From a virus (taxonomy: Duplodnaviria; Caudoviricetes), in the IMG/VR virus record IMGVR_UViG_3300011427_000001, positions 1-64,000 of that record: a stretch of 64,000 bases of DNA; one strand, written 5' to 3'. Below the pieces are notes generated by a model. The model was not told where the DNA came from. It ran no database searches and was given only the letters and a program-made list of their open reading frames with translations. This document shows positions 1 through 64,000 of this stretch, piece by piece. Numbering within the stretch: the first letter of the stretch is position 1; each line of letters opens with the position of its first letter. Position numbers and translations under genes: made by a program.

Positions 1-1142
1 ATCCACACCCGCTTCCACTGGTCCTTCCCCAGCTTCACCCCTGCCGTATTGGCACCTGCATCCTTGGTGCCCGCCTTGTCCCAATATCGCACGACTGACG
101 TGAATTCAGTCCAATGCGGTTGCCGTCCAAATTGAATCTTGTCCATGTCAAACGACCCGCCGCCCGCGGGCACTGGACTCTGCTCATACTGCCCCGCGTA
201 CCCGTACTTCCCCAGCTCAAGCAACTGCTCGTCCAGGATTGACTGGCTGAGACGCACGGGGTCCAGCAAGCCCCCGTTGCGACGATAATGGATCACCAGA
301 TGCTTTGGGCTGAGGCACTCCCGAATCTTGTCCGGCAGACAAATGTGTTTGATACCAGTCTTGCGCTTCTCCAGCCAGTGTCCCGTCGGGTCATCCTGGT
401 GTAGGCGCTGCATGATGAGCACGGTGGGCGTGACCGCTTTGTTGACCTTGCGGGAAGGGAGCGTCTCGCTCATCCAGTCGTTAATCGACTTCAGCACGGG
501 CGGGCTGACCGCTTCCTTGGGATTGATGGGGTCGTCCACCACAATGAAGTGCGAGTGCGACCCCGTGATGTTCCCGCCCGCTCCTACCGCCTTCCTGTCG
601 CCCTTCGCCATATTCTCGTAGAAGCCCTTCGCGTTCTGGTCTTCCTTCAGCGTGATAGGCACTGCATCGGGGTCGATAGACGGGACCCACTTCCGATGCC
701 ACCGCATTGACTTGGGGTGCCGCTTGAGCACGCGCTTGAACTTAAAGGTGCGCTGGTACTTCTCGCTGAGCACGATGTCGCGGGACCGCCTCGAGAAGTT
801 CAGCGCCAGCAGATGCTCGTATGATGCGCTGATGATGCGGGCGCTGGGCATGCGGGTCCAAATCCACGCGGGCCACATGATGGAGCAGATGGTCGACTTG
901 GTCGTGCCAGGCGGGATGTTGATAATGACATCGTTCTCTTTTGGTAGGTTCTGAAACACCCGCTCCGCCACCTCCTGCAGCTCGTCGCACAGGTATTTGA
1001 TGTGCCAGTTCCACACCGGCTCTTCTGGTATGATAATTTCCCAAAACTCTTTGACGAACTCGTAGAAGCTATCACGGCAAATCGACTGGACGACATCTAT
1101 CTCGTCTAAGGTCGGATTGAATACGTCGTGCAGGTCTAGCAC
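1..1142 (-). CDS. terL: Terminase large subunit (3' end runs off the window)
   Basis: Hand-translated from GTG at 1142; absent from the ORF track because there is no stop in the window. Walker A-like INIPPGTTKS, Walker B FIVVDDP, LIMQRLHQDD coupling motif, start of nuclease domain YWDKAG. Confidence 0.93.
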   Translation of the reverse strand, partial: MLDLHDVFNPTLDEIDVVQSICRDSFYEFVKEFWEIIIPEEPVWNWHIKYLCDELQEVAERVFQNLPKENDVIINIPPGTTKSTICSIMWPAWIWTRMPSARIISASYEHLLALNFSRRSRDIVLSEKYQRTFKFKRVLKRHPKSMRWHRKWVPSIDPDAVPITLKEDQNAKGFYENMAKGDRKAVGAGGNITGSHSHFIVVDDPINPKEAVSPPVLKSINDWMSETLPSRKVNKAVTPTVLIMQRLHQDDPTGHWLEKRKTGIKHICLPDKIRECLSPKHLVIHYRRNGGLLDPVRLSQSILDEQLLELGKYGYAGQYEQSPVPAGGGSFDMDKIQFGRQPHWTEFTSVVRYWDKAGTKDAGANTAGVKLGKDQWKRVW

Positions 1143-1187
1143 CTGTTCAGGAATTGCACAGCGTCGGCAGGATGTAAAGTGTCAAGA

Positions 1188-1721
1188 TTAAAGCACGCCG
1201 CGTTGAGCGAGCCGGTTAGCAGCGGCAAGCAACTTGGCAGTGTCGTTCTTAATCTTGGTCGCATCCGCCGCAATATCACAACGAGGCTCTACTTCCGCCA
1301 TCTGCCGCACCGGCTCCAGCCTCCGTTTCAGTAGTACGTCGATTTTCAAAAACAACAGCCGCTCGTCCAGCATTTCTAAATCGGTACGAAGCTTGGCACG
1401 AAATTCCAGCAAACGCTCCAGCGTGAGATCCCCCTCGTAAGTTCCATCCGCTAGAGAGATTTTCGCGCCCAATCGCGGCGGACGCTCGATCCCTTCCGCA
1501 ATTAGGGGCGCGAGAGGCTTAACAACAGGCGCAGGCGACTTCTCCTCCTTGGGTAGAACCGGAGGCGGGGGCGGTCTTTCACTTCCGTTTGCGGCAGCAA
1601 CTATGCGATTGAGCGCACACACTGAAATGAACTGTCCGTCTATCTGAACACTTCTTGCTCCATTACGGGGCAGGGCAAGTGCGGCGACTGCTTGCTCCTT
1701 TGTGATATTGGTAGGTGTCAT
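1188..1721 (-). CDS. Hypothetical protein (Pro-rich linker, C-terminal coiled coil)
   Basis: Track ORF 1188..1928 trimmed to ATG 1721 (MTPTNITK), just after the upstream stop at 1729. Confidence 0.6.
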   Translation of the reverse strand: MTPTNITKEQAVAALALPRNGARSVQIDGQFISVCALNRIVAAANGSERPPPPPVLPKEEKSPAPVVKPLAPLIAEGIERPPRLGAKISLADGTYEGDLTLERLLEFRAKLRTDLEMLDERLLFLKIDVLLKRRLEPVRQMAEVEPRCDIAADATKIKNDTAKLLAAANRLAQRGVL

Positions 1722-1728
1722 CGTGTAT

Positions 1729-2529
1729 CTATAGCCGACGCCACAGAGCATGCGGATGCTTGCCCAGACCGATGTTTTCTTCAGCAACCAGTTCCCAGCT
1801 TGATGACAGCAACAGGTCCTTCCAGTTGCCCCGACCCCAGGCACGATATTCTGGACCGCGGGCGGGCTGCACTGTGCTGCCGTGTGACACAGTGAACAGG
1901 TAGGACACCTTGAGGCCCCGCAGCTCATTCACCCAGGCTGCGATGTTCTGGATGCTGCACTCATTCCAACTGTGGATATTGATGGCGAGATCAAACTGCC
2001 CCACGAGCTCAGGTTTCAATTCCCGATACTGCGAAATGTTTGCCACCATGATATTCAAGGGGTCTCTAGCCGCGTGCCGCTGCGTATAGACACGCGCTAA
2101 CTGCACACTGATGGGCACGGGGTCCACCATCAGATACTCTCCGATCAACGGGGCCAGCTCCACCGCCAGCCGTCCATAACCCCCACCAATCTCGAAGACA
2201 CTCGGCTTGGGATTTCCCAGCATCCATTCTTTCGGCCCACCCCTACGCAGGAAGTCAATCTCCACCTGCGCGTCCAGCCACATGCGCGTGACCGGACCGA
2301 AGCCCGGAATGTCCACCACCCGTGCGCCGTACTGGTAGTCCCGCACCTGCGCAACGGGGTCGGCTTTGATACGTTCTCCCAAGGACTCCAGCACTTCCTT
2401 GAACTCAGATTCAGGTGGGCTCATCTGTTCCACGTAAATCGTGTCAGCGCAGAAGTTGGGCAGACTCGCCTTCACCTTCTCCTGCCACGCCTTCCACATT
2501 GCCAGTTCTGGTAGTGGGTCGTTGTTCAT
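1729..2529 (-). CDS. Putative sugar O-methyltransferase (class I SAM-dependent)
   Basis: VFEIGGGYGRLA SAM motif I, acidic MVD after beta2, FDLAINIHSWNEC motif. Start trimmed to ATG 2529 (ATGA overlap with upstream stop). Confidence 0.75.
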   Translation of the reverse strand: MNNDPLPELAMWKAWQEKVKASLPNFCADTIYVEQMSPPESEFKEVLESLGERIKADPVAQVRDYQYGARVVDIPGFGPVTRMWLDAQVEIDFLRRGGPKEWMLGNPKPSVFEIGGGYGRLAVELAPLIGEYLMVDPVPISVQLARVYTQRHAARDPLNIMVANISQYRELKPELVGQFDLAINIHSWNECSIQNIAAWVNELRGLKVSYLFTVSHGSTVQPARGPEYRAWGRGNWKDLLLSSSWELVAEENIGLGKHPHALWRRL

Positions 2530-2813
2530 CCACCTATTGTCTTGTCCTTCGTGAGACACATCTGCACGCCGCCGCAACCGCAGTCACAAACGGTCATAAC
2601 CACGCATCGCCCCTTGACTAATTGATGTGCCCAGATGTTTAAGATCCGATCAGTATCTACCCCCCAAAACTCATCAGGCAATTCACCTGTCAGCTCAGCC
2701 ACCCTGAAGCAAAGGCCGGCCCGAGCCCGGGACTGCAGCACGACAGCAGGCAAAGGTTTCGTGCAACCTATCATGAGGGTCTGCTCGAGGTCTTGAATGT
2801 TCTCACTTTTCAT
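2526..2813 (-). CDS. Hypothetical protein
   Basis: 95-aa ORF packed between neighbours. Confidence 0.55.
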   Translation of the reverse strand: MKSENIQDLEQTLMIGCTKPLPAVVLQSRARAGLCFRVAELTGELPDEFWGVDTDRILNIWAHQLVKGRCVVMTVCDCGCGGVQMCLTKDKTIGG

Positions 2814-3215
2814 CTACGGCCCTCGGCTCGGGTCATCTACCCACTTCCAACCCACCACGCTACCAGGATCCTCGACCCCCACTTGTCCGGGTCTTCCCTT
2901 GACAGCTAACCGGTCCCACTCAGCACGTTGACTATCAGTTAGCGCACGGTATTTGGAAAAGGTATCAGTCAGAGGAGGCTTTGGCACTGAAGGGTCCCGG
3001 TCGAAGTCCAGCAGAGCACGTTTGTCAGGTTCGTCAGGTTCGTCCTGCGGTATCGGCATGTGCTTTCGCATTTGCTTCCCCATCTCCTCCACTTCGTTTT
3101 CCAGCAACCGTACCTTGAGACGGTGAATGCGAGCATGCACCACCAAAGTGGCCCACAAGACTGCAGCCGTGGCCCAACCCAGGAAACAGATGACGTAGAC
3201 GTTCGTATCGTTCAT
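2814..3215 (-). CDS. Hypothetical membrane protein
   Basis: N-terminal hydrophobic helix YVICFLGWATAAVLWATLVV followed by coiled coil. Confidence 0.6.
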   Translation of the reverse strand: MNDTNVYVICFLGWATAAVLWATLVVHARIHRLKVRLLENEVEEMGKQMRKHMPIPQDEPDEPDKRALLDFDRDPSVPKPPLTDTFSKYRALTDSQRAEWDRLAVKGRPGQVGVEDPGSVVGWKWVDDPSRGP

Positions 3216-3397
3216 GTTACGTGCACTCCAATCTCTTTGGCTTTCGCAATCACGCGATGCCGCAGCAGGCGGTGAATGTCCTCCACCACTTCCTTGGGCC
3301 GCATCACAAAGTCACGCTGGTTCACCTTCTCCTCGAATTTGATTACAGTGCCAGTGGGCAGTTTGTGCTCAGCCGTGATGGTGATGGAGAAGGTCAT
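3212..3397 (-). CDS. Hypothetical protein
   Basis: ATG 3397, ATGA overlaps at both ends. Confidence 0.6.
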   Translation of the reverse strand: MTFSITITAEHKLPTGTVIKFEEKVNQRDFVMRPKEVVEDIHRLLRHRVIAKAKEIGVHVT

Positions 3398-3603
3398 TCG
3401 ATGTTTGGAAGTATTCCAGAGATATCCGCGCAGCTCGGGCAAAGCACTACGTCACCCACTGCTTCCACCCGGGTCAGGTCTATCACGCACACCAAGCCCA
3501 GCGGCTCGCCCATGTAGACCTTGTCGTCACAACAGAGACACGTCTGGCCGTCAGCTGGGACCTTCTTCCAACCCATGCCTATTTCGATACGTCGCATGTT
3601 CAC
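3394..3603 (-). CDS. Small Cys-containing protein (possible Zn-binding)
   Basis: CLCCD...CPSC; ATGA overlaps. Confidence 0.6.
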   Translation of the reverse strand: MNMRRIEIGMGWKKVPADGQTCLCCDDKVYMGEPLGLVCVIDLTRVEAVGDVVLCPSCADISGILPNIE

Positions 3604-4046
3604 GGCTTGATGACAGGTTTGGGTGGAGCGGTGAACACCAGGATGGCTTGCTCGAGGCGTTCCTTGCTGGCGCGTTTGACTTTGAACACACCCTCAAGCG
3701 CAACCATGTCTGCGACCACTCGGTCCCGTTCTTCGCGCAACGCCGCCAACACCTTGTCTTCACCTTGGGTAGCAGTCACCCGAACAACAGTGGTCGCATG
3801 CCCGTTCGGTGCTTCCACTGGTTCCTCCGGTGGCACTCCATCGCACGGGGGCACGTCTTCGGGGACCCCGTTCACGCACAGCCGCAGCTTCATGATGTCG
3901 GTTGACTGGGGTGACTGGGTACCCTGCCACACGATGCAGGCCTTGGGGTTCCGCTCTCCCGGTTGGAACGCTACTTTGCCCGGACGCTTGGTATCGGCGT
4001 GCATCACTGTGTCGCCCTTCTGCAGGTTGTTCTTGAACGGGGTCAT
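3600..4046 (-). CDS. Hypothetical protein (SH3-like N-terminus, coiled-coil C-terminus)
   Basis: LQKGDTVMH...GKV...ACIVW pattern; ATGA overlaps. Confidence 0.6.
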   Translation of the reverse strand: MTPFKNNLQKGDTVMHADTKRPGKVAFQPGERNPKACIVWQGTQSPQSTDIMKLRLCVNGVPEDVPPCDGVPPEEPVEAPNGHATTVVRVTATQGEDKVLAALREERDRVVADMVALEGVFKVKRASKERLEQAILVFTAPPKPVIKP

Positions 4047-4315
4047 GTGTCCCTATGTTCACGTTCCGCCTTTCGCATCTCGCGATGGGCTTTGGTCTGT
4101 TGCTCACAAAAGTTGGCAAGGTCGCGCAAGCAGTCCACTTCGTAAACGGTATCGGGCTTGGGGAAGAAGCTGTACCGACGCCACGTGCCCCACCATCCAA
4201 TCCACCCAAGTTGGAAGTCGGACTGTCGCTGCACTACCCACCAAACCTTTGTGCGCGGCTTGGGCGGGGCTATGACGAACTTCAGGTGCTTGGCGTTGAA
4301 AGGTTCTTCGGTCAT
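4043..4315 (-). CDS. Hypothetical phage protein (Trp-rich)
   Basis: LGWIGWWGTWRRYSFFP...CLRDLANFC; coupled to neighbours. Confidence 0.65.
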   Translation of the reverse strand: MTEEPFNAKHLKFVIAPPKPRTKVWWVVQRQSDFQLGWIGWWGTWRRYSFFPKPDTVYEVDCLRDLANFCEQQTKAHREMRKAEREHRDT

Positions 4316-5121
4316 GTTCCAGTTTCTTCCATCTCAATATCGTCTTCACCGGTCTCCTCGCGCAGGGCCCGCATGGCATCACGTATCTGGAGACGGGTCT
4401 CGAGTGGGAGCTTCAACTTGTCCATCGTCGCAATGAACACCTTGTGGGTGTGATCGTGCGTGTGCGCTACTTCAATCTTCTCACCGTAGCCCCGGTCTCG
4501 GTTCACGGTCTTGTTGGCGTGAATGACGGCGGGGAACACGCGCATGCCCACCAAGTCGACCATCGCGTTCTCGAAATAGTTCTTCTTGTGCCACTCCAGT
4601 TCCGCGAGCAGTTTGGGAAAATCGTTGTCTTCGGCCAGCCAGCGGTCAATCGCACCCTTGCTGACTGCGACCATGCGACACGCTGCGTCGGTGTGGAAGC
4701 CGCAGTAGATCATCGCGTGGAGCCACAAGTGCTGACGCACCCGGTCTCCGTGGGGGTACAACAGCTCCTCTATCTTGACGACTGCGTTGTCGTGATCACT
4801 CCAAAATTGCAGGTCGTCCCACAGCTTTTTCATGGGGGGTGACAGGTTACCGTGGACGTACTCCAAAAACGTCTCCGTCTTCGGTCGACCCTTTGCCCTA
4901 GCTGTGTCCAGGGCATGCTTGAGGATTGCATGCTTGTAGGTCCACTTCTGGAAAGTGTCGTACTCAACTAGGAAGGTTTTCGCTATGTCCACGTTCGTTG
5001 CGCCCGCATAGGCCATCAGGGCCGCATCGACTGCAAATTCGGTCTTCCATTTCTTGTTTGGAGGCGGCATCTCTTTTAGCTTTGTCTTGTGCGTGTGGAC
5101 CGGGAGGGTGTGGTTGGTCAA
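4312..5121 (-). CDS. Putative terminase small subunit / HTH DNA-binding protein
   Basis: Two HTH-like segments (ATNVDIAKTFLVEYDTFQKW; TDAACRMVAVSKGAIDRW), TerS-like C-terminal K..RDRGYGEKIEV; upstream of terL on the same strand. Confidence 0.6.
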   Translation of the reverse strand: MTNHTLPVHTHKTKLKEMPPPNKKWKTEFAVDAALMAYAGATNVDIAKTFLVEYDTFQKWTYKHAILKHALDTARAKGRPKTETFLEYVHGNLSPPMKKLWDDLQFWSDHDNAVVKIEELLYPHGDRVRQHLWLHAMIYCGFHTDAACRMVAVSKGAIDRWLAEDNDFPKLLAELEWHKKNYFENAMVDLVGMRVFPAVIHANKTVNRDRGYGEKIEVAHTHDHTHKVFIATMDKLKLPLETRLQIRDAMRALREETGEDDIEMEETGT

Positions 5122-5161
5122 CTATTTTGAACAGTGGGAAGACACGGTGGGGCGGTCGTGT

Positions 5162-5344
5162 TCACCCGTTTCGCTCCATATTCCCATCACGGTCCACCCA
5201 ACCGCGTCCGCCCGTGTCCGTCTCGTTGGTGTCGCACTCCACTTCCTCTTCACAAATGGCACGGAGTGCCTGCTCTTGTTCGGCAGTGAGCGGCGGGGAC
5301 CCCATCACTTCCAGCGCCCTCTTCAGTTCATCCACCACATTCAT
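5162..5344 (-). CDS. Hypothetical protein
   Basis: 60-aa ORF on the operon strand. Confidence 0.5.
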   Translation of the reverse strand: MNVVDELKRALEVMGSPPLTAEQEQALRAICEEEVECDTNETDTGGRGWVDRDGNMERNG

Positions 5345-5444
5345 CGTTGGGTGTGACTGCCACCAGCAACTCGAGGCGCAGCATCGCCTCGGCCCGCATG
5401 CGCATGAACGCTTCGGTCAGCAGTTGTTCAAGTCTTTGGTCCAT
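5328..5444 (-). CDS. Small hypothetical protein (38 aa, MDQRLEQLL...)
   Basis: Hand-translated; starts just downstream of the conserved 41-bp element. Confidence 0.45.
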   Translation of the reverse strand: MDQRLEQLLTEAFMRMRAEAMLRLELLVAVTPNDECGG

Positions 5445-5451
5445 TTTTACC

Positions 5452-5492
5452 CCTATTGTCACGCCCAAAGCTTCACCTAGCGCAGAGATCTC
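5452..5492 (-). promoter_or_regulatory. Conserved 41-bp upstream element, copy A
   Basis: 37/41 identical to 28826-28866; both lie just upstream of a minus-strand ATG. Confidence 0.65.
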
Positions 5493-5593
5493 GAGGCTGG
5501 ATGCATGCTGGGGGCTGTTTTGCAGCGGAAGCGCGCTAGATGAAGAAAAACCGGCCCCAGCAAAGGGACCGGTTCTGGTAAAAACAGCGGGTC

Positions 5594-5758
5594 TCAGTCG
5601 AATGCCATCACTATGTCGTCCAACTGATCTTCCAGCTTGGCCAGCTCCCCATGGTAGACATCAGCCTGCTCGGGTTTTTCGTGCAGGCCTTTGCGCAAGC
5701 GCACTACGCTCGAGATAATTCCGTCAAGTGCCTCGTTGGCTTTTTCCAGGTTGGTCAT
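5594..5758 (-). CDS. Small coiled-coil hypothetical protein
   Basis: Start trimmed to MTNLEK (5758), preceded by an A/C-rich leader. Confidence 0.6.
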   Translation of the reverse strand: MTNLEKANEALDGIISSVVRLRKGLHEKPEQADVYHGELAKLEDQLDDIVMAFD

Positions 5759-5778
5759 GGTCGTAGTTGGTTGAAGTT

Positions 5779-6249
5779 TCAGTCGGCCTTCTCTTCGGTC
5801 TTCATCGCAGCAACCGCAGCGTGCAAGCGTGCAAGCGCAGCACGGCCACCTTGAAAGCGTCCCTGCCAAAACATGCTCTTCAGCTGCTTCTCGAGCTGCT
5901 CCACCAGCGGTCCACCCTCCCGGTCCAGTGCGGCTTGCTCGTCGTGCTCGGCATTGTGCACCAGCGCACGCTCCGCGTCGAAAGTCAGGGTCGTCCGGTT
6001 GCGGTCGTAGCTGTCGACACCCCACGGGGACAGCTTACTGCGCACTCCGTGTCCACTGTAGGTGTCCTGCGACAGGTCGCGCGGGTCGCGGTAGTTGCCA
6101 CTGTAGCTCTTGTTCTTGCAAAACTTCTGCTCGCGCACTGTGCCGTCGTGCTGCGGAATTGCGACCGTGATCTGGGTCTTGGTCTCGTTGATAACTGTGA
6201 CCGGGGTCCAGACCTTCGCGTACTGACTCATGTAATATGCGGTTTCCAT
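5779..6249 (-). CDS. Hypothetical early protein
   Basis: 156-aa ORF with A/C-rich leader. Confidence 0.7.
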   Translation of the reverse strand: METAYYMSQYAKVWTPVTVINETKTQITVAIPQHDGTVREQKFCKNKSYSGNYRDPRDLSQDTYSGHGVRSKLSPWGVDSYDRNRTTLTFDAERALVHNAEHDEQAALDREGGPLVEQLEKQLKSMFWQGRFQGGRAALARLHAAVAAMKTEEKAD

Positions 6250-6277
6250 TGTAGTGTGTGGTTGATAGTTGCGTTGC

Positions 6278-6577
6278 TCAGTCGTTCAAAATTGTGACCG
6301 TAAACATGGGGACCCGCTCCCCGCGTGCGTAGTGTGCAAAGCGCCAGCCTGACAGTTCGCCTTCGCCATCGCGCAGCTCGGTCAGCAGCGTGAACAACAG
6401 CCGACGGTCGGACTTGGCGCTGTAGATGTAAAAGCCCAAGTCAGCTGCATCATCATACACTTGCGCGAAGGGGAGCTTCCCAGCGGTAAACCCGAGGTCG
6501 CTTGCATCGACAATGCCGCTTGCGAAATCCCATGCAAAGCAGCTCGCAGCGTGTGTCATCAAGTTTGGCATAATCAT
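6278..6577 (-). CDS. Hypothetical early protein
   Basis: 99-aa ORF with A/C-rich leader. Confidence 0.7.
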   Translation of the reverse strand: MIMPNLMTHAASCFAWDFASGIVDASDLGFTAGKLPFAQVYDDAADLGFYIYSAKSDRRLLFTLLTELRDGEGELSGWRFAHYARGERVPMFTVTILND

Positions 6578-6597
6578 TGTGGTGGTGTGTTGAGGTT

Positions 6598-6933
6598 TCA
6601 GTTCGTGCTATACGCTGTAAAGCCAAGCGCGGTTATGGCAATAGTGCTGTCCGAAATTCCGTTGTGACGGTTGTCGCTTTTGCTCATTGGAACGATGTTC
6701 ACTGAAACCAACCCCTTTGATTGCAGGGAGGTCAGTACCCCACCCCGGCTCTTTGAATCGACTACGTAGTCGAGCCAAACGTGGTTATCAACCGGATTCC
6801 CGTCTTGGTACTCGCTGTTGATAATGTCGGACAGCATTGCAATTTCTTTGACTGTGAGTTTCATATGCGTGTGTGCTTGAAGCTTGAGTGTGGTTACTTG
6901 AGATCCAGTGCTGCTTTGCTTTGTTGCTTCCAT
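6598..6933 (-). CDS. Hypothetical protein, possible winged helix
   Basis: LTVKEIAML...GGVLTSLQSKGLV...AITALGF pattern; start set by the conserved CCAACnTGTGARC-ATG leader. Confidence 0.6.
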   Translation of the reverse strand: MEATKQSSTGSQVTTLKLQAHTHMKLTVKEIAMLSDIINSEYQDGNPVDNHVWLDYVVDSKSRGGVLTSLQSKGLVSVNIVPMSKSDNRHNGISDSTIAITALGFTAYSTN

Positions 6934-7007
6934 GCTCACAAGTTGGGTTAGTTTGCTTTGCAGCACAAGGGCAAAGGCTGTCATTTCAACCTGTGTTTTG
7001 TAAGCCA

Positions 7008-7036
7008 AACATATCCAACAACTTACAGACTGTCAA
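7008..7036 (-). promoter_or_regulatory. Early promoter P1 (TTGACA-17-TATGTT)
   Basis: One of three near-identical intergenic copies. Confidence 0.8.
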
Positions 7037-7076
7037 AGTGTGGTGCTGCTACAAACAAATCGGTCTGCACCCTGGG

Positions 7077-7283
7077 TCAACGCCACGAAAACCAGAACAA
7101 CCACAGCGACCACCACGCCCCGCACCACGCAACAGCTTCCCAGCGTAACGCCACGCGGTGGTAGTAATTGAACCCCCACTTGAGTTTCAGCTGCAGTAGG
7201 CGCACACGCACACGGTAGGTCATCCACACCAGTGCAGTGAACACCCAGCCGTACCAAAAGAAGTACCAAGCACGGTCACTCAT
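7077..7283 (-). CDS. Small membrane protein
   Basis: Two Trp/Phe-rich hydrophobic segments; ATGA overlap. Confidence 0.5.
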   Translation of the reverse strand: MSDRAWYFFWYGWVFTALVWMTYRVRVRLLQLKLKWGFNYYHRVALRWEAVAWCGAWWSLWLFWFSWR

Positions 7284-7705
7284 ACGGGAGGGTCGAGCAA
7301 GGCAGGCGGTTTGAACTTCAACTTCGACCCTCTTGGTGTGTGCACCCCGCCCGCCCGATTCATATCTTCAATGTCTTCTTTGATACCGAATTTTTTTGTG
7401 CGGCCCTGCATCGAAAAATCTAGATTGGGTGCGACGTGTCCTTTGCTCAAATCAACCGTTAACCCACATATCGAACACGAACGAAGATCCTGCCTCTTCA
7501 ATTCTCTGTTCTCGGCCAACAGCCGCTTCATCATCTCATCGTCGCCGCACATAATGTCGTCAGCTTGGCTGCAACCCGGAAAGCCCAGCCGGCACAGACT
7601 GATATCAGTCAGACCGCAGTAGACGCACGCTGCACCCGGCACCCGGGCTATCAACGCCCGCAGCACAGCATTCTCCCTCTGCAGCCGCTCCAGCTCAGTT
7701 TCCAT
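7280..7705 (-). CDS. Cys-rich hypothetical protein
   Basis: CVYC...C...C and CSIC motifs between coiled coils; start trimmed to METELER. Confidence 0.55.
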   Translation of the reverse strand: METELERLQRENAVLRALIARVPGAACVYCGLTDISLCRLGFPGCSQADDIMCGDDEMMKRLLAENRELKRQDLRSCSICGLTVDLSKGHVAPNLDFSMQGRTKKFGIKEDIEDMNRAGGVHTPRGSKLKFKPPALLDPPV

Positions 7706-7886
7706 CTCGAGGCAATTGCTGGGGATTGGTAACAAGACCTCCCGGGACCAACTTGTCCTTCTCTCGATACTCAGCCAGCTTCTTGGCTGCGAGCTGCACT
7801 TGCTGCTTCTCGCTCAGCACATTTCCTCCAAAGAGCTTCGATAATTCTTTGGCACGTGATGCGTCATTCGATTCGGTGGGGTCCAT
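7695..7886 (-). CDS. Small hypothetical protein
   Basis: Start trimmed to MDPTES. Confidence 0.45.
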   Translation of the reverse strand: MDPTESNDASRAKELSKLFGGNVLSEKQQVQLAAKKLAEYREKDKLVPGGLVTNPQQLPRDGN

Positions 7887-8083
7887 GGTGTTTTGGCAAG
7901 TTCTTCTTTGCGGTGGAAATACATCACGAAGGGCAACAGCGGCCAGCACACCACCATACCCACTGTGCACACAAGCGCAAGCACCGCCGCAAACGGCACG
8001 AGAAAAAGCGCACACACGGCATACCAGATTGGTGAAAGCCGAGGGTCCTTTGGTGTGCCATCAGCATGCGTGCGCAAGTCCAT
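7814..8083 (-). CDS. Small membrane protein
   Basis: Long hydrophobic hairpin IWYAVCALFLVPFAAVLALVCTVGMVVCWPLLPFVMY. Confidence 0.55.
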   Translation of the reverse strand: MDLRTHADGTPKDPRLSPIWYAVCALFLVPFAAVLALVCTVGMVVCWPLLPFVMYFHRKEELAKTPWTPPNRMTHHVPKNYRSSLEEMC

Positions 8084-8101
8084 TCCCAATTATCAGCAGG
8101 A

Positions 8102-8140
8102 AACCCCGCCACCTTTCGTTTGGGGATTGGTAGCGGGGTT
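8102..8140 (-). terminator. GC-rich hairpin (terminator-like)
   Basis: 12-bp stem AACCCCGCUACC/GGUGGCGGGGUU; U-tract is weak. Confidence 0.45.
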
Positions 8141-8180
8141 CCATTCTTAATTCACCTTCAGATATAGCTAAGGCGTTCTA

Positions 8181-8334
8181 GTTCATTGCCCTTCCCAGAT
8201 ACCGGCTGTCCTGCGTTTCACTTGGCGTGTGATCTAGGTTCACATTACCGAACCCTTATCCAGGCGTCCTTGATTCTCTCTGGAGTGCTGCATCCGGCTT
8301 AGTCTCTTCGATAGACGCAGTTGGCACAATGAAC
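8181..8334 (-). ncRNA. Putative structured non-coding RNA
   Basis: ORF-free gap closed by a perfect 8-bp long-range stem (8181-8188 with 8327-8334), with several nested inverted repeats. Confidence 0.4.
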
Positions 8335-8353
8335 ATCGTTCGCCCATGCGGGC

Positions 8354-8542
8354 TTACCCCGCGCCGGGACCAAGCCTGCACCTGAAGTAGATGGTTTGAA
8401 CTGCGTCATGGCGGTTGGCGAACCGTCGCGTCCCCACCGCACGTCTCTGGTCTACCCTCTGCGCATCCGCGAGCGACCAGAAAATCGAGTCCACATGAAT
8501 GTGTGGAAGGTCGAACGGGGTGTATCCAAAGAGGAAGAACAT
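8354..8542 (-). CDS. Small hypothetical protein (62 aa, MFFLFGYTP...)
   Basis: C-terminal part of track ORF 8354..8764, using the ATG at 8542 after the repeat gene. Confidence 0.45.
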   Translation of the reverse strand: MFFLFGYTPFDLPHIHVDSIFWSLADAQRVDQRRAVGTRRFANRHDAVQTIYFRCRLGPGAG

Positions 8543-8547
8543 CAAGA

Positions 8548-8706
8548 TTAAGGCGACCGCGACCCCGACCACGACCGCGACCGCGACCGCGACCGCGACC
8601 CCGACCGCGACCGCGACCCCGACCGCGACCCCGACCACGACCACGACCGCGACCACGACCCCGACCCCGACCGCGACCAGCCCCCAGCTAGGATTGCAGC
8701 ATTCAT
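8548..8706 (-). CDS. 52-aa Ser-X (X=R/G/W) dipeptide-repeat protein
   Basis: MNAAILAGGW(SX)21, ending SP-stop; ATGA overlap with the upstream stop; not in the ORF track. Confidence 0.65.
   Translation of the reverse strand: MNAAILAGGWSRSGSGSWSRSWSWSGSRSGSRSRSGSRSRSRSRSWSGSRSP
8554..8679. repeat. Hexamer tandem repeat (CGACCN) x21
   Basis: Seen directly; only one base per unit varies (G/C/A). Confidence 0.95.
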
Positions 8707-9062
8707 TTCTGCGAGGTAGGGAGGTTATTAATTTTGACCGCGTCAAGAATACCACTGCGTCCAACGATTACACGTTGGTCTGCACCATAGGGCTCGACTT
8801 CAGCAAATTCACCTTTCGTGACTGCTTGATAGAAGCGACCATCATCCGCAATCCAAGCGGCGGTCGAAAGCACGAGCTCTCCCGGGAACACAACCTCCAG
8901 CTTCCCCGTGTAATGGTGTGTCACCGTGCGGATGAAATAGTTTTGCCCAACTTCAAACGGGTGCGAAGCAATGCCAGTTGAGGGATTCTGAAACAGCGCC
9001 ACAAGTGAGCGCGCCTGAGCGATGGTGATTTGTTCGATGTCCATAAGATTGGTTTTATTCAT
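8703..9062 (-). CDS. Hypothetical phage protein (Sm/SH3-like beta fold)
   Basis: FEVGQNYFIRTVTHHYTGKL...AAWIADDGRF pattern; start by ATGA overlap. Confidence 0.7.
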   Translation of the reverse strand: MNKTNLMDIEQITIAQARSLVALFQNPSTGIASHPFEVGQNYFIRTVTHHYTGKLEVVFPGELVLSTAAWIADDGRFYQAVTKGEFAEVEPYGADQRVIVGRSGILDAVKINNLPTSQK

Positions 9063-9325
9063 ATCATCCTCCCGCAAAGAAACTGGTAGGTAGTGCGCAC
9101 AGTGAGCGGCCGTTGCTTGCTGGCCTGCACTGTTATGGTCTTATGACCCCGTTGAATCTGAATCGGTGCCAGCAGCGTCATCTCACGTTGACCGTGGTAG
9201 CCGCAGGGTCGGTCCTTGTCTTCAGGAACAAGGCGGGTTCCAAGGCAGTTCCCCGTGTGCACGTTCATCACCTCTTCAAAGAAGCCGACGTGCTCAAAGA
9301 CCTGTCGTTCGTGGGTTGCGTTCAT
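9059..9325 (-). CDS. Hypothetical protein
   Basis: 88-aa coupled ORF. Confidence 0.6.
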   Translation of the reverse strand: MNATHERQVFEHVGFFEEVMNVHTGNCLGTRLVPEDKDRPCGYHGQREMTLLAPIQIQRGHKTITVQASKQRPLTVRTTYQFLCGRMI

Positions 9326-9633
9326 TTGAGTCGAGATAGAAATTCAATTGCCGCCGCCGCGTCGTCCGCTGGTGTGATGGCACTACACTTGACGTGCATG
9401 CTGCAGCGCAGTTCCCGGTCATACACCAACACCTCCTGCCAGTTCCCATCATCGCGACGGTCCACAATGATGACCGGATGGTCGGCCACGCGCAGGTTGA
9501 AGAAGCCAGTGGGGCACGTCGCCACAAACGGTTTCTTGGCCATCACCTTCTCGAACTGCCCCTGCGTCATCTGCAGCGGACCTTTCGGTACGAGCGGTTC
9601 CCGTTCGTCGTCGAAATCGTCTGATTTGTTCAT
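9322..9633 (-). CDS. Hypothetical protein
   Basis: Start trimmed to MNKSDD (ATGA overlap). Confidence 0.6.
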   Translation of the reverse strand: MNKSDDFDDEREPLVPKGPLQMTQGQFEKVMAKKPFVATCPTGFFNLRVADHPVIIVDRRDDGNWQEVLVYDRELRCSMHVKCSAITPADDAAAAIEFLSRLK

Positions 9634-9791
9634 TTGAAATATGAGTAGAGTACCACAGCCAACAGCCCAAGCCAGGGCACCGTGACCCAGAAAGCACCGT
9701 GCACGAGACCGCGTCGATACGCACGAAGCGTCTGTGCCTCGATGTGCGAGTGCTGTCGCAACCAAGCGCCCACCTGGGGAGTTGTCTTCAT
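9630..9791 (-). CDS. Small membrane protein (53 aa, MKTTPQVG...)
   Basis: Hand-translated; ATGA overlaps at both ends; C-terminal TM helix. Confidence 0.6.
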   Translation of the reverse strand: MKTTPQVGAWLRQHSHIEAQTLRAYRRGLVHGAFWVTVPWLGLLAVVLYSYFK

Positions 9792-10066
9792 TCGAATCCT
9801 GTGAGTTTGTCAGTCGTTGGGTCTATTACAATATCCTTCAGCCAACCTTCCACTTGCGAGTCCCAGCCGTACGGTGGCTTGGCTTGCCCCCATTCGTAGC
9901 GCACCACATCGTGGTCCACTACCAAACGGTCGCTGCAAATGCCGCCTCCCGGTCCCACGCGGTCCCGTTCATAACGTCCACCCGAGATCCGTTTGTACCC
10001 GTGACGCTCGGCCCATGCCCAAAGCACCTTGAGCTTGAGCTTGAGCTTGTGTTCTTCGTCAGTCAT
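9788..10066 (-). CDS. Hypothetical protein
   Basis: Start trimmed to MTDEEH; short TTGAGC tandem encodes KLKLKLK. Confidence 0.55.
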   Translation of the reverse strand: MTDEEHKLKLKLKVLWAWAERHGYKRISGGRYERDRVGPGGGICSDRLVVDHDVVRYEWGQAKPPYGWDSQVEGWLKDIVIDPTTDKLTGFE

Positions 10067-10241
10067 TGGGAAAGATTGGGACAATGAAATTGTGGCCGCA
10101 GTCGCAAGTGAACCTGATGTCATGACCGCCGGCCTGTTGCGCAATGCAATAGACCGAAGCCGTGTGCGTGCGTTCGCACTTCTCACAGATAAAGTCGTAT
10201 CGACCGACCTGCTTTGGCGGCTGTTTCTTCGGACGTCTCAT
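10059..10241 (-). CDS. Small Zn-ribbon protein
   Basis: CEKC...CDCG; coupled. Confidence 0.65.
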   Translation of the reverse strand: MRRPKKQPPKQVGRYDFICEKCERTHTASVYCIAQQAGGHDIRFTCDCGHNFIVPIFPND

Positions 10242-10429
10242 CGCAAGGCCTCCGTCGCATTGTGAACAGTGAGCGCCGCCAAACAGAGGGTGCGCTGAGC
10301 TTCGAGCAGCAGCAGAGCAGCCGAAAGACCGGGGCGGTGTTGCGTTGCATCGCGCACGACATCGGTCATCAGCAACGTCATGTCGTATAATTCCTTTTCC
10401 ATCTTAGCCAGTTTTTCGAGGGAGGTCAT
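10238..10429 (-). CDS. Hypothetical protein
   Basis: 63-aa coupled ORF. Confidence 0.55.
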   Translation of the reverse strand: MTSLEKLAKMEKELYDMTLLMTDVVRDATQHRPGLSAALLLLEAQRTLCLAALTVHNATEALR

Positions 10430-11166
10430 TTGATGCGCGCTCCATTATTATCTCCACCTTCAATGCCCTTGTGCAAGCGAATGGTCCGGCCGTCCGTCGC
10501 ACCCCGTACGAAAGCGTGAGCATTGCTGTTCTCCCGCCGGTTGCTGACCGTCTTCACCTTGGCCTCCTCGCAGTAGACCGCAATGGCCTTGTCCTTGTCG
10601 ACCAGCACCAACGCAAAGGATTCCGCGTGCTGCACTTTCATCTCGGCCCGTTGCGCGTCGTCCCATGCGCGACAGAACCCAGCCTGCAACCCCGCTAGGT
10701 AGCTGTTCCACACGCTGGGGATGCGCGGCTGGCTGTAGTCCGCCGCGTACTTGTTCCACAAGCGCAGGAAGGTGTCGTTCAATACGTCCCACGCATAGGC
10801 CGCAAACGCACAGTCCTCCTTGGTGCCGACCAGCGAGTAGCGCACAACCAAACCGGGAACCCGGTAGCGCAGCACCGTAACGTGGAAACAGTGCTTGATA
10901 ACCAACCGCACGTACAAGTGAGTCGGTCGCTCCGTGCGCCACGCTTTGTTGATGCCGACCTCCTCCACTTTGTCAGCGCCATCGTCTTTGGTCTGGCCGA
11001 GCTGGTGCTGCTCAATGCCGTGCTTGGTCATCAGCTCCGCCGCTTTGGCGAAGTAGAGCTTGGCCTCGGCCTCGCTCGTTGCGGGATTCCCGGCCTTGTT
11101 CAGCAGCGCCTCAACCTTGTTGAGAATGTCGCTGTTTGCGGCCGGAGCGGGTGTTTCGTTTTTCAT
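10426..11166 (-). CDS. DUF2786-domain protein
   Basis: ILNKVEALLNKA...SEAEAKLYFAKAAELMTKHGI signature. Confidence 0.8.
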   Translation of the reverse strand: MKNETPAPAANSDILNKVEALLNKAGNPATSEAEAKLYFAKAAELMTKHGIEQHQLGQTKDDGADKVEEVGINKAWRTERPTHLYVRLVIKHCFHVTVLRYRVPGLVVRYSLVGTKEDCAFAAYAWDVLNDTFLRLWNKYAADYSQPRIPSVWNSYLAGLQAGFCRAWDDAQRAEMKVQHAESFALVLVDKDKAIAVYCEEAKVKTVSNRRENSNAHAFVRGATDGRTIRLHKGIEGGDNNGARIK

Positions 11167-11172
11167 GGTAGG

Positions 11173-11361
11173 TTAGTAGCCCAGCACCTGCCGAAGGTTC
11201 GGCAAGCGGGAGTTGAAGTTGGCAGCATTAACGGCGCTGCGCATATTGCAGCGCACAATGGCATTTCGACTGGCTTTGGGCCAGGTGCGATAGCACTGCG
11301 CAGCAACGGTCACCACGCGGGGCACCGATATTTCGGTGCTGGGATTCTGATTGGTTTTCAT
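11173..11361 (-). CDS. Hypothetical early protein
   Basis: 62-aa ORF with acc-ATG leader. Confidence 0.6.
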   Translation of the reverse strand: MKTNQNPSTEISVPRVVTVAAQCYRTWPKASRNAIVRCNMRSAVNAANFNSRLPNLRQVLGY

Positions 11362-11367
11362 GGTCGG

Positions 11368-11592
11368 TTAAGATTTGTTGCGTGCGTGACACGCTTTTTC
11401 AAGCAGCGCATTGATGTTCGCTTGCTCCGCTGGGGCAAAACCATTGTTGAGAACAACAACACTGCCCGGGAACTTTTTCTTAGCAGCTGACACAGCTTCG
11501 GTCGCTTTGATAAAGTTACTGCCACAGTTTTTTGAGCCCTTAAAAATGGCCCAAGTCCCGGTCCCTTTGAGAAACTTGACTGTTACTTTCAT
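11368..11592 (-). CDS. Hypothetical early protein (Lys-rich)
   Basis: Start MKVTVKF set by the conserved leader. Confidence 0.65.
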   Translation of the reverse strand: MKVTVKFLKGTGTWAIFKGSKNCGSNFIKATEAVSAAKKKFPGSVVVLNNGFAPAEQANINALLEKACHARNKS

Positions 11593-11666
11593 GCTCACAC
11601 GTTGGAAGAGTTTGATGTGCGCTACAAGGGCAAAGGTTGCCTTTTCAACCTATGTTCCATAAGCCC

Positions 11667-11695
11667 AACGTATCCAACGACTTACGGACTGTCAA
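11667..11695 (-). promoter_or_regulatory. Early promoter P2 (TTGACA-17-TACGTT)
   Basis: Second copy of the cassette. Confidence 0.8.
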
Positions 11696-11704
11696 AGTTT
11701 GGTG

Positions 11705-12298
11705 CTAACTGCACTCTTTCAACGCTGCGAACACGTGTTCGCGACGTACCGCACCAAAAAAGTCGTCCAGCAACAGTGCAGCAAACGTCACCTGCTCGAC
11801 GCGGCCTCCACCCAAACGCACTGCAGCACGCAACAAACAGCGTGGCGCCCCCAGCTCCTTCAACGGGGCACCCGCCTCCACCAGTGCAGCATACACCCGC
11901 CGCGGGAAGTACACCAGCGCCCGCTTCTTGTCCCTGCGATGAATGAGAAGCCAACCGTAAGACCCCGCCTGGTCAGCTGACGTGATTGCTTGCGATAAGA
12001 ACTGTTCGAAGCCTTTCAACTTCTCATGACCGGATCGGTCAAGCAGATCGGCAATGGTGCAACGGTTGTACCCGCGCTTCAACTCCAGCGTCACAAATTC
12101 AAGCAACGCATGTCCGTCCGGATCGTCCGCCCGGATATCGCCGTAGTTGCCGAAGGTCCCTTTTCCCTTCTTGGTGCGCACGGTAGCACGCCCACCACTG
12201 TTTGCACTGCGCCAGAACATATCATCACGCTGCCCGTCGCTCCACCACTGCGACAACGCATGGCATATCTCCCGTTCAAATGTGCCGCCCTTAGCCAT
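11705..12298 (-). CDS. Holliday junction resolvase-like PD-(D/E)xK nuclease
   Basis: KGGTFEREI...SGG...GDI...ELKRG (Hjc-like). Confidence 0.8.
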   Translation of the reverse strand: MAKGGTFEREICHALSQWWSDGQRDDMFWRSANSGGRATVRTKKGKGTFGNYGDIRADDPDGHALLEFVTLELKRGYNRCTIADLLDRSGHEKLKGFEQFLSQAITSADQAGSYGWLLIHRRDKKRALVYFPRRVYAALVEAGAPLKELGAPRCLLRAAVRLGGGRVEQVTFAALLLDDFFGAVRREHVFAALKECS

Positions 12299-12656
12299 GT
12301 GCGAGTTGTTTCATGTGTTGCTTCACCTTCTCTGGACTACGAGCAAGCAAACGACTGGCACGTTCAAGTGAGCAACCTGCTTCCTTCAACCGCACCAGTA
12401 TCTTGTCATGCCGTGGAATCCAAATGTGTCGGTCCATGCAAGGCGCGTCGACCTGCTCAATGGTGCATTTGTGCACACCCGAGAATATTGAATCAACTCT
12501 ACTGATTACCTCGAAGCGTCGCACCTCCAACACCTGCGCAATTCGATCTATGTCCATGCCAACCATGAACACCCACCACATCCAATCAAGGTCGCATTGT
12601 CGCCGCCACTGGTCAGAAGAAGCCTCGAGGGCTAGCAGGCTTTCGGTGTCCATCAT
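12291..12656 (-). CDS. Hypothetical protein (possible HTH)
   Basis: MDIDRIAQVLEV and LERASRLL helices. Confidence 0.5.
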   Translation of the reverse strand: MMDTESLLALEASSDQWRRQCDLDWMWWVFMVGMDIDRIAQVLEVRRFEVISRVDSIFSGVHKCTIEQVDAPCMDRHIWIPRHDKILVRLKEAGCSLERASRLLARSPEKVKQHMKQLAHG

Positions 12657-13491
12657 TTATTTTCCTCCAAGGCATGCGTTCACGAATCGACTTCATCCCC
12701 AACGCGTCAGTCACGCGCTTCCACCCATCATCGTCAAGCTCATCAGGAGACCAGTGCATAGGTGCGACACCCGCAAATGGCAGCTCCACGAGACGTCGGT
12801 TGCGCTTCACAATGTCCCAGCCGTTCTGAATGGCTTGATACTTCTTGGACATCGCTGGCAGCTCGCCCCGCACGTACTTCAACGCCGTTGTCGTGCCTAC
12901 CCCGCGGATGCCCGGCACCTCATCAGTCTTGCAACCCGCAATCGCAATCACCTTGGCCCAGAGCCGAGGTTGAATACCATAGTCCTTCACAAAACCCTGC
13001 AGCGAACGAATCTTGCCCTTGTTCGGATTGTAGATTGTGACCGACCCTGAAAGCAACTGGTAGAGGTCTTTGTCCGAGGACACGACCACGGCCTCGTCGT
13101 CCGGCCCCAAGGCTTTGACCAGTGCTGCAATGAGGTCGTCACTCTCGTACCCCGCCTGATGGAACACGTTGCGAAAGCCCATGTCGAACAGGTACTGCTC
13201 CCGCAAGCTGTCAATCTGTCGATGCAGCTCGGCCCGGGCCTTGGTCTCCTCTTCAGTATGCTCCTCAGTATGCCGTCGCTTCTTGTACTCGGGAAACAGA
13301 GCCTTGCGCTTGCTCTCGGTTGAATCAAAACAGAACGCCACTGCACCCGCGTCGTGGTCCGACTGCAGCATAGACAGGTCTTTCAGCATGCCGTAGATGA
13401 CACCAGTGGGAATATCTTCATGCGTCAAATGCCCCATGCTATGGAACGCACGCCACGCCAGGAAGTGCATGTCTAAAATCAAGTGCTTCAT
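12613..13491 (-). CDS. 5'-3' exonuclease / flap endonuclease
   Basis: LILD, RKALFPEYK, YESDDLIA, SSDKDLYQL, H3TH GCKTDEVPGIRGVG. Confidence 0.92.
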   Translation of the reverse strand: MKHLILDMHFLAWRAFHSMGHLTHEDIPTGVIYGMLKDLSMLQSDHDAGAVAFCFDSTESKRKALFPEYKKRRHTEEHTEEETKARAELHRQIDSLREQYLFDMGFRNVFHQAGYESDDLIAALVKALGPDDEAVVVSSDKDLYQLLSGSVTIYNPNKGKIRSLQGFVKDYGIQPRLWAKVIAIAGCKTDEVPGIRGVGTTTALKYVRGELPAMSKKYQAIQNGWDIVKRNRRLVELPFAGVAPMHWSPDELDDDGWKRVTDALGMKSIRERMPWRKINDGHRKPASPRGFF

Positions 13492-13877
13492 CCGGAGAAG
13501 CCAAACCCAGCACCTCGAGGCGGCTGAATTGGTGCCCGCGCTTTGACCTCTTCAGCCGTACGCTTGAAACAATGGGCCAACCATTCGTAGTCCTGATGCC
13601 ACTTCAGAGCTTTGTCCAAGCAATCGAGCTCGTACTGCGTCCAACGTCTACCGGACCGCTCAGTTGAAATCACAATGGAGGTATCTTCACCTCGATACTT
13701 ACCAAGCACTTTCCAAATCTTGGTGTAGACCGCATGGTAGCTTCGGCCTGTCTCCTCGCAGTGCTGTCGCAGCGATTTCTGACCATCGAACACCCTGCAC
13801 ATCATTTCATGTGCTTCATGCGTAGTAAACAGCACACCTGCCCGCTTGTGGGTCTTGTCTTTGACACCTTTAGGCAT
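13488..13877 (-). CDS. Hypothetical protein with HTH/Myb-like segments
   Basis: SLRQHCEETGRSY; RRWTQYELDCL...KRTAEEVK. Confidence 0.55.
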   Translation of the reverse strand: MPKGVKDKTHKRAGVLFTTHEAHEMMCRVFDGQKSLRQHCEETGRSYHAVYTKIWKVLGKYRGEDTSIVISTERSGRRWTQYELDCLDKALKWHQDYEWLAHCFKRTAEEVKARAPIQPPRGAGFGFSG

Positions 13878-14058
13878 TTCGAGGTTTCTTGCGGTTCACT
13901 CGCAGCACCTGCGAAACATGAATCTCATTGCGACGCCCCAATTCGTAGATGAGGACATGCTCTTTGGTCGCACGGGTACTGGTGATAAGACCCACCCGCG
14001 GCATGTCCTTGTCGTCCATGTAAACCACAAGGTCATTGCGCTTGAAGACTGAGCTCAT
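13870..14058 (-). CDS. Small SH3/KOW-like protein
   Basis: FKRNDLVVY...VGLI; ATGA overlap. Confidence 0.55.
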   Translation of the reverse strand: MSSVFKRNDLVVYMDDKDMPRVGLITSTRATKEHVLIYELGRRNEIHVSQVLRVNRKKPRNA

Positions 14059-15173
14059 GCGTATCGAGGTTTGCGATCCAGTTCGCACGCTGCCTCAATC
14101 TCGGTCCACACGCCGTGCATCGCCGCCTTGAGGTCTTCCTGCAGATTGTTCTCTTCAACGTGCTTGATGATTTGGTTGCGCGTGCCCTCGAAGTCCAGCT
14201 CCCGGGCATCGTAGCTGCTTGACTCCTCCTCGCTCTTCTTCTTCTTGACCGGCTTCCACGCCTTGTGGTCAATCATGAAGTCAACATTGGCTCCCACGTC
14301 GTCAATCCCAAAGCTGTGATAGATGGGAATTTCGACCGTGCGGTCCTTGCCTGTGATGCGATTCTTCTTCACTCGGGCCTCGACAATGACACCCACAATC
14401 TTGGTCTCACCTTTCACCGTGCGCTTCAACCGTTCCTTGACCGACGTCCAGATTTCAAGCGTGGCATAGAAGCGCAGCGACTTGCCCCCGCTACGAGTCT
14501 TCTTGTCCATCCCCATGCCCAGGTTGTCACGGGTCTGACCGATGATGATGAGAATGCTGCCCGTGTCGCGAAGGCCAATGAGCACGCGGCGGATGTTCTC
14601 GGAATGGGCCTTTGCTTTGCCATCCCCGTAACTCCCAGCCGTGTCCTTACCCTTCTCGTAGGCTTCCTTGCGCTCCGCAAACTTCTCGTCGGACGCGTCA
14701 CTGGTAAGTGAATCCTGACTGTCCAGCACATAGATGAACGGACGGGCCAACCGCTTGGCGCGCTTGATGGCATTGTCCACGTGGAAGTAGAAACTCTCCA
14801 CCGTGGAACTGTACACCGGCTCCCCTTTCTCGTCATAGCTGGGAGCCCGGATACGTGCCGCCATCTTCGAACCAAAGTAACGCTCCAAGTCCATCAACGC
14901 ACCGTCTTCCACGTTGTCGTGATAGAACTCGTAGTCCTCGAAATCTGGATTGATGCTGGCCTCTGCCGCACACGTCAGCGAGAGCCACGTCTTGCCGCTT
15001 GTGCTGTCCCCCACGATGAAGACGTACTTGCCCTTGATGAGACCGCCTTCGGCCCTACCGCTGCAGGCAAGGTCCAGCGCAGTGCTTCCCGTGGACAAGC
15101 AGTCGGAAGCTTTGATACCGGGTTGTACCGTCTTTCGCTTCAACTGCTTCTTGATGTCTTCAGTCTCGCTCAT
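14055..15173 (-). CDS. recA: RecA/UvsX-like recombinase
   Basis: CLSTGSTALDLA, Walker A GDSTSGKT, VLDSQDSL, IGQTRDN, SGGKSLRFYA, VKKNRI. Confidence 0.92.
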   Translation of the reverse strand: MSETEDIKKQLKRKTVQPGIKASDCLSTGSTALDLACSGRAEGGLIKGKYVFIVGDSTSGKTWLSLTCAAEASINPDFEDYEFYHDNVEDGALMDLERYFGSKMAARIRAPSYDEKGEPVYSSTVESFYFHVDNAIKRAKRLARPFIYVLDSQDSLTSDASDEKFAERKEAYEKGKDTAGSYGDGKAKAHSENIRRVLIGLRDTGSILIIIGQTRDNLGMGMDKKTRSGGKSLRFYATLEIWTSVKERLKRTVKGETKIVGVIVEARVKKNRITGKDRTVEIPIYHSFGIDDVGANVDFMIDHKAWKPVKKKKSEEESSSYDARELDFEGTRNQIIKHVEENNLQEDLKAAMHGVWTEIEAACELDRKPRYA

Positions 15174-15243
15174 AAAAATGTAAGTGGGCGGGAGCGGGGT
15201 AGTCCCCCGCCCACTGCAGGTTTGGTGTTACTTTAGTCGCAGC

Positions 15244-16470
15244 TCAGTCCCAATCATCCTTCGCCTTCCCAGCCGGCTCGCGTTCCTCGCGGCCACCCCC
15301 ACGACGGTCATCGTCGCGGGAACCCCGGCGCTCTTCCCGAGCCGCAGGCTCACGCTCGCGGGTGCCCCGTTCAGCGGCCGGAGCACGCTCTTCCCGCGAC
15401 CCACGCCGGCGGTCGTCATCCTTCGGCTTGTCGTCTTTGTTGCTGGGTGGAGGGTCACGGTCAGCATCAAACTCCTCCTTCGGCTTCTCGTCACGGGACC
15501 CACGCCGGTCATCATCACGTTGCGACCCGCGACGGTCTTCGCTCTCACGAGAACCACCCCGGGGACTGTCATCCCGTGACCGGGAATCCGTTCTCGAGGC
15601 CGGCTCGCGTTCCTCGCGGCCACCCCCACGACGGTCATCGTCGCGAGCCGGTGCCCGATCATCATCACGGGAACTACGACGGTCGTCGTCACGACCACCC
15701 CGGTCACGGTCCGGAGCACGCTCTTCCCGGTCACGTGCAGGCGGACGGTCGTCGTCACGCTTGCGACTGGCAGGCTCCTGGAAGAAGAGCTCCTTCAGCT
15801 TGTCGTAGCTCTCGGTGATGAGCATGGCGTCGAGGTCAAAACCCTCGTCCATGATTTTGTCACCGTACGGCTCACGAGTCTTGAAGTCGATGGTCTCCGC
15901 TTCGTACCATGTGCGCTTGCCCTGCTTGACCTCCGTGAAGCCAACCTTGAGCGTGAAACCCTTGGCCAAGTGATAGAAGAGATGGTAGTTGTCCCCTTCG
16001 TCTTGGTCGCGAATGCGAGCGTCCAGCAGTTTGCCAAACAGGTGGTAACTGTAGTCCCACGGCTGGACCAGCTTGTCCCGAGTATCGAGATCGACAACCT
16101 GGAACAATTGGCGCTCCTTGGGGTACAGGGCCTTGATGAGCTTCTCGTCTGCGCCGTCGTCGCTCTTCAGCTTCTTCTGGAACTCGCACACGGGGCACGG
16201 CAGACCGAACGTGCGGTTGGGACACACCATTGTGTCGTTGTTGGGACCGATGTCCCGATGCACGAAAATGGTGCGCTCGTAGTGCAGCTGACCGGCGTCA
16301 GCGTGCGGGTTACCCTTCAACGCCACAAAGGGAATGAAGTCCAGCCGGTACACCCCCTCCTTGTCGACCTTGAAGGGCTTCACTCCCTTCGGCATCTTGA
16401 GATACTTGCTGTCGAAGCTATCATGCTCGTCGGCCCGTTTGCGGGCGTCAGAGTAACTGTAATTACCCAT
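15244..16470 (-). CDS. Single-stranded DNA-binding protein (T4 gp32-like) with long R/D/E-rich repeat tail
   Basis: DFIPF, C..CPVCE Zn site, LFGKLL, GFTLKV; acidic tip DDWD. Confidence 0.8.
   Translation of the reverse strand: MGNYSYSDARKRADEHDSFDSKYLKMPKGVKPFKVDKEGVYRLDFIPFVALKGNPHADAGQLHYERTIFVHRDIGPNNDTMVCPNRTFGLPCPVCEFQKKLKSDDGADEKLIKALYPKERQLFQVVDLDTRDKLVQPWDYSYHLFGKLLDARIRDQDEGDNYHLFYHLAKGFTLKVGFTEVKQGKRTWYEAETIDFKTREPYGDKIMDEGFDLDAMLITESYDKLKELFFQEPASRKRDDDRPPARDREERAPDRDRGGRDDDRRSSRDDDRAPARDDDRRGGGREEREPASRTDSRSRDDSPRGGSRESEDRRGSQRDDDRRGSRDEKPKEEFDADRDPPPSNKDDKPKDDDRRRGSREERAPAAERGTREREPAAREERRGSRDDDRRGGGREEREPAGKAKDDWD
15272..15645. repeat. 47-bp exact direct repeat (15272-15318, 15599-15645) in SSB tail
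   Basis: Seen directly; 327-bp offset (109 codons). Confidence 0.9.
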
Positions 16471-16475
16471 GGTGG

Positions 16476-16643
16476 TTATTTGTTTTTGGTTGACGACTCA
16501 AAGAGCTTCATCTGCTTGCGCTCCTGGTGCTCAGCCCAGACCCGCTTCCCGCTGGTCCAGCCAAACGATGCGGCCTTGGCGCAGAAGTAGATCAAAATGG
16601 GCAAAACCACACAAGACAAAGCAACTATGAAGAGGGGATGCAT
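16476..16643 (-). CDS. Small single-TM protein (55 aa, MHPLFIVALS...QMKLFESSTKNK)
   Basis: Hand-translated; fills the gap between UvsY and SSB. Confidence 0.6.
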   Translation of the reverse strand: MHPLFIVALSCVVLPILIYFCAKAASFGWTSGKRVWAEHQERKQMKLFESSTKNK

Positions 16644-16644
16644 G

Positions 16645-17127
16645 CTAGGCAGTGGACCGGTCTTCCAGTCTGTGGCCCAAACGACGGACCCGGTCCTTTG
16701 TTACATCCTCCACGGCCTCACGTCCTTCCCGAGTAATACGAGGGTCGGCAAAGTAGTTTTGACCGTGCAAGTTGACCAAGGCTTGAATCATCGACTTGCG
16801 CTGCTCAATGGCAATGACCATCGCTGCTATGACATCCTGATGATGACGTGCATCAAACAGCTCACCTTGTGCCCGCTTCACGTCGGGGTGGTTGGTCACG
16901 GCCTCGGCCACCGACCCTTCCGTCACCTTCTCCAGATTGAACTTCGCTGGGTTGTTCCGAATCTCCCGCGCCGACTCAGCCTTCACGACTTCGAAGTTGT
17001 TGCGCGCCTCCTCAGTCAAGAGCTTGGCATCGGCTAGCTTGGCCGACCATTTGAAGTAGAGCTGGGGCTGCTCGAGACAGGCCTTGTCCAGCTCCAGTTC
17101 GTCAATCTTGAGACAGTCTGAGTCCAT
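16645..17127 (-). CDS. UvsY-like recombination mediator
   Basis: LKIDELELDKACLEQPQLYFKW...IEQRKSMI helical pattern; next to SSB/RecA. Confidence 0.7.
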   Translation of the reverse strand: MDSDCLKIDELELDKACLEQPQLYFKWSAKLADAKLLTEEARNNFEVVKAESAREIRNNPAKFNLEKVTEGSVAEAVTNHPDVKRAQGELFDARHHQDVIAAMVIAIEQRKSMIQALVNLHGQNYFADPRITREGREAVEDVTKDRVRRLGHRLEDRSTA

Positions 17128-17138
17128 GTGTGCCTGTA

Positions 17139-18059
17139 TTATCGGCGGTCTTTCAGCACGGCGTAGCACGCCAGCACAAGCCCCGCCCGACCTGAGTCAT
17201 AGAAGTTTTGTTTGAACACGTCCATCAGGAAGAAGGCGCGTTCGTTGCTACTGTTGAGTAGAATGCTGCTCGCGTATCCCAGCACCAAGCGGCGGATGGC
17301 CTCCGGCTCCTCATCGCAGGTCTTGATCAGCGCCGCCACTTCCGACCACGGCGTCTTGGGATTCATCAGCAGCCGTGCAATCTGAATTGCCGCGGCCCGA
17401 TGGTCGTTGTCCTCAATGGACTTCATCTGCTCCGCTGGGTCCTTGATTGACAGGATAGCGTTGAGCAGCACCAGCGCCTTGCGCGCACTGGACTCCGAGT
17501 GCTCGACAATCTTGGTACATACTTCCTTCGAAAGGTCAAAGCGCACGAGGTCCGCAATGTCTTCCACCACGGCCTGCAGCGCCGCTGGCTTCATCGCCTT
17601 CAACCGAATCTCCGTGCAACGGGTGTTGATAGTGGGCAGCACTTTGACCGGGTCGGTCGTTGCCAGCATGAAGTAAACGTGCTTCGGGGTATCTTCCAGC
17701 ATCTTGAGCAGCATGTTCTGCGCATCCTTGGTCAGCTGGTGACACTCGTCGATGAGATAGATGCGCACCTTGCCGCCTATTGGATGCAGATGCATGCGCT
17801 GCGCAATCTCGCGCACCGTGTCGATGCCCCGGAAGTTGGCTGCATTCTTCTCATCAAAGTCCTGGTCGCTGCACTCCAGCTCCTTCTGCAGGATGCGAGC
17901 CAACGTGGTCTTACCCACCCCGCTGGGACCCGTAAAGAGCATCGCATGCGGCATGGAGCCTTCATTCAAAAAGCCCTGCAGGATTTTGACCGCCTCATCC
18001 TGTCCGATGACATGCTTGAATGAAGTGGGTCGGTATTCTTTGTATAGTTCGTCGCTCAT
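17139..18059 (-). CDS. Clamp-loader AAA+ subunit (DnaX gamma/tau-like)
   Basis: YRPTSFKHVIGQ, GPSGVGKTT, IDECHQLT, LLKMLEDTP, TINTRC. Confidence 0.9.
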   Translation of the reverse strand: MSDELYKEYRPTSFKHVIGQDEAVKILQGFLNEGSMPHAMLFTGPSGVGKTTLARILQKELECSDQDFDEKNAANFRGIDTVREIAQRMHLHPIGGKVRIYLIDECHQLTKDAQNMLLKMLEDTPKHVYFMLATTDPVKVLPTINTRCTEIRLKAMKPAALQAVVEDIADLVRFDLSKEVCTKIVEHSESSARKALVLLNAILSIKDPAEQMKSIEDNDHRAAAIQIARLLMNPKTPWSEVAALIKTCDEEPEAIRRLVLGYASSILLNSSNERAFFLMDVFKQNFYDSGRAGLVLACYAVLKDRR

Positions 18060-19567
18060 GATGGTTTCATGTTATGTTCTAGCATCTCGAGAAACTGCTC
18101 CACGTCTTCCGTGTTCACCTTGTCGTCCTTGCCCTTGGGGGTGAAGCCGAACTCAATCCCATCCCACTTAAATGGGTACTTGTGAAACCAGGTACCGGTG
18201 GGAGGACAGATCTCATCTTCAACTTCAAGCGGACAAATGATCCACTTGAACGCCTTGCGGAGGTCTTCGTTGACCACCTGGTGCACCAAATCGAGATACT
18301 GCTTCAGTTCCTTGATGTAAACGTCACCCAGCATGCTGTCATGAACTTGCATCACCACACGTGACTTCATCTTGTGTTTGCGCAGCAACTTATTCAGACG
18401 AGTGAGCGTCCACAGCAAGCAATGAAAGGCGCTGCCCTGCACCGGGTAGTTGATAACCTGATTGCGCCGGAACGCCCCTTCAATCCGGAAACCAGTCAAC
18501 GTATCAAACCCACCTTCCTCAAGGTAGTCCTCATACCACTTCTTCTTCCACGCACTGTAGACCTTGAATCGATTGTTCCAAAAGTCATCTTCAACCTCTT
18601 GGATGTGCTTCTCGAAAGTACCATCAAGTGGACCTCCCTTGGCTTTGGGGTCACACGCCCCCAGCTCAAAGATACCATTTGCGCGCAAATGCTCCCGCAA
18701 AGGACGGCCATCGGGACCCAACAGCTTCGCACGTTCCATCCACTCCCACAAGTCAGGGGCGCATTGCTTGTAATAGCTGCCGTAGAACTCAGGAAACACA
18801 AACCTGTTCTTGCCACCGTAGCGATGGTTCTTGCCATACTTCTTCACCCACTCGTTCTTCAAGAAGTAAATCTGAGCTGACATGTCCCCGTGCATATCCT
18901 TGGTCGGGTCAGTCAAGTAACTAATCATGACCGGGTCTCGATGGTAGCACGTTGCAATTGAAACCTCCGCACCCTTGAAGTCATTCTCAACCAGAACGTA
19001 GTTCTGATCGGTTGCAATGAAATTGGTGCGCAGCAACTCAGCCTGCATCGGGTCACGCACTGGCACATTCTGGAAGTCCGATGACGACCGATACGTCACC
19101 GTGGTATGCAAATCGTAATTCGGATGGAACCTCCCATTGACCAAGGTACGCTTGATGCGTTTTAGATATGTACCATGCGCCTTGTTCAGCTGAGATAGGA
19201 TTTGATAGCCACGCAAGAAGTGCAGATCGATCTTTTCCAATGCACCTATCTCGACCGAAGGCTGTCCCTCCCCCTCTTCATCGCCGGTCCACTGCGTCAC
19301 AGGGAACTTCATCTCACCGTACAGCACATCCCGCAACTGGTCATCGGAGTGCAAATTGGCCTTGGTGCCGAACCGCCGCTGCCAAATCTCCCACACCTCA
19401 TCCTGACGCAGCTTGTCCTCAATCCGACGCATGCGCTCCTTGGCCATCTCCGTGGTCGCATCCAACCGTCTCTCGTCAACCCTGATACCAGTTGCCTCGA
19501 TCTCAGCCAAGGCAATCATACCCTCGTGCAACAGCTGGTATCCTTTGTGTGTGTTAGGTCGTTCCAT
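18056..19567 (-). CDS. polA: Family A DNA polymerase, polymerase domain only
   Basis: TYRSSS..QNVP, motif A NDFKGAEV, motif B KNRFVFPEFYG, INYPVQGSA, motif C QVHDS. Confidence 0.92.
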   Translation of the reverse strand: MERPNTHKGYQLLHEGMIALAEIEATGIRVDERRLDATTEMAKERMRRIEDKLRQDEVWEIWQRRFGTKANLHSDDQLRDVLYGEMKFPVTQWTGDEEGEGQPSVEIGALEKIDLHFLRGYQILSQLNKAHGTYLKRIKRTLVNGRFHPNYDLHTTVTYRSSSDFQNVPVRDPMQAELLRTNFIATDQNYVLVENDFKGAEVSIATCYHRDPVMISYLTDPTKDMHGDMSAQIYFLKNEWVKKYGKNHRYGGKNRFVFPEFYGSYYKQCAPDLWEWMERAKLLGPDGRPLREHLRANGIFELGACDPKAKGGPLDGTFEKHIQEVEDDFWNNRFKVYSAWKKKWYEDYLEEGGFDTLTGFRIEGAFRRNQVINYPVQGSAFHCLLWTLTRLNKLLRKHKMKSRVVMQVHDSMLGDVYIKELKQYLDLVHQVVNEDLRKAFKWIICPLEVEDEICPPTGTWFHKYPFKWDGIEFGFTPKGKDDKVNTEDVEQFLEMLEHNMKPS

Positions 19568-20804
19568 GCAGGCTTGATTCGTTTACGTACCAAGTTGGCA
19601 ACGGGTCTATCCTTAGCTTCGCCATTTGCTTCTCAGCCAGCAAATATTCAAGCAGCGTGTCAGTACCACAGTAAAGCAACAGCTGACGAAGCTCCACTTC
19701 CTCTCGCACCCGGTTCAATACGCTACCGGCTTGGCTTTCGAGGAACTGCTTGATATGCTCATCGTACGCCTCAGCCCCCAGGTGAGCAAACGCCTGAAAC
19801 TTCAACCCGCAAATGCCTTTTCGATTGTCAATCACGTGTGCTGCCAGCATGGTATCCCACAACCAATTCTGCACCGGACGCCCTGACACCTTGCGCGTCC
19901 ACCGTTCTTCGTGTTTGAGGTTCGACGCAATGTGGTAGCAGCGTTCGGAATGCAGCAGGTCGAACGTGGCTTCAATCGCCGCTCCGTGCCAAGGGTACGC
20001 AATGGTCTTGCGTCCCCGCCAACAGGCCGAAGCACACACAATCTCACCACCCGGGGTCTCGGGCTTCAGACAGTTGTTTTCATAGTCGAACGCAATCGCC
20101 CCTCCTTTCTGTTCCATCTTGCGCAGCACTGCAGCCGCTTCGTCCGTGTCAAGCAGCACTTCAATCTGCGACTCGTAGTCTGGGACCTGTTCCCACGGTA
20201 CCTCGCGATAGCTGCAGGCCTTCTCGAGATGTCGCACGAAGTCCCGGTCCATGACCTTGCTGTGCATTCGCATTAGATAGGACGGATGGTACGTGGGGCT
20301 GATCCACACATTGGGTTTCTGGCATGGGATGTTCCAGCCAACCCAGCGAGTAATGGCACCCGGTGCCTCCTTCCAGACGTGGCCTATCAAACTCTGCACG
20401 GGAGTGCCACCCAACAGCACAATCGAAGCGGGCTGCAACCGCTCAATCGTCGTGATCAAATTGGGGCGACAGTAGTCCACGGCCCGCTTGTCCGAAATCT
20501 TGTTGTCGGGTGGACGACAAATGAGAGCGTTCGTAGTCCAGCAGTCTTTCCTCAGGTCAATCCCAATGTGATCAAGTGCGTCTTCGAGGTAGCGACCCGC
20601 CTTGTCTACAAACTGAATGCCTTCATCGTCTTCATTCGCTCCCGGCGCTTCGCCCACGATTAAGATCCGTTTGCGACCTTCGCCGCTTGGTCGCATCTTC
20701 GGTGTCTTGCACCCCTTGTAAAGACCGCACGCCCCACACTTGGGCAATAGGCTTGCCGGTGCTTTGGTGTCCAGCAGCTCACTCCCAGCAAAAAATCCTC
20801 TCAC
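19554..20804 (-). CDS. Family-4 UDG-like domain fused to 3'-5' exonuclease (N-terminal part of split PolA)
   Basis: CGAC, GEAPG, NALICRP, YHPSY; ExoI FDYE, ExoIII YCGTD. Confidence 0.88.
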   Translation of the reverse strand: MRGFFAGSELLDTKAPASLLPKCGACGLYKGCKTPKMRPSGEGRKRILIVGEAPGANEDDEGIQFVDKAGRYLEDALDHIGIDLRKDCWTTNALICRPPDNKISDKRAVDYCRPNLITTIERLQPASIVLLGGTPVQSLIGHVWKEAPGAITRWVGWNIPCQKPNVWISPTYHPSYLMRMHSKVMDRDFVRHLEKACSYREVPWEQVPDYESQIEVLLDTDEAAAVLRKMEQKGGAIAFDYENNCLKPETPGGEIVCASACWRGRKTIAYPWHGAAIEATFDLLHSERCYHIASNLKHEERWTRKVSGRPVQNWLWDTMLAAHVIDNRKGICGLKFQAFAHLGAEAYDEHIKQFLESQAGSVLNRVREEVELRQLLLYCGTDTLLEYLLAEKQMAKLRIDPLPTWYVNESSLHGTT

Positions 20805-20807
20805 AGA

Positions 20808-21872
20808 TCAATCCCCTTTGACCTTTTCCTTCAGCGTCTTGCTCGTCTTGCTTTCGTCCGGCGCGGTCAAGCACGTCATGTAAACCCACTTGCCCCCATC
20901 AACCCGCAAGCGTCCCTTGGCAATCTCCGCTTCATTGTGCTTCTCGGTCAGCTCAGTCAGCAGTTTGGGAGCAATGAGAAACTCCATCGGCGGACCACTG
21001 TATTTGAGGTCCTTGACCTCGCGGAAGCGTCCACAGGCCCCTTCGCCCGTAATGCGCAGCATTCCACCCCGGTCCGGTCGCAACTGCACCGTGACCACGT
21101 TGTCCTCACTGTTCTCCGCGCTGAATACTTCAGCCAAGTCGGTCGCTTCCTTCAACCCCTTGGGCAGCGTAATCGGTTCGCCTTTGAAATCCAACAGGGA
21201 ATCGATGTTATGGTATTCCACCATATACCGACGGCAGGACAACACCAGGCCGTCCGCGTTGCGGAAATGAATCCACGTTTCGGTCTCGCAAAAGTCGGTC
21301 ATCCCCAATGACGCAACGTGCTTGAGACTGTCCCGCCGCACCAGCATGGACGCCTTAACCCCGGTCTTCATTTTGACCCGCGTGGCTTGGAAATTGTCGC
21401 ACGCCTCGATGAAGTCAGGATGCAGATGGATGCAGGTCAGCTTGAATTGGCTGGCATCCTTCGAAGCACAGTGCTGCACCAAACCCACCCCTTCCAAGAA
21501 GTCTCCGTGCAACTCCACCCACTTGGTGGGCTTTTCCACTTTGTCGATGTGCAGCAGGATGTCGTTCTCGTGCCGGATCTCAGCACGTCGCCGCTTCCCA
21601 ATCAACACGAAGTATCCGTCAGCCACCTCAACCTCGAGCTCGGTCTCGGGCATCTTGCGCAGCACGGACAGCAGTGGAGCCGCTTGCACTGCCCCCTCAA
21701 CCTTCAGCTCACATTCGTGGGTGCAAGCAATCTCATCGTTGAAAGTCATCACGGTCTGGTTCTGAAAGACAAAGCAGGAACTCTGCTCAATGATCTCTCG
21801 AGTGGACAGACCCGGTTGAACCGCTTCAAGTTGAAGCAGAAGTTTTTCCCTGTTTACGATTTGAATAGCCAT
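20808..21872 (-). CDS. Sliding clamp (Pol III beta-like)
   Basis: 354 aa, repeated beta-clamp-like domains; adjacent to polymerase and clamp loader. Confidence 0.75.
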   Translation of the reverse strand: MAIQIVNREKLLLQLEAVQPGLSTREIIEQSSCFVFQNQTVMTFNDEIACTHECELKVEGAVQAAPLLSVLRKMPETELEVEVADGYFVLIGKRRRAEIRHENDILLHIDKVEKPTKWVELHGDFLEGVGLVQHCASKDASQFKLTCIHLHPDFIEACDNFQATRVKMKTGVKASMLVRRDSLKHVASLGMTDFCETETWIHFRNADGLVLSCRRYMVEYHNIDSLLDFKGEPITLPKGLKEATDLAEVFSAENSEDNVVTVQLRPDRGGMLRITGEGACGRFREVKDLKYSGPPMEFLIAPKLLTELTEKHNEAEIAKGRLRVDGGKWVYMTCLTAPDESKTSKTLKEKVKGD

Positions 21873-21877
21873 TGTTT

Positions 21878-22354
21878 TTAGATGTGCTTCCAGGTCTGCC
21901 GTAAGACAACTGAAGATATTGTTGACGAACTCACATTGTATTGTCGTGCGAGCCGATACTGTGTCCCGCGAATACCCTTAGAAACCTGCGCTCGAATATG
22001 CAAAACAGCTTCTGACGTTAATGTGTGATTCCCCGAATCATCTCCTACGGGATGACGTGCTCGGTTCTTCTTTATGGCATCCCTCACGTTATCTCTAGGA
22101 GAACCCACGAACAAATGTCGCGGATTCACGCACGACGGATTGTCACATCGGTGTAAAGACCATTCGGATCTCAAAAGAGGCCTTCCTAATTTCAACTCAA
22201 GTGAAAAACGATGTGCCAAGATATGATTACCCAAACCACGCCTAGGCGCTAGGCGCCCATAGCCTTTCATGTCCTTAGAACCTAGCCACAACCAACACTC
22301 ATCCAATCGGCCCTTTCGCACCTTATTCCAGAAACGCACCAGTACCGGTTTCAT
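21878..22354 (-). CDS. HNH homing endonuclease (HNH_3-type) with C-terminal HTH
   Basis: RFWNKV, CWLWLG, LHRCDNPSCVNPRHL; lower GC than flanks. Confidence 0.9.
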   Translation of the reverse strand: MKPVLVRFWNKVRKGRLDECWLWLGSKDMKGYGRLAPRRGLGNHILAHRFSLELKLGRPLLRSEWSLHRCDNPSCVNPRHLFVGSPRDNVRDAIKKNRARHPVGDDSGNHTLTSEAVLHIRAQVSKGIRGTQYRLARQYNVSSSTISSVVLRQTWKHI

Positions 22355-22572
22355 TTTTCTTTTGGGCGTGGACGGTAGTTGAGAATTGGACCGGGTTGCG
22401 CCTTACCCCTATTTATCAGCGACTGCTGATGCACCGCAAAACGACGCATGGTATCCCGCACTCGGCGCTGATAGATATCGTGGAAGGTAAGCATGATTGA
22501 CAGCTCGTGCTGGTGCATCAACGCCTCCGGCACCACGTCTCTGCTTGAGTTGCCGCTGTAGTAGATTACCAT
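22351..22572 (-). CDS. Small protein resembling an N-terminal beta-alpha-beta piece of a TGT/DpdA barrel
   Basis: MVIYYSG...IMLTF; starts 1 nt after the DpdA-like stop. Confidence 0.5.
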   Translation of the reverse strand: MVIYYSGNSSRDVVPEALMHQHELSIMLTFHDIYQRRVRDTMRRFAVHQQSLINRGKAQPGPILNYRPRPKEK

Positions 22573-22573
22573 G

Positions 22574-23497
22574 TTATTCGTTGAACCCGAATCCTTCGCC
22601 CCGGGTCTGGCGCATGAACGGCCAAGGCCATTGGGGCAAGCTGTCCGACATGGCCATGAAGTATCTCAAATTTGCTTCCGCTCTAGGCTTATGGTGTGTG
22701 AGCACTCCGCGTTCCACCTCGACACCGCTACCATCGTACCTACCAAGCGCGATCCCATGCAGGGACAGCCACGCAAGCATAATTTCCCGTTCCTTTGACG
22801 ATACGGTGGTGATATGCTTGCCCTGCTCCTTCATGTTTGGGGACTTCCCGCTCATCGTAATTGAGTAGGGCTTCTCGTCGAAAACGAACTTCCCGCCGCG
22901 CTGATGGGGGACGTAGACCGTACCAAAAGCCGCAGCCTTAATCCAGCTGGCGCTGTCCACACTCCACCACGGGTACCTCCGCATGAGGTCCCAGCTCGTC
23001 ATCGCAAACCCATGCGTCTTGACGACGGGGAACTTGTCGTTGCTGGCTGGACAGATGAGATGGAACACGCGGTCGGCCCAGCCGTAGTATTCGTCCTTCG
23101 TTACCTCCTGTCCCAGTCCACCAATTCCGAGAAAGTCATAACCCCGCTCAAGGTAGTGGGTAATCCATTTGAGGGGAGTGCCAAAGTGGATAACGGGGAC
23201 CGGACGCAGACCGTGTTCCCTTTCGAGATACTGCTGAACTTTCCACGTGACCTCTGGGTTAAAGATAGCGTCGACGTTGGCGTAAAAGTCCATCGCCCAA
23301 CCGAAGCGTTTGATAAAACCAGCGTAGCTGTCACAGTAGGCATAGAATTCATCAGTCTCGTAGAACTTGTAACCGTTTCGCCCCTTGAGATCTATCACCT
23401 CTCGCGTGTAGATACTGTGCGCTCCGCTATCGAGAAAGAAACTACCCACTGCGGTGGGGATGTTCTCCAGAGGATGCGGTTCTTTGAGCTTGGTCAT
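22574..23497 (-). CDS. dpdA: DpdA/TGT-like deazaguanine transglycosylase
   Basis: FLDSGA, NVD, PVIHFG, IGGLG, HGF, SVDSASW with both catalytic Asp positions; inside the que operon. Confidence 0.8.
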   Translation of the reverse strand: MTKLKEPHPLENIPTAVGSFFLDSGAHSIYTREVIDLKGRNGYKFYETDEFYAYCDSYAGFIKRFGWAMDFYANVDAIFNPEVTWKVQQYLEREHGLRPVPVIHFGTPLKWITHYLERGYDFLGIGGLGQEVTKDEYYGWADRVFHLICPASNDKFPVVKTHGFAMTSWDLMRRYPWWSVDSASWIKAAAFGTVYVPHQRGGKFVFDEKPYSITMSGKSPNMKEQGKHITTVSSKEREIMLAWLSLHGIALGRYDGSGVEVERGVLTHHKPRAEANLRYFMAMSDSLPQWPWPFMRQTRGEGFGFNE

Positions 23498-24639
23498 ATC
23501 TGCGCGTGCCAGATGTTTACTTCATTGTCTGGGTTGCGCAGCCCGCACACAATTTCAGCTTCAAGAACACGACCGGCATCACATTGCATTGCAATTGACC
23601 TGAAACCAAGGCACCGACACTGCACCTTTTCACTGAGAAGACGCAACACTGACCTCATGTCAAAAGCCTGATACATGTTCTGCGCCGGCAGTATTTCCGG
23701 AAAGCTCCGGAAGTGGGGATACACCAGGTTACACCCCGCAATGCACGCCTCCAACAGCGTCCACGAAACGTAGTCTTGCAAGGAGCAGTTGAATTGAATG
23801 GCCGCAGTGGCAAGCTCATTGTAATACTGCTCCTTCGTGAGACCCGAAAGCAGTTTGAACCGCGGCTCGTCTTGTGCGAACTCGACAATCTCCTTCAGCG
23901 TCTCGGGTTCGTTCGAGCGGAAGTCAGCTGCACTGGTCGTCACACACCAAGTCCAGTCCTTGTACCTCAGCAAGAACAAACGAGCCACTTCAAGCATGAA
24001 CCTTGGGTTCTTCTCTCGATCCAGCCTCGAGGTAAAAACTACCTTCCGTTCACGCTGCGACAGCATGGCCGGCATCTGTGCTTCCACCGCACTGACTGAA
24101 ATGGGTAAGCCCACCACATGGATAGGACATTCAAAGCCGGCAACGCGCAACTGGTCACGATGAATAGTGCTACCAACAAAGACCGCAGTGTGCACTCGGG
24201 ACAAGCCCACTTCCATGGGACGCATCCAATGGCGCATGCCCCACGTGAAGTCGTATTCATCCACGCTCTGCGCATGCAGCATCGAGTAGATCTTCACTCC
24301 GGTCAGCCCGTACAAGTGCAGCGCATACGGCACAGCCTCAAACCCCGGTGTCCAGAAGTCCTGCAGAAAAATGGCATCGTCGTTGCTGACCGACCCGCTC
24401 CGGATCTCACGCATGAAATTCTCAACCTGTCGACAAGCATACATCCCACGACCAGTGGCATCCAGCACCGCCCCCACCGTAATCTGCGCCTCCACCTGAC
24501 AGCCTTCAATCTTAACAAACAGCGTCGAAGGAGAGACCGCTGCCACTGCTTTGGGAAACCAGTCTTCGCAGAGCTGCTTCGTATATCGTGCAGCCAGCGG
24601 TTCAAGTCCAAAATAGAACAGTCTTCGAATGGGCTTCAT
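23494..24639 (-). CDS. GT-B (GT4-like) glycosyltransferase
   Basis: VVFTSRLDREK, TLLEA..AGC...YP...SFPE; start MKPIRR by TAATG overlap. Confidence 0.85.
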   Translation of the reverse strand: MKPIRRLFYFGLEPLAARYTKQLCEDWFPKAVAAVSPSTLFVKIEGCQVEAQITVGAVLDATGRGMYACRQVENFMREIRSGSVSNDDAIFLQDFWTPGFEAVPYALHLYGLTGVKIYSMLHAQSVDEYDFTWGMRHWMRPMEVGLSRVHTAVFVGSTIHRDQLRVAGFECPIHVVGLPISVSAVEAQMPAMLSQRERKVVFTSRLDREKNPRFMLEVARLFLLRYKDWTWCVTTSAADFRSNEPETLKEIVEFAQDEPRFKLLSGLTKEQYYNELATAAIQFNCSLQDYVSWTLLEACIAGCNLVYPHFRSFPEILPAQNMYQAFDMRSVLRLLSEKVQCRCLGFRSIAMQCDAGRVLEAEIVCGLRNPDNEVNIWHAQI

Positions 24640-25403
24640 TAATAGAATAGTCCGCGACGCTTCGGACACGCGGATTCGTGCACAAAGATCCGGTCGCGCA
24701 TGCGGGACAGAACCACAGTTGGATCTTCCAGTGGGGCTAGGTCTGTCGTGTATGCCAGGTACCCACGGGCGCGCAGCAACGTCCAAATGTCTGCAGGAGT
24801 GTCACTGTACCTCTTGAGGAACTCTGGTACCTGCTCAAGCACAATGACCGGACGACTGTCCGCGAGAATGCGCTGAGCCCCTTTCAGCACTTTGAGTTCG
24901 TACCCCTCAACGTCTATCTTGAGTACGTCAACCAGGGTGTTAAGACGAACACAGTCGTCAAGGCGCTCAAGCGGGACCAAGGTACCCATCGTCCCTTTGC
25001 CCACATGTCCACCCAGATGGGCTGTAGGCGTTGACACAATCCGAATTTCGCTCTGCTCGGCCCCCAACGCACAATTCTCGGACTTCACGTTCGATACTTT
25101 GTTGTCAGCCAAGTTCCGCACCAGAAGCGCATAGATGTTCGGGTCGGCCTCGAATGATTGCACCTGTCTGGCCCACCCCGAGAAAGTCAGAGCGGTCTGT
25201 CCTACGTTGGCACCTACGTCCAACACCAAACCCGCACCCGGCTTCAAACGCTTGAGCGAGGCCAACGTCACCGCCCCATAGACCTTGGCGTAGGTGAGCA
25301 GTTTGGCCCGCTCATCCTGTTTTGGCATCCAGTACGTAAATCCCGAGCGCGCTTTGATCTGCTCAACCGGGAAGGGAACCTTGGGTGGGGTCTGCTCAGA
25401 CAT
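24639..25403 (-). CDS. FkbM-family methyltransferase
   Basis: LDVGANVG, FEAD, ALG, RLDD, LKIDVEGYELKVLKGA. Confidence 0.92.
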   Translation of the reverse strand: MSEQTPPKVPFPVEQIKARSGFTYWMPKQDERAKLLTYAKVYGAVTLASLKRLKPGAGLVLDVGANVGQTALTFSGWARQVQSFEADPNIYALLVRNLADNKVSNVKSENCALGAEQSEIRIVSTPTAHLGGHVGKGTMGTLVPLERLDDCVRLNTLVDVLKIDVEGYELKVLKGAQRILADSRPVIVLEQVPEFLKRYSDTPADIWTLLRARGYLAYTTDLAPLEDPTVVLSRMRDRIFVHESACPKRRGLFY

Positions 25404-26235
25404 CCTGATCCTGGTCGAAGTCGGGGTGGTGCAACCACGTTTCCCATTTCGTGTTGAACGCACGATTGTACCAACTGATCGTTTCGTCTTGAACCTGCTT
25501 GAACATGAGATGGTCGACAAGTGACTTGACTTGAACCTTGGCGTAGTCCTCCGGACGCAAGCCCATCAGAATTACATGCCCCAAAACCGGGCTCAAGTGA
25601 TTCACCGCCAGCTTCTCCAGCAAAGCCAACGCCGGGGACACTCCCAAGAACTCAATATCGACTTTCAGGTTGTGTTGTTGCGCCTGCACCAACGCCTCGA
25701 GAATAAGCGGGTTGTCCACCGTGCGCAACCGTCTGTTCCCCGCCCCCAAGTAAACCCGGTGCAGGCCCGCGGCTTTCTTTCCAATGGTCTCTGCCATTGC
25801 CGCATGCCCGATCCCATCAGGAACAAACAGCACGCGCTCACCTCGAGAGGGGCCTTCGAGCTCTTGACCGATAAACATGCGCGACTTCTGCATCGTGGGC
25901 ATGACACTGCGCACTACCACGGCACCGTTCTCGCCGTCTTCGCTCACTTCACAATAGATGCCTCGAAAACGGCACAAGACCAGCGACGCAATGTGCTCGC
26001 ACGAGAGTTCAAACTGTTTCGTCGCTAACACCGGGTGTCCACTTTCGAGGTAGTCATCCAACAGTCGTTTCAGTTGGAAAAACTCAATATCCCGGTTATC
26101 GTGCTTGACCGGCATGCCCAGCTTGACATGGAAGACATGTCTGTGCCAATTGCGCAGGAAGACAACGTCTTCGGGTGCATCCACCCAACGGTGCTGCGCT
26201 TCAAACCGCGTTTGAATATAGATTTGAGTACTCAT
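25396..26235 (-). CDS. QueD-like T-fold protein (DpdL-type LxxxHRHxF) fused to an unknown C-terminal domain
   Basis: LRNWHRHVF, DIEF, SCE, VSEDGENGA in residues 1-110; about 170 extra residues. Confidence 0.7.
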   Translation of the reverse strand: MSTQIYIQTRFEAQHRWVDAPEDVVFLRNWHRHVFHVKLGMPVKHDNRDIEFFQLKRLLDDYLESGHPVLATKQFELSCEHIASLVLCRFRGIYCEVSEDGENGAVVVRSVMPTMQKSRMFIGQELEGPSRGERVLFVPDGIGHAAMAETIGKKAAGLHRVYLGAGNRRLRTVDNPLILEALVQAQQHNLKVDIEFLGVSPALALLEKLAVNHLSPVLGHVILMGLRPEDYAKVQVKSLVDHLMFKQVQDETISWYNRAFNTKWETWLHHPDFDQDQDV

Positions 26236-27101
26236 TCAGAAAGTTCAGCGTAGGCATCGTGGTAGTGTATGCTCTCCGCATTATCCACGCGAACCGTAAA
26301 GTGCTTCACAGTTGGCATCTGCCGCAGTTGACAAGCCATGTCCCGCACCACGTCTTCCACGAACTTGGGATTATCGTATGCCCCCATCGTCACCGCTCGC
26401 TCATCGGGACGCTTGAGCACCGGGTAGATCGGATGGGAGAAAGCACGCCAGGCCGCATGCACTAGCATCTCAAACCAGACTACCTTGTCCGGCTCGTGCT
26501 GCACTAAGACCGAAATCTTGCTGCGCTGGGCATGTGCTCCTTTGCCCATCCCGGTTGCAGCGTTGAAGTCACTTATCTCCCGCGAACAGGGGCAGCACGT
26601 CTTCCCTTGAACCTCGACGCCAGTGTGCGTGACAAAGGCAAAACGATCTTCCGGCGTCCGCACACACTCAATCTGCAGGATACCTTTCAGCGGAGCTGTC
26701 CCCGCACACTTGGTAACCGGGGCCTCCTGCGACATGAAGTAATCGACCGTGACCTGCAGGAACACCCGACGGGTCTCCAGCTTCTCCGCCAACTGCAAAG
26801 CCACAGTCTGCAGATCAAGGCTACTGAAGGTGCCATCGGCCAGAATGTGTTGGTTGAGCACTTGAGTGAAACGACTCATGTGGGTGCCCTTCACTTCCGC
26901 ACTGAGCGAACAGGCGAGCTCGAACTCACCCACCGTGTCAAGCACTGTCAACGCCGGTGTTTTGCCATCCACAGACGACGGGGCACGCAACACTCGGATG
27001 GGCAAACGGATGCCCGTCACCCCGACGCGTTTGATGAAGACATCGCGTGTGTCGAGTGTCCGTTGAATGTCCGGCAGTACGCTGACTGGTGTGTTGCTCA
27101 T
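26232..27101 (-). CDS. folE2: GTP cyclohydrolase IB (FolE2)
   Basis: KGTHMSRF, TCCPCS, AHAQRS, LKRPDE, NPKFVEDVVR, ESIH. Confidence 0.95.
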   Translation of the reverse strand: MSNTPVSVLPDIQRTLDTRDVFIKRVGVTGIRLPIRVLRAPSSVDGKTPALTVLDTVGEFELACSLSAEVKGTHMSRFTQVLNQHILADGTFSSLDLQTVALQLAEKLETRRVFLQVTVDYFMSQEAPVTKCAGTAPLKGILQIECVRTPEDRFAFVTHTGVEVQGKTCCPCSREISDFNAATGMGKGAHAQRSKISVLVQHEPDKVVWFEMLVHAAWRAFSHPIYPVLKRPDERAVTMGAYDNPKFVEDVVRDMACQLRQMPTVKHFTVRVDNAESIHYHDAYAELSE

Positions 27102-27634
27102 GTGTGTCCTAGTATCTTACGAACGCGATGTTCTTTCTTATGACACTTTTGACAAAGTGTGATTCCGTTCGAGATATCAAAACGCAATTCAGGATACTCA
27201 ACCCAAGGTTTGATATGATGTGCATGTAAATGACCTCCCTTAGCAGGACATTTTTGGCATTTGTAACCGTCACGTTCCTTAACTGCCAAGGCCCACAATT
27301 TACCTTGGAATGATTCTCGATCCAACTGTGCACCCGGGTCCCTATCCTCTGGATAGTACCCGTATCTTTTCTTGTAGATCCTCCGAGCGGCTTCAACACC
27401 ATGAATCTGAACCATCGTCTTTCCCTTACGTTGTAATGAAATCGCAGCCCGCCTTTCAGGTGTCATCGACTTCTTAACTGCTTTCGAAATTGATTGGCAG
27501 CGTTGCTCATGGGTTTTCTTCCAGTTTCTAGAAACACCCCTTGCCTGCTTCTTACGATATGAAGCACGTGACCAACGCTTCTTCGCAGCCGCCACCTGCT
27601 TCACACGAGTACTTTCAGGCGTACTCGACCTCAT
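27098..27634 (-). CDS. HNH endonuclease with basic N-terminal DNA-binding region
   Basis: RDGYKCQKC, HAHHIK, NGITLCQKCH; lower GC. Confidence 0.88.
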   Translation of the reverse strand: MRSSTPESTRVKQVAAAKKRWSRASYRKKQARGVSRNWKKTHEQRCQSISKAVKKSMTPERRAAISLQRKGKTMVQIHGVEAARRIYKKRYGYYPEDRDPGAQLDRESFQGKLWALAVKERDGYKCQKCPAKGGHLHAHHIKPWVEYPELRFDISNGITLCQKCHKKEHRVRKILGHT

Positions 27635-28314
27635 TGAGAAGAGCCAAGCACCGGATTACCACCAAGCGGAACCATTGGCTGTGTTCTTCTATCTAACGTA
27701 TCAACTCGAAATAATTTGTGCAACTGATATCCAACCCGGTAAGGTTCACCCGCTACCTTCACAAATTCACTTATGGTATTCAAGATGGCCGGGTCGTTCC
27801 GCTTGCTCCACTCGGGGTGCAACCAAATGGGTTGTCCATGATACTGTGGCGTCGACAGCATGCGTGCCCAATGCGAAGGAGCTTCGACCGAATCCACAAT
27901 TACCTTGAATTCATTCGCCGCAAAAACGTTCTCGGGGAGGGGAAGCTTCGCCGCTTTAGGTGACAGCGTAATCCAATCGAAGGTCCCCTTGATTTCAAAG
28001 CAGCCCGCCGTCTCGAGGTGCGCTGCTCGGCCCAAGTCATGCAGCGTAGCGGTCAGCAGTCGCAAGTCGTGAATGGTGGGTTCGCCTCCGGTCACGACCG
28101 CGAAGGATGCGTTGGTTTCAAGCATCTCATTCACCAACTCTATCTCGGACAGCCGGTCAACGTGAGCTGGGACGTAGTCCTTATGCCACGTCCCGGCGCT
28201 GTCGCACCAAGGACAGTGCAGTGGACAACCGAAAGTGCGGATGAAAAAAGCAGGTCGACCCATGTGGACCCCTTCACCCTGCCACGTGTAAAATCTTTCG
28301 TGAATGGGAAGCAT
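27631..28314 (-). CDS. queE: 7-carboxy-7-deazaguanine synthase (radical SAM)
   Basis: ERFYTWQGEG, FIRTFGCPLHCPWCD, TGGEP, TLSPK, YQLHK. Confidence 0.95.
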   Translation of the reverse strand: MLPIHERFYTWQGEGVHMGRPAFFIRTFGCPLHCPWCDSAGTWHKDYVPAHVDRLSEIELVNEMLETNASFAVVTGGEPTIHDLRLLTATLHDLGRAAHLETAGCFEIKGTFDWITLSPKAAKLPLPENVFAANEFKVIVDSVEAPSHWARMLSTPQYHGQPIWLHPEWSKRNDPAILNTISEFVKVAGEPYRVGYQLHKLFRVDTLDRRTQPMVPLGGNPVLGSSQ

Positions 28315-28318
28315 TGCC

Positions 28319-28816
28319 TTAATACTCTGCGGTGGCGCTGTTCTTGCTGTCTTCGTAGACAGTGACCTTCGATATCCTAACCGACCGACGAACACAGTCT
28401 TGATCCGCATGCACTCCCAACTTATGGAAGAACACCGCATTGACCGTATCCAGCAACCACCGGGCCAGCCCCTCGCAACTGCAATCAGGCACGGAAATGA
28501 TTTTGGCCAATTCAATGGACGATGGGCTGGTTGGGTCAAAACGAACTTCGGTCAACTGCTCCTGCAGATACCCAAGAAACGGGTCACTCGCATTGAGCAC
28601 CAGGGTATGGTCAAAATGGTCCTCAAGCCACTTGCGCAGTTTCTTGAGCTTCCCAAAGTCCACCACAAACCCAGTCCCCGCTTCAAGTTCAGCACACACA
28701 AAGGTCAGTTCGAGTGACCAATTATGCCCATGCAAGAGAGCACAGTGCCCATCGTGGGCCGGCTGGCGGTGTGCAAACGGGAACTCCGGGAACAGTTTGG
28801 TGATGCTTGTCTTCAT
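28319..28816 (-). CDS. queD: 6-carboxy-5,6,7,8-tetrahydropterin synthase
   Basis: AHR, CALLHGH (CxxxHGH), VVDFG, FDH, SCEGLA, V.VYE. Confidence 0.92.
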   Translation of the reverse strand: MKTSITKLFPEFPFAHRQPAHDGHCALLHGHNWSLELTFVCAELEAGTGFVVDFGKLKKLRKWLEDHFDHTLVLNASDPFLGYLQEQLTEVRFDPTSPSSIELAKIISVPDCSCEGLARWLLDTVNAVFFHKLGVHADQDCVRRSVRISKVTVYEDSKNSATAEY

Positions 28817-28825
28817 AAGTTTCCA

Positions 28826-28866
28826 CCTATTGTCACGCCCAATGCTTCGCCCTGCGCAGAGATCTC
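28826..28866 (-). promoter_or_regulatory. Conserved 41-bp upstream element, copy B (head of que/replication operon)
   Basis: 37/41 identical to 5452-5492; lies just after a terminator. Confidence 0.65.
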
Positions 28867-28915
28867 CCTCTCTTTGGACCCGCACAGCTATTCCCGAGAC
28901 CGACCCCGCTAGACG

Positions 28916-28946
28916 AAGAAAAAGCGCACTGCTCGCACAGTGCGCT
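28916..28946 (-). terminator. Rho-independent terminator
   Basis: AGCGCACTG-tgcgag-CAGTGCGCT followed by a T run. Confidence 0.85.
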
Positions 28947-28968
28947 CTTCGCTAGGGAAACAACCGGG

Positions 28969-29532
28969 TCAGACCAGCCGGTATCCCTTCTCGCCGGACT
29001 CGGCCTTCTTCTGTCCGATGAGCCACTTCACGTGTCCGCGCACCCGAGCGACCGTGACCTTCGCACCCTTCGCGATGGTCTCCTCATCGGTCCAGCTCTT
29101 CTTGAGCTGCGCGTTGATGGCCGCGGCCTGCGACCCCTCGCGATTACCGAACTTGTCGCGCACGACGTCCGACTTCGGGGGCGTGGTCGGGTGCTTGGTG
29201 GCCTTGGCCGACTTCATGGTCTTGACCCCGGCGCTCTCCGCGACCTTGTCTTCAGCAGTCTTGCCCGGGTCCTTACCCGCCGACTTCTCGGCCTTCTCGG
29301 CCGGCTTGCTGTCGTCTTCGACCGTGAGGGCCTCGCTCTTCTCGTTGGCCGCAAGCACGGCCTTGAGGTCGGCCAGCACGGCCTTGTCTTCGATGCCCTT
29401 GAGGTCGTCGGCCACCGCGGTCTCATTGATGCCGGACAGCTTCTTCTGGACGCGGTCGAGGTCCCACTTGTCGGCCGTCTTGAAGCGAATTGCGACGAGA
29501 ACGGCTACGGCTGCAATGCGTGTGATGTTCAT
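28969..29532 (-). CDS. Lys/Ala-rich DNA-binding protein with C-terminal winged helix
   Basis: AEK/AKA low-complexity linker, REGSQAAAIN...ARVRGHV; strong GC3 bias. Confidence 0.6.
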   Translation of the reverse strand: MNITRIAAVAVLVAIRFKTADKWDLDRVQKKLSGINETAVADDLKGIEDKAVLADLKAVLAANEKSEALTVEDDSKPAEKAEKSAGKDPGKTAEDKVAESAGVKTMKSAKATKHPTTPPKSDVVRDKFGNREGSQAAAINAQLKKSWTDEETIAKGAKVTVARVRGHVKWLIGQKKAESGEKGYRLV

Positions 29533-29591
29533 TTTGGTACTTGTTTTTTGACTAGCGTTTTGACTTTTGGTTACTAACGGAAAGTGGTGTA

Positions 29592-29762
29592 TCAGCATTC
29601 AGCATGGACCAGTTCGAGCTCGCACACAATGGACGCTTCCATTGGGGTCATCCCCGCGTGGTAGCAACGGGTCAGCACGTCGAACGCGACCGCGATATCC
29701 TTCGCGTCCATCCAGTCCGTCAGGAGGGTCATCCAGAGTTCGAATTGGAGTTTGTTGTGCAT
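29592..29762 (-). CDS. Small hypothetical protein (56 aa, MHNKLQFELW...)
   Basis: Hand-translated; GC3-rich; operon strand; A/C-rich leader. Confidence 0.6.
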   Translation of the reverse strand: MHNKLQFELWMTLLTDWMDAKDIAVAFDVLTRCYHAGMTPMEASIVCELELVHAEC

Positions 29763-29875
29763 GTGTTTTGCGAGTTTGTAACTAACCCAACACCCACACC
29801 ATGAACGATGATCTGGTCACGGTCAACGATTTTTCTGACAAAGGTTTCCGATTTCCGTAACCACGGCACGAACAC

Positions 29876-31282
29876 TTAGAAGCACGACCGCACAGCGGGA
29901 TTGCTCATGGCCAAGCATGCCGCAACCGCCACCGTATCGGTCTCAACGTACTCTCCTTCCCGCAGCACTACCCAATTCAACCGATATACCTCCAGCTTCT
30001 TCTCCGCGTCGTTTTGGTTGATGCCCAACAGCCCGGTCACGTGCGACAGCTTGCGCTTGTCTTCCGAGAAGTTCGTGCGTCTAATGATCTCGGTCGTGAA
30101 GCTGTCGGTGTCAGACTGTGTCGCGGTCACGTACAGGACATGCCACTTCGAACTCAGCCCCCGCTGTTGTTTCCACGATGCGTTAATGCGGTCGCGTGAT
30201 GAGGTGGCAGTGGGGTCCGCTGCAGCCTCGTCGAGAATGTCAGCGTAGTCGACCACCACCACGTCAGGCACCCAGCCTTCGCGTGCCCAGATCTCGAGCT
30301 GGGCGTCAATACCTTTCACACTGAGCGTTGAGTTGGGATGTGCTACGAAGCGCAGGTACTCCTTGCCTCGAACCCGATATTGCGCGGTCTCCTGAAAAGC
30401 CAGCTTGGCGTCTCGAAAGCTAAGGGGTGCGTCGAACACTCGCTCTTCGTGCTTTACCTGCACTTCGTTTTCCACCCGCCGCATTTTGGTTGGGTAGAGC
30501 ACCGTGTGCGGCCAGTGCTTCGCTTTGACTGGCCGACCAGCAGCCCGGGCCGCAAATCGTCGCAGCATCTGTCGTTCGCTCATGTCACCTGCCGCAAACC
30601 AAGCTACCCGCCTGCGTTGCAGAATTGCTCGCCACCCGATGTCAATCAACCAAAAACTCTTGCCCCGCTTCTCGGGTGCCATGAACACCACGAACGCGTC
30701 CCGGGTCAACTGATTGCGAAGCATTGACCCCAACGCCCCGGGGTAGGTTACAATGTCATCCACGTCATCTTCCAACGCTGCACGCAATGCTTCGTCGTCT
30801 TCCAACACATTGACAACTGAACCAGTGCCCAGCTCGACCTTGCCAAACTTGTTGACCTCGGCGGTCGCGTCTTCAACCTTGCCAGTCTCCAACCCTTCAG
30901 TCACGGTCTCGACCAATCGTTGCAACCGCACGCGAGTGAAATGTTTCGCGGCCCGGTCTATCACGTAGCTGCTATTGATTTCCTTCCGCAGCGTTTCATA
31001 TTCCCCACTCAAGCCACGCAGGAACTTCTCCACCAAGTCAACCGTGTCCTTGTCCTTGTTCGTTTGGGCCCACGCCTCAAACACACCCTCAATGTCCCCT
31101 TGGGGTGCTCGCTCGTGATTGACCAGATACCGGACGCACCAACCTCCCACAATGTTTGCCCAGCGGCTGCGAAACAGACCCTCCTGCCACTTCGGCGTGA
31201 TGCGCGCAAGTGTGGTCGTATCCACAATCATTGCTGTCAGAATTGTGCGCTCTTCGTTGCCTTCAATGCGTTCAATTCTCAT
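29876..31282 (-). CDS. dnaB: Replicative DnaB-like helicase
   Basis: Walker A APEKRGKS, GDMSERQ, VVVDYAD, TATQS, SEDKRK. Confidence 0.88.
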   Translation of the reverse strand: MRIERIEGNEERTILTAMIVDTTTLARITPKWQEGLFRSRWANIVGGWCVRYLVNHERAPQGDIEGVFEAWAQTNKDKDTVDLVEKFLRGLSGEYETLRKEINSSYVIDRAAKHFTRVRLQRLVETVTEGLETGKVEDATAEVNKFGKVELGTGSVVNVLEDDEALRAALEDDVDDIVTYPGALGSMLRNQLTRDAFVVFMAPEKRGKSFWLIDIGWRAILQRRRVAWFAAGDMSERQMLRRFAARAAGRPVKAKHWPHTVLYPTKMRRVENEVQVKHEERVFDAPLSFRDAKLAFQETAQYRVRGKEYLRFVAHPNSTLSVKGIDAQLEIWAREGWVPDVVVVDYADILDEAAADPTATSSRDRINASWKQQRGLSSKWHVLYVTATQSDTDSFTTEIIRRTNFSEDKRKLSHVTGLLGINQNDAEKKLEVYRLNWVVLREGEYVETDTVAVAACLAMSNPAVRSCF

Positions 31283-32543
31283 TGAGGCGTTTTAGGTAGT
31301 CTTCGAACTTGGGCATTGCAGCACGTCCCATTTTCAGGAAGTCGGGATGTCCTTCCCAGAAGGTGTAAGACTTGAGCGACCCGCTCCATTCCTTCCAATC
31401 CCGGGTCTGTTGCTGCACCCGCCTGAACCATTCCTGCACGAAGGCCGGAGTGGAGCGCACCAACTCAACCATGGCATTACGAATGATGTCGTGTTGCAGA
31501 CGCTCAGATATACCGGTCGGCCGCTGCTCCTCCCATTTGAAATACCTCTTCCGAAAAGCAGCGTGTGCATCGAAGCTGGTGCGAATGGCCTGCTTCAACT
31601 CAGCATCCGTGCACGCCCATTTCACTTCACGCAAACGGTCAAAGACGAGCTGCTCAGGTTCTGTGAGTTGAATCTGTTCTACCTTCCCGTTTACGGCTTT
31701 GGCCATTCTGTCCACTGAGCTTTGGGCCATCCTTGCTTCTATCTTAGTGAACTTGTCCCGAAAGTCTTCGGCTGAATGAACCTGTGGCATCATCTCTTGC
31801 TTCCAGTGCAAGGTGTACCAAACCAAAACAGTTCGCAAACGCTCTTTGTTCCCGTCCACCATATCTAATGTTTCCTGCATGAAACGCTGCCATCTTGTAC
31901 GACTTGGAGCTCGTGTTAGCCTTCTAGCTTGTCTGATGTGAGTCTCGAGCTCGTGACATGCTCTTTGAACGAATGTGGGTTTTTCTATCCCCCCAAAGAA
32001 ACCCCCGTGCACTTTTTTCTCACCCTCTCCGTTACGACGGGAGGGAGTAACTGTGTTATTCTCTTCTCCTATTATTCTCCTATTAAGTATCTTGACGGTT
32101 TCGCCAAGATTATCTTCTCGTTTTCGAGAAGCAATCTTCTCGTTTTCGTCAAGATGGAGGGAGCTCCCTATTGTACCCTTCGCCCTTAAAGACGACAAGT
32201 AACGAGCGAAATGTTCCTCTAGTAGGCGATAGTACTTCTTCTGTGGAATACCCATGCACCTAGTGTTGACCCAACCGAAGATCTCCCATTTTTTCATCAC
32301 TGTTCGAAAGGCATACAGGGACAGACCCACCGGCTCGCAAAATAGCTTGGGTTGAATGAAAATCTTATCCTGTCCTTCTGCTTTGAACTTCTCCCAAAGA
32401 TAAAGGAATCGACGTATGATAACGGCCTCCTCGATAGAAGAGCCACGAGCTAAGTCATTGTCATAAACCGTGACGTTGCGTTCATTGTTTGCCTTCCAAA
32501 CATCATACGGTATCTGTTCCACATTGGGTTGCTCGATTTTCAT
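31272..32543 (-). CDS. Replication initiator/organiser-like protein
   Basis: N-terminal wHTH ending GIPQKKYYRL, linker with iterons; sits between primase and helicase. Confidence 0.65.
   Translation of the reverse strand: MKIEQPNVEQIPYDVWKANNERNVTVYDNDLARGSSIEEAVIIRRFLYLWEKFKAEGQDKIFIQPKLFCEPVGLSLYAFRTVMKKWEIFGWVNTRCMGIPQKKYYRLLEEHFARYLSSLRAKGTIGSSLHLDENEKIASRKREDNLGETVKILNRRIIGEENNTVTPSRRNGEGEKKVHGGFFGGIEKPTFVQRACHELETHIRQARRLTRAPSRTRWQRFMQETLDMVDGNKERLRTVLVWYTLHWKQEMMPQVHSAEDFRDKFTKIEARMAQSSVDRMAKAVNGKVEQIQLTEPEQLVFDRLREVKWACTDAELKQAIRTSFDAHAAFRKRYFKWEEQRPTGISERLQHDIIRNAMVELVRSTPAFVQEWFRRVQQQTRDWKEWSGSLKSYTFWEGHPDFLKMGRAAMPKFEDYLKRLNEN
32089..32155. repeat. Three tandem 22-23-bp quasi-palindromic iterons (putative origin)
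   Basis: ATCTTGACGGTTTCGCCAAGAT, ATCTTCTCGTTTTCGAGAAGCA, ATCTTCTCGTTTTCGTCAAGAT; AT-rich flank. Confidence 0.65.
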
Positions 32544-33412
32544 AAGCCCAGTTCCTTCCTTATGCTCCGCAGTTCTTTTTCGCTAGCCTCGCCTGCATCT
32601 TTTGCGTCCAAATGGAGCAGACACACACGACCGCCAAAACTCTTCAGGTCTTCGGCCATTTGTCGTGCTCGGCTCTGCGCTACCGTTTCGTTGTCGTAGC
32701 AGATTCCCACGATTGGGTACCTAGACATGCGCAGGAGCTGGGCTTGCTTGATAGCGGTCCCAAAGGTCGCAACCGCCCCGGGTCCAATCTTCCACACGTC
32801 CATCGGCCCTTCCACTACGCAAATGGCGTGCTTGGCGAGGTCCTCCCCGTACAGCAGGGTCTTATGGTTCAGCATTTCCTCTTCCTCACCCGCGGAGATA
32901 TAACGCTGCGTGACGTTGGGGTCGACTGCTCGGGTGGTCCAGCTTACGGTCTCACCCCTCAGCTTGATGGGAATGAAGACCCGCCATTGCAGTCTACTGG
33001 AAATACCAATGCCCTGAATGTCCCACAGGCGTTCCAGCTCCGCTACGTTAAAACCTCGACCCTCGAGATACTCCACGTGGGCACGCCTCAAGGGTCCCAG
33101 TCCGGGCGGTAACATAAGTTTCCCCCGCTTCTCAATTCGTTTGGGGCCACGATAGGCCTCGAGGCTACCCAACAGTCGACGCGACTCACGAAAGGACAGA
33201 CCTGTGAGTTCAGTCAGTGTCTCGACCAGCCCGTGCTTGGCACACTTCCAACAGTGCACATAATTCTTCTCGAGGTTGTACCCCATGTGAAACTTCCGGC
33301 TGTTCCGTCCGCACCAAGGGCAGTCCAGTTGCACCCACCCCTCACGGCAATGCTTGTTCCCTTCTGCTAGAAATTCAATGCCGTGCTCAGCTAAGAGCTC
33401 GGTGAACTTCAT
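32540..33412 (-). CDS. DNA primase (Zn finger + TOPRIM)
   Basis: CPWC...CWKC, VVEGPMD, CYDNE, DAKDAG. Confidence 0.9.
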   Translation of the reverse strand: MKFTELLAEHGIEFLAEGNKHCREGWVQLDCPWCGRNSRKFHMGYNLEKNYVHCWKCAKHGLVETLTELTGLSFRESRRLLGSLEAYRGPKRIEKRGKLMLPPGLGPLRRAHVEYLEGRGFNVAELERLWDIQGIGISSRLQWRVFIPIKLRGETVSWTTRAVDPNVTQRYISAGEEEEMLNHKTLLYGEDLAKHAICVVEGPMDVWKIGPGAVATFGTAIKQAQLLRMSRYPIVGICYDNETVAQSRARQMAEDLKSFGGRVCLLHLDAKDAGEASEKELRSIRKELGL

Positions 33413-33807
33413 GCCGCGTGTTTGGCAACGGCCCGTTTCCGCACCCGCAGGAGCGGAAGGATTTTGTTCGCTTGACGGAAGAACTCAACCATGGCAACAA
33501 TCATGTCCAACCCATGCTCAGCACACACGGTCTTGAACAGACTGCGCACTTCATTCGGGGTGGGACGGATGTGAATCGAACCGTACTCCAAATCCGGATT
33601 CAATTTCACCCGGCGCCCGTCCTTCACATTCAGCATGGGCACAAGCTCCCGGCTCCGTCGCATGAACTCAATGCACGCTGGCAGCATGGGAATGTCCCGC
33701 CGGGCACACTGCGCTTTGAAAGCGGCCTTGTCGCCCTTCTCGATAAACCGGATGTAGACCGTGCAGGTGCCCGGCTTCTTGGGGACTTGGTTGTAGATGG
33801 GTTTCAT
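33409..33807 (-). CDS. Putative tandem ribbon-helix-helix regulator
   Basis: Two similar halves: TVYIR..AAFKAQCARRDIPM / SIHIR..SLFKTVCAEHGLDM. Confidence 0.55.
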   Translation of the reverse strand: MKPIYNQVPKKPGTCTVYIRFIEKGDKAAFKAQCARRDIPMLPACIEFMRRSRELVPMLNVKDGRRVKLNPDLEYGSIHIRPTPNEVRSLFKTVCAEHGLDMIVAMVEFFRQANKILPLLRVRKRAVAKHAA

Positions 33808-35144
33808 ATTGATTTGATTAGTTCATTGAAAATGTTTAGGTCGTCGCCCTGCCCTTTGCCGTCCAGTATATTTTCAAGGATACTCTGTTTGTCGCGAAGT
33901 AGCTTGCAGAGTTTCTCTTCCACCGTCTGCACAGCAACGAGGTAGTAGATGGTTGCGACCCGCTGTTGTCCAATGCGATGAATGCGATCTTCGCCCTGCA
34001 CTACGTCACCCGGGGTCCAGGGCAGGTCGGTAAAGGCACAGGTGGGGGCACGAGTGAGCGTCAAACCCACCCCCGCCGCTTTGACGTTACCAATGAACAA
34101 GCGGGTGCCCCGGTCGTGCTGGAACTTGTCCACTGCGAGCATGCGATGACGACCCTTCACACTCCCATCGACCACGACCGAGATCTTGCGGTAACGTTCG
34201 TGCAGCAACTCGACCATCCGCCGATGCACGGTCATCAGCACCAAGTTGTCATCAGTCGACTCAAGGTAGTGGTCAATCCAGTCGTAGATCAACGGGACCT
34301 TGAGCCTGGCACACAAGCGCAGCAGGTATCCAATCTTGACCAAGGCCTCACTCTTCTTGGCTTTACTGGCCCGAGTGACCGACTGCTTCGACAGCCACCC
34401 CAGAAAGTTTTCGCACGCCTCAACGTACTCACGACGGTCAGGCAGGTCGAGCGGCACTATCTTGCGGACCTTCTCTGGCAGTTCCCGCAGCACGTCCTTC
34501 TTCAAACGCCGAATCATACAATGCGACCGCAACTTTGCATGAAGCTCATCGAGGTTACGAGAGCCACTGTAAACCCATCCCCACGGCTTGCGCTGTGGAC
34601 GCGTGTAACGGTACGCGAACTTTTGGAAGCTCGAATACACCTCGGGGTAAAGCACGTTGAGCGTCGGCCAGAGTTCAGCGGGTTGATTCGTTAGGGGCGT
34701 CCCGCTCAACGCCACGACATGGGGAATGCGGTCAGCTAGGTCCTGCACAGCTTTGCATCGACGACTCGCGCGATTCTTAATCGACTGGCACTCATCTATG
34801 ATAAGCGTGCTCGCTCCCAGCTTGCGCAAATATGGTAACCAGTATGACAAGATCTCATAGTTGATGATGGTAACCGGGTGCGTGCTCAGTGCACGCAAGC
34901 GGGGCACCCTGCGACCCTCCAGCACCTCGCTCATTAGGTTGAGATGCGAAGACGCTTCCCGCTCCCAATTGAACTTGAGCGATGCGGGACACACTATGAT
35001 GACCGGCAGATGCCGGGTGCGCCAGCAGTAATAAAGCGCCTGCAAGCTCTTACCCAAGCCCATCTCATCGGCCAGCAAGGCCCGCCCACCAAAACGATGG
35101 ATTTGTCGGGCCCCGACGTACTGGTAGTCTTTAAGGTCGGTCAC
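33804..35144 (-). CDS. SNF2-family (SMARCAL1-like) helicase
   Basis: LADEMGLGKS, IIDECQ, SGTP..N, AAGVGLTL, QGEDRIHRIGQ. Confidence 0.95.
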   Translation of the reverse strand: MTDLKDYQYVGARQIHRFGGRALLADEMGLGKSLQALYYCWRTRHLPVIIVCPASLKFNWEREASSHLNLMSEVLEGRRVPRLRALSTHPVTIINYEILSYWLPYLRKLGASTLIIDECQSIKNRASRRCKAVQDLADRIPHVVALSGTPLTNQPAELWPTLNVLYPEVYSSFQKFAYRYTRPQRKPWGWVYSGSRNLDELHAKLRSHCMIRRLKKDVLRELPEKVRKIVPLDLPDRREYVEACENFLGWLSKQSVTRASKAKKSEALVKIGYLLRLCARLKVPLIYDWIDHYLESTDDNLVLMTVHRRMVELLHERYRKISVVVDGSVKGRHRMLAVDKFQHDRGTRLFIGNVKAAGVGLTLTRAPTCAFTDLPWTPGDVVQGEDRIHRIGQQRVATIYYLVAVQTVEEKLCKLLRDKQSILENILDGKGQGDDLNIFNELIKSI

Positions 35145-35147
35145 GCT

Positions 35148-35696
35148 CTAGTATCGCGTGAGCAGCACGCCGATCTCCTCAAATGCAATCGCGACCCGGT
35201 CTCGGGTCCAACCCAGATTCAGCAGGTGATGCTTCAAGGTACGCTGCGCTGCACACTTGGTCCGCACGTCCTTCTCACCCAGGATAGCTGACAGTTCAGC
35301 GGGAGCCTCCAGCACAAGCGAGACGACCAGCTTGGCGTCGTCTTCAAGATGGGGAAGGAAGCGCAGCAGAAACTGGTTGGGGTCTTCGGTCCCACACACC
35401 TCTTCATTCACCTCGAGGTGACCCATGTGCCGACGCTGCTTCTGCAAGAAGGTCTTCAGGTCGTTGCTGACCGCGAAGCACACGTAAGAAGAGAAGCGGG
35501 ACTTCCGACTGAAGCGCTCCGGTTCGTAGCGGTCCACACATTTGACGAAGCTGTGATGCGCTTCGCTAATCAATTCGTCGGCCGGGTAATTGTATCTTCG
35601 GGCAAAGCTGTGCGCAATTTTGTAGAGCAGCAGACGAACGTCGGCATAGCATTCTGATATCGTGTCGTGTCTTAGTGCGAGGGCGTTTGCAATCAT
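35148..35696 (-). CDS. Sigma70-type RNA polymerase sigma factor-like protein
   Basis: LLYKIAHSF, DELISEA..SFVKCVDRYEP, FSSYVCFAVSNDL (region 2). Confidence 0.75.
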   Translation of the reverse strand: MIANALALRHDTISECYADVRLLLYKIAHSFARRYNYPADELISEAHHSFVKCVDRYEPERFSRKSRFSSYVCFAVSNDLKTFLQKQRRHMGHLEVNEEVCGTEDPNQFLLRFLPHLEDDAKLVVSLVLEAPAELSAILGEKDVRTKCAAQRTLKHHLLNLGWTRDRVAIAFEEIGVLLTRY

Positions 35697-35794
35697 GTTT
35701 GGAGTTGAGTAGGATGAGACCCGTGACCCGTGCGCTGACAAAGCACGCAATCACATGAACCACACTGATGCAGCTACCGGAAAAAACGTAAAGG

Positions 35795-35826
35795 AAAAAA
35801 GCACGGAACCCCTTGGCTCCGTGCTT
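35795..35826 (-). terminator. Rho-independent terminator
   Basis: AAGCACGGAGCC-aagg-GGTTCCGTGCTT followed by a T run. Confidence 0.85.
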
Positions 35827-35850
35827 AGAAATCTTTTTGGAGAGGCCCGG

Positions 35851-36072
35851 TCAATGTCGGCGTCGAGGGTGGTTGCGATAGTGTGCTCCCACGATGTATG
35901 GATGCACCAAAATCATCCGCGCTCGGGCGGACTCCGATGGAGGCATGGGCTGACGCTTGCGCCGAGCTTTGACGGTCTGCCGTTCGTGGTAGCGTCGCAG
36001 CAGTTCGGCCATGTCAATCCGACTGAAGTCGGTCGATGGTGTGGACGGTTTCTTAGCAGTGTTTGATTTCAT
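35851..36072 (-). CDS. Small basic hypothetical protein
   Basis: Start trimmed to MKSNTAK. Confidence 0.45.
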   Translation of the reverse strand: MKSNTAKKPSTPSTDFSRIDMAELLRRYHERQTVKARRKRQPMPPSESARARMILVHPYIVGAHYRNHPRRRH

Positions 36073-36095
36073 GGGTCCTTTCGTTTTGCTGTTTA

Positions 36096-37037
36096 TTATC
36101 CAACGTCGCCTACAAGCATGGGCTCCAGCCAAAGCGTTTTGCGCAGCGTGCGACCGGGTCCATAGGGTTGCCGAGTGAAGTGACCGCGACGCCAGTGCAT
36201 GCGCACGTGACCACCCTGCGGCTCGAGTTTTTCAGTCCGCTGCACTGCATAGTTCTGCCCCACGATATTGGGCGACCAAAACTCACGGCGGGACTCCCCG
36301 GGACGCTTAGCTTTTACCGTACGCAAGCAGGTGCCCGGACTGACTTGGTCAGGGCGGGCGTTCATAACCAGCACGATTTTCATGGCCAATACTGTGAGCC
36401 ATTGGTTGAACTTGGCCTCCTCATCGGCCATGGGAGCAGCCAGTTCGTCACCCTGTCGTTCAACCCAGTTGTTGGCATTGTCCACGTCCTGCACCCTTGA
36501 TGAGTTTTCTGACAGTGACAGGTCGTACGTGTAAAGCTGGGGTGATTCGTGCACCAGGTACATCGAGATAAAGGCACCCAGCGGCACGTTGCGCGAGAAC
36601 CCCGGCAGGTGTGAATGTGTCAGCTTGCTGGCACTTTGCAAGCGACCCACGGCCACAAAAGCCACTTCGCCGCAGGTCGGGTGCTTCACTGAACCCCGTT
36701 CAAAGATGAGAATCATCCCGGGGTGCGGCATGGGGGTATCGGTCCACCGCATGTCCATCGGCAAGCTCGTATTCGCACACGCATTGACGATTGCGCTAGT
36801 GACAAAGAAGGTTGGCACCTTGTGCGCGTCCACACAGCATGCGGCCATAAATTGATTGCGGGCACCGGTGTTCTCAAGCCCCAGCTGCATGGCTGCGATG
36901 ACCGCATTCGCTAGGCACACTGCTGGTATCCGCGGGCTGTGGAACTTGCCGAGGTTGTCGTAGCTGCGGGGATAGCATTTCTCCCACAGCCCCGGGGCCG
37001 CAAGTCGAATGAACTTCTCCATCTCGTCGATACTCAT
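36096..37037 (-). CDS. Conserved phage hypothetical protein
   Basis: C-terminal HWRRGHFTRQPYG...LWLEPMLV motif. Confidence 0.75.
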   Translation of the reverse strand: MSIDEMEKFIRLAAPGLWEKCYPRSYDNLGKFHSPRIPAVCLANAVIAAMQLGLENTGARNQFMAACCVDAHKVPTFFVTSAIVNACANTSLPMDMRWTDTPMPHPGMILIFERGSVKHPTCGEVAFVAVGRLQSASKLTHSHLPGFSRNVPLGAFISMYLVHESPQLYTYDLSLSENSSRVQDVDNANNWVERQGDELAAPMADEEAKFNQWLTVLAMKIVLVMNARPDQVSPGTCLRTVKAKRPGESRREFWSPNIVGQNYAVQRTEKLEPQGGHVRMHWRRGHFTRQPYGPGRTLRKTLWLEPMLVGDVG

Positions 37038-37489
37038 TTGCGAAGGCGTTGAAAGTAAAAGACCGCACTGTCACCAATGCTGCCCACGACTGAGATGAGT
37101 TGCCATCCCAGCTTGCCAAGGTCGTTCAGCTCCTCTAAGGTGTCGGCCGCATCAGCCTCAGCGATCAAAGAGTGCATCTCGTACCCCTGCACCTGTTTGA
37201 CCTCGGGTAGAATAATGAAGTCGGTCAGGTAGCCGTGCTGCACGACCCCGTCAGCAAAGGCATACGAAAATTTGAGACTGCTGTCTCCGTCCGGAATCGC
37301 AGCCACAATCTCAGCTTCCTGGTCCAGGTAGGTTATCATCCAATGATGCATGTTCCCCACTGCATTCTTCAACGTATGTTCCCGGGACTGGCCCTTGGTC
37401 AGCATGTCGTCTACGTGTTTTTGGTAGCCGGGGAAGGCAAGGCGTACACGGCGCCCGATAAGATTTGTCATTGTCGATTTTGAGGCCAT
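37034..37489 (-). CDS. Hypothetical protein (possible DUF4177-like C-terminus)
   Basis: LNDLGKLGWQLISV...YFQR. Confidence 0.6.
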   Translation of the reverse strand: MASKSTMTNLIGRRVRLAFPGYQKHVDDMLTKGQSREHTLKNAVGNMHHWMITYLDQEAEIVAAIPDGDSSLKFSYAFADGVVQHGYLTDFIILPEVKQVQGYEMHSLIAEADAADTLEELNDLGKLGWQLISVVGSIGDSAVFYFQRLRK

Positions 37490-37567
37490 TAGATTCTTTC
37501 GTTTAGGTTGATGGGGGATTCTTCAGTGCAGGCGTTACCTGCAGACCCGCCTGTGCGGGTTTCGTCC

Positions 37568-38284
37568 TTAGTTCTTTCCATGCACCGGCAACAGCGCTCG
37601 GAACTCGTTGATCTGATCCATCTGGGTCAGCGTCGGGCACTTCTTGACGATGTGCGTGAACGCATTGAGCAGCCCCCAGCTCGTCGGGACTGCATGATCA
37701 CCAAACGTGGGGTGTCGGTACTCTTCGTCCACTTGCCCAATGCGGGACCACGGCATGATGCCCTGCCGGCCGCTCTCGACCAGCAAGTGCTCCACTTCCA
37801 CGGGCGCCAGCTCCCGTTGCTGCAGGGCCTCGATCTTCCCCGGGAGCTCCAGCGCCTTCGCATGGTACGTATCCATCGCCCCCTCCAGTGCACTGAACAG
37901 GTCAAACCCGCTGGTGTGCTTGTTACACAGCACCACGTCCCCGCTCACCATCCCGTTGTTGCACACGAACACTCGCGTACCGACCACGAGCTTGAGCTTG
38001 CGGCGCATCATGTTTGAGGTCAGAAACCCCAGCTCCAACGCCTGGCCGACCGGGAGCGTGACGTCGTTCACACGCAGTTGGAACGCCCCTGCGAGGTCGG
38101 CTCCATCTACGCTGAGCGAGAACTGCGACTTCTCGATGGTCCAGTTACGGGTCCGGCACTCATCTTCCACAGCATCAATCAGCATGCCGTGCGGGATGCC
38201 CTGCCAGAAGCTCTTGGCGTGGTTGGGACGCACGAGCGGGATTTGACGAACCTTTTCCAGTGTGGTGTTTGCGTTGCAGATCAT
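37568..38284 (-). CDS. DUF932/DUF945-family protein
   Basis: PHGMLID, VFVCNNGM, HTSG, SWGLLNAFTH. Confidence 0.8.
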   Translation of the reverse strand: MICNANTTLEKVRQIPLVRPNHAKSFWQGIPHGMLIDAVEDECRTRNWTIEKSQFSLSVDGADLAGAFQLRVNDVTLPVGQALELGFLTSNMMRRKLKLVVGTRVFVCNNGMVSGDVVLCNKHTSGFDLFSALEGAMDTYHAKALELPGKIEALQQRELAPVEVEHLLVESGRQGIMPWSRIGQVDEEYRHPTFGDHAVPTSWGLLNAFTHIVKKCPTLTQMDQINEFRALLPVHGKN

Positions 38285-38357
38285 GGTCTTGTCTCCTGTT
38301 GGTTTTGTTGTTACGGTTGTTCTTACTCGGTAAAAATAGTCGGTCTGTACCCTATTG

Positions 38358-38624
38358 TCAGTCCTGCTTCTTGGTCAGCTCTGCAAAGGTACCGTGCTGC
38401 ACTGCGAACGCTCCGAAGTGCCTCGCTTCGGTCTCAAACTGTGAGGCTCTCAGTTCCGGCAAGTGCAACTCGACAACACTGCAGCCGCTCGCAGGTCTCC
38501 AGAACATGAAGTGGGAGAACACCGGCTTGTCGCCATTATGCGGGAGTGAGGTCAAGTACGTTACAAACGCACCGGCGCGCACATCTCCGGCGCGGAACTT
38601 GATGAGTAGACTGGTATAGTTCAT
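38358..38624 (-). CDS. Hypothetical early protein
   Basis: 88-aa ORF with A/C-rich leader. Confidence 0.65.
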   Translation of the reverse strand: MNYTSLLIKFRAGDVRAGAFVTYLTSLPHNGDKPVFSHFMFWRPASGCSVVELHLPELRASQFETEARHFGAFAVQHGTFAELTKKQD

Positions 38625-38654
38625 TGTGGTTTTGGTTTTGACTGACGTTGAAAA

Positions 38655-38900
38655 TTAGTACCCTCCAACGATTGGGAAGCCGCTGTCCAAGCCCAGCACT
38701 TGCAAGCAATCGGTGCCCAAGCAAATCACCGTCCAGCGACCTGCGTCGTTGCGGCAAATGATGTGTGGGACTGTGTTCGCTCCGCTCTCCGCCATCTTCT
38801 TGACCAGCATCTCGCGGGTGGCGTAGGACTTGATGTATTTGTTATTGAGGTCAATCACTTGACCCCGCGCCGTCCTTTGCTGTGTTGCTGTGTTTTCCAT
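38655..38900 (-). CDS. Hypothetical early protein
   Basis: Start MENTAT set by the conserved leader. Confidence 0.65.
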   Translation of the reverse strand: MENTATQQRTARGQVIDLNNKYIKSYATREMLVKKMAESGANTVPHIICRNDAGRWTVICLGTDCLQVLGLDSGFPIVGGY

Positions 38901-38974
38901 GTTCACACGTTGGACAGTTGTGATTGTGCGAGCAAGCAGTTTTGCCCGTAAGAAGTGCGTGCTTTTGTAAACCA

Positions 38975-39003
38975 AACATACCCAACGACTTACCGACTGT
39001 CAA
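38975..39003 (-). promoter_or_regulatory. Early promoter P3 (TTGACA-17-TATGTT)
   Basis: Third copy of the cassette; divergent from the plus-strand operon. Confidence 0.8.
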
Positions 39004-39024
39004 AGTTTGTCCAGAAAATAGGCT

Positions 39025-39306
39025 ATGATTGAAGAACTGCGCTTTGACCTCGTGCAAAAGTGTCTGATAGAAGAAGACCGTCGCTGTATTACACTGGTCC
39101 GGCTGGTGGTACACGAAGAGCATCGAGGCATTGGTGTTGGGACTGCAGTGCTGCAGGAACTCAAACTGCAGGCCCGAAAGAAAGGCAAGACCTTGCGATT
39201 GGTAGTGGACCCTCAACTTGATGACACAGGACGTCAACGTCTCGTTCGCTTCTATCGCCAACGTGGCTTCCATCTGATGAGTGACGGAGAAACCATGATA
39301 TACTGA
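39025..39306 (+). CDS. Minimal GNAT acetyltransferase
   Basis: VHEEHRGIGVG motif A; LVRFYRQRGF. Confidence 0.85.
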   Translation: MIEELRFDLVQKCLIEEDRRCITLVRLVVHEEHRGIGVGTAVLQELKLQARKKGKTLRLVVDPQLDDTGRQRLVRFYRQRGFHLMSDGETMIY

Positions 39307-40322
39307 TGATCGAAAAGCTCACGCTCGAAGACTTTCAAACGCACACCAGTCGCGTGGTGCAGCTCAACAACCCCATCACGGTCATCGTGGGCGACACCGA
39401 TGTGGGTAAGTCTAGCATCATGCGAGCCGTGGCTTGGCTGGTATTCAACAAACCTGACAGTGACGCGTTCATCAATTGGGACGCAACCAAGACCACCGTG
39501 ACGTTGAAAGTCGATGGGCGCTGCATCATTCGAGAGCGTGGCAAGGGAGTGAACACCTACCAGGTAGATGACGTCCCGTACAAGGCCTTCGGTCGCGATG
39601 TGCCAGAAGAGGTGTCGCAACTCCTGCGCCTCGGCCCGGTCAACTTTCAGTTTCAGCACGATGCCTCGTTTTGGTTTTCCCAGTCGGCTGGTGAGGTCTC
39701 GAGGCAGCTGAATCACATTATCGACCTGAGCGTGATTGACAACACCCTGTCTGACATCGCGGCCAAACTGCGGCAGGTGCAGGAGCGGGTATCAGTGAGC
39801 GACCAGCGAGCAAAAGAACTCAAGGTCAAGCACGACACTCTCAAACCCATCACCGAGACTGATGCTGCTTTGGTAGGCGTCGAATCAGCGCACGACACGC
39901 TTGAACGCACGGTCCAGCAAAAGCAGCGTCTGTCCAAAATAATTGTTGATACCGAGGGGAACCAACAGCGTAGCCGCGAAGCGCAAGCATTCGTCAAGGC
40001 CGCGTCACAAGTCACGCAAGCGGCTGAGACCTTTCGCATCTTCAAGAACAAGGCGGACCTGTTGCATGATCTGATTTTGACCGTAAAGAGTTTCAAGCAA
40101 AAGGCCGAAGTCGCCCTGCCTGATTTCAGCAAGCTGACCAAAGCCAAAGCGGAATCCGACCGCGCAACAGCCCAGCGCAAGGCCTTGGAAGCAACCTACG
40201 TCAACGCCTATCGCAACCAAACGGTCTGGAACACTTCGACTATTGAAGCGAAACGAGTCCACCAACTGTTGCATGAAAAGACCGAGGGGCGCTGTGTGCT
40301 GTGCGGACACACGATACCATGA
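39306..40322 (+). CDS. SbcC/Rad50-like ATPase, N-terminal half
   Basis: FQTH, GDTDVGKSS Walker A, Q-loop, coiled coil, terminal CVLC hook. Confidence 0.88.
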   Translation: MIEKLTLEDFQTHTSRVVQLNNPITVIVGDTDVGKSSIMRAVAWLVFNKPDSDAFINWDATKTTVTLKVDGRCIIRERGKGVNTYQVDDVPYKAFGRDVPEEVSQLLRLGPVNFQFQHDASFWFSQSAGEVSRQLNHIIDLSVIDNTLSDIAAKLRQVQERVSVSDQRAKELKVKHDTLKPITETDAALVGVESAHDTLERTVQQKQRLSKIIVDTEGNQQRSREAQAFVKAASQVTQAAETFRIFKNKADLLHDLILTVKSFKQKAEVALPDFSKLTKAKAESDRATAQRKALEATYVNAYRNQTVWNTSTIEAKRVHQLLHEKTEGRCVLCGHTIP

Positions 40323-41230
40323 CCAAACCCGTTGCCATCCTTTGCTCTGACCTGCACCTGCAGGAATCCGCTCCCGTGGCCCGTTCTGCAGAACCCGACT
40401 GGTACAAAGCCATGCTTCGGCCCATCAAGCAACTGCGTGACGCCGCTGCGAAGTACGACGTGCCGGTAGTGTGTGCGGGGGATGTGTTCGACTATTGGAA
40501 AGCCCCGCCCGAGGTCATCAACTTTGCTTTGGAAGAGCTGCCCGATATGTTTGCTGTCCCGGGACAGCATGACCTCCCACTGCATCAGATGCGAGACCTG
40601 CACAAGAGCGCCTTTGGCACATTGGTGCAAGCCGGTAAGATCAAGTTGTTACAATATGACAAGCCCTATCTCATCAAGGGTGCCTACCTTTGGGGCTTCC
40701 CGTGGGATACTGAGTTGCGAGTACCCAATACACTTGATACCCGAAGCGGCAACTTGAATGTCGCAGTGGTGCACGCCTACGTCTGGCAGAAGGACGCAGG
40801 GTACCCCGGCGCCCCCGAAACGAAACGGGTAGGTTGCTACCACGACCAACTGAAAGGGTTTGATGTCGCAGTGTTTGGCGACAATCACATTCCCTTCTTG
40901 CGTCACTTTGAAGACATGGCCGTGTTCAACCACGGTGGGTTCATGCGTCGCAAGATAAACGAGCAGGACCTGCAGCCCGCGTTCGGCTTGTTGATGAGCA
41001 ACGGACGGGTGGAACTGCTCAAGCAGGATGTCAGCAAAGACCGTTTCATTGAACGCAAAGTCGACCCCGTGATAGAACAGGACGAAAAGTTCCTGCACAC
41101 GTTTCTAGAAGAGTTGAACGCTCTGGGTCACACCAAGCTGGACTTCCTGGAAGCAGTGCAACACTACCTTCGCACGTACGAAATCTCCGACGGGGCACGG
41201 GAACTGATACTAGAAACAATCCACCGATGA
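40319..41230 (+). CDS. SbcD/Mre11-like nuclease
   Basis: SDLH, AGDVFD, PGQHD, VVHAY, GDNH. Confidence 0.9.
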   Translation: MTKPVAILCSDLHLQESAPVARSAEPDWYKAMLRPIKQLRDAAAKYDVPVVCAGDVFDYWKAPPEVINFALEELPDMFAVPGQHDLPLHQMRDLHKSAFGTLVQAGKIKLLQYDKPYLIKGAYLWGFPWDTELRVPNTLDTRSGNLNVAVVHAYVWQKDAGYPGAPETKRVGCYHDQLKGFDVAVFGDNHIPFLRHFEDMAVFNHGGFMRRKINEQDLQPAFGLLMSNGRVELLKQDVSKDRFIERKVDPVIEQDEKFLHTFLEELNALGHTKLDFLEAVQHYLRTYEISDGARELILETIHR

Positions 41231-41475
41231 TTGATCTCAAGACCTATGAAAAGTTGAAAGCGGCCGTTAACGAGAAGCAACGGGAAGCGGACCGCGCCAA
41301 AGGTGCGTTTGACCAGAACGTCAAACAGCTGAAGGAGGAGTTCGGTTGCAACAGCTTGAAGGAAGCACGCGACAAGCTCGAGCAACTGACAGCATCGGAA
41401 GAGAAAGCCGAACAGGAATATGATCGGCTACTACGTGACTTCCAGCGGGAGTGGTCTCATGTCGTCTCCACTTGA
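41227..41475 (+). CDS. Short coiled-coil protein (possible Rad50 arm segment)
   Basis: Heptad pattern; coupled. Confidence 0.65.
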   Translation: MIDLKTYEKLKAAVNEKQREADRAKGAFDQNVKQLKEEFGCNSLKEARDKLEQLTASEEKAEQEYDRLLRDFQREWSHVVST

Positions 41476-42034
41476 CACCTACCGTTCGCAAGTGAACGAA
41501 AAGCTGATGCAGTTCCGCGCCGCGAAGGAGTCATATCAAACTGAATGGGATGCACTGACCAAGGCCGAGGACCTGTTGACCAACACGCTCGAGGCGCAGA
41601 AGGTTCTGCAAGCCGTAGCGCAGACCGTGCAACAGCAAGCGCACGACCGCATCGCTGGAGTGGTGACCCGCTGCCTCGAGGCGGTCTTCCCCGACGACCC
41701 CTATGAGTTCAAGATCCTGTTCGAACAGAAACGGGGGCGTACCGAAGCAAGGCTCGTGTTTATGCGCCGGGGACACGAGGTCGACCCTCTTACCGCAAGC
41801 GGTGGAGGGGCGGTAGACGTAGCTGCGTTTGCTTTGCGGGTCTCGTGCATAATGCTGTCCAAACCCCCGGTAAGGCGGATACTCTTTCTCGATGAACCCT
41901 TCCGCTTCGTCTCGGTCAAGTATCGGGACCGAGTGCGACGCATGCTCGAAGCTCTGGCTGACGACCTCAAGATGCAGTTCGTCTTCTCCACCCACATGCC
42001 GGAGCTCCGGACGGGTGAGATAATTCAGCTCTAG
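41459..42034 (+). CDS. SbcC/Rad50-like ATPase, C-terminal half
   Basis: Signature ASGGG, Walker B LFLDEPF, H-loop FSTH. Confidence 0.88.
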   Translation: MSSPLDTYRSQVNEKLMQFRAAKESYQTEWDALTKAEDLLTNTLEAQKVLQAVAQTVQQQAHDRIAGVVTRCLEAVFPDDPYEFKILFEQKRGRTEARLVFMRRGHEVDPLTASGGGAVDVAAFALRVSCIMLSKPPVRRILFLDEPFRFVSVKYRDRVRRMLEALADDLKMQFVFSTHMPELRTGEIIQL

Positions 42035-42042
42035 ATGGTAAA

Positions 42043-42068
42043 GGCGTGCTGTTGCGACGCAGCACGCC
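42043..42068. terminator. Hairpin between convergent operons
   Basis: GGCGTGCTG-8-CAGCACGCC; short T run on minus strand only. Confidence 0.55.
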
Positions 42069-42131
42069 AGTCCCCCACCCCTAGGAACGAAGTACCCACA
42101 ACAACAAACCTAGGAGCGGAAATTCTTCCTG

Positions 42132-42296
42132 TCACCCCGCTCTGGGCATCTTGATTGCCACAATAGCCCATGCGACCGCGTCCACTACAGCCAGGGCCCG
42201 CAAAATGAAGTCACTGTACTCAATGCGCAGGTTGGTAATCCCCAGCAGACCGAACAGCAACAGGAAGCAAGCCAGCAGTATGATTGCGATTTTCAT
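42132..42296 (-). CDS. Small 2-TM protein (54 aa), holin-like
   Basis: Hand-translated MKIAIILLACFLLLFGLLG...; A/C-rich leader. Confidence 0.6.
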   Translation of the reverse strand: MKIAIILLACFLLLFGLLGITNLRIEYSDFILRALAVVDAVAWAIVAIKMPRAG

Positions 42297-42345
42297 GTGA
42301 TTTGGTTTTTTGGTTCTACTTTTCAGCCAAGCAGCAGACGTGAAA

Positions 42346-42807
42346 TTATTTTTTCAGATACAAAGAAATTGCCACAATTACACTGATCACTGAAATTGTA
42401 GCCATAACCAAGTTTGGTATCAACCCGAGATAGAAGCCCTGTTGGCTCATCTTACCACTCGACGCTCCCTGTTCGATGCTGCGAGCCTCTCGTAGAACGG
42501 TAATATCCACCCTGAGTAATCGCACCTCTCGTTCCAACTGTTCCCGAAGAAGGGTCAATGATGTCTCCGTTTCCTTGCGGGGCATCAAGGTTGCCGCTTG
42601 ATCAGAAAGCTGCCCTCGAAACTCATTGGCCCGTTCCCTTTGTTCTTGGGCAGTCGATTCAGCTTTCGTGATTGCTACTTTGCTGGCTTCATAGATCGCA
42701 GCGTTGTATTTATCTGACGCAGCAAAATGATCGGTGTAACGCCGATCACGCTCGTCAAGCAAACGCATTACCTCATTCACCATTAGGATTCGATTTCTTT
42801 CTTTCAT
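42346..42807 (-). CDS. Coiled-coil protein with C-terminal TM helix
   Basis: Terminal LIPNLVMATISVISVIVAISLYLKK; start uncertain. Confidence 0.6.
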   Translation of the reverse strand: MKERNRILMVNEVMRLLDERDRRYTDHFAASDKYNAAIYEASKVAITKAESTAQEQRERANEFRGQLSDQAATLMPRKETETSLTLLREQLEREVRLLRVDITVLREARSIEQGASSGKMSQQGFYLGLIPNLVMATISVISVIVAISLYLKK

Positions 42808-42814
42808 GGGGAAT

Positions 42815-43219
42815 TCAGTTACCTCCGTCTCTTCCGCTCTTAGCGTCATCCCTTCTACCATTGAGCGCGCGAATGTCAGCGTCCTGCCGAGCATCCGTTA
42901 TGTCTTTTTGATTACGCCAACGACTCCATTCCCCATTGTTAGAAGATGTTTCCTCTTTCAACTCCCTAATCGCGACCCGGGCATCGGTAATGCCTAGTGT
43001 CAAGGTATCTTTCAGATGGGCACTCTCCAGCCTCATCAAAGTTTGAGCATTAGCCAAGTCTGTCTGAGTGTCCTTGATGTTGTTCAGTAAAACTAACACG
43101 GCAGCGGTACCCACAGCTACGGCAGAGATTAGTCCCCAAAATTGGGGCAAAGATAATCTCACGCGGGTCAGGTCTGGGACAATATCACCGTGTTCATTTT
43201 TTCTGGTTGGGTGTGTCAT
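42815..43219 (-). CDS. Single-TM coiled-coil protein
   Basis: FWGLISAVAVGTAAVLVLL then coiled coil. Confidence 0.65.
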   Translation of the reverse strand: MTHPTRKNEHGDIVPDLTRVRLSLPQFWGLISAVAVGTAAVLVLLNNIKDTQTDLANAQTLMRLESAHLKDTLTLGITDARVAIRELKEETSSNNGEWSRWRNQKDITDARQDADIRALNGRRDDAKSGRDGGN

Positions 43220-43230
43220 GAAATCTAAGG

Positions 43231-44334
43231 TTACGCCGCCTTTTTACGTTTGGCAATCGCTCTGAGCTCTAGAATTAAGGCCTTCTGGTTATCATCCAGC
43301 GTGCTGCTCATTTGACCGAAGATGGGATCTTCGTTGGGGGTTTCCTTCAAGTGAATGAGTTCAGACAACTTGGTAAGGGTGGCTTCTGCTTCCGTGGCGT
43401 CTTTGTCGAGCGTCTTGCGCTCCTTGTTCTCGCGCCACTCGCTCCAAAGGTAGCCTGCAATGCCGAGCACACTCAAAGAGCCACCCACGATGACGACCCA
43501 CTTGAACCACCACTGGTTAATCGTCCACGCGCACGCAAAGCAAAACGCAGCGGCTCCCGCAAAGACCCCGGCCTTGGTTAGTGAGCCAATCAGGTTGCCC
43601 GCTTGCACGCCTGTGTAGGCAATGAACGCTCCAATGAGAATGAGCACGACACCCGCCCCAATTAGCCACTTGCCCATGCTCCGCATGAATGCTTTGCGCT
43701 CCTTATCCAGCTCCCCTTCGTAATACGACTTCTGGTTATTGAGCACAGTCTGATTGGCGATGCGGTTCTCTTCCAGTTTGGCCAGGTGGTCAGCGGTCGC
43801 CTTCTTCAACTGTGCTTGAGCGAAGTCCCGGTCCCGGTCCGATTGAGCCTTCTGCTCCTGAAGGGTTGCGAGGTCACCCACCAATTGCATTGCCGCAATG
43901 TTACCCCTCTCATACGCCTTGCGTGCCTCCTCCGCTTTCCCCGCCTCGACAAGGGCCTTTCTTTGCGCGGCAGCGACCGCTTCAACGGGGTCCTCCTGCA
44001 CATCCGCCAGCTTGGCTTGTGCTAGTCCAAGCTCTCCATCCACGATAACCTTTGGTGGACCGTCGGGGTTGCTCTTGTTCTCTTCCCGGGCTGCGGTGAC
44101 ATTGGCTTTGACTTCCGCTGCCCTTGCTTGGTTCTTGGCCTGCAGAGCCACGTTCGCCTCTTCACTCCTTTTGACCGCAGCGGCCACGGCTGCATCAGCA
44201 TCAACCAACGGGGCCGTTTGCCCCAACGTGGCAGTGGGCTTCGCTGGTGGTATTGGCTTGGACCAGAAACAAGCTGACACCAACGTCAGCAGAATTAGCG
44301 ACAGGACAAAGATGCCAGCTTGTTTCTTGGTCAT
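43231..44334 (-). CDS. Lipoprotein-signal + coiled coil + 3-TM protein (spanin-like topology)
   Basis: MTKK, hydrophobic core, VSAC lipobox; three hydrophobic helices near the C-terminus. Confidence 0.6.
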   Translation of the reverse strand: MTKKQAGIFVLSLILLTLVSACFWSKPIPPAKPTATLGQTAPLVDADAAVAAAVKRSEEANVALQAKNQARAAEVKANVTAAREENKSNPDGPPKVIVDGELGLAQAKLADVQEDPVEAVAAAQRKALVEAGKAEEARKAYERGNIAAMQLVGDLATLQEQKAQSDRDRDFAQAQLKKATADHLAKLEENRIANQTVLNNQKSYYEGELDKERKAFMRSMGKWLIGAGVVLILIGAFIAYTGVQAGNLIGSLTKAGVFAGAAAFCFACAWTINQWWFKWVVIVGGSLSVLGIAGYLWSEWRENKERKTLDKDATEAEATLTKLSELIHLKETPNEDPIFGQMSSTLDDNQKALILELRAIAKRKKAA

Positions 44335-44337
44335 CGG

Positions 44338-44748
44338 TTAGCCCTCCTTGATGAGATCGTACTGCATCAGCACCGAGCTGACGCCCATGGGCAGTCCCTT
44401 TGCTTCAAGAATTGCTTTCTCGGGGATGAGGCGGTAGTCAACGTCTTCCTTTGAATCCAGAATAGGCTGGATTGCGGCCAGAAAATCGGCTTCTTCTGGC
44501 GAGCCAGCTTTGACCTTGATTTTGCCGACGTCCGGATCATCCTCATCCGTGACGAGCTTGCCGTGCTTCTTAATTAAAGCGTCACGGGTTTTATCGTAGG
44601 TCTTGGTCGCGCTCTCGGCCTTGCTGAGATTGCGAGTCAAGTCGTAACGGGCCTTACTTTCGATGTCGATGGGCTTGATAGCGTCCGCTTCGGCAGCGGC
44701 TCGCAGTGCGGCCCGGATGTGTACGTGTTTTTCAATCTCTAGTTGCAT
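44338..44748 (-). CDS. Tail-fibre-associated protein (DUF1617-like)
   Basis: RYDLTRNL...YDKTRDALIKKHG; directly after the fibre gene. Confidence 0.55.
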   Translation of the reverse strand: MQLEIEKHVHIRAALRAAAEADAIKPIDIESKARYDLTRNLSKAESATKTYDKTRDALIKKHGKLVTDEDDPDVGKIKVKAGSPEEADFLAAIQPILDSKEDVDYRLIPEKAILEAKGLPMGVSSVLMQYDLIKEG

Positions 44749-44782
44749 TTGGGTTCTTCGTTTTTGGTTTCCTGACAAAATG

Positions 44783-47446
44783 TTACGGAACTTCCACCAA
44801 GATGTAAGAATAGGTCGAGGTATCTAGGATGTTGTCACTAGTAAGTGTAAAGCTGGTGGCCGCAATCACCGTATATGTCACCGACATACCAATCGTTCCA
44901 CCCGCCGTTTTGCGAGTGACGTAGACTCGAGTGTTGGCGGTAACGGTGGTATTGTTGACTGTGACTGTACCGCCCACCAACACAGCGTCACCGGCGCGCT
45001 GGTTCGTACCACTGGCAATAGAAATCAACTTACCAACAGACTGGATGAGATCACCACCTAGATACATCTTCTTGGCTACAGCCAAACCCCCCGCGTGCAT
45101 CACCGAAGCAGCGGTGGTCGAAGTGGCTTCCGTTGCGTCGGTCGTCGAGAGGACGCCCCCCATATAAAGAGCACCACTAATCCCAACACCACCTGTGACA
45201 ACGAACGTTCCCGTTGTCGTACTAGTGGAAGCAATGTTCTTGAGTAACGATAGCTGGCCACTTGTGCCGGTCAATTTCATCGCACACGCTAACGACGTCT
45301 CCACTGACCAAAGGAAGCTCTGGCTATTGCCATTTATGGCAAAGCACATATCCCCAACAATACTTCCCGTGATGATAGAATTTGCTGCACCCGCTGCGCC
45401 AAAACTAATTCCAGCCGGACCATCATTGTGCGGTTGAAAGGTAATTAAGGTCGACGTGTTCGTCGTCGCTTTAATGTAAAGCCGACTTGTCCCGCTCGTC
45501 GGGAATATCAACACATTGCTCTGGATAGGAACCGTACCCGTCGAAGACCCGCCCCATGAGATACCCGCATTCGCAGTTTGCAGGCTAAACCCGATTGCCG
45601 TCGTGGAGTGTGTGTTAAATAGGATTCTTTGGCTATTGCCCGCCACGCTGATGCACATATCACCAACGGCACTGCTTGCAATGGTATCACCTGCTGCCCC
45701 TTCCGCCGTGATCTGAACCGCCGCCGGATTGTCATTATGTGCCTGAAGCAAAAGACGCGCTCGCGCGTTGGTCGTCGCCTTAACCGCCAAGGTTGCAAGT
45801 CCGCTAGACGGAAACACCGACACGTTCGCCTTTATTGGCATGGTCCCCGTTGTCCCGCCACCCCATGAAATACCCGCGTTGGCAGATTCGATAGCAAAGC
45901 CGATTGCCGCTCCAGTTGCCGTTCCAGTGAGAAACCTCTGACTATTTCCGTTGATGAACAGACAAATATCACCCGCTGCGGCGCCAGTGAGTAATGAATT
46001 AGCTACACCCGTCTGTCCGAATGAAACGCCCGCTCCTGCATAGTTATTTGCTCGCCAGTCCATCCATGTTGATGTGCCCGCTGCCGCTTTCATCATCAAA
46101 ACTGAGTCACCACTGGCCGGGGACACCGTTAAGCTGGAATTGACCGTCACAACCCCTGCCCCTTTTGGAGTTAGTGAAATGCTGATGTCGGTATCGCCGC
46201 CTGTGGCGGATAAGATAGGTGCAACTCCAGTAGCAGCATTAGTGATGGTGAACTCGTTTACCGCCGAGCCGGTCGCCGTGACTTTGAAAATCTCATTCCC
46301 GTTGGTATCATTCAGCGCCGTAATTAACTTCGGCGAGGTCAGCGTCAACGTCGTGCCGTCTGTAGTGGCATTCGTGATACCACCAAAGGCGCCTCCGTTG
46401 TTGTATTGCACCTGCGTCGTGGAACCGCCAGCCGAAGTGGACAGAGATGTCGGGTTGACATATTCAAGCGCCGTCGCACCGGCATTGACGCGTAGTAGAT
46501 ACAAAGCAGTTCCAAGGGCCGTGAGCGCCGTTCCGCCCTGTGCTACCGCCACCGTATTTAACGCCGTCGATAGAATCTTACCAGCCGCATCGGTCAACGT
46601 CGTCGGTCCGCTACCTGTCTTCAGCAAGCCGGCCACGGTTAGAGTGTCAGTGGTTTTATTATAGACCAACCCCGCGTCACCTGCCAGAGCTCCACTATCA
46701 TTGAACTGAACTTGCGTGTCTGACCCGGCTACCGTGGCGGAAGGAGCTACAAACTCAAAAGCAGTGGCACCCGCATTTACTCGTAACAGGTACAATGCTG
46801 TACCCAATGCGGTCAATCCAGTTCCACCCTGCGCCACGGCTACTGTATTGAGGGAGGCGCTAAGAATCTTTCCTGTGGCATCAGTCAATGTGGTGGGGCC
46901 ACTGCCGGTTTTCAACAGACCCGCCACGGTCAAGGTGTCAGTCGTTTTGTTATACGTCAGCCCAGCATCACCGGCCAACACTCCAGCATCGTTAAACTGA
47001 ACCTGGGTATCCGAACCAGCCACTACCGCAGCAGGTGCCGCCCATTCCATTTGGGTAGCTCCTGCGTTTACTCGCAGCACGTACAATGCGGCACCAAGCG
47101 CGAGTTTGCCCACGGTATTAGTGGCGCTGCCGTAAAGCAGGTCGCCTTGCGTGATGCTCGTTTGTCCCGTGCCGCCCAGCGTAGCAGGCACACTCGCAAG
47201 CTCCTGGATTGCTCCAGTGCCAGCAGTCGTACGACCAAGGATCTTTGCCGTCGACATCGTCAACCCTGATGTGGTAATCGACTGTCCTGATGTTATGATA
47301 GGAACACCACCGGCAGTTGTACCATCACCCATGACCAGACGCTTCGTGTCGAAGTACCAACCCAACTCACCTTCATCCAGCACCACGGCGCCTAGGTTAG
47401 CTTCCGTGTCCCGCCGCTGTAGCATTTTGCGAAAAATTGTGCTCAT
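44783..47446 (-). CDS. Tail fibre / receptor-binding protein
   Basis: N-terminal RRDT...VLDEGELG..DTKRL.MGDG.T.GG anchor motif; G/T/A-rich internal repeats. Confidence 0.85.
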   Translation of the reverse strand: MSTIFRKMLQRRDTEANLGAVVLDEGELGWYFDTKRLVMGDGTTAGGVPIITSGQSITTSGLTMSTAKILGRTTAGTGAIQELASVPATLGGTGQTSITQGDLLYGSATNTVGKLALGAALYVLRVNAGATQMEWAAPAAVVAGSDTQVQFNDAGVLAGDAGLTYNKTTDTLTVAGLLKTGSGPTTLTDATGKILSASLNTVAVAQGGTGLTALGTALYLLRVNAGATAFEFVAPSATVAGSDTQVQFNDSGALAGDAGLVYNKTTDTLTVAGLLKTGSGPTTLTDAAGKILSTALNTVAVAQGGTALTALGTALYLLRVNAGATALEYVNPTSLSTSAGGSTTQVQYNNGGAFGGITNATTDGTTLTLTSPKLITALNDTNGNEIFKVTATGSAVNEFTITNAATGVAPILSATGGDTDISISLTPKGAGVVTVNSSLTVSPASGDSVLMMKAAAGTSTWMDWRANNYAGAGVSFGQTGVANSLLTGAAAGDICLFINGNSQRFLTGTATGAAIGFAIESANAGISWGGGTTGTMPIKANVSVFPSSGLATLAVKATTNARARLLLQAHNDNPAAVQITAEGAAGDTIASSAVGDMCISVAGNSQRILFNTHSTTAIGFSLQTANAGISWGGSSTGTVPIQSNVLIFPTSGTSRLYIKATTNTSTLITFQPHNDGPAGISFGAAGAANSIITGSIVGDMCFAINGNSQSFLWSVETSLACAMKLTGTSGQLSLLKNIASTSTTTGTFVVTGGVGISGALYMGGVLSTTDATEATSTTAASVMHAGGLAVAKKMYLGGDLIQSVGKLISIASGTNQRAGDAVLVGGTVTVNNTTVTANTRVYVTRKTAGGTIGMSVTYTVIAATSFTLTSDNILDTSTYSYILVEVP

Positions 47447-47465
47447 ATAGAAAGGTACGGATGGG

Positions 47466-47924
47466 TTATAGAGGAGGAGTGCCCTCGATCTCAATACTAG
47501 GTTCGTAAGAACCGCCGCCATCAATCACATCGGTAAGGGCTGACGATGCATCACCGCCATCAATTACTCCGTCATCACTGCTACCTCCACCTACGGGAAA
47601 TTGGAGCCAATCGTCAATCGTTTCACCTCGATTTGAGATGCAGACAAAAACTGCACCAGTATCACCAATGTCAGTGCGAAAGCACATATCGAATGGATGC
47701 ACGCTACGGTCCGACGTCTCATGCAGCGCCAACATCGTTGCTTCATCACCTACGGACAAATCAGCACCGTGAAACACGGGCGCGACAATCGTGCCCTCTA
47801 AAAAGACCCGCTTCTGGTCGGACGTCGTGTGCAGTTCATTTGCAAGCAGACGACCATGAGACTGAATGAACTGCCGCTGCAGGTCGGTACCCGATAGAGG
47901 GATTATTCTAGGAAAGGTTGGCAT
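47466..47924 (-). CDS. Tail-associated protein
   Basis: Start trimmed to MPTFPR; repeated IDGG motif; location. Confidence 0.55.
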   Translation of the reverse strand: MPTFPRIIPLSGTDLQRQFIQSHGRLLANELHTTSDQKRVFLEGTIVAPVFHGADLSVGDEATMLALHETSDRSVHPFDMCFRTDIGDTGAVFVCISNRGETIDDWLQFPVGGGSSDDGVIDGGDASSALTDVIDGGGSYEPSIEIEGTPPL

Positions 47925-48207
47925 GTGTATCGTATCTTCCCCATGCCCCGATAGGGCACACAAACGTAGACCACGCAAGCTTCCTTCGCCCACACCCACA
48001 AATGGTGCATGCCCCACTTCCACGATAGGCAGTAGGGTCCCAATTCTTACCCGGACAGCGGGTCGTGCATATCTCCATCCGCATCGATAGCACTTCTTCC
48101 GGGGCCCGTGCAAACCGCGACTTGACAATTTGCACACTTGCCCCGGCTAGATTGACCGCACGCCGACCTAGGGAAGGAAGCCTAACAGATGTATGCGATA
48201 TGATCAT
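47908..48207 (-). CDS. Small Cys-rich protein (DUF6171-like)
   Basis: RMEICTTRCP...CTICGC...CPIGAW; ATGA overlap with the tail-tip stop. Confidence 0.6.
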   Translation of the reverse strand: MIISHTSVRLPSLGRRAVNLAGASVQIVKSRFARAPEEVLSMRMEICTTRCPGKNWDPTAYRGSGACTICGCGRRKLAWSTFVCPIGAWGRYDTHANLS

Positions 48208-51200
48208 ACGGCAATAGACCGACAAACCACACTTGAAATGAAGTGTTCATATCCCACCTCGTTTGGCATTTCAAACTCAGGGATGTCTACCGAACCTCCC
48301 GTTTCAACTGTAGCTTCAAACGTCTCACTTGTGCCAAGGGAAACCACGTTTGTTGCCAGGTCCTTCTTGCTGATGTTTATCTCAACCATCACGTAGTCAC
48401 CTGGATTGATAGTGGGGAAGGTTATCGTGCCGCGTACTTTAGCTTCCGCATACTCAAAAATGAATTGTGTGCGACTCTCATAAATAGTAGAACAGCAGGG
48501 GTACGTCCCGCATGGCACCCATGGTTGTCCAGCCCAAGGATAGGCATTACGCATCCGGTAAATAGCGTCGTCGTCGTCATCTTCCTCATGCAGAGATTCC
48601 ACTACAGTTCCATCAGCCTGAATTGACGCCACCCCAAACCCACTGTCGTTTATGCAACACTGCATCCCTTCCGTGGTGCGATGGGTCAAGTCTGTGATGG
48701 TTTCAACGTAGTAAGGCTCCATCCTGACCAACAAGGTGAAGTAAGGCTGATAGAACAAATCAGGTCTTCCGTCTTGCTCGTACTGGTCATAGATAGGAAG
48801 TAACCCCGGAATTGGTGTCGACTCATCTCCCGGACCTCCGCCCTCTATCAGTCTGGATGTCTCGTGCTTGATTACACTGAAAGAACAATCTTCCCGACTG
48901 TACCGCTCGTCAATGTCCCATGTGTCAGTGAATCTATTTACCCCGGCTTCATAGTTCCAAGCCCCGATACCCCAACCAAAAATCGCTTGAATGGAAACCG
49001 CTATGGTGAAAATGGCTCCGATGTTTTGAGTAAACTGAAATCCAGCACTGATAGGGCCGTATCCCATCAAAGTGGCGTAGTTAGTGGGAGGCGGCATAGC
49101 GCCGGGAGGAGCAGTCTGTCCGGGTCCTATGGTATATCCATCAAACGTGTAATGGGCCAACCCTGTGTCAAAATCCACCGAATCCAAAGTCAATCGCACT
49201 GTTACCCAATAGTACGAATTGGAAAAGTAATATACCGCCACATCACCGGACTGTGGACCAGACCCCGGATAAGTTGAAGAACAGCAAGTGACAGTGGCGC
49301 CACTGACTGATTGTGTGCTTGGGTGGGCCAACTGTGATAGGTATCTAGCTGAACCGGGAGGAGAGTAATCAATACCATTCGTATTTGTCGTGTCGGGTCC
49401 TCCGTTAGTCGATTGATTGTCAAACCTAAAAATATACGGAGATATGATAGACGACACTGTTCGAATCCCCCCCAAAGTATCATACGCCACATCACTGAAA
49501 TTGGAAACATTTATCATATCCCCCGGTGCCAGATGATGCACATCTGGGCACTCTACTTCACAGAACGTAGAGCCTACCCTGGTTAAAGTGCAGAACCCGC
49601 TAATTGAAAATTGAGTCCATTGTCTTATTACATTGGACGTTAAATCACCACCTCCTAGCAAAGCCCCCGGAACAATCACACCGCTTCCGATGTTCAACTC
49701 ATCCGAGGTCATCGCCAGTATCGTGTTCCCCGGCACCACAGGATTAGCCCCGTCGTCATAATCAGGCCCACTTGGATCCATATTTCCTAGCCCATCAGGA
49801 ATCGACAAGTATTTTCCAATATCCATTTCCCCAGACACTAACCTCTTGCGATACTTCTTGGGAGGTGTTGACCCGGCGAGCTGCCCTTCCCATGTAAACT
49901 CATTGAATCCACATACCGCTAGAGCGTCTCCGCGAGATTGACACTCGAGCTGAACTGTGGATGGGACGATATCTAAAAGGTCCTTGTAGACCGGGGGCTT
50001 CTGAGGCGGGGGTGGGAAGTTGGTAAGATTGGTGAAGTTATCACCTACCCCGTCATCTTCCCACTCATACACGCTCGGGTCCGTCTCCCGCAAATTGAGC
50101 ATGATCTGAATCTTGCGGTCCTGAATGACAAAGTCCCACGACATGACATCCATGGGAGTGTTATCGAAACCAAGCTTCGGGAAATCAAAGGTTACGGTCA
50201 GTCCCGGTTGTGCACGGAGGGCCTCGATATTGCAGGGGACCGTCACCTGCCTCGAGAACCGGGAACGCAGCAAAAAGATCTTGGCCAACCGTCTGCACTT
50301 GGGTGTAGAATCAGTGTTCAGCAAGTCGACATCTTCAGCCAGCTCTTCCTTGTCTTCTTCAAGGGCATTGGAGTCCACGTAGGCCGGGAAGTCAGTGGGT
50401 TGCCATTGCGTGCCTTCGGTCGCATACACTCCGCGCACAGTGTTGAAGCGGTCGCGCTTGCTTTGCCGCGTCTTGCGCGAGACCGGTCCCACAATGATGC
50501 TCTGGTCGACTGTGAAGGTGGGAATCTGGTAAGCCCCCGCGTAGATGCGCTGCTTGCCCCCGACGTAGACCGTCGTTCCGGCCATTGCTGTACGGAACAT
50601 CCGAATGATCTCTTCTCCATCATGCTCTAACGAAATCACCCCGTCAAAGGTGTAACGAAACTCATACCTTGGCACAGCAAAGTAGGTTTCCCCGCTGGCG
50701 TAGTTTGAAGGACTGCCAGACGAGACCAACACCAGTTCTTCGCACACGTTGGCCGCAGCAATCAGTTCATCCTCACCCACCTCATCTGGATAAATCAAAC
50801 CGGGACCGAGACGTTCAAGAGTGAGGTAGTGATTGAGACAGAGCGCGACGTTGTTGGTGTACTTGACCGTCGACTCTCGCGGGTCCCAAACGTCTTTTCG
50901 ACCAAGCAAGATCGCACCAATCTGTGGCACACCATTTGGAAACGCTTCCGGGTCGTAGGTAAGTTCAACCCACGAATAACAAATGCCCCGCAGTTTATCC
51001 GACTCGGCCCAACCGGGAATGATACCAAGACCGTGCGCGGGCGGCAGTAGGTTATCACCCAGCTCACTTTCCCATCGAACTAGACCGTGGTACGGACTCC
51101 CCACTACCGGTACCAGAATGTCCGGATTGCTACTATCAATGGGTTCCACGTGCACCCCTTTACCATTGAACAGAAGAGCTTCCATCTGTTCGCAGGGGCC

Positions 51201-51491
51201 GTCACCCCAGATCAAAATGTAATGAAGCTTCTCGTTCTCAGCCCCGCTGACCGCAACGTAGTCTTCAATCCCACCTACCCGCGTGCGACCGTAGATGAGT
51301 CGACGGGGCATCGCAGTTGCTCGCACCTGATATAGAACGCCCCGCTGCTTCTGTGTGGCTTGCTGCGCTGCTTGCCGAGCTGCCTTTTGCGCAGTTTGAT
51401 ATGACGTGTACGAAACGGCCGCCCCAATGGCCATCACCGCAAACACAATGATGTCAACCACACTTGCGAAGATTAGGGGAATTTCAAACAT
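48204..51491 (-). CDS. Tail tip / host-specificity protein (lambda J-like N-terminal half)
   Basis: RRLIYGRTRVGG, LRGICY, RFNTVRG, RRLAKIFL.R.R. Confidence 0.85.
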   Translation of the reverse strand: MFEIPLIFASVVDIIVFAVMAIGAAVSYTSYQTAQKAARQAAQQATQKQRGVLYQVRATAMPRRLIYGRTRVGGIEDYVAVSGAENEKLHYILIWGDGPCEQMEALLFNGKGVHVEPIDSSNPDILVPVVGSPYHGLVRWESELGDNLLPPAHGLGIIPGWAESDKLRGICYSWVELTYDPEAFPNGVPQIGAILLGRKDVWDPRESTVKYTNNVALCLNHYLTLERLGPGLIYPDEVGEDELIAAANVCEELVLVSSGSPSNYASGETYFAVPRYEFRYTFDGVISLEHDGEEIIRMFRTAMAGTTVYVGGKQRIYAGAYQIPTFTVDQSIIVGPVSRKTRQSKRDRFNTVRGVYATEGTQWQPTDFPAYVDSNALEEDKEELAEDVDLLNTDSTPKCRRLAKIFLLRSRFSRQVTVPCNIEALRAQPGLTVTFDFPKLGFDNTPMDVMSWDFVIQDRKIQIMLNLRETDPSVYEWEDDGVGDNFTNLTNFPPPPQKPPVYKDLLDIVPSTVQLECQSRGDALAVCGFNEFTWEGQLAGSTPPKKYRKRLVSGEMDIGKYLSIPDGLGNMDPSGPDYDDGANPVVPGNTILAMTSDELNIGSGVIVPGALLGGGDLTSNVIRQWTQFSISGFCTLTRVGSTFCEVECPDVHHLAPGDMINVSNFSDVAYDTLGGIRTVSSIISPYIFRFDNQSTNGGPDTTNTNGIDYSPPGSARYLSQLAHPSTQSVSGATVTCCSSTYPGSGPQSGDVAVYYFSNSYYWVTVRLTLDSVDFDTGLAHYTFDGYTIGPGQTAPPGAMPPPTNYATLMGYGPISAGFQFTQNIGAIFTIAVSIQAIFGWGIGAWNYEAGVNRFTDTWDIDERYSREDCSFSVIKHETSRLIEGGGPGDESTPIPGLLPIYDQYEQDGRPDLFYQPYFTLLVRMEPYYVETITDLTHRTTEGMQCCINDSGFGVASIQADGTVVESLHEEDDDDDAIYRMRNAYPWAGQPWVPCGTYPCCSTIYESRTQFIFEYAEAKVRGTITFPTINPGDYVMVEINISKKDLATNVVSLGTSETFEATVETGGSVDIPEFEMPNEVGYEHFISSVVCRSIAV

Positions 51492-51936
51492 ACGGAACCC
51501 TCCATGCGCAGCGGGTTCGTCTCATTGGTACCGACAGCAACCCTTTTCGGCCCGGGGTCATAGCGTGTGTCCCCGCACATACCCCCAACCCCCCACACCA
51601 ATCATCCGTCTCACCCGGTAATGTGGCAATGAACACGGGGTCACCCCGATGCGCTTGCATCCAGTTAATTTCAACAAAGCCCGCTTCAGTGAGCACTTGG
51701 CTCACCACCTTGTAGAAACCGTCTTCCCCAAAACTGCGAAGCAGCTCCTTCGCCTCTTCGTCATTCCGGTACTTTGACACAAAACTATCAGCCAGCTCAA
51801 TCCCAACCACTTGAAACACTGCCCCCGAAGTAAACCGCACGCAGTCGAACACGCCCCGGTCGAAACAATGTCGCATGTGCTCAACAAAGTAGGATTGGAG
51901 TCTGGTTTCCCAGCCGGGTAGCTTGGTCAGGTTCAT
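51484..51936 (-). CDS. Tail-tip NlpC/P60-like protein (DUF6950-like)
   Basis: WETRL...FDRGVFDC..F...RGD...G.C.G. Confidence 0.7.
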   Translation of the reverse strand: MNLTKLPGWETRLQSYFVEHMRHCFDRGVFDCVRFTSGAVFQVVGIELADSFVSKYRNDEEAKELLRSFGEDGFYKVVSQVLTEAGFVEINWMQAHRGDPVFIATLPGETDDWCGGLGVCAGTHAMTPGRKGLLSVPMRRTRCAWRVPYV

Positions 51937-52523
51937 GCTTGTGTGCGTCCCCACGTGATTTCGAGATCCTGAATTTGTTCGATCTTACTCAAGCCCGTGT
52001 CACCTTCCCCGGGATTGAGAAGCTGTTGGTCACGATCGGTGTATCGCCATTCGCGCTTGCGCAGGATATCGACCAAGCGATGTTCACAATAGATTGTCAG
52101 GTTGGCAGCTTTGGCCGAGAACATCACGTCGTCAGCATCCAGCACTCCGCGCCACAGCGGTTCAGGCAGCATTACGATATCAGGGGCGTTGGTGCTGGTG
52201 CGGTCCCAAAACCCCAAAAGAATTTCGCACCGTTCCTTTTGATAGGCGTCACTGGTCAGTTGGTTCACTAGGTCTTGGTCCAAGCCATTGAGTGAAACCT
52301 TCAGACCTTGCGCTCCCGTGTCTACCGTCTCCGAAATGGACTCAATGCCTATAATACCCCCCACTCCCGTCCAAACATTGGTACCGTCGTTGTAATCGCC
52401 CTTGCCAGTCCAGATACGCCGGGGCTGTGAAGGGAAGTCAGCAAACAGGAACACGACCGGCTCAAGCAACTCCGCCGCAATCATTGCCAACACCTCGGGA
52501 GACAGTGTGCGTTCAGAAGGCAC
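51933..52523 (-). CDS. Minor tail (hub) protein
   Basis: WTG.GD...WTGVGGI...E; YTDRDQQ..PG..D.G pattern. Confidence 0.7.
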   Translation of the reverse strand: MPSERTLSPEVLAMIAAELLEPVVFLFADFPSQPRRIWTGKGDYNDGTNVWTGVGGIIGIESISETVDTGAQGLKVSLNGLDQDLVNQLTSDAYQKERCEILLGFWDRTSTNAPDIVMLPEPLWRGVLDADDVMFSAKAANLTIYCEHRLVDILRKREWRYTDRDQQLLNPGEGDTGLSKIEQIQDLEITWGRTQA

Positions 52524-53149
52524 TAGATGGCCTCCTCGAAGCTGAAGTTGAAGCCGTTCATGAAATACTCAACGTCCGCTGCGAACTCCGGCCATTCCAG
52601 CAACCTGAACAAACCGAACGCCTCAATCCCGACCGTGATGTCAGCATTGTCAGCAAGGTCATTCCGTGCGTGCGGCCAGATGGAGAGGGTCGCATCGCCC
52701 GTCCCGTTGCTGGACGCATCTTCAAGCAACTGGTAGAGCCGACTGTTGACCGAGATGTAATCCCCCTCAAGCAGCATGTCCGTGACATTGATGGGCCAAC
52801 CATCGGTCACGAGATCCGACCCGTTTTGTCCCGCCCCGTTGACCTTGGGTGCTAGGGATGTGCTCAGTGTCAATGCCCCACGATGGTCCGCCGCCTTTGG
52901 GTCCTGAAACAGAAAGGTGCCTTCCACTCCGTTGAGTTTGAGAAAAGCCGACTGCCAGGCTCGGGCTTGGACAATGCTGTTCATCACTCCTATCTCCGCC
53001 GTCGCCCGCCGAATCTGCCCATCCCAGGCATACACCTTCGAGCGAAATGAAAACTCAGTGGGTTGACGCGCCACAGCCGAATCCGGCGTCCAGGTAAACT
53101 TAATGCAGCCCGGCAGCGTTGGAAGTGATATGGGATAGGTGATAGGCAT
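52523..53149 (-). CDS. Distal tail protein
   Basis: MPITYP, AFLKLNG..GTF.F.DP; follows the tape measure gene. Confidence 0.7.
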   Translation of the reverse strand: MPITYPISLPTLPGCIKFTWTPDSAVARQPTEFSFRSKVYAWDGQIRRATAEIGVMNSIVQARAWQSAFLKLNGVEGTFLFQDPKAADHRGALTLSTSLAPKVNGAGQNGSDLVTDGWPINVTDMLLEGDYISVNSRLYQLLEDASSNGTGDATLSIWPHARNDLADNADITVGIEAFGLFRLLEWPEFAADVEYFMNGFNFSFEEAI

Positions 53150-53152
53150 GGT

Positions 53153-56023
53153 CTAGCGTTTGAAGTTTTGCCGCTGTGACCCACCTCGAGATATGCCATC
53201 CCAAATGGCCCCAACGGTCTCGCGCTTGGTGACTTCACTTTGCCGGGCTAGGTCCTCCCGCGTGACCCCACCCGTGAAGGTCTGATTCACAAGCACAGTG
53301 ATGCCCCCACGATCGGGTTCTTCCATCCCACCCCGCCGGTAGTGGTCGACCACCTCTTCCTGCGGATGCAGCATGGCCATGAACCCACCCCTGCCATCCA
53401 ACCCGCCGGTGCGTGATCCACCTCCAGTTTTCCCACCACCTTCAAACGACATGCCGATGGCCTGCATGTTCGAAATGATACCGAGGCCGTTTGCAATGAT
53501 GGACAAGTATGCTGGGATCTTAGCGTAGAAGGGCAATGCTGAATCGGCCATCACTTGCGCCCCCGCCTTATACATGTTCATCGTTGCCTCAGCGATAGCG
53601 AAGGCCTTGGACGCCGCGAACGACGCCTTATACATCGCACTCTGCTTGCCAAATGCGTTCTCCGAAATGCTGGCAAGTTGATCGAACATGGCCGAGCTGT
53701 TCTGCAGAATCAGCGACGTGCGCTTGCGCTCGAGAACATCAATGTTGGCGATGTACGTCTCCGACATCCGCTCCAGCGTGGCGTTCCGCACCTGCTCCAA
53801 CCGAGTCTGCTCCGCAATGTTCCCTTCCTGCGCTTTGATCTGCCGGTCGTAGTACGCATCGACCACCTTCATCTTCTCTTCAAATGACTTCTCGAGCAGG
53901 GACAGCTCGTTATGATTTTCAATGAACGGATCAATGATGGGGTCCCCGGTCATATCCTTCAACGGACCCTGGCTGAGACCGCCCACAGGCTTGATGAACT
54001 GATTCTGCGTGGCCAACAGCTTCTGCAGTGCCTCGTCATACTCATACGCCGAGAGCACGTTCTTCGCCATCTCATCATCATACTGCGTCCGGGTAATCTT
54101 CCCAGCGGCAAGCGCAGCGTCAAGCTTCTTGACCGACTCGAGACTGGCCCGCATCACGTTGTCCAGTTCCTTGATTTGCTCATTGTAAACCGCAGCCGAT
54201 GGATCCGCCAGCATGTCCCGCAACTTCTTCAGCTCGGGACTCAGGAACGTGATAGCTTCTCCCGCACCCCGTGCACTCGTCTGCACAGCCCGCAAGGTGG
54301 TCACAACGGGAGCCCAAACTGATGAGGTCTTCTCAGCTCCAAAATTGAGTTTGCGCTGCAGTTCCTCCCACCGCTTGAGAAAGTCATCACTGGGCTTCCC
54401 ATCTTTGATGAGCGTATCCAGCGCACTGCCCAACGCCACCACATCTTTCAACGCAGCCTTGGTGTCATTCTCGAGCTCTTTGACAAAGTCGAAACCATCA
54501 AACTTCATCGGCTCGACCGGCTTGCTGAAGTCACCCATCAGGCGTTTGGCGACATTATACACGCCAATCACTTTGTTGATAGCGACATTCCACATCTTGA
54601 TGTTCGCCTCCACCAACTTGCCTGCCGCCAACATCGCACCCGATACCGCAAGTTTGTAGGCTGCAGCGCCAAATTGTGCAGCGGTCACAATCAACTTCCA
54701 ACCGTGCACGACATCCATGAAAACAGTGGTCGCAGTCAATGCCAAAGCCACAATTGTGTCACGCACCTTGCGGGTCGACTCTTCCCATTTCTGCTGCTCA
54801 CCCAAAACCTCTTTCGTCTTGGTGTTGTATTGCTCCAGCGAAAGTGCCCCCGTGGACAACTGGTTGTTGAGCTCCTCGAGATTCGTCTTGGTGTTGCCAA
54901 AAGTGAATCCCAGAGCACGCACAATCGAGATCAGGTCACCGCCCAAAGTGATCAACACGTCCTTTACATTGTTCAGCAAGATGGTGAACTGCGCATTCAA
55001 GCTCTTCAGCTGCTTGCCCGCCACATCCTCGGTCAAGCCGCCTGCATTACGCAGCCCTTCCTCGTACTTGCGAATCTGTCCCGACAATCCCAGCAACGCC
55101 TGCGTCGCACTAATGGACCGATCCTGGAAGCCCAGCATCATCAACGTGGTCCGTCGCTGTTCATCGTTCATCGGCCCCAACGCCTTTTCAAGTTGTTCAA
55201 CAATGTCAGCCAGGTGACGCATCTTACCCGCACCATCAAAAATAGACAGGTTAAAATCGTCCCAGTCTTCCCGATTCTTGATGGACGCACGCTGCAGGTC
55301 GCGGATTACTTGGTGTAACGCGTCACCCGCTGCCTCAGCCTTGATGCCCTGCTGAGCGAACGCGGCCAGGACCGCAACACCTTCCTCCACTTCCTTGTTT
55401 ACCAACCGCAAAGCGTTCGCCGCTTTGGTAGTAAGTGCTTCCGAGAAGTCCTCAACTGAGGCATTAGCCATGATGTTCGCCTTCGTCAGCACATCGGCCA
55501 CTCGCTTCATCCCCAGCATGTTCTTCGCTGCATCACTGGTCCGCAACCCCAACGCACTCTGGGCATCGGCCAATAGTGTCGTCGCTCGGTTCATATCGAA
55601 CATACCAGCTACTGCAAACTTCTCGACCAGCGGCAGGGCCTTCATTGACTGTTGCACATCGAAACCCGCCGATGCTAAGTAATAGTACGACTCTGCCACT
55701 TTCTCCGCACTAGTAATGCTGCTCCGGGAAATCGCTCGAGCAGTGTCTTCCATCTGTGCTCGGGTCTGGTCCGAAACATCTCCCATGATGGCAAGCGACT
55801 TGACCATCGCTGCATCGAACTTCCCAAACTCCCGCACGGCTGCAGCACTGATGAGCGCCATTGACCCTGCGATTGCGACCGATGCATATTTCGCTGCCCG
55901 TGCTGCAGCCTCCATCCGCATTGCCGTATCCATCTCCACCGACTTCATTGCCCTTTGGTACTGCGACGCGTTGGCTTGCAGATAAACTACCAAGGTCCCG
56001 AGTGAAGTGGTGCCTGCAATCAT
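53153..56023 (-). CDS. Tape measure protein (TP901-family domain)
   Basis: 956 aa Ala-rich; A.S.YYLASAG.D repeats; C-terminal GGG.TG...HP.E.V. Confidence 0.92.
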   Translation of the reverse strand: MIAGTTSLGTLVVYLQANASQYQRAMKSVEMDTAMRMEAAARAAKYASVAIAGSMALISAAAVREFGKFDAAMVKSLAIMGDVSDQTRAQMEDTARAISRSSITSAEKVAESYYYLASAGFDVQQSMKALPLVEKFAVAGMFDMNRATTLLADAQSALGLRTSDAAKNMLGMKRVADVLTKANIMANASVEDFSEALTTKAANALRLVNKEVEEGVAVLAAFAQQGIKAEAAGDALHQVIRDLQRASIKNREDWDDFNLSIFDGAGKMRHLADIVEQLEKALGPMNDEQRRTTLMMLGFQDRSISATQALLGLSGQIRKYEEGLRNAGGLTEDVAGKQLKSLNAQFTILLNNVKDVLITLGGDLISIVRALGFTFGNTKTNLEELNNQLSTGALSLEQYNTKTKEVLGEQQKWEESTRKVRDTIVALALTATTVFMDVVHGWKLIVTAAQFGAAAYKLAVSGAMLAAGKLVEANIKMWNVAINKVIGVYNVAKRLMGDFSKPVEPMKFDGFDFVKELENDTKAALKDVVALGSALDTLIKDGKPSDDFLKRWEELQRKLNFGAEKTSSVWAPVVTTLRAVQTSARGAGEAITFLSPELKKLRDMLADPSAAVYNEQIKELDNVMRASLESVKKLDAALAAGKITRTQYDDEMAKNVLSAYEYDEALQKLLATQNQFIKPVGGLSQGPLKDMTGDPIIDPFIENHNELSLLEKSFEEKMKVVDAYYDRQIKAQEGNIAEQTRLEQVRNATLERMSETYIANIDVLERKRTSLILQNSSAMFDQLASISENAFGKQSAMYKASFAASKAFAIAEATMNMYKAGAQVMADSALPFYAKIPAYLSIIANGLGIISNMQAIGMSFEGGGKTGGGSRTGGLDGRGGFMAMLHPQEEVVDHYRRGGMEEPDRGGITVLVNQTFTGGVTREDLARQSEVTKRETVGAIWDGISRGGSQRQNFKR

Positions 56024-56391
56024 TTTTTCTTCCGGCGTTTGTGGTTGGGTCTATCTATGCCTACTGTGAATTTCCAGGCCTGTTTCGAAGATGCGATGTG
56101 TGCTTTGCGTTCGCTTTCGGTTAGTACAGTTTTGGTTGGTGTCTTGCGCGTGAACTTGATAATGAAATCACTCAGTCTTGGTTTCTTTTTGTTCTTCACC
56201 CACGAGCGTCGCACTTCACAAGTGAGCTGAGCCAAGTAATGATAAAGAGGGTCAAACGCATTCGCCTCCTGCAGTAAAAACTCCTTCCACTCCAGAAACT
56301 CCGTGCTCGTTGTCTTAGCCTGGAGTTCCTGAAGCGGGGTGTGGAGTTTTAACGCGAGGGTGAACCAGTCTCGGCGTTCGCCCGTCAGACG
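56020..56391 (-). CDS. Tail assembly chaperone T-segment (reached by -1 frameshift)
   Basis: Open -1 frame RLTGERRDWFTLALKL...EFLEW running to the TMP start. Confidence 0.75.
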   Translation of the reverse strand, partial: RLTGERRDWFTLALKLHTPLQELQAKTTSTEFLEWKEFLLQEANAFDPLYHYLAQLTCEVRRSWVKNKKKPRLSDFIIKFTRKTPTKTVLTESERKAHIASSKQAWKFTVGIDRPNHKRRKKK

Positions 56392-56735
56392 TTTTTTGCT
56401 GCCTCCTCACCAGCTTCCTTTCCTGTAGCAAGACCGCTGAGCTTCTGCGACTCAGCATACAATGCTTCAACCACCGTAGACGGCCAGCCCTTGATTTCGG
56501 TCTCGAGAACCAATTGACCTTGCGGGTCCCGCATTGACAGGCTCAGCAAATGGGTCTGCAGGCCATCAAAGTTCTTGATACCGGTGACCTTTCCCTTCTC
56601 GTCCATCTTAACGCGATTGGCCGAGACGTTGAGATAGGCATCACGCTGCTGACCTGTGAGCTCAGTCAGCGTGTATTGCTTCTCGTCGAGCTCGACCGGA
56701 AGGGTTTTGAGTTTGAGGGTGAATTTGAGTGACAT
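56385..56735 (-). CDS. Tail assembly chaperone G
   Basis: Between MTP and TMP; ends at the slippery site. Confidence 0.8.
   Translation of the reverse strand: MSLKFTLKLKTLPVELDEKQYTLTELTGQQRDAYLNVSANRVKMDEKGKVTGIKNFDGLQTHLLSLSMRDPQGQLVLETEIKGWPSTVVEALYAESQKLSGLATGKEAGEEAAKNV
56391..56397 (-). other. -1 ribosomal frameshift slippery heptamer A AAA AAC
   Basis: GCA AAA AAC GTC TGA; canonical X XXY YYZ. Confidence 0.8.
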
Positions 56736-56779
56736 TGGGTTCTTTCGTTTTTGGTTTCTAAGCACCTGACCCGGTTGGG

Positions 56780-57232
56780 TTAAGGATTGTCAGTGTCGTT
56801 CGTGTCGCCCACGGAGTCGATGTAGACCGGCGCAATCTCCGCGCCGTCAGCATCTTGATTGGAGGGCACGATGGTACAGTCCGCCGTGGGTTGTTCACCC
56901 TCGACGTTCTCACCCGGCGTGAATTCGTCCAGCCAACCCCAGAACTGGAGCAAGCTGCCGTCCGCAAATTCGACTTCAATCACCTGATTGACGCCGATCA
57001 TCGCGAGCAGTTGCACGTAGACCGCCGTATCGTAGGCCGCCGTAAACGACATCGGGGTCAGGGACTTGAGGTGCTTGGGAGCGTTCGTGCGCCAAATCTC
57101 ATTGCGCATCGTGGTCGTATCAGTGGGACCGCCAGCGGAAATGCCGGGAGGAGTGACAGCCTTCTCCCAGAGCTTCACACCGGCGTTGAGGCTGAAGGAA
57201 ATCAGCGTCTGGTGGCCGTCGTCGATTCTCAT
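56780..57232 (-). CDS. Major tail tube protein
   Basis: VTPPG...DTTT, G..LQFWGWL..F.PG; GC3 bias. Confidence 0.8.
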   Translation of the reverse strand: MRIDDGHQTLISFSLNAGVKLWEKAVTPPGISAGGPTDTTTMRNEIWRTNAPKHLKSLTPMSFTAAYDTAVYVQLLAMIGVNQVIEVEFADGSLLQFWGWLDEFTPGENVEGEQPTADCTIVPSNQDADGAEIAPVYIDSVGDTNDTDNP

Positions 57233-57252
57233 GGTATTGTTTTGGTTGGTGG

Positions 57253-57675
57253 TTAGCTGAGCGAGAGAAGGATGTTCAAGGAGAACATTTCACGTCGGTT
57301 TCCGCCTGGCTCAGCCCCCAGAGGGAGGACCGTATTGTGACGCCTGACAGAATGAAGCATGTAGTCGATGGACTCCAAAGTAATTGACCTGCGGTAGAGC
57401 GCGTCGAGTACCGCTTCCACTGCTTTGGCTTTGGTCCACCCTTCCGAAAAAGTCTTTGCGCGGAATTGAATTTGAACGGCCGGCTTCTGAATCACTTCCC
57501 CGGTCCGCATGATGCGCCCCTGTTTCTCCGCCCCCGTGTCAATTGTGCAAACGGCGTTGTCCGGGGTGTCAGGCATGCTGTTAATGAAACACGGCCAGGT
57601 GGCCGAGGTGTGCGCATTCACCAAACTCTCGTCCAGCAGGAGTTTCTTCAACACTTGTGCGGGGGAAGCGCTCAT
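57253..57675 (-). CDS. Tail terminator protein
   Basis: MPDTPDNAV..DTG, P.VQIQFRA; position. Confidence 0.65.
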   Translation of the reverse strand: MSASPAQVLKKLLLDESLVNAHTSATWPCFINSMPDTPDNAVCTIDTGAEKQGRIMRTGEVIQKPAVQIQFRAKTFSEGWTKAKAVEAVLDALYRRSITLESIDYMLHSVRRHNTVLPLGAEPGGNRREMFSLNILLSLS

Positions 57676-58094
57676 CGGTAGTCGTACGCGGTACGGCGCA
57701 CAATGGCAGTCACGTTGTCTTTCTCTTCCCGCACCGGAATTTCCAGGAACTTCGGATGCGCCTTGCCCTGCGGGTCCCAATATCGGCCTTTGTGCGGGGG
57801 GTTGGGCAGGCGCTGCAGCCCCTTCCACGTGCCCTTGGCTTCGTGCACGAACAGTGCGTAGAACGCAGTATACCCCACGGTCACCTGCGTCTGAAACCCC
57901 GTACCAGTGGAACGAGTGAAAGCCGATGCCTTCAGCGGACCGAACTCCACGGGGACTTGCTGCTGGCTTGCTCGCTGGATGTGCAGCCCACCTTTCTTCA
58001 GCCCCAGTGAAACGCCCCGGCGGAAACGCTCATCCCTTCGGTACAGGTTCATTATGACCTGTCGGACTCCTGTGATGTGAACAAATGAGGCCAT
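57672..58094 (-). CDS. Tail completion protein (HK97 gp10-like)
   Basis: VPVEFGPLKAS, YALFVHE, KFLE.P. Confidence 0.7.
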   Translation of the reverse strand: MASFVHITGVRQVIMNLYRRDERFRRGVSLGLKKGGLHIQRASQQQVPVEFGPLKASAFTRSTGTGFQTQVTVGYTAFYALFVHEAKGTWKGLQRLPNPPHKGRYWDPQGKAHPKFLEIPVREEKDNVTAIVRRTAYDYR

Positions 58095-58095
58095 A

Positions 58096-58515
58096 TTACA
58101 TGGGAGCGCGCACGGGACCGAGAAAGGCGGTGCGCAGGAACTTCGTTGCTCGGATGTTTGGGTTTTTGGCCCAACCAAGAATTTCAAGTGCACCTGACAC
58201 TACCTCGACCGAGCTGTCGTTGGTATCATTGGTGCTGTTGCTATCATTGGAGTCCTCGAGATCGGCCAAGGTGCCCAGCATGAGGCAGTCGCCTAGTGAC
58301 ATGTCCCGGTCCACGTAGACCACGGACATCGAGTGTTCCAGCGTGCCGTGCCGACCAATGAACTCACGAATCTCGTCGTCCCAGCGACACTTGATTTGCA
58401 CGGGAAGCTCCCACATGGGACGTCCGTCTTCGCTGTTGACCAGAGCACCGTTGGTGTCACGCTGCCGTGCCCACCAAACTGCGTCCTGCTTGCACATGCG
58501 TTCAATGATGCTCAT
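58096..58515 (-). CDS. Head closure (stopper) protein
   Basis: P.QIKCRWD, VYVDRD..LGD; position. Confidence 0.6.
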   Translation of the reverse strand: MSIIERMCKQDAVWWARQRDTNGALVNSEDGRPMWELPVQIKCRWDDEIREFIGRHGTLEHSMSVVYVDRDMSLGDCLMLGTLADLEDSNDSNSTNDTNDSSVEVVSGALEILGWAKNPNIRATKFLRTAFLGPVRAPM

Positions 58516-58913
58516 GCGTAGGCCTCTTCATCCCCCGCGGCAGTACCCAGCCATTTCAGACCGGACTTGATGCGGCCTTCCATCAAAGCCTTTTGCAGCC
58601 GAGCCAGTCCACCCTTGGTGTCAAGCAGCATCGCCATCTGCCCTTCCTTGGTCTGCATCAACAGCAGGTCCACCTTGTGCTGGAAAGACTCCGCCACGGG
58701 ACCCGCTTTTTCACTCGCAACCGCTTGGTCCCGAATCTTGTAGAAGTGCGCGGACAGCCACCGTTCAATCAGCTCGAGCCGAGTGTCACTGTACTCCAAC
58801 GGCACGCACACCTCCGTCACGATTTCATTCGCAGCGGCAATGAACGCTTCCAAGTCGATAGCAGCATCAACTTCAACAACGAGTTCAACTTGCGATGCGG
58901 TTGTCCGTGGCAT
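58512..58913 (-). CDS. Head-tail adaptor protein
   Basis: RTT..V, IERWLSAHF, T.EGQ.A..LD. Confidence 0.65.
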   Translation of the reverse strand: MPRTTASQVELVVEVDAAIDLEAFIAAANEIVTEVCVPLEYSDTRLELIERWLSAHFYKIRDQAVASEKAGPVAESFQHKVDLLLMQTKEGQMAMLLDTKGGLARLQKALMEGRIKSGLKWLGTAAGDEEAYA

Positions 58914-59529
58914 GGCTGAGATACTGTGAGAATTCAGCCTTCGGGAAGAAGGGAATCGAACTCTCGGGATTGAGGTTGATAATCTCGCGACCGGGAAACA
59001 CCCGGGGAAGGTCGGTTGCTATGGCCTGCCATCCTTCGAGGAACTTGGGGAAGACTTTCATGTTAATCCCCTGCGTGGTCCATTGGTGCCAGTGTGCATC
59101 AACGCTGGTATCAGCTTTGCAGTCCATTCCCAGCAGGAAGACCCGCTGTGCCCCCATAACCAACGACAGCGAAACTGCCGAGCATCCACTGTTGCCCCCG
59201 AAACCCACCACGTTGGGGAAGAGCCCCCTCTTCTGCCGCGGGAGGTTCTTCAACCAAGGGATACCCGCCCCTTTGACCATCAAGGACGGGCAGTGCGTTA
59301 TCACATCTCCCGGGAACTTGGCCAGCTCTTCCTTGAAGGAATGATACCAAGGCAGGTCAGAAAAGAAACACACGTTGCACACGTCCGCCCCCAGCTTGAA
59401 CGCAGCATTGCATCCAATGGTGTTGCGACCGCGCAGCAACGTGAAGTCAAAACCAGACAAGGACTTTCCGCCGCCAATTACGAATACATCAGCGCCGGTC
59501 CATCTCTTGTCTGGCTTCCACAGTGGCAT
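58885..59529 (-). CDS. Maf/DUF115 (MptE-like, sialyltransferase-fold) transferase
   Basis: VFVIGGGKSL, TIGCNAA, FFSD, GGNSG..A..L...MGA.RVFLLGMD. Confidence 0.7.
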   Translation of the reverse strand: MPLWKPDKRWTGADVFVIGGGKSLSGFDFTLLRGRNTIGCNAAFKLGADVCNVCFFSDLPWYHSFKEELAKFPGDVITHCPSLMVKGAGIPWLKNLPRQKRGLFPNVVGFGGNSGCSAVSLSLVMGAQRVFLLGMDCKADTSVDAHWHQWTTQGINMKVFPKFLEGWQAIATDLPRVFPGREIINLNPESSIPFFPKAEFSQYLSHATDNRIAS

Positions 59530-59532
59530 CGG

Positions 59533-59985
59533 TTACACGAGCGACTTGATGAACTTCTCGAGCTCCTTCTTGTTGAGCGCGGAGTCGTTCAGTTTGTCAT
59601 TGGGCACACCGTCTTCGGCCACGTTGTATTTGCCGTCTTCGGCCCTGAAGACCTTGAGCTTCCCCGCGGCCTTCGGGAACTCCGTGGTCACGTCTTCGCC
59701 CAGCGGGTTGACCAAGTCATCCTCCGCGGGCTTGTCTTCCTGCACCTTTGCGGCGGCGATCTTGCGCCGGGACGGCTTCGTGTCAATCGGTGCAGCCTCG
59801 GCCGGGAGCTTGGCCCCCGACGCCGCCATCTCGAGGTCTTTCCGCCGTTTGAATTTGTTGGGGAAGAGCGCACACAGATCGTCGTGAAAATCAACGATGT
59901 CACCCTTCACGTACTTGCGACTGGCTTTCTTGCCGTCAGCTGACATGGGACCATAGTGGTTCCCGCCTACGAGTTCGAACTTCAT
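59533..59985 (-). CDS. Hypothetical virion-region protein (Lys/Asp-rich)
   Basis: Strong GC3 bias; directly after MCP. Confidence 0.65.
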   Translation of the reverse strand: MKFELVGGNHYGPMSADGKKASRKYVKGDIVDFHDDLCALFPNKFKRRKDLEMAASGAKLPAEAAPIDTKPSRRKIAAAKVQEDKPAEDDLVNPLGEDVTTEFPKAAGKLKVFRAEDGKYNVAEDGVPNDKLNDSALNKKELEKFIKSLV

Positions 59986-60028
59986 TGGGTTACTTCTTTT
60001 TAGGTTACGAGTCTGACCCTGCTACCTA

Positions 60029-60059
60029 AGTGCCCGCCGCGGGTCGCACGACGGGCACT
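60029..60059 (-). terminator. Stable hairpin after MCP (no U-tract)
   Basis: 11-bp stem AGTGCCCGTCG/CGGCGGGCACT. Confidence 0.4.
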
Positions 60060-60082
60060 ACAAACGAACAGGCAAGCAGCGT

Positions 60083-61141
60083 TTAGGCCACGTTGCCGTT
60101 GATGACACCGCTGTTGCCGTTGATGTCGCTGCGGAGCTGCGGCACCTGGATGGTCATCACCTTGAAGTGCAGCTCCAAGCCGCCCTTCGACTCCCATTGC
60201 AGGGTGGTGATTTCCATGCCGATGATCTCGCGGATGACGTCCTCGGTCAACTGGACCAGCGACATGCGGTAGCCGGTCATGTAGTCGAGCGTGACCACGT
60301 CGACGATGTCCTTGATCTTGGCGATGCGCTCGCGCAGGGTGTTGTCCCCCTTCGCATCGGAGTAGTCGTCGTCCAGGTGTTCGTCCCACGCCGGAGCGTT
60401 GAACAGAATCCACGGGCCGTAGTGGAACGCGTCCTGGCTCTTCTGCTTCATCGCCAGCACTTCCCGCACCGTCGTGGCCGGGGTCCAAGCCGAGTCGGTC
60501 GGATTGGTCAACACCTGGCTCTGAGCGTCCGGGAAGTTGATGATGCCGTAGATGTATCCACCGGCGTACTTGTACGACCCATAGGTACCGATCAGGAGCT
60601 GTTCACACAGCTCAGCAACGCGCCGGGAAGCCAGCGTGGCGTTGCTCGTGTCCAGCGGGGACCCGCCATTGCGGCTCACGTTCAGCTCCCGGAGGAAGAT
60701 GCTGAAGTCCTTGTAGATGACCGGGAGCGGAATGCTGCCCAGCTCGTACTCGGGACGGTCGTTCTGCGATTCCCGCACCGGGTTCATCGCCATCTCGGCC
60801 GGCGTGATGTCCGACTGCGTTTGCGTCTGCAGAACAGTCTTGGCCATGCCATCGAGGGTGAACGTGAGACCCCGCTTGCGGATCTCGGTCACCGCCCGCA
60901 GGCGCGGCTTGGCCGCAGCGACGATGGCCTTGTCGAGAAGGATCCATTCGTCCTTGCGCATGGTCGCGGTGGCGTTGCTGATGAGCTCGGGCTGTTCCTT
61001 GCCCGTGCTCTTGTTGGTGACGGTGATGTAGGTACCGCGACCGTCGATCGAATAGGGGCGAAGCACGCGCGGGTCCATGTTCGATTCCAGCAGAGCTGAA
61101 GCGACCGAACCGTGTGCCTTCCCGTTGAGAATGAAGTCCAT
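60083..61141 (-). CDS. Major capsid protein (HK97 fold, linocin/encapsulin-like)
   Basis: LPVIYKDFSIFLREL..SR..G.PLDT..A..A.R.VAE; strongest GC3 bias; follows protease and decoration genes. Confidence 0.85.
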   Translation of the reverse strand: MDFILNGKAHGSVASALLESNMDPRVLRPYSIDGRGTYITVTNKSTGKEQPELISNATATMRKDEWILLDKAIVAAAKPRLRAVTEIRKRGLTFTLDGMAKTVLQTQTQSDITPAEMAMNPVRESQNDRPEYELGSIPLPVIYKDFSIFLRELNVSRNGGSPLDTSNATLASRRVAELCEQLLIGTYGSYKYAGGYIYGIINFPDAQSQVLTNPTDSAWTPATTVREVLAMKQKSQDAFHYGPWILFNAPAWDEHLDDDYSDAKGDNTLRERIAKIKDIVDVVTLDYMTGYRMSLVQLTEDVIREIIGMEITTLQWESKGGLELHFKVMTIQVPQLRSDINGNSGVINGNVA

Positions 61142-61192
61142 GTTAGAGGATTCCTTTTGGGTGGTTTTGTTGTTGGTTGTTTCGCTTCGGCC

Positions 61193-61621
61193 TTACATGG
61201 CCCGAGCACGAATTCTGGTTGCGACCGCGCTTGAAGCGCTGAGGTCGAGAGCCTCGAGAACAACGAACAGCTTCTCGCCGCTCGTGAACTCCTGGAAGTT
61301 GCCGTTGCCGGCGCTTTCCAAGAACTCGCCTTCGTTGACGTTCTCACCCGCGTCGAGCATGACCGCGAGTTCGTCGCCCGGCTTGGCAATGCCAAACCCG
61401 ACTTGGTCGTCAACCGCGTAGTTGTCGTCAACCGACTTGCCCTGCAGCGCGTCTTCACGCGCAATGAGCAATTCGGCCGAGCCGCCCGCGGTGGAATGAC
61501 GCAGGACCTTGAGGTCGCCGTCGATCTTGATCAGCTGGCCCGGGGTGATGATCCCAGATGCGACGGCTTCGTCGTAGCGGGGGCAACCCTTGAGGAAGAT
61601 TGTGTGATAATCGGTAGCCAT
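61193..61621 (-). CDS. Capsid decoration/cement protein
   Basis: ITPGQLI, LDAGENV.EG.FLESAGNG; between scaffold and MCP. Confidence 0.7.
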   Translation of the reverse strand: MATDYHTIFLKGCPRYDEAVASGIITPGQLIKIDGDLKVLRHSTAGGSAELLIAREDALQGKSVDDNYAVDDQVGFGIAKPGDELAVMLDAGENVNEGEFLESAGNGNFQEFTSGEKLFVVLEALDLSASSAVATRIRARAM

Positions 61622-61669
61622 TGTCGATGTCTCCTAGATTGATTGGTTGATGGTTGAGTGGGAGGAGAC

Positions 61670-63247
61670 TTACTTGTCGAAGTCCCACGACGTCGCGGGA
61701 AGCGCAGCACCTTCGACCTTCGCCGCAGCGTTGTCGATGGGAGCTCCGGAACCAAGCCCGCCGAAGTCGTGCTGTTGCACGTTGGTCGTCGTGGGTGCAA
61801 CCGCGGAGGTCGCGAGATCGGCCAACATCGAGAGCTGTTCCACGTCCATCGCCAGAAGCTGGCCGTCCGTGAACTTGTTCTTGACGTTGGTCTTGATGGT
61901 CGCGATGTGCTTCGCCTTCTCGTTGTTGAGAATGCGTTCCGAGTTGGCCAGCACCGCACGCACGCCCGGAGGGGCCTGCTTGAGATACTCTTCCTCGGTC
62001 AGCTGCTTCGCGGGAGCGGCATTGGTCGCCGGCTCCGTCTTCACCGCCGGAGCGGTCGTGGTCTTGGCTTTGTTCAGGGTCGCGGTGGAACTGGCTTGAA
62101 TGCGCGTGAGCGCAGCAAGGTCCATACCCATCAACATCCCACGGTCGGTTTCTGCATAACCGTGGTTGGTGATGAGGTCCGCGACAATTTGTTCTTTGTC
62201 CATGGTGTTTCCTCTGTTGGTTTTGGGTGTGGACGCGCTTTGGTTACTCACGGGCGCGGCCCGATATTCCGTGACACGAACTACCTCTGCAGGTTCGCCC
62301 GTGAGCTTCACGCTGGTGTCACTCGAAGAGTAACCCAGTCTGAAAAGTTTCGACCCCAGGCAGTAGACGAACCACGTGTCGAAAACCGACTCGATCCACG
62401 GGCACGCATACCCCTTGTCGCTGGGGAACTTGGTTTCCAGTGCCTTGTAGATCAGGCTGCGGATGGTCTCGAAGCTGGATTCATTCACCTCGAGGTTCTT
62501 GGCGTACTTGCGCAGCGACCCGCCTTCCTTGATCGCATTCGTAATCGTGTCACGCACGACGGTCTCGACCAACTTGAGACCGGCACTGTCAAGCGTGCGG
62601 GAGCTGTTGAACACCTGATTCCGAATGAACCCCGCACCGTCGGCCATGCTGCACGCCCCTTTGGCATCGGGCAGGACCGCGAGATGATCGGGCCGGTGAT
62701 TGCGGGCAATAGCGTTGTAGGCTTCGTTGTTCCAGACACCTTTCTTGACTTCGTTGTCCGTATAGACGCCGGTGCTGCACTCCATCGGCTCGCCCTTCTT
62801 GACTGCATTGTAGACCGAGACGTCGACCTCCTTGGTGCGTTCCTCGTCGAGGTATGCGTCCGCACACAAGCGGTTCAGGTCGTCAAACCGGGCATTCATG
62901 ATAATGCCAATCTTGCGCGTGTTGAGCACTTGCTCGGTGCAGGCACTGATGGCCTTGCCATCCGCGTCTTCCGGATGGTTCACCACAACCGGCTTGTGGT
63001 TGTAGACCTCGGGAGTCTTGCCCAACTCGTCGGCCGGCCACAGCATCGGTCCACCACTGCCATTGTGCACACCCTCGACCATCATCACCATGGGAACAAT
63101 CAGGCACTTGCGTCCTTCAAGCTCCCCGTTGCGGACCAACTTCGTAGCCAGGTTCCACGTGAAATGCTGCAGCTGATTCGTCTGCAAAGCAGGGGCGGTC
63201 GCGGCCTCGTTTGTAACGAGCGCGCTCCGCTTTTTGAGTTTTTTCAT
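61670..63247 (-). CDS. Prohead protease (DUF2213-like) fused to scaffold
   Basis: EGVHNG, P.VVNHP, ECSTG, DHLAVLP..KGACS..DGAG; Ala/Thr-rich helical C-terminus. Confidence 0.8.
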   Translation of the reverse strand: MKKLKKRSALVTNEAATAPALQTNQLQHFTWNLATKLVRNGELEGRKCLIVPMVMMVEGVHNGSGGPMLWPADELGKTPEVYNHKPVVVNHPEDADGKAISACTEQVLNTRKIGIIMNARFDDLNRLCADAYLDEERTKEVDVSVYNAVKKGEPMECSTGVYTDNEVKKGVWNNEAYNAIARNHRPDHLAVLPDAKGACSMADGAGFIRNQVFNSSRTLDSAGLKLVETVVRDTITNAIKEGGSLRKYAKNLEVNESSFETIRSLIYKALETKFPSDKGYACPWIESVFDTWFVYCLGSKLFRLGYSSSDTSVKLTGEPAEVVRVTEYRAAPVSNQSASTPKTNRGNTMDKEQIVADLITNHGYAETDRGMLMGMDLAALTRIQASSTATLNKAKTTTAPAVKTEPATNAAPAKQLTEEEYLKQAPPGVRAVLANSERILNNEKAKHIATIKTNVKNKFTDGQLLAMDVEQLSMLADLATSAVAPTTTNVQQHDFGGLGSGAPIDNAAAKVEGAALPATSWDFDK

Positions 63248-63252
63248 TATTG

Positions 63253-63285
63253 AAAGAGGAAAGCCGACCCAGGTAGGATCGGCTT
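63253..63285 (-). terminator. Hairpin upstream of protease gene
   Basis: AAGCCGATCC-tacct-GGGTCGGCTT then TCCTCTTTC. Confidence 0.5.
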
Positions 63286-63297
63286 CGCTTGTAGAAT

Positions 63298-63326
63298 ACC
63301 TTAACTCAGCGATATGGGTACTTCAA
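63298..63326 (-). promoter_or_regulatory. Possible promoter TTGAAG-17-TAAGGT flanked by an inverted repeat
   Basis: Spacing fits; 13-bp arms at 63288-63300 and 63328-63340 (11/13 match). Confidence 0.35.
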
Positions 63327-63346
63327 TGGTTGTCTACAAGGATTTT

Positions 63347-63583
63347 CTAACCTGCACCTTTTTCAGAGCCCTCGGACGGCGGGCGCAACGACTGGTTTTT
63401 GAAGGCACGTTGGATGACCCCATCTTCGAAGCGCAGCACGATATCACCATAGAACTGTTGCTTCTGGGCTTGCGATAAGAGCGTGCCCACCCAGGCCGCG
63501 TCCCGCACGTATGCGGCACTCTCAATTCGACGCATGGCTTCTACTTCAGACGAGGGAGTGTTCTTTTGGTCGGGGGGAGGCAT
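63347..63583 (-). CDS. Small protein (DUF2292-like)
   Basis: FYGDIVLRFEDGVI; start trimmed to MPPPDQ. Confidence 0.5.
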   Translation of the reverse strand: MPPPDQKNTPSSEVEAMRRIESAAYVRDAAWVGTLLSQAQKQQFYGDIVLRFEDGVIQRAFKNQSLRPPSEGSEKGAG

Positions 63584-63761
63584 TTGAGTTTTTGATGTAT
63601 AGTTTCGCAGCACCTGCAGTCACTTGTCCGGTGCCATTGCAAAATAAACAGTCCACGAAATCCTTGTGATACCTATTCACTACAATAGCAACCCTCCCGT
63701 TCTCACATCCCACCACTGGACACGCTACAGGAACCAAGAGTGCTGTAGACTCTCGCTTCAC
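63546..63761 (-). CDS. Small Zn-finger protein
   Basis: CPVVGC...CLFCNGTG (DnaJ-type CxxCxGxG). Confidence 0.55.
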   Translation of the reverse strand: MKRESTALLVPVACPVVGCENGRVAIVVNRYHKDFVDCLFCNGTGQVTAGAAKLYIKNSNASPRPKEHSLV

Positions 63762-63983
63762 CTACTGGACCTTGACCTCGTTGGTAGGAACATCACCGGT
63801 TGTACGCTCAACCATAATGGGAATCAAAATACATCGTGTAGACAATAGACGGGAGATTTTCTGGTAGATGGTTTCGTCCGGAAGCCGATCGGCCTCGAAG
63901 CACTCTTTCACAATCGCCTCCAGCTCTTCCGGTGCAAGCCTCGTGGCGACAAACGTGCTGAACAACTCCAACAGCTCGCCCAT
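63762..63983 (-). CDS. Hypothetical protein
   Basis: 73-aa ORF on the operon strand. Confidence 0.5.
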   Translation of the reverse strand: MGELLELFSTFVATRLAPEELEAIVKECFEADRLPDETIYQKISRLLSTRCILIPIMVERTTGDVPTNEVKVQ

Positions 63984-64000
63984 CGTATTGTACGACGTGC

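Follow-up and report, generated by a model that had tools for sequence, protein, structure and literature searches.

A putative clade-specific clamp-binding motif at the termini of phage replication and DNA-modification proteins

Several replication and DNA-modification proteins of an uncultured tailed phage, together with their orthologues in relatives, bear at one extremity a short peptide, [K/R]-G-F-(G/x)-[L/F/I] or GFF, which, judging from sequence comparison, is probably a clade-specific motif for binding a beta-type sliding clamp. The window is a stretch of 64,000 nucleotides (positions 1 to 64,000 of IMG/VR record IMGVR_UViG_3300011427_000001), and the comparison set consisted of this phage plus about 150 related contigs.

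Motif carriers in the window

Five protein termini and an internal GGFFGG were re-read from the DNA. All of them lie on the minus strand and agree with the first reading, which confirms the ends attributed to FEN, orf129, UDG-exo, the DpdA-like protein and FkbM as well as the internal copy. The original prediction had given the shared terminal peptide the form RG-x-F-F; the peptide itself stood, while its shape had to be replaced by the one above, which is what the relatives display. The features are as follows (tails are written up to the stop codon).

12613..12630, minus strand: C-terminal tail PRGFF of the flap nuclease FEN, a 5'-3' exonuclease (gene 12613-13491)
13488..13520, minus strand: C-terminal tail PRGAGFGFSG of orf129 (gene 13488-13877)
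20790..20804, minus strand: N-terminus (M)RGFF of the UDG-exo subunit of a split family-A polymerase (gene 19554-20804)
22574..22606, minus strand: C-terminal tail TRGEGFGFNE of the DpdA-like protein, a predicted DNA 7-deazaguanine transglycosylase (gene 22574-23497)
24639..24662, minus strand: C-terminal tail KRRGLFY of the FkbM-family methyltransferase (gene 24639-25403), a doubtful member
31989..32006, minus strand: GGFFGG in the interdomain linker of a 423-aa replication protein (gene 31272-32543), a weak internal candidate
20808..21872, minus strand: DnaN-like beta-type clamp of 354 aa, the proposed docking hub
17139-18059, minus strand: clamp loader, gamma/delta'-like (Pfam DNA_pol3_delta2/AAA, E 1e-30), without the motif
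18056-19567, minus strand: polymerase domain subunit, without the motif

Of the checks proposed at the outset, two gave a positive answer, namely whether such ends are enriched relative to the other proteins of the genome and whether they are conserved in homologues. Carriers are confined to the replication/modification block at 11.7-35.8 kb, where they make up 4 of the 31 crude ORFs as against none of the 76 elsewhere (Fisher p 0.006), and the terminal motif is conserved for the polymerase subunit, DpdA, FEN and the orf129 family. The peptide occupies the last 2-8 residues of a protein or its residues 2-7, i.e. it is short and terminal or disordered, as is typical of clamp-binding motifs.

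The phage-encoded sliding clamp

That the gene at 20808-21872 encodes the phage's own clamp, as had been claimed, is borne out by several lines of evidence. A profile built from 10 orthologues matched DnaN chains in the PDB (4tr6, E 1.6e-16), the protein belongs to PHROG 947 'processivity factor' (E 1.3e-25), and in a Foldseek search with its AlphaFold model (pLDDT 87, pTM 0.81) every one of the top hits was a bacterial beta clamp aligned along the entire chain (TM about 0.7, E about 1e-20). It thus combines the three-domain beta-clamp fold with DnaN sequence homology, at about 14% identity to bacterial clamps. The HMM alignment of the clamp ends ahead of the C-terminal strand. Synteny with dpdA and the polymerase is fixed: the clamp gene lies 0.1-3 kb downstream of dpdA in all 76 loci with room for it. 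Since every locus of the clade encodes the clamp, a contrast with clamp-less members inside the clade is impossible.

Conservation of the terminal peptide among relatives

The position of the motif is kept among orthologues that are 30-60% identical. When all ORF ends of 86 sources (85 related loci and this genome) were counted, the strict motif was found 40 times on the coding strand for 6.2 expected, as against 9 times for 7.8 expected on the antisense strand of the same sources. In control tails from eight families (loader, polymerase, clamp, RecA, SSB, UvsY-like, GT and the C-ends of UDG-exo) it was present in 2 of 484. A loose form, defined as two hydrophobic residues within the last five plus one basic residue, is too unspecific, since it hits 25-31% of the polymerase and UDG-exo C-ends used as controls; our conclusions therefore rest on the strict form, which only about one third of DpdA tails and one fourth of FEN tails reach. 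Relatives add further carriers: two N6_N4 DNA methylases, an MT-A70 methylase, a CxxCxxCC protein and a GcrA-like protein. Altogether the motif occurs, at either terminus, on at least eight unrelated folds, including a replicative polymerase subunit, FEN, DpdA, three methylase types, a zinc protein and an HTH family; such a set of several unrelated clients is again what is seen with clamp-binding motifs.

The GTG start of the UDG-exo subunit lies three bases past the stop of the clamp gene and has GGGGA upstream. Its N-end reads M-x(0-4)-[G/A/S]FF in about 55 of 57 unique orthologues, some 20 residues ahead of a CxxCGL cluster. In the predicted model, residues 1-30 have a pLDDT of 62-67 versus >90 elsewhere, and residues 1-6 are coil. 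With the UDG-PolA homologues of cultured phages, the alignment begins only at residue 14 or beyond (at about 22 in most cases), and the sole start read among them, that of ctfzr933, has no GFF. The strict motif is absent from the tails of the loader (0/64) and of the polymerase (0/84). Other conserved tails are present in the module: an acidic W/F tip in SSB, RK[PR]RY in RecA and R[KR]xLGL in primase. A co-variation, genome by genome, between the FF or LF of the polymerase N-end and the first hydrophobic residue of the DpdA tail was also considered (4 or 5 of 6 'LF' genomes have Leu-type DpdA tails), and is not counted as evidence because the numbers are small and these genomes may form one clade.

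The protein at 22574-23497 (PHROG 887, E 3e-36) is a predicted DpdA: it is of the TGT-like family and sits inside a 7-deazaguanine cluster, next to a QueE-like gene (PHROG 2076) and to ORFs that were judged by eye to be FolE2-like and QueD-like. Its tblastn matches, 29-35% identical, include DpdA proteins from 9g, from CAjan-like phages and from Vibrio phages. In the alignment of related DpdA tails, WPWPF is followed by a variable, K/R-rich linker of 4-16 residues and then by [K/R]GFG[L/F] or GFF; 27 of 86 unique tails have the strict motif and 61 the loose form. The low pLDDT of the UDG-exo N-arm and the variable basic linker of DpdA make these extremities look flexible.

Among 24 unique orthologue tails of FEN (Pfam 5_3_exonuc_N, E 2.5e-28), 6 carry the strict motif. 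Visual inspection puts the number with such an end at about 9 (e.g. KGFGL followed by T, GGFGL, KGFW, NGFGI, KGFI, all directly before the stop), and the remaining orthologues stop directly after the fold.

The orf129 product is a small Myb/SANT-like protein. A word-index search with orf129 alone found no relatives; it is homologous, however, to a family of 132-144 aa proteins in related loci (BLASTP E 1e-5), whose members seen there end in the motif in 5 cases out of 5. A profile search with an alignment including these relatives, run against an independent library of 1.84 billion representatives, found 180 representatives of the family. Of 148 examined, 55% end in G[FL]x?[FLIWVM]x0-3 before the stop, as do 63% of the best 81, against a background of 2-4% for this pattern and 2% in internal windows, i.e. 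a 25-fold enrichment at the C-end.

The two remaining candidates are of a different standing. About 9 of 13 distinct orthologues of the 423-aa replication protein show, at the aligned position of the linker, a dyad of the hydrophobic-F or GFG kind (e.g. GFF, MFF, IFG, LFG, GFG). The FkbM protein (Pfam Methyltransf_21, E 2.3e-18; its start is probably at 25403 rather than 25520) has its tail on an extension of about 11 residues. The word-index search gave no orthologues for it, only distant bacterial-type homologues (at most 38% identity); the tail is in none of 56 of these, nor in two weak homologues from related loci. The proposal that this tail would support an action of FkbM on DNA is thus left unsupported, and the tail tells nothing yet in that respect. 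The adjoining GT begins at the FkbM stop (24639); its N-end, MKPIRRLFYFGL, was examined as a possible further copy and rejected, as this stretch most likely forms the initial beta-strand of the GT fold.

Cultured phages with a similar gene arrangement

Megablast and tblastn comparisons of the region and of the clamp with cultured phages gave no matches, and the clamps of the Queuovirinae were recognised only by annotation and by PHROG 947. By annotation, the order dpdA-clamp-polymerase recurs in 9g, JenP1, NP1 and RHEph04, and a clamp just 3' of dpdA is also found in PBPA162, VPv64, R31B and BcepGomr. The dpdA-clamp-polB module (9g, JenP1, NP1, PBPA162, RHEph04, BcepGomr) resembles the present one in the succession of 7-deazaguanine genes, dpdA, a beta-type clamp and the polymerase. 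DpdA of the clamp-encoding cultured phages ends in Q-x(1,2)-L-[F/W] (QDLF followed by DE, QELF, QRLF, QGLF, QSLW) in 9 cases out of 9, versus 0 out of 4 in phages without a clamp, a contrast confounded by phylogeny since the clamp-less phages infect actinobacteria or Bacteroides. The polymerases of the clamp-encoding phages begin with G[F/L/M]FW. Queuovirinae and their allies share with our clade a clamp-motif-like C-end of DpdA and a G-hydrophobic-F N-end of the polymerase. They differ in that their polymerase is annotated 'elongation subunit' or PolB and their DpdA tail is Q-x-L-F, whereas here a split family-A polymerase with a UDG-like domain is combined with the tail [K/R]GFG[L/F] and with more clients.

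Comparison with known clamp-binding peptides

In bacteria, Pol II, the alpha and delta subunits of Pol III, Pol IV, Hda, MutS/L and transposases bind the clamp through motifs of the type QL[SD]LF or QLxLxL. The phage peptide is like these in recurring on numerous unrelated proteins, which here would be clients of a DnaN-type ring, and in consisting of 4-6 residues, at the extreme terminus or in a linker, that end in two hydrophobics spaced i,i+1 or i,i+2 (LF and LGL there, FF and FGL here); N-terminal copies are also known (Hda, MuC). It departs from the bacterial consensus QL[SD]LF (PMC12867686), with its Gln 1, Leu 4 and Phe 5, in having no Gln and no Leu, and shows instead a Gly-Phe core after Lys or Arg; moreover, its clients include DNA-modifying enzymes and its putative partner is a phage-encoded clamp. 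The Q-x-L-F tails of DpdA in cultured relatives lie close to that consensus.

PIP boxes, which bind PCNA, are found in FEN1, DNMT1, UNG2 and ligase I, at the N-end in the last two. Here again a flap nuclease, a DNA methylase (a maintenance one in the case of PCNA) and a UDG-fold protein are among the clients and the peptide has a terminal aromatic FF, but the clamp is of the beta type, not of the PCNA type, no Qxx[LIM] precedes the motif as it would in Qxx[LIMV]xx[FY][FY], and no evolutionary link is implied. In T4 and RB69, the gp45 clients gp43 polymerase, gp33 and gp55 bear C-terminal hydrophobic tails; this too is a private code for a phage-encoded clamp, common to a polymerase and small transcription-related proteins. 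However, gp45 is a PCNA-like trimer, and the T4 polymerase has its motif at the C-end, as against the N-end of a separate subunit, UDG-exo, in the present phage. Late transcription in T4 is coupled to replication through gp45 and gp33/gp55, and the Mor/MuC transcription factors of phage Mu have terminal clamp-binding motifs, MuC using the host clamp with a near-canonical QxDLF (PMC12867686). The Myb-like orf129 family is likewise made of small phage DNA-binding proteins with a terminal motif, but MuC binds the host clamp, and that the orf129 family acts in transcription is no more than conjecture.

Possible partner and function of the motif

Polymerases, FEN, DNA methylases and glycosylase-like enzymes are the classic clientele of PCNA and beta clamps, a list that matches that of the carriers and favours the clamp as partner. 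We infer that the peptide would occupy the canonical cleft that domains II and III form, and that modification would be coupled to replication; the fit to that cleft is an assumption, because the Gln and Leu typical of bacterial motifs are missing from the peptide. The DnaN-type clamp, loaded by the single gamma-like loader, would then serve as a tool-belt. The split family-A polymerase would grip it via the N-terminal GFF of its UDG-exo subunit, and FEN, DpdA, the orf129-family protein and, in relatives, the methyltransferases via their C-terminal copies, so that flap removal, 7-deazaguanine base exchange and methylation could take place on the newly made duplex behind the fork. The presence of the motif on methyltransferases of relatives fits with modification at the fork. 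One may go further and imagine a clamp-organised tool-belt, with its private docking code, that modifies as it copies: DpdA and the methylases would ride the clamp and hypermodify the daughter duplex within seconds, orf129 would be a clamp-tethered regulator that links replication with late transcription or with some other DNA transaction, and Q-x-L-F would be the equivalent in cultured Queuovirinae. This extended scenario is tentative, and we hold it to be less likely than not.

Another hub of the replisome could receive the peptide: the gp32-like SSB, the DnaB-like helicase, the clamp loader or RecA/UvsX. The conserved tails of SSB, RecA and primase suggest that several peptide-mediated contacts exist in the module. 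Yet hubs of the SSB type themselves display a peptide rather than receive one, the clients are those known for clamps, and the gene found alongside is that of the clamp rather than that of SSB or the helicase, all of which makes this reading unlikely. We consider slightly less likely still that the carriers dock on host DnaN, instead of or besides the phage clamp. The tails are of the clamp-motif type, those of cultured relatives have a near-canonical Q-x-L-F for bacterial beta, and phage proteins using the host clamp are known, e.g. MuC (PMC12867686). On the other hand, GFGL and GFF are without the Gln and Leu of a consensus that is widely conserved in bacteria, the phage clamp gene is always there and adjoining, and among cultured phages the DpdA tail is restricted to those encoding a clamp, though all the hosts have DnaN.

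That the tails act inside their own proteins, as Gly-aromatic arms closing the active site or a neighbouring subunit and alike by convergence only, seems very improbable. Such an arm exists in dUTPase, whose motif V is RGxGGFGSTG (GRGGFGSTGKL at the tail of the 9g enzyme), and the DpdA (RGEGFGF) and orf129 (RGAGFGF) tails of this genome do resemble it. The orthologues, however, do not share the RGxG part and keep only [K/R]GF(G/x)[L/F]; among the unrelated folds concerned, one has the motif N-terminally and one is a non-enzymatic HTH protein; and many FEN and methylase orthologues function without the motif. Least credible of all is an effect of chance or composition, Gly/Phe-rich ends being frequent and meaningless. 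The motif is indeed short and degenerate, and its loose form is common in some control tails, but the strict form is 6-fold above expectation on the coding strand only, its position is conserved down to about 30% identity, and the C-end of the orf129 family is 25-fold enriched.

The literature that we searched on DpdA contains no link to a clamp and no explanation of how guanines are targeted fast and genome-wide before restriction. If docking on the clamp is true, the tail explains the reach of DpdA: base exchange and, in relatives, methylation would be tethered in the way DNMT1 is to PCNA. The idea is open to bench testing now, since the arrangement, with Q-x-L-F tails, is also that of coliphages and Pseudomonas phages available in culture (9g, NP1). 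With the divergent, putative clamp-binding code [K/R]GF(G/x)[L/F], further clamp clients could be predicted from the sequences of uncultured phages, and the result obtained with orf129 suggests that the small Myb-like proteins of its large family are likely to be clamp adaptors.

Results

The virus record is complete (73,187 bp, direct terminal repeats), and the window covers its first 64 kb. Megablast and tblastn searches with the region and the clamp as queries found no close relatives among cultured phages. The minus strand at about 11.7-35.8 kb holds a replication, recombination and DNA-modification block.

Genes of the block, all on the minus strand (searches: named from translation and family searches; by eye: named by eye from the translation)
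Holliday-junction-resolvase-like gene (by eye)
12613-13491, FEN (searches)
13488-13877, orf129, small Myb/SANT-like protein (searches)
RecA/UvsX-like gene (searches)
gp32-like SSB (searches)
UvsY-like gene (searches)
Gamma-like clamp loader (searches)
Split family-A polymerase: polymerase subunit and UDG-exo subunit, the latter 19554-20804 (searches)
20808-21872, clamp, 354 aa
21878-22354, HNH endonuclease, 158-aa ORF (by eye)
22351-22572, 73-aa ORF between the HNH ORF and dpdA
22574-23497, DpdA-like gene (searches)
Glycosyltransferase, GT (searches)
FkbM methyltransferase (searches)
QueD-like gene (by eye)
FolE2-like gene (by eye)
QueE-like gene (searches)
DnaB-like helicase (searches)
31272-32543, 423-aa protein, internal GGFFGG at 31989-32006
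Primase (searches)
SF2 helicase (searches)

Some gene boundaries deserve comment. The 73-aa ORF, 1 base past the dpdA stop, begins MVIYYSG...MLTFHD, and since an IFYSG/IYYGG ... MLTFHD segment is fused to the DpdA N-terminus in four related loci (L017, L057, L071 and L006; alignment A2), DpdA seems to be split in the window, its N-terminal strands being encoded downstream. The HNH homing endonuclease-like ORF between this piece and the clamp looks recently inserted, because its sole homologue among 85 related loci is in L043. For the glycosyltransferase, the most likely start is the ATG overlapping the FkbM stop (24639, minus strand; MKPIRRLFYFGL...) rather than 24786; for FkbM it is 25403, where the gene overlaps the QueD-like gene's end.

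The 354-aa protein has no Pfam match. It is a beta-type clamp on four lines of evidence: searched against the PDB, a ten-orthologue profile hits DnaN chains, with 4tr6 at E 1.6e-16; PHROG 947 'processivity factor' is matched at E 1e-25; the top structural matches of the AlphaFold model (pLDDT 87, pTM 0.81) are all bacterial beta clamps, aligned along the full length (TM ~0.7, E ~1e-20); and all 76 DpdA loci that extend far enough downstream have a clamp of the family 0.1-3 kb past dpdA.

The original prediction saw in a shared RG-(x)-F-F terminus a possible docking signal for this clamp. The termini are all in place: FEN ends PRGFF, orf129 PRGAGFGFSG, DpdA TRGEGFGFNE and FkbM KRRGLFY, while UDG-exo begins (GTG)RGFF. 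This GTG, 3 bases past the clamp stop and preceded by a Shine-Dalgarno-like GGGGA, is a sound start because relatives have the same N-terminus with ATG. GGFFGG is also present inside the 423-aa protein as read, but about 9 of 13 orthologues have only a loose counterpart. The expected enrichment over the rest of the proteome was borne out: on a crude genome-wide gene list, from which FkbM, the would-be fifth carrier, is absent because of ORF overlap, the strict motif is terminal in 4/31 block ORFs vs 0/76 elsewhere (Fisher p 0.006).

About 165 related loci were gathered from IMG/VR with the clamp and DpdA as probes. In these relatives the motif persists in UDG-exo, DpdA, FEN and the orf129 family. 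About 55 of the 57 unique UDG-exo orthologues begin M-x(0-4)-[G/A/S]FF some 20 residues ahead of a CxxCGL cluster, and they include sequences of as little as 31% identity; in the UDG-exo model (mean pLDDT 91) residues 1-30 score 62-67 and residues 1-6 are coil. The DpdA sequences of alignment A2 share a conserved WPWPF; after it come a linker rich in K/R, which spans 4-16 residues and varies in both length and composition, and then [K/R]GFG[L/F/I/V] or GFF, at most 2 residues from the end. FEN orthologues without the motif stop right after the fold. Scored on unique tails, the strict pattern G[FL](G[LFIVM]|[FWLIY])x0-2 before the stop ends 27/86 DpdA and 6/24 FEN, vs 2/484 in eight control families combined (UDG-exo C-end, polymerase, clamp, loader, SSB, RecA, UvsY-like and GT). 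Across 86 sources (85 related loci and this genome), it ends 40 coding-strand ORFs vs 6.2 expected from its internal density, and 9 antisense ORFs vs 7.8. The RGxG part of the DpdA and orf129 tails of this genome, which resembles dUTPase motif V, is not kept in orthologues.

The orf129 protein belongs to a 132-144 aa family (BLASTP E 1e-5), of which a full HMMER profile search across 1.84 billion representatives retrieved 180 members. Ahead of the tail, the alignment has a Myb/SANT-like signature, R-x-G-x-x-[WF]-[TS]-x-x-E ... E-Y-[IL]-A-x-x-L-x-R-[TS]-x-x-E-V. The pattern G[FL]x?[FLIWVM]x0-3 ends 55% of 148 members examined and 63% of the 81 best (typically GIKGFDL, GRKGFGL or GIKGFF), against 2% of windows internal to these proteins and 4% of an unrelated control set. 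On long enough contigs the gene adjoins the clamp (L181, L184) or lies between RecA and FEN (L182, L183), the latter as in the window. An unbiased listing of motif-ended ORFs in relatives gave further carriers.

Further carriers of the terminal motif in related loci
N6_N4 DNA methylase, L057, directly after the clamp gene, ends EGFGLI
N6_N4 DNA methylase, L073, directly after the clamp gene, ends EGFGI
MT-A70 methylase, L155, after the clamp, ends KGLGL
CxxCxxCC zinc protein, ends EGFGL (L035) and TGLGL (L036)
GcrA-like protein (weak), L105, between dpdA and clamp, ends KGFGI
132-144 aa family, motif in 5/5 members seen

In L181, a methylase-like protein of 344 aa, encoded after the clamp (1990-3024), may carry two clamp-type motifs (N-end ALFGRDLFG, C-end RDLFEGE); UDG-exo, the following gene, starts (V)SGLF.

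Cultured phages 9g, JenP1, NP1 and RHEph04 are annotated with the order of the window, 7-deazaguanine genes, dpdA, beta-type clamp and polymerase, and in PBPA162, VPv64, R31B, BcepGomr and ZHS a PHROG 947 clamp lies just downstream of dpdA. DpdA of all nine ends Q-x(1,2)-L-[F/W] (QDLFDE, QELF, QRLF, QGLF, QGLFV, QMELF or QSLW), close to the bacterial clamp-binding consensus QL[SD]LF (PMC12867686), whereas in 4/4 DpdA phages lacking a PHROG 947 clamp (Cracklewink, Nicole72, Finch and BS162P1) its ends are unrelated. This contrast, 9/9 vs 0/4, has the predicted direction and is confounded by phylogeny. Near the N-end (residues 6-12), the polymerases of 9g, JenP1, NP1, RHEph04 and VPv64 carry G-[F/L/M]-F-W, which echoes the N-terminal GFF of UDG-exo. 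UDG-PolA homologues of cultured phages align no earlier than residue 14 and mostly from ~22; the single start that was read lacks a GFF-type N-terminal extension.

Other tails were noted. The primase ends IRKELGL (32540-32563, minus strand), and a helix-like [IL]-[RK]-[RK]-x-[LF]-(G)-L recurs in about 26 orthologues (RRALGL, RKTLGL, RKRFL), perhaps a different type of docking element, for a helicase or clamp. The RecA/UvsX-like C-end R-K-[PR]-R-Y-x (14055-14078, minus strand) is kept in nearly all of ~34 orthologues. SSBs of the clade (15244-15270, minus strand, in the window) have an acidic tip that contains Trp or Phe (DDWD, DDDIPF, EEIPF), and the clamps of L003 and L077 end in the SSB-tip-like DDVPF and DDPF. 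The 9g SF2 helicase (L175, 9945-11948) ends DFDDDIPF, which is the E. coli SSB C-terminal tip, and may mimic host SSB.

Discussion

The terminal peptide on unrelated DNA enzymes is probably best explained as the clamp-binding motif of the phage clamp, because it is short, terminal, conserved in position and repeatedly gained, because its carriers' linkers are flexible and a beta-type clamp is always encoded beside the main ones, and because PCNA and beta clamps have the same set of clients. Host DnaN as the partner is less favoured than the phage clamp, since the code, [K/R]GF(G/x)[L/F], is clade-specific and without Gln, and since such DpdA tails are confined, among the cultured phages compared, to those with their own clamp. 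A docking cleft, affinity and functional coupling are what we infer from this. The suggestion that its tail signals FkbM acting on DNA has no support yet, because no FkbM orthologues were found and none of its homologues, two weak ones in related loci and 56 distant ones, carries a KRRGLFY-type tail.

Clamp-binding tails as such are well known. New with respect to the literature searched, in which we found no paper linking DpdA to a clamp, are the divergent [K/R]GF(G/x)[L/F] code, the motif at the N-terminus of a split family-A polymerase, a large Myb-like family bearing the tail, and DpdA and DNA methylases as proposed clamp clients.
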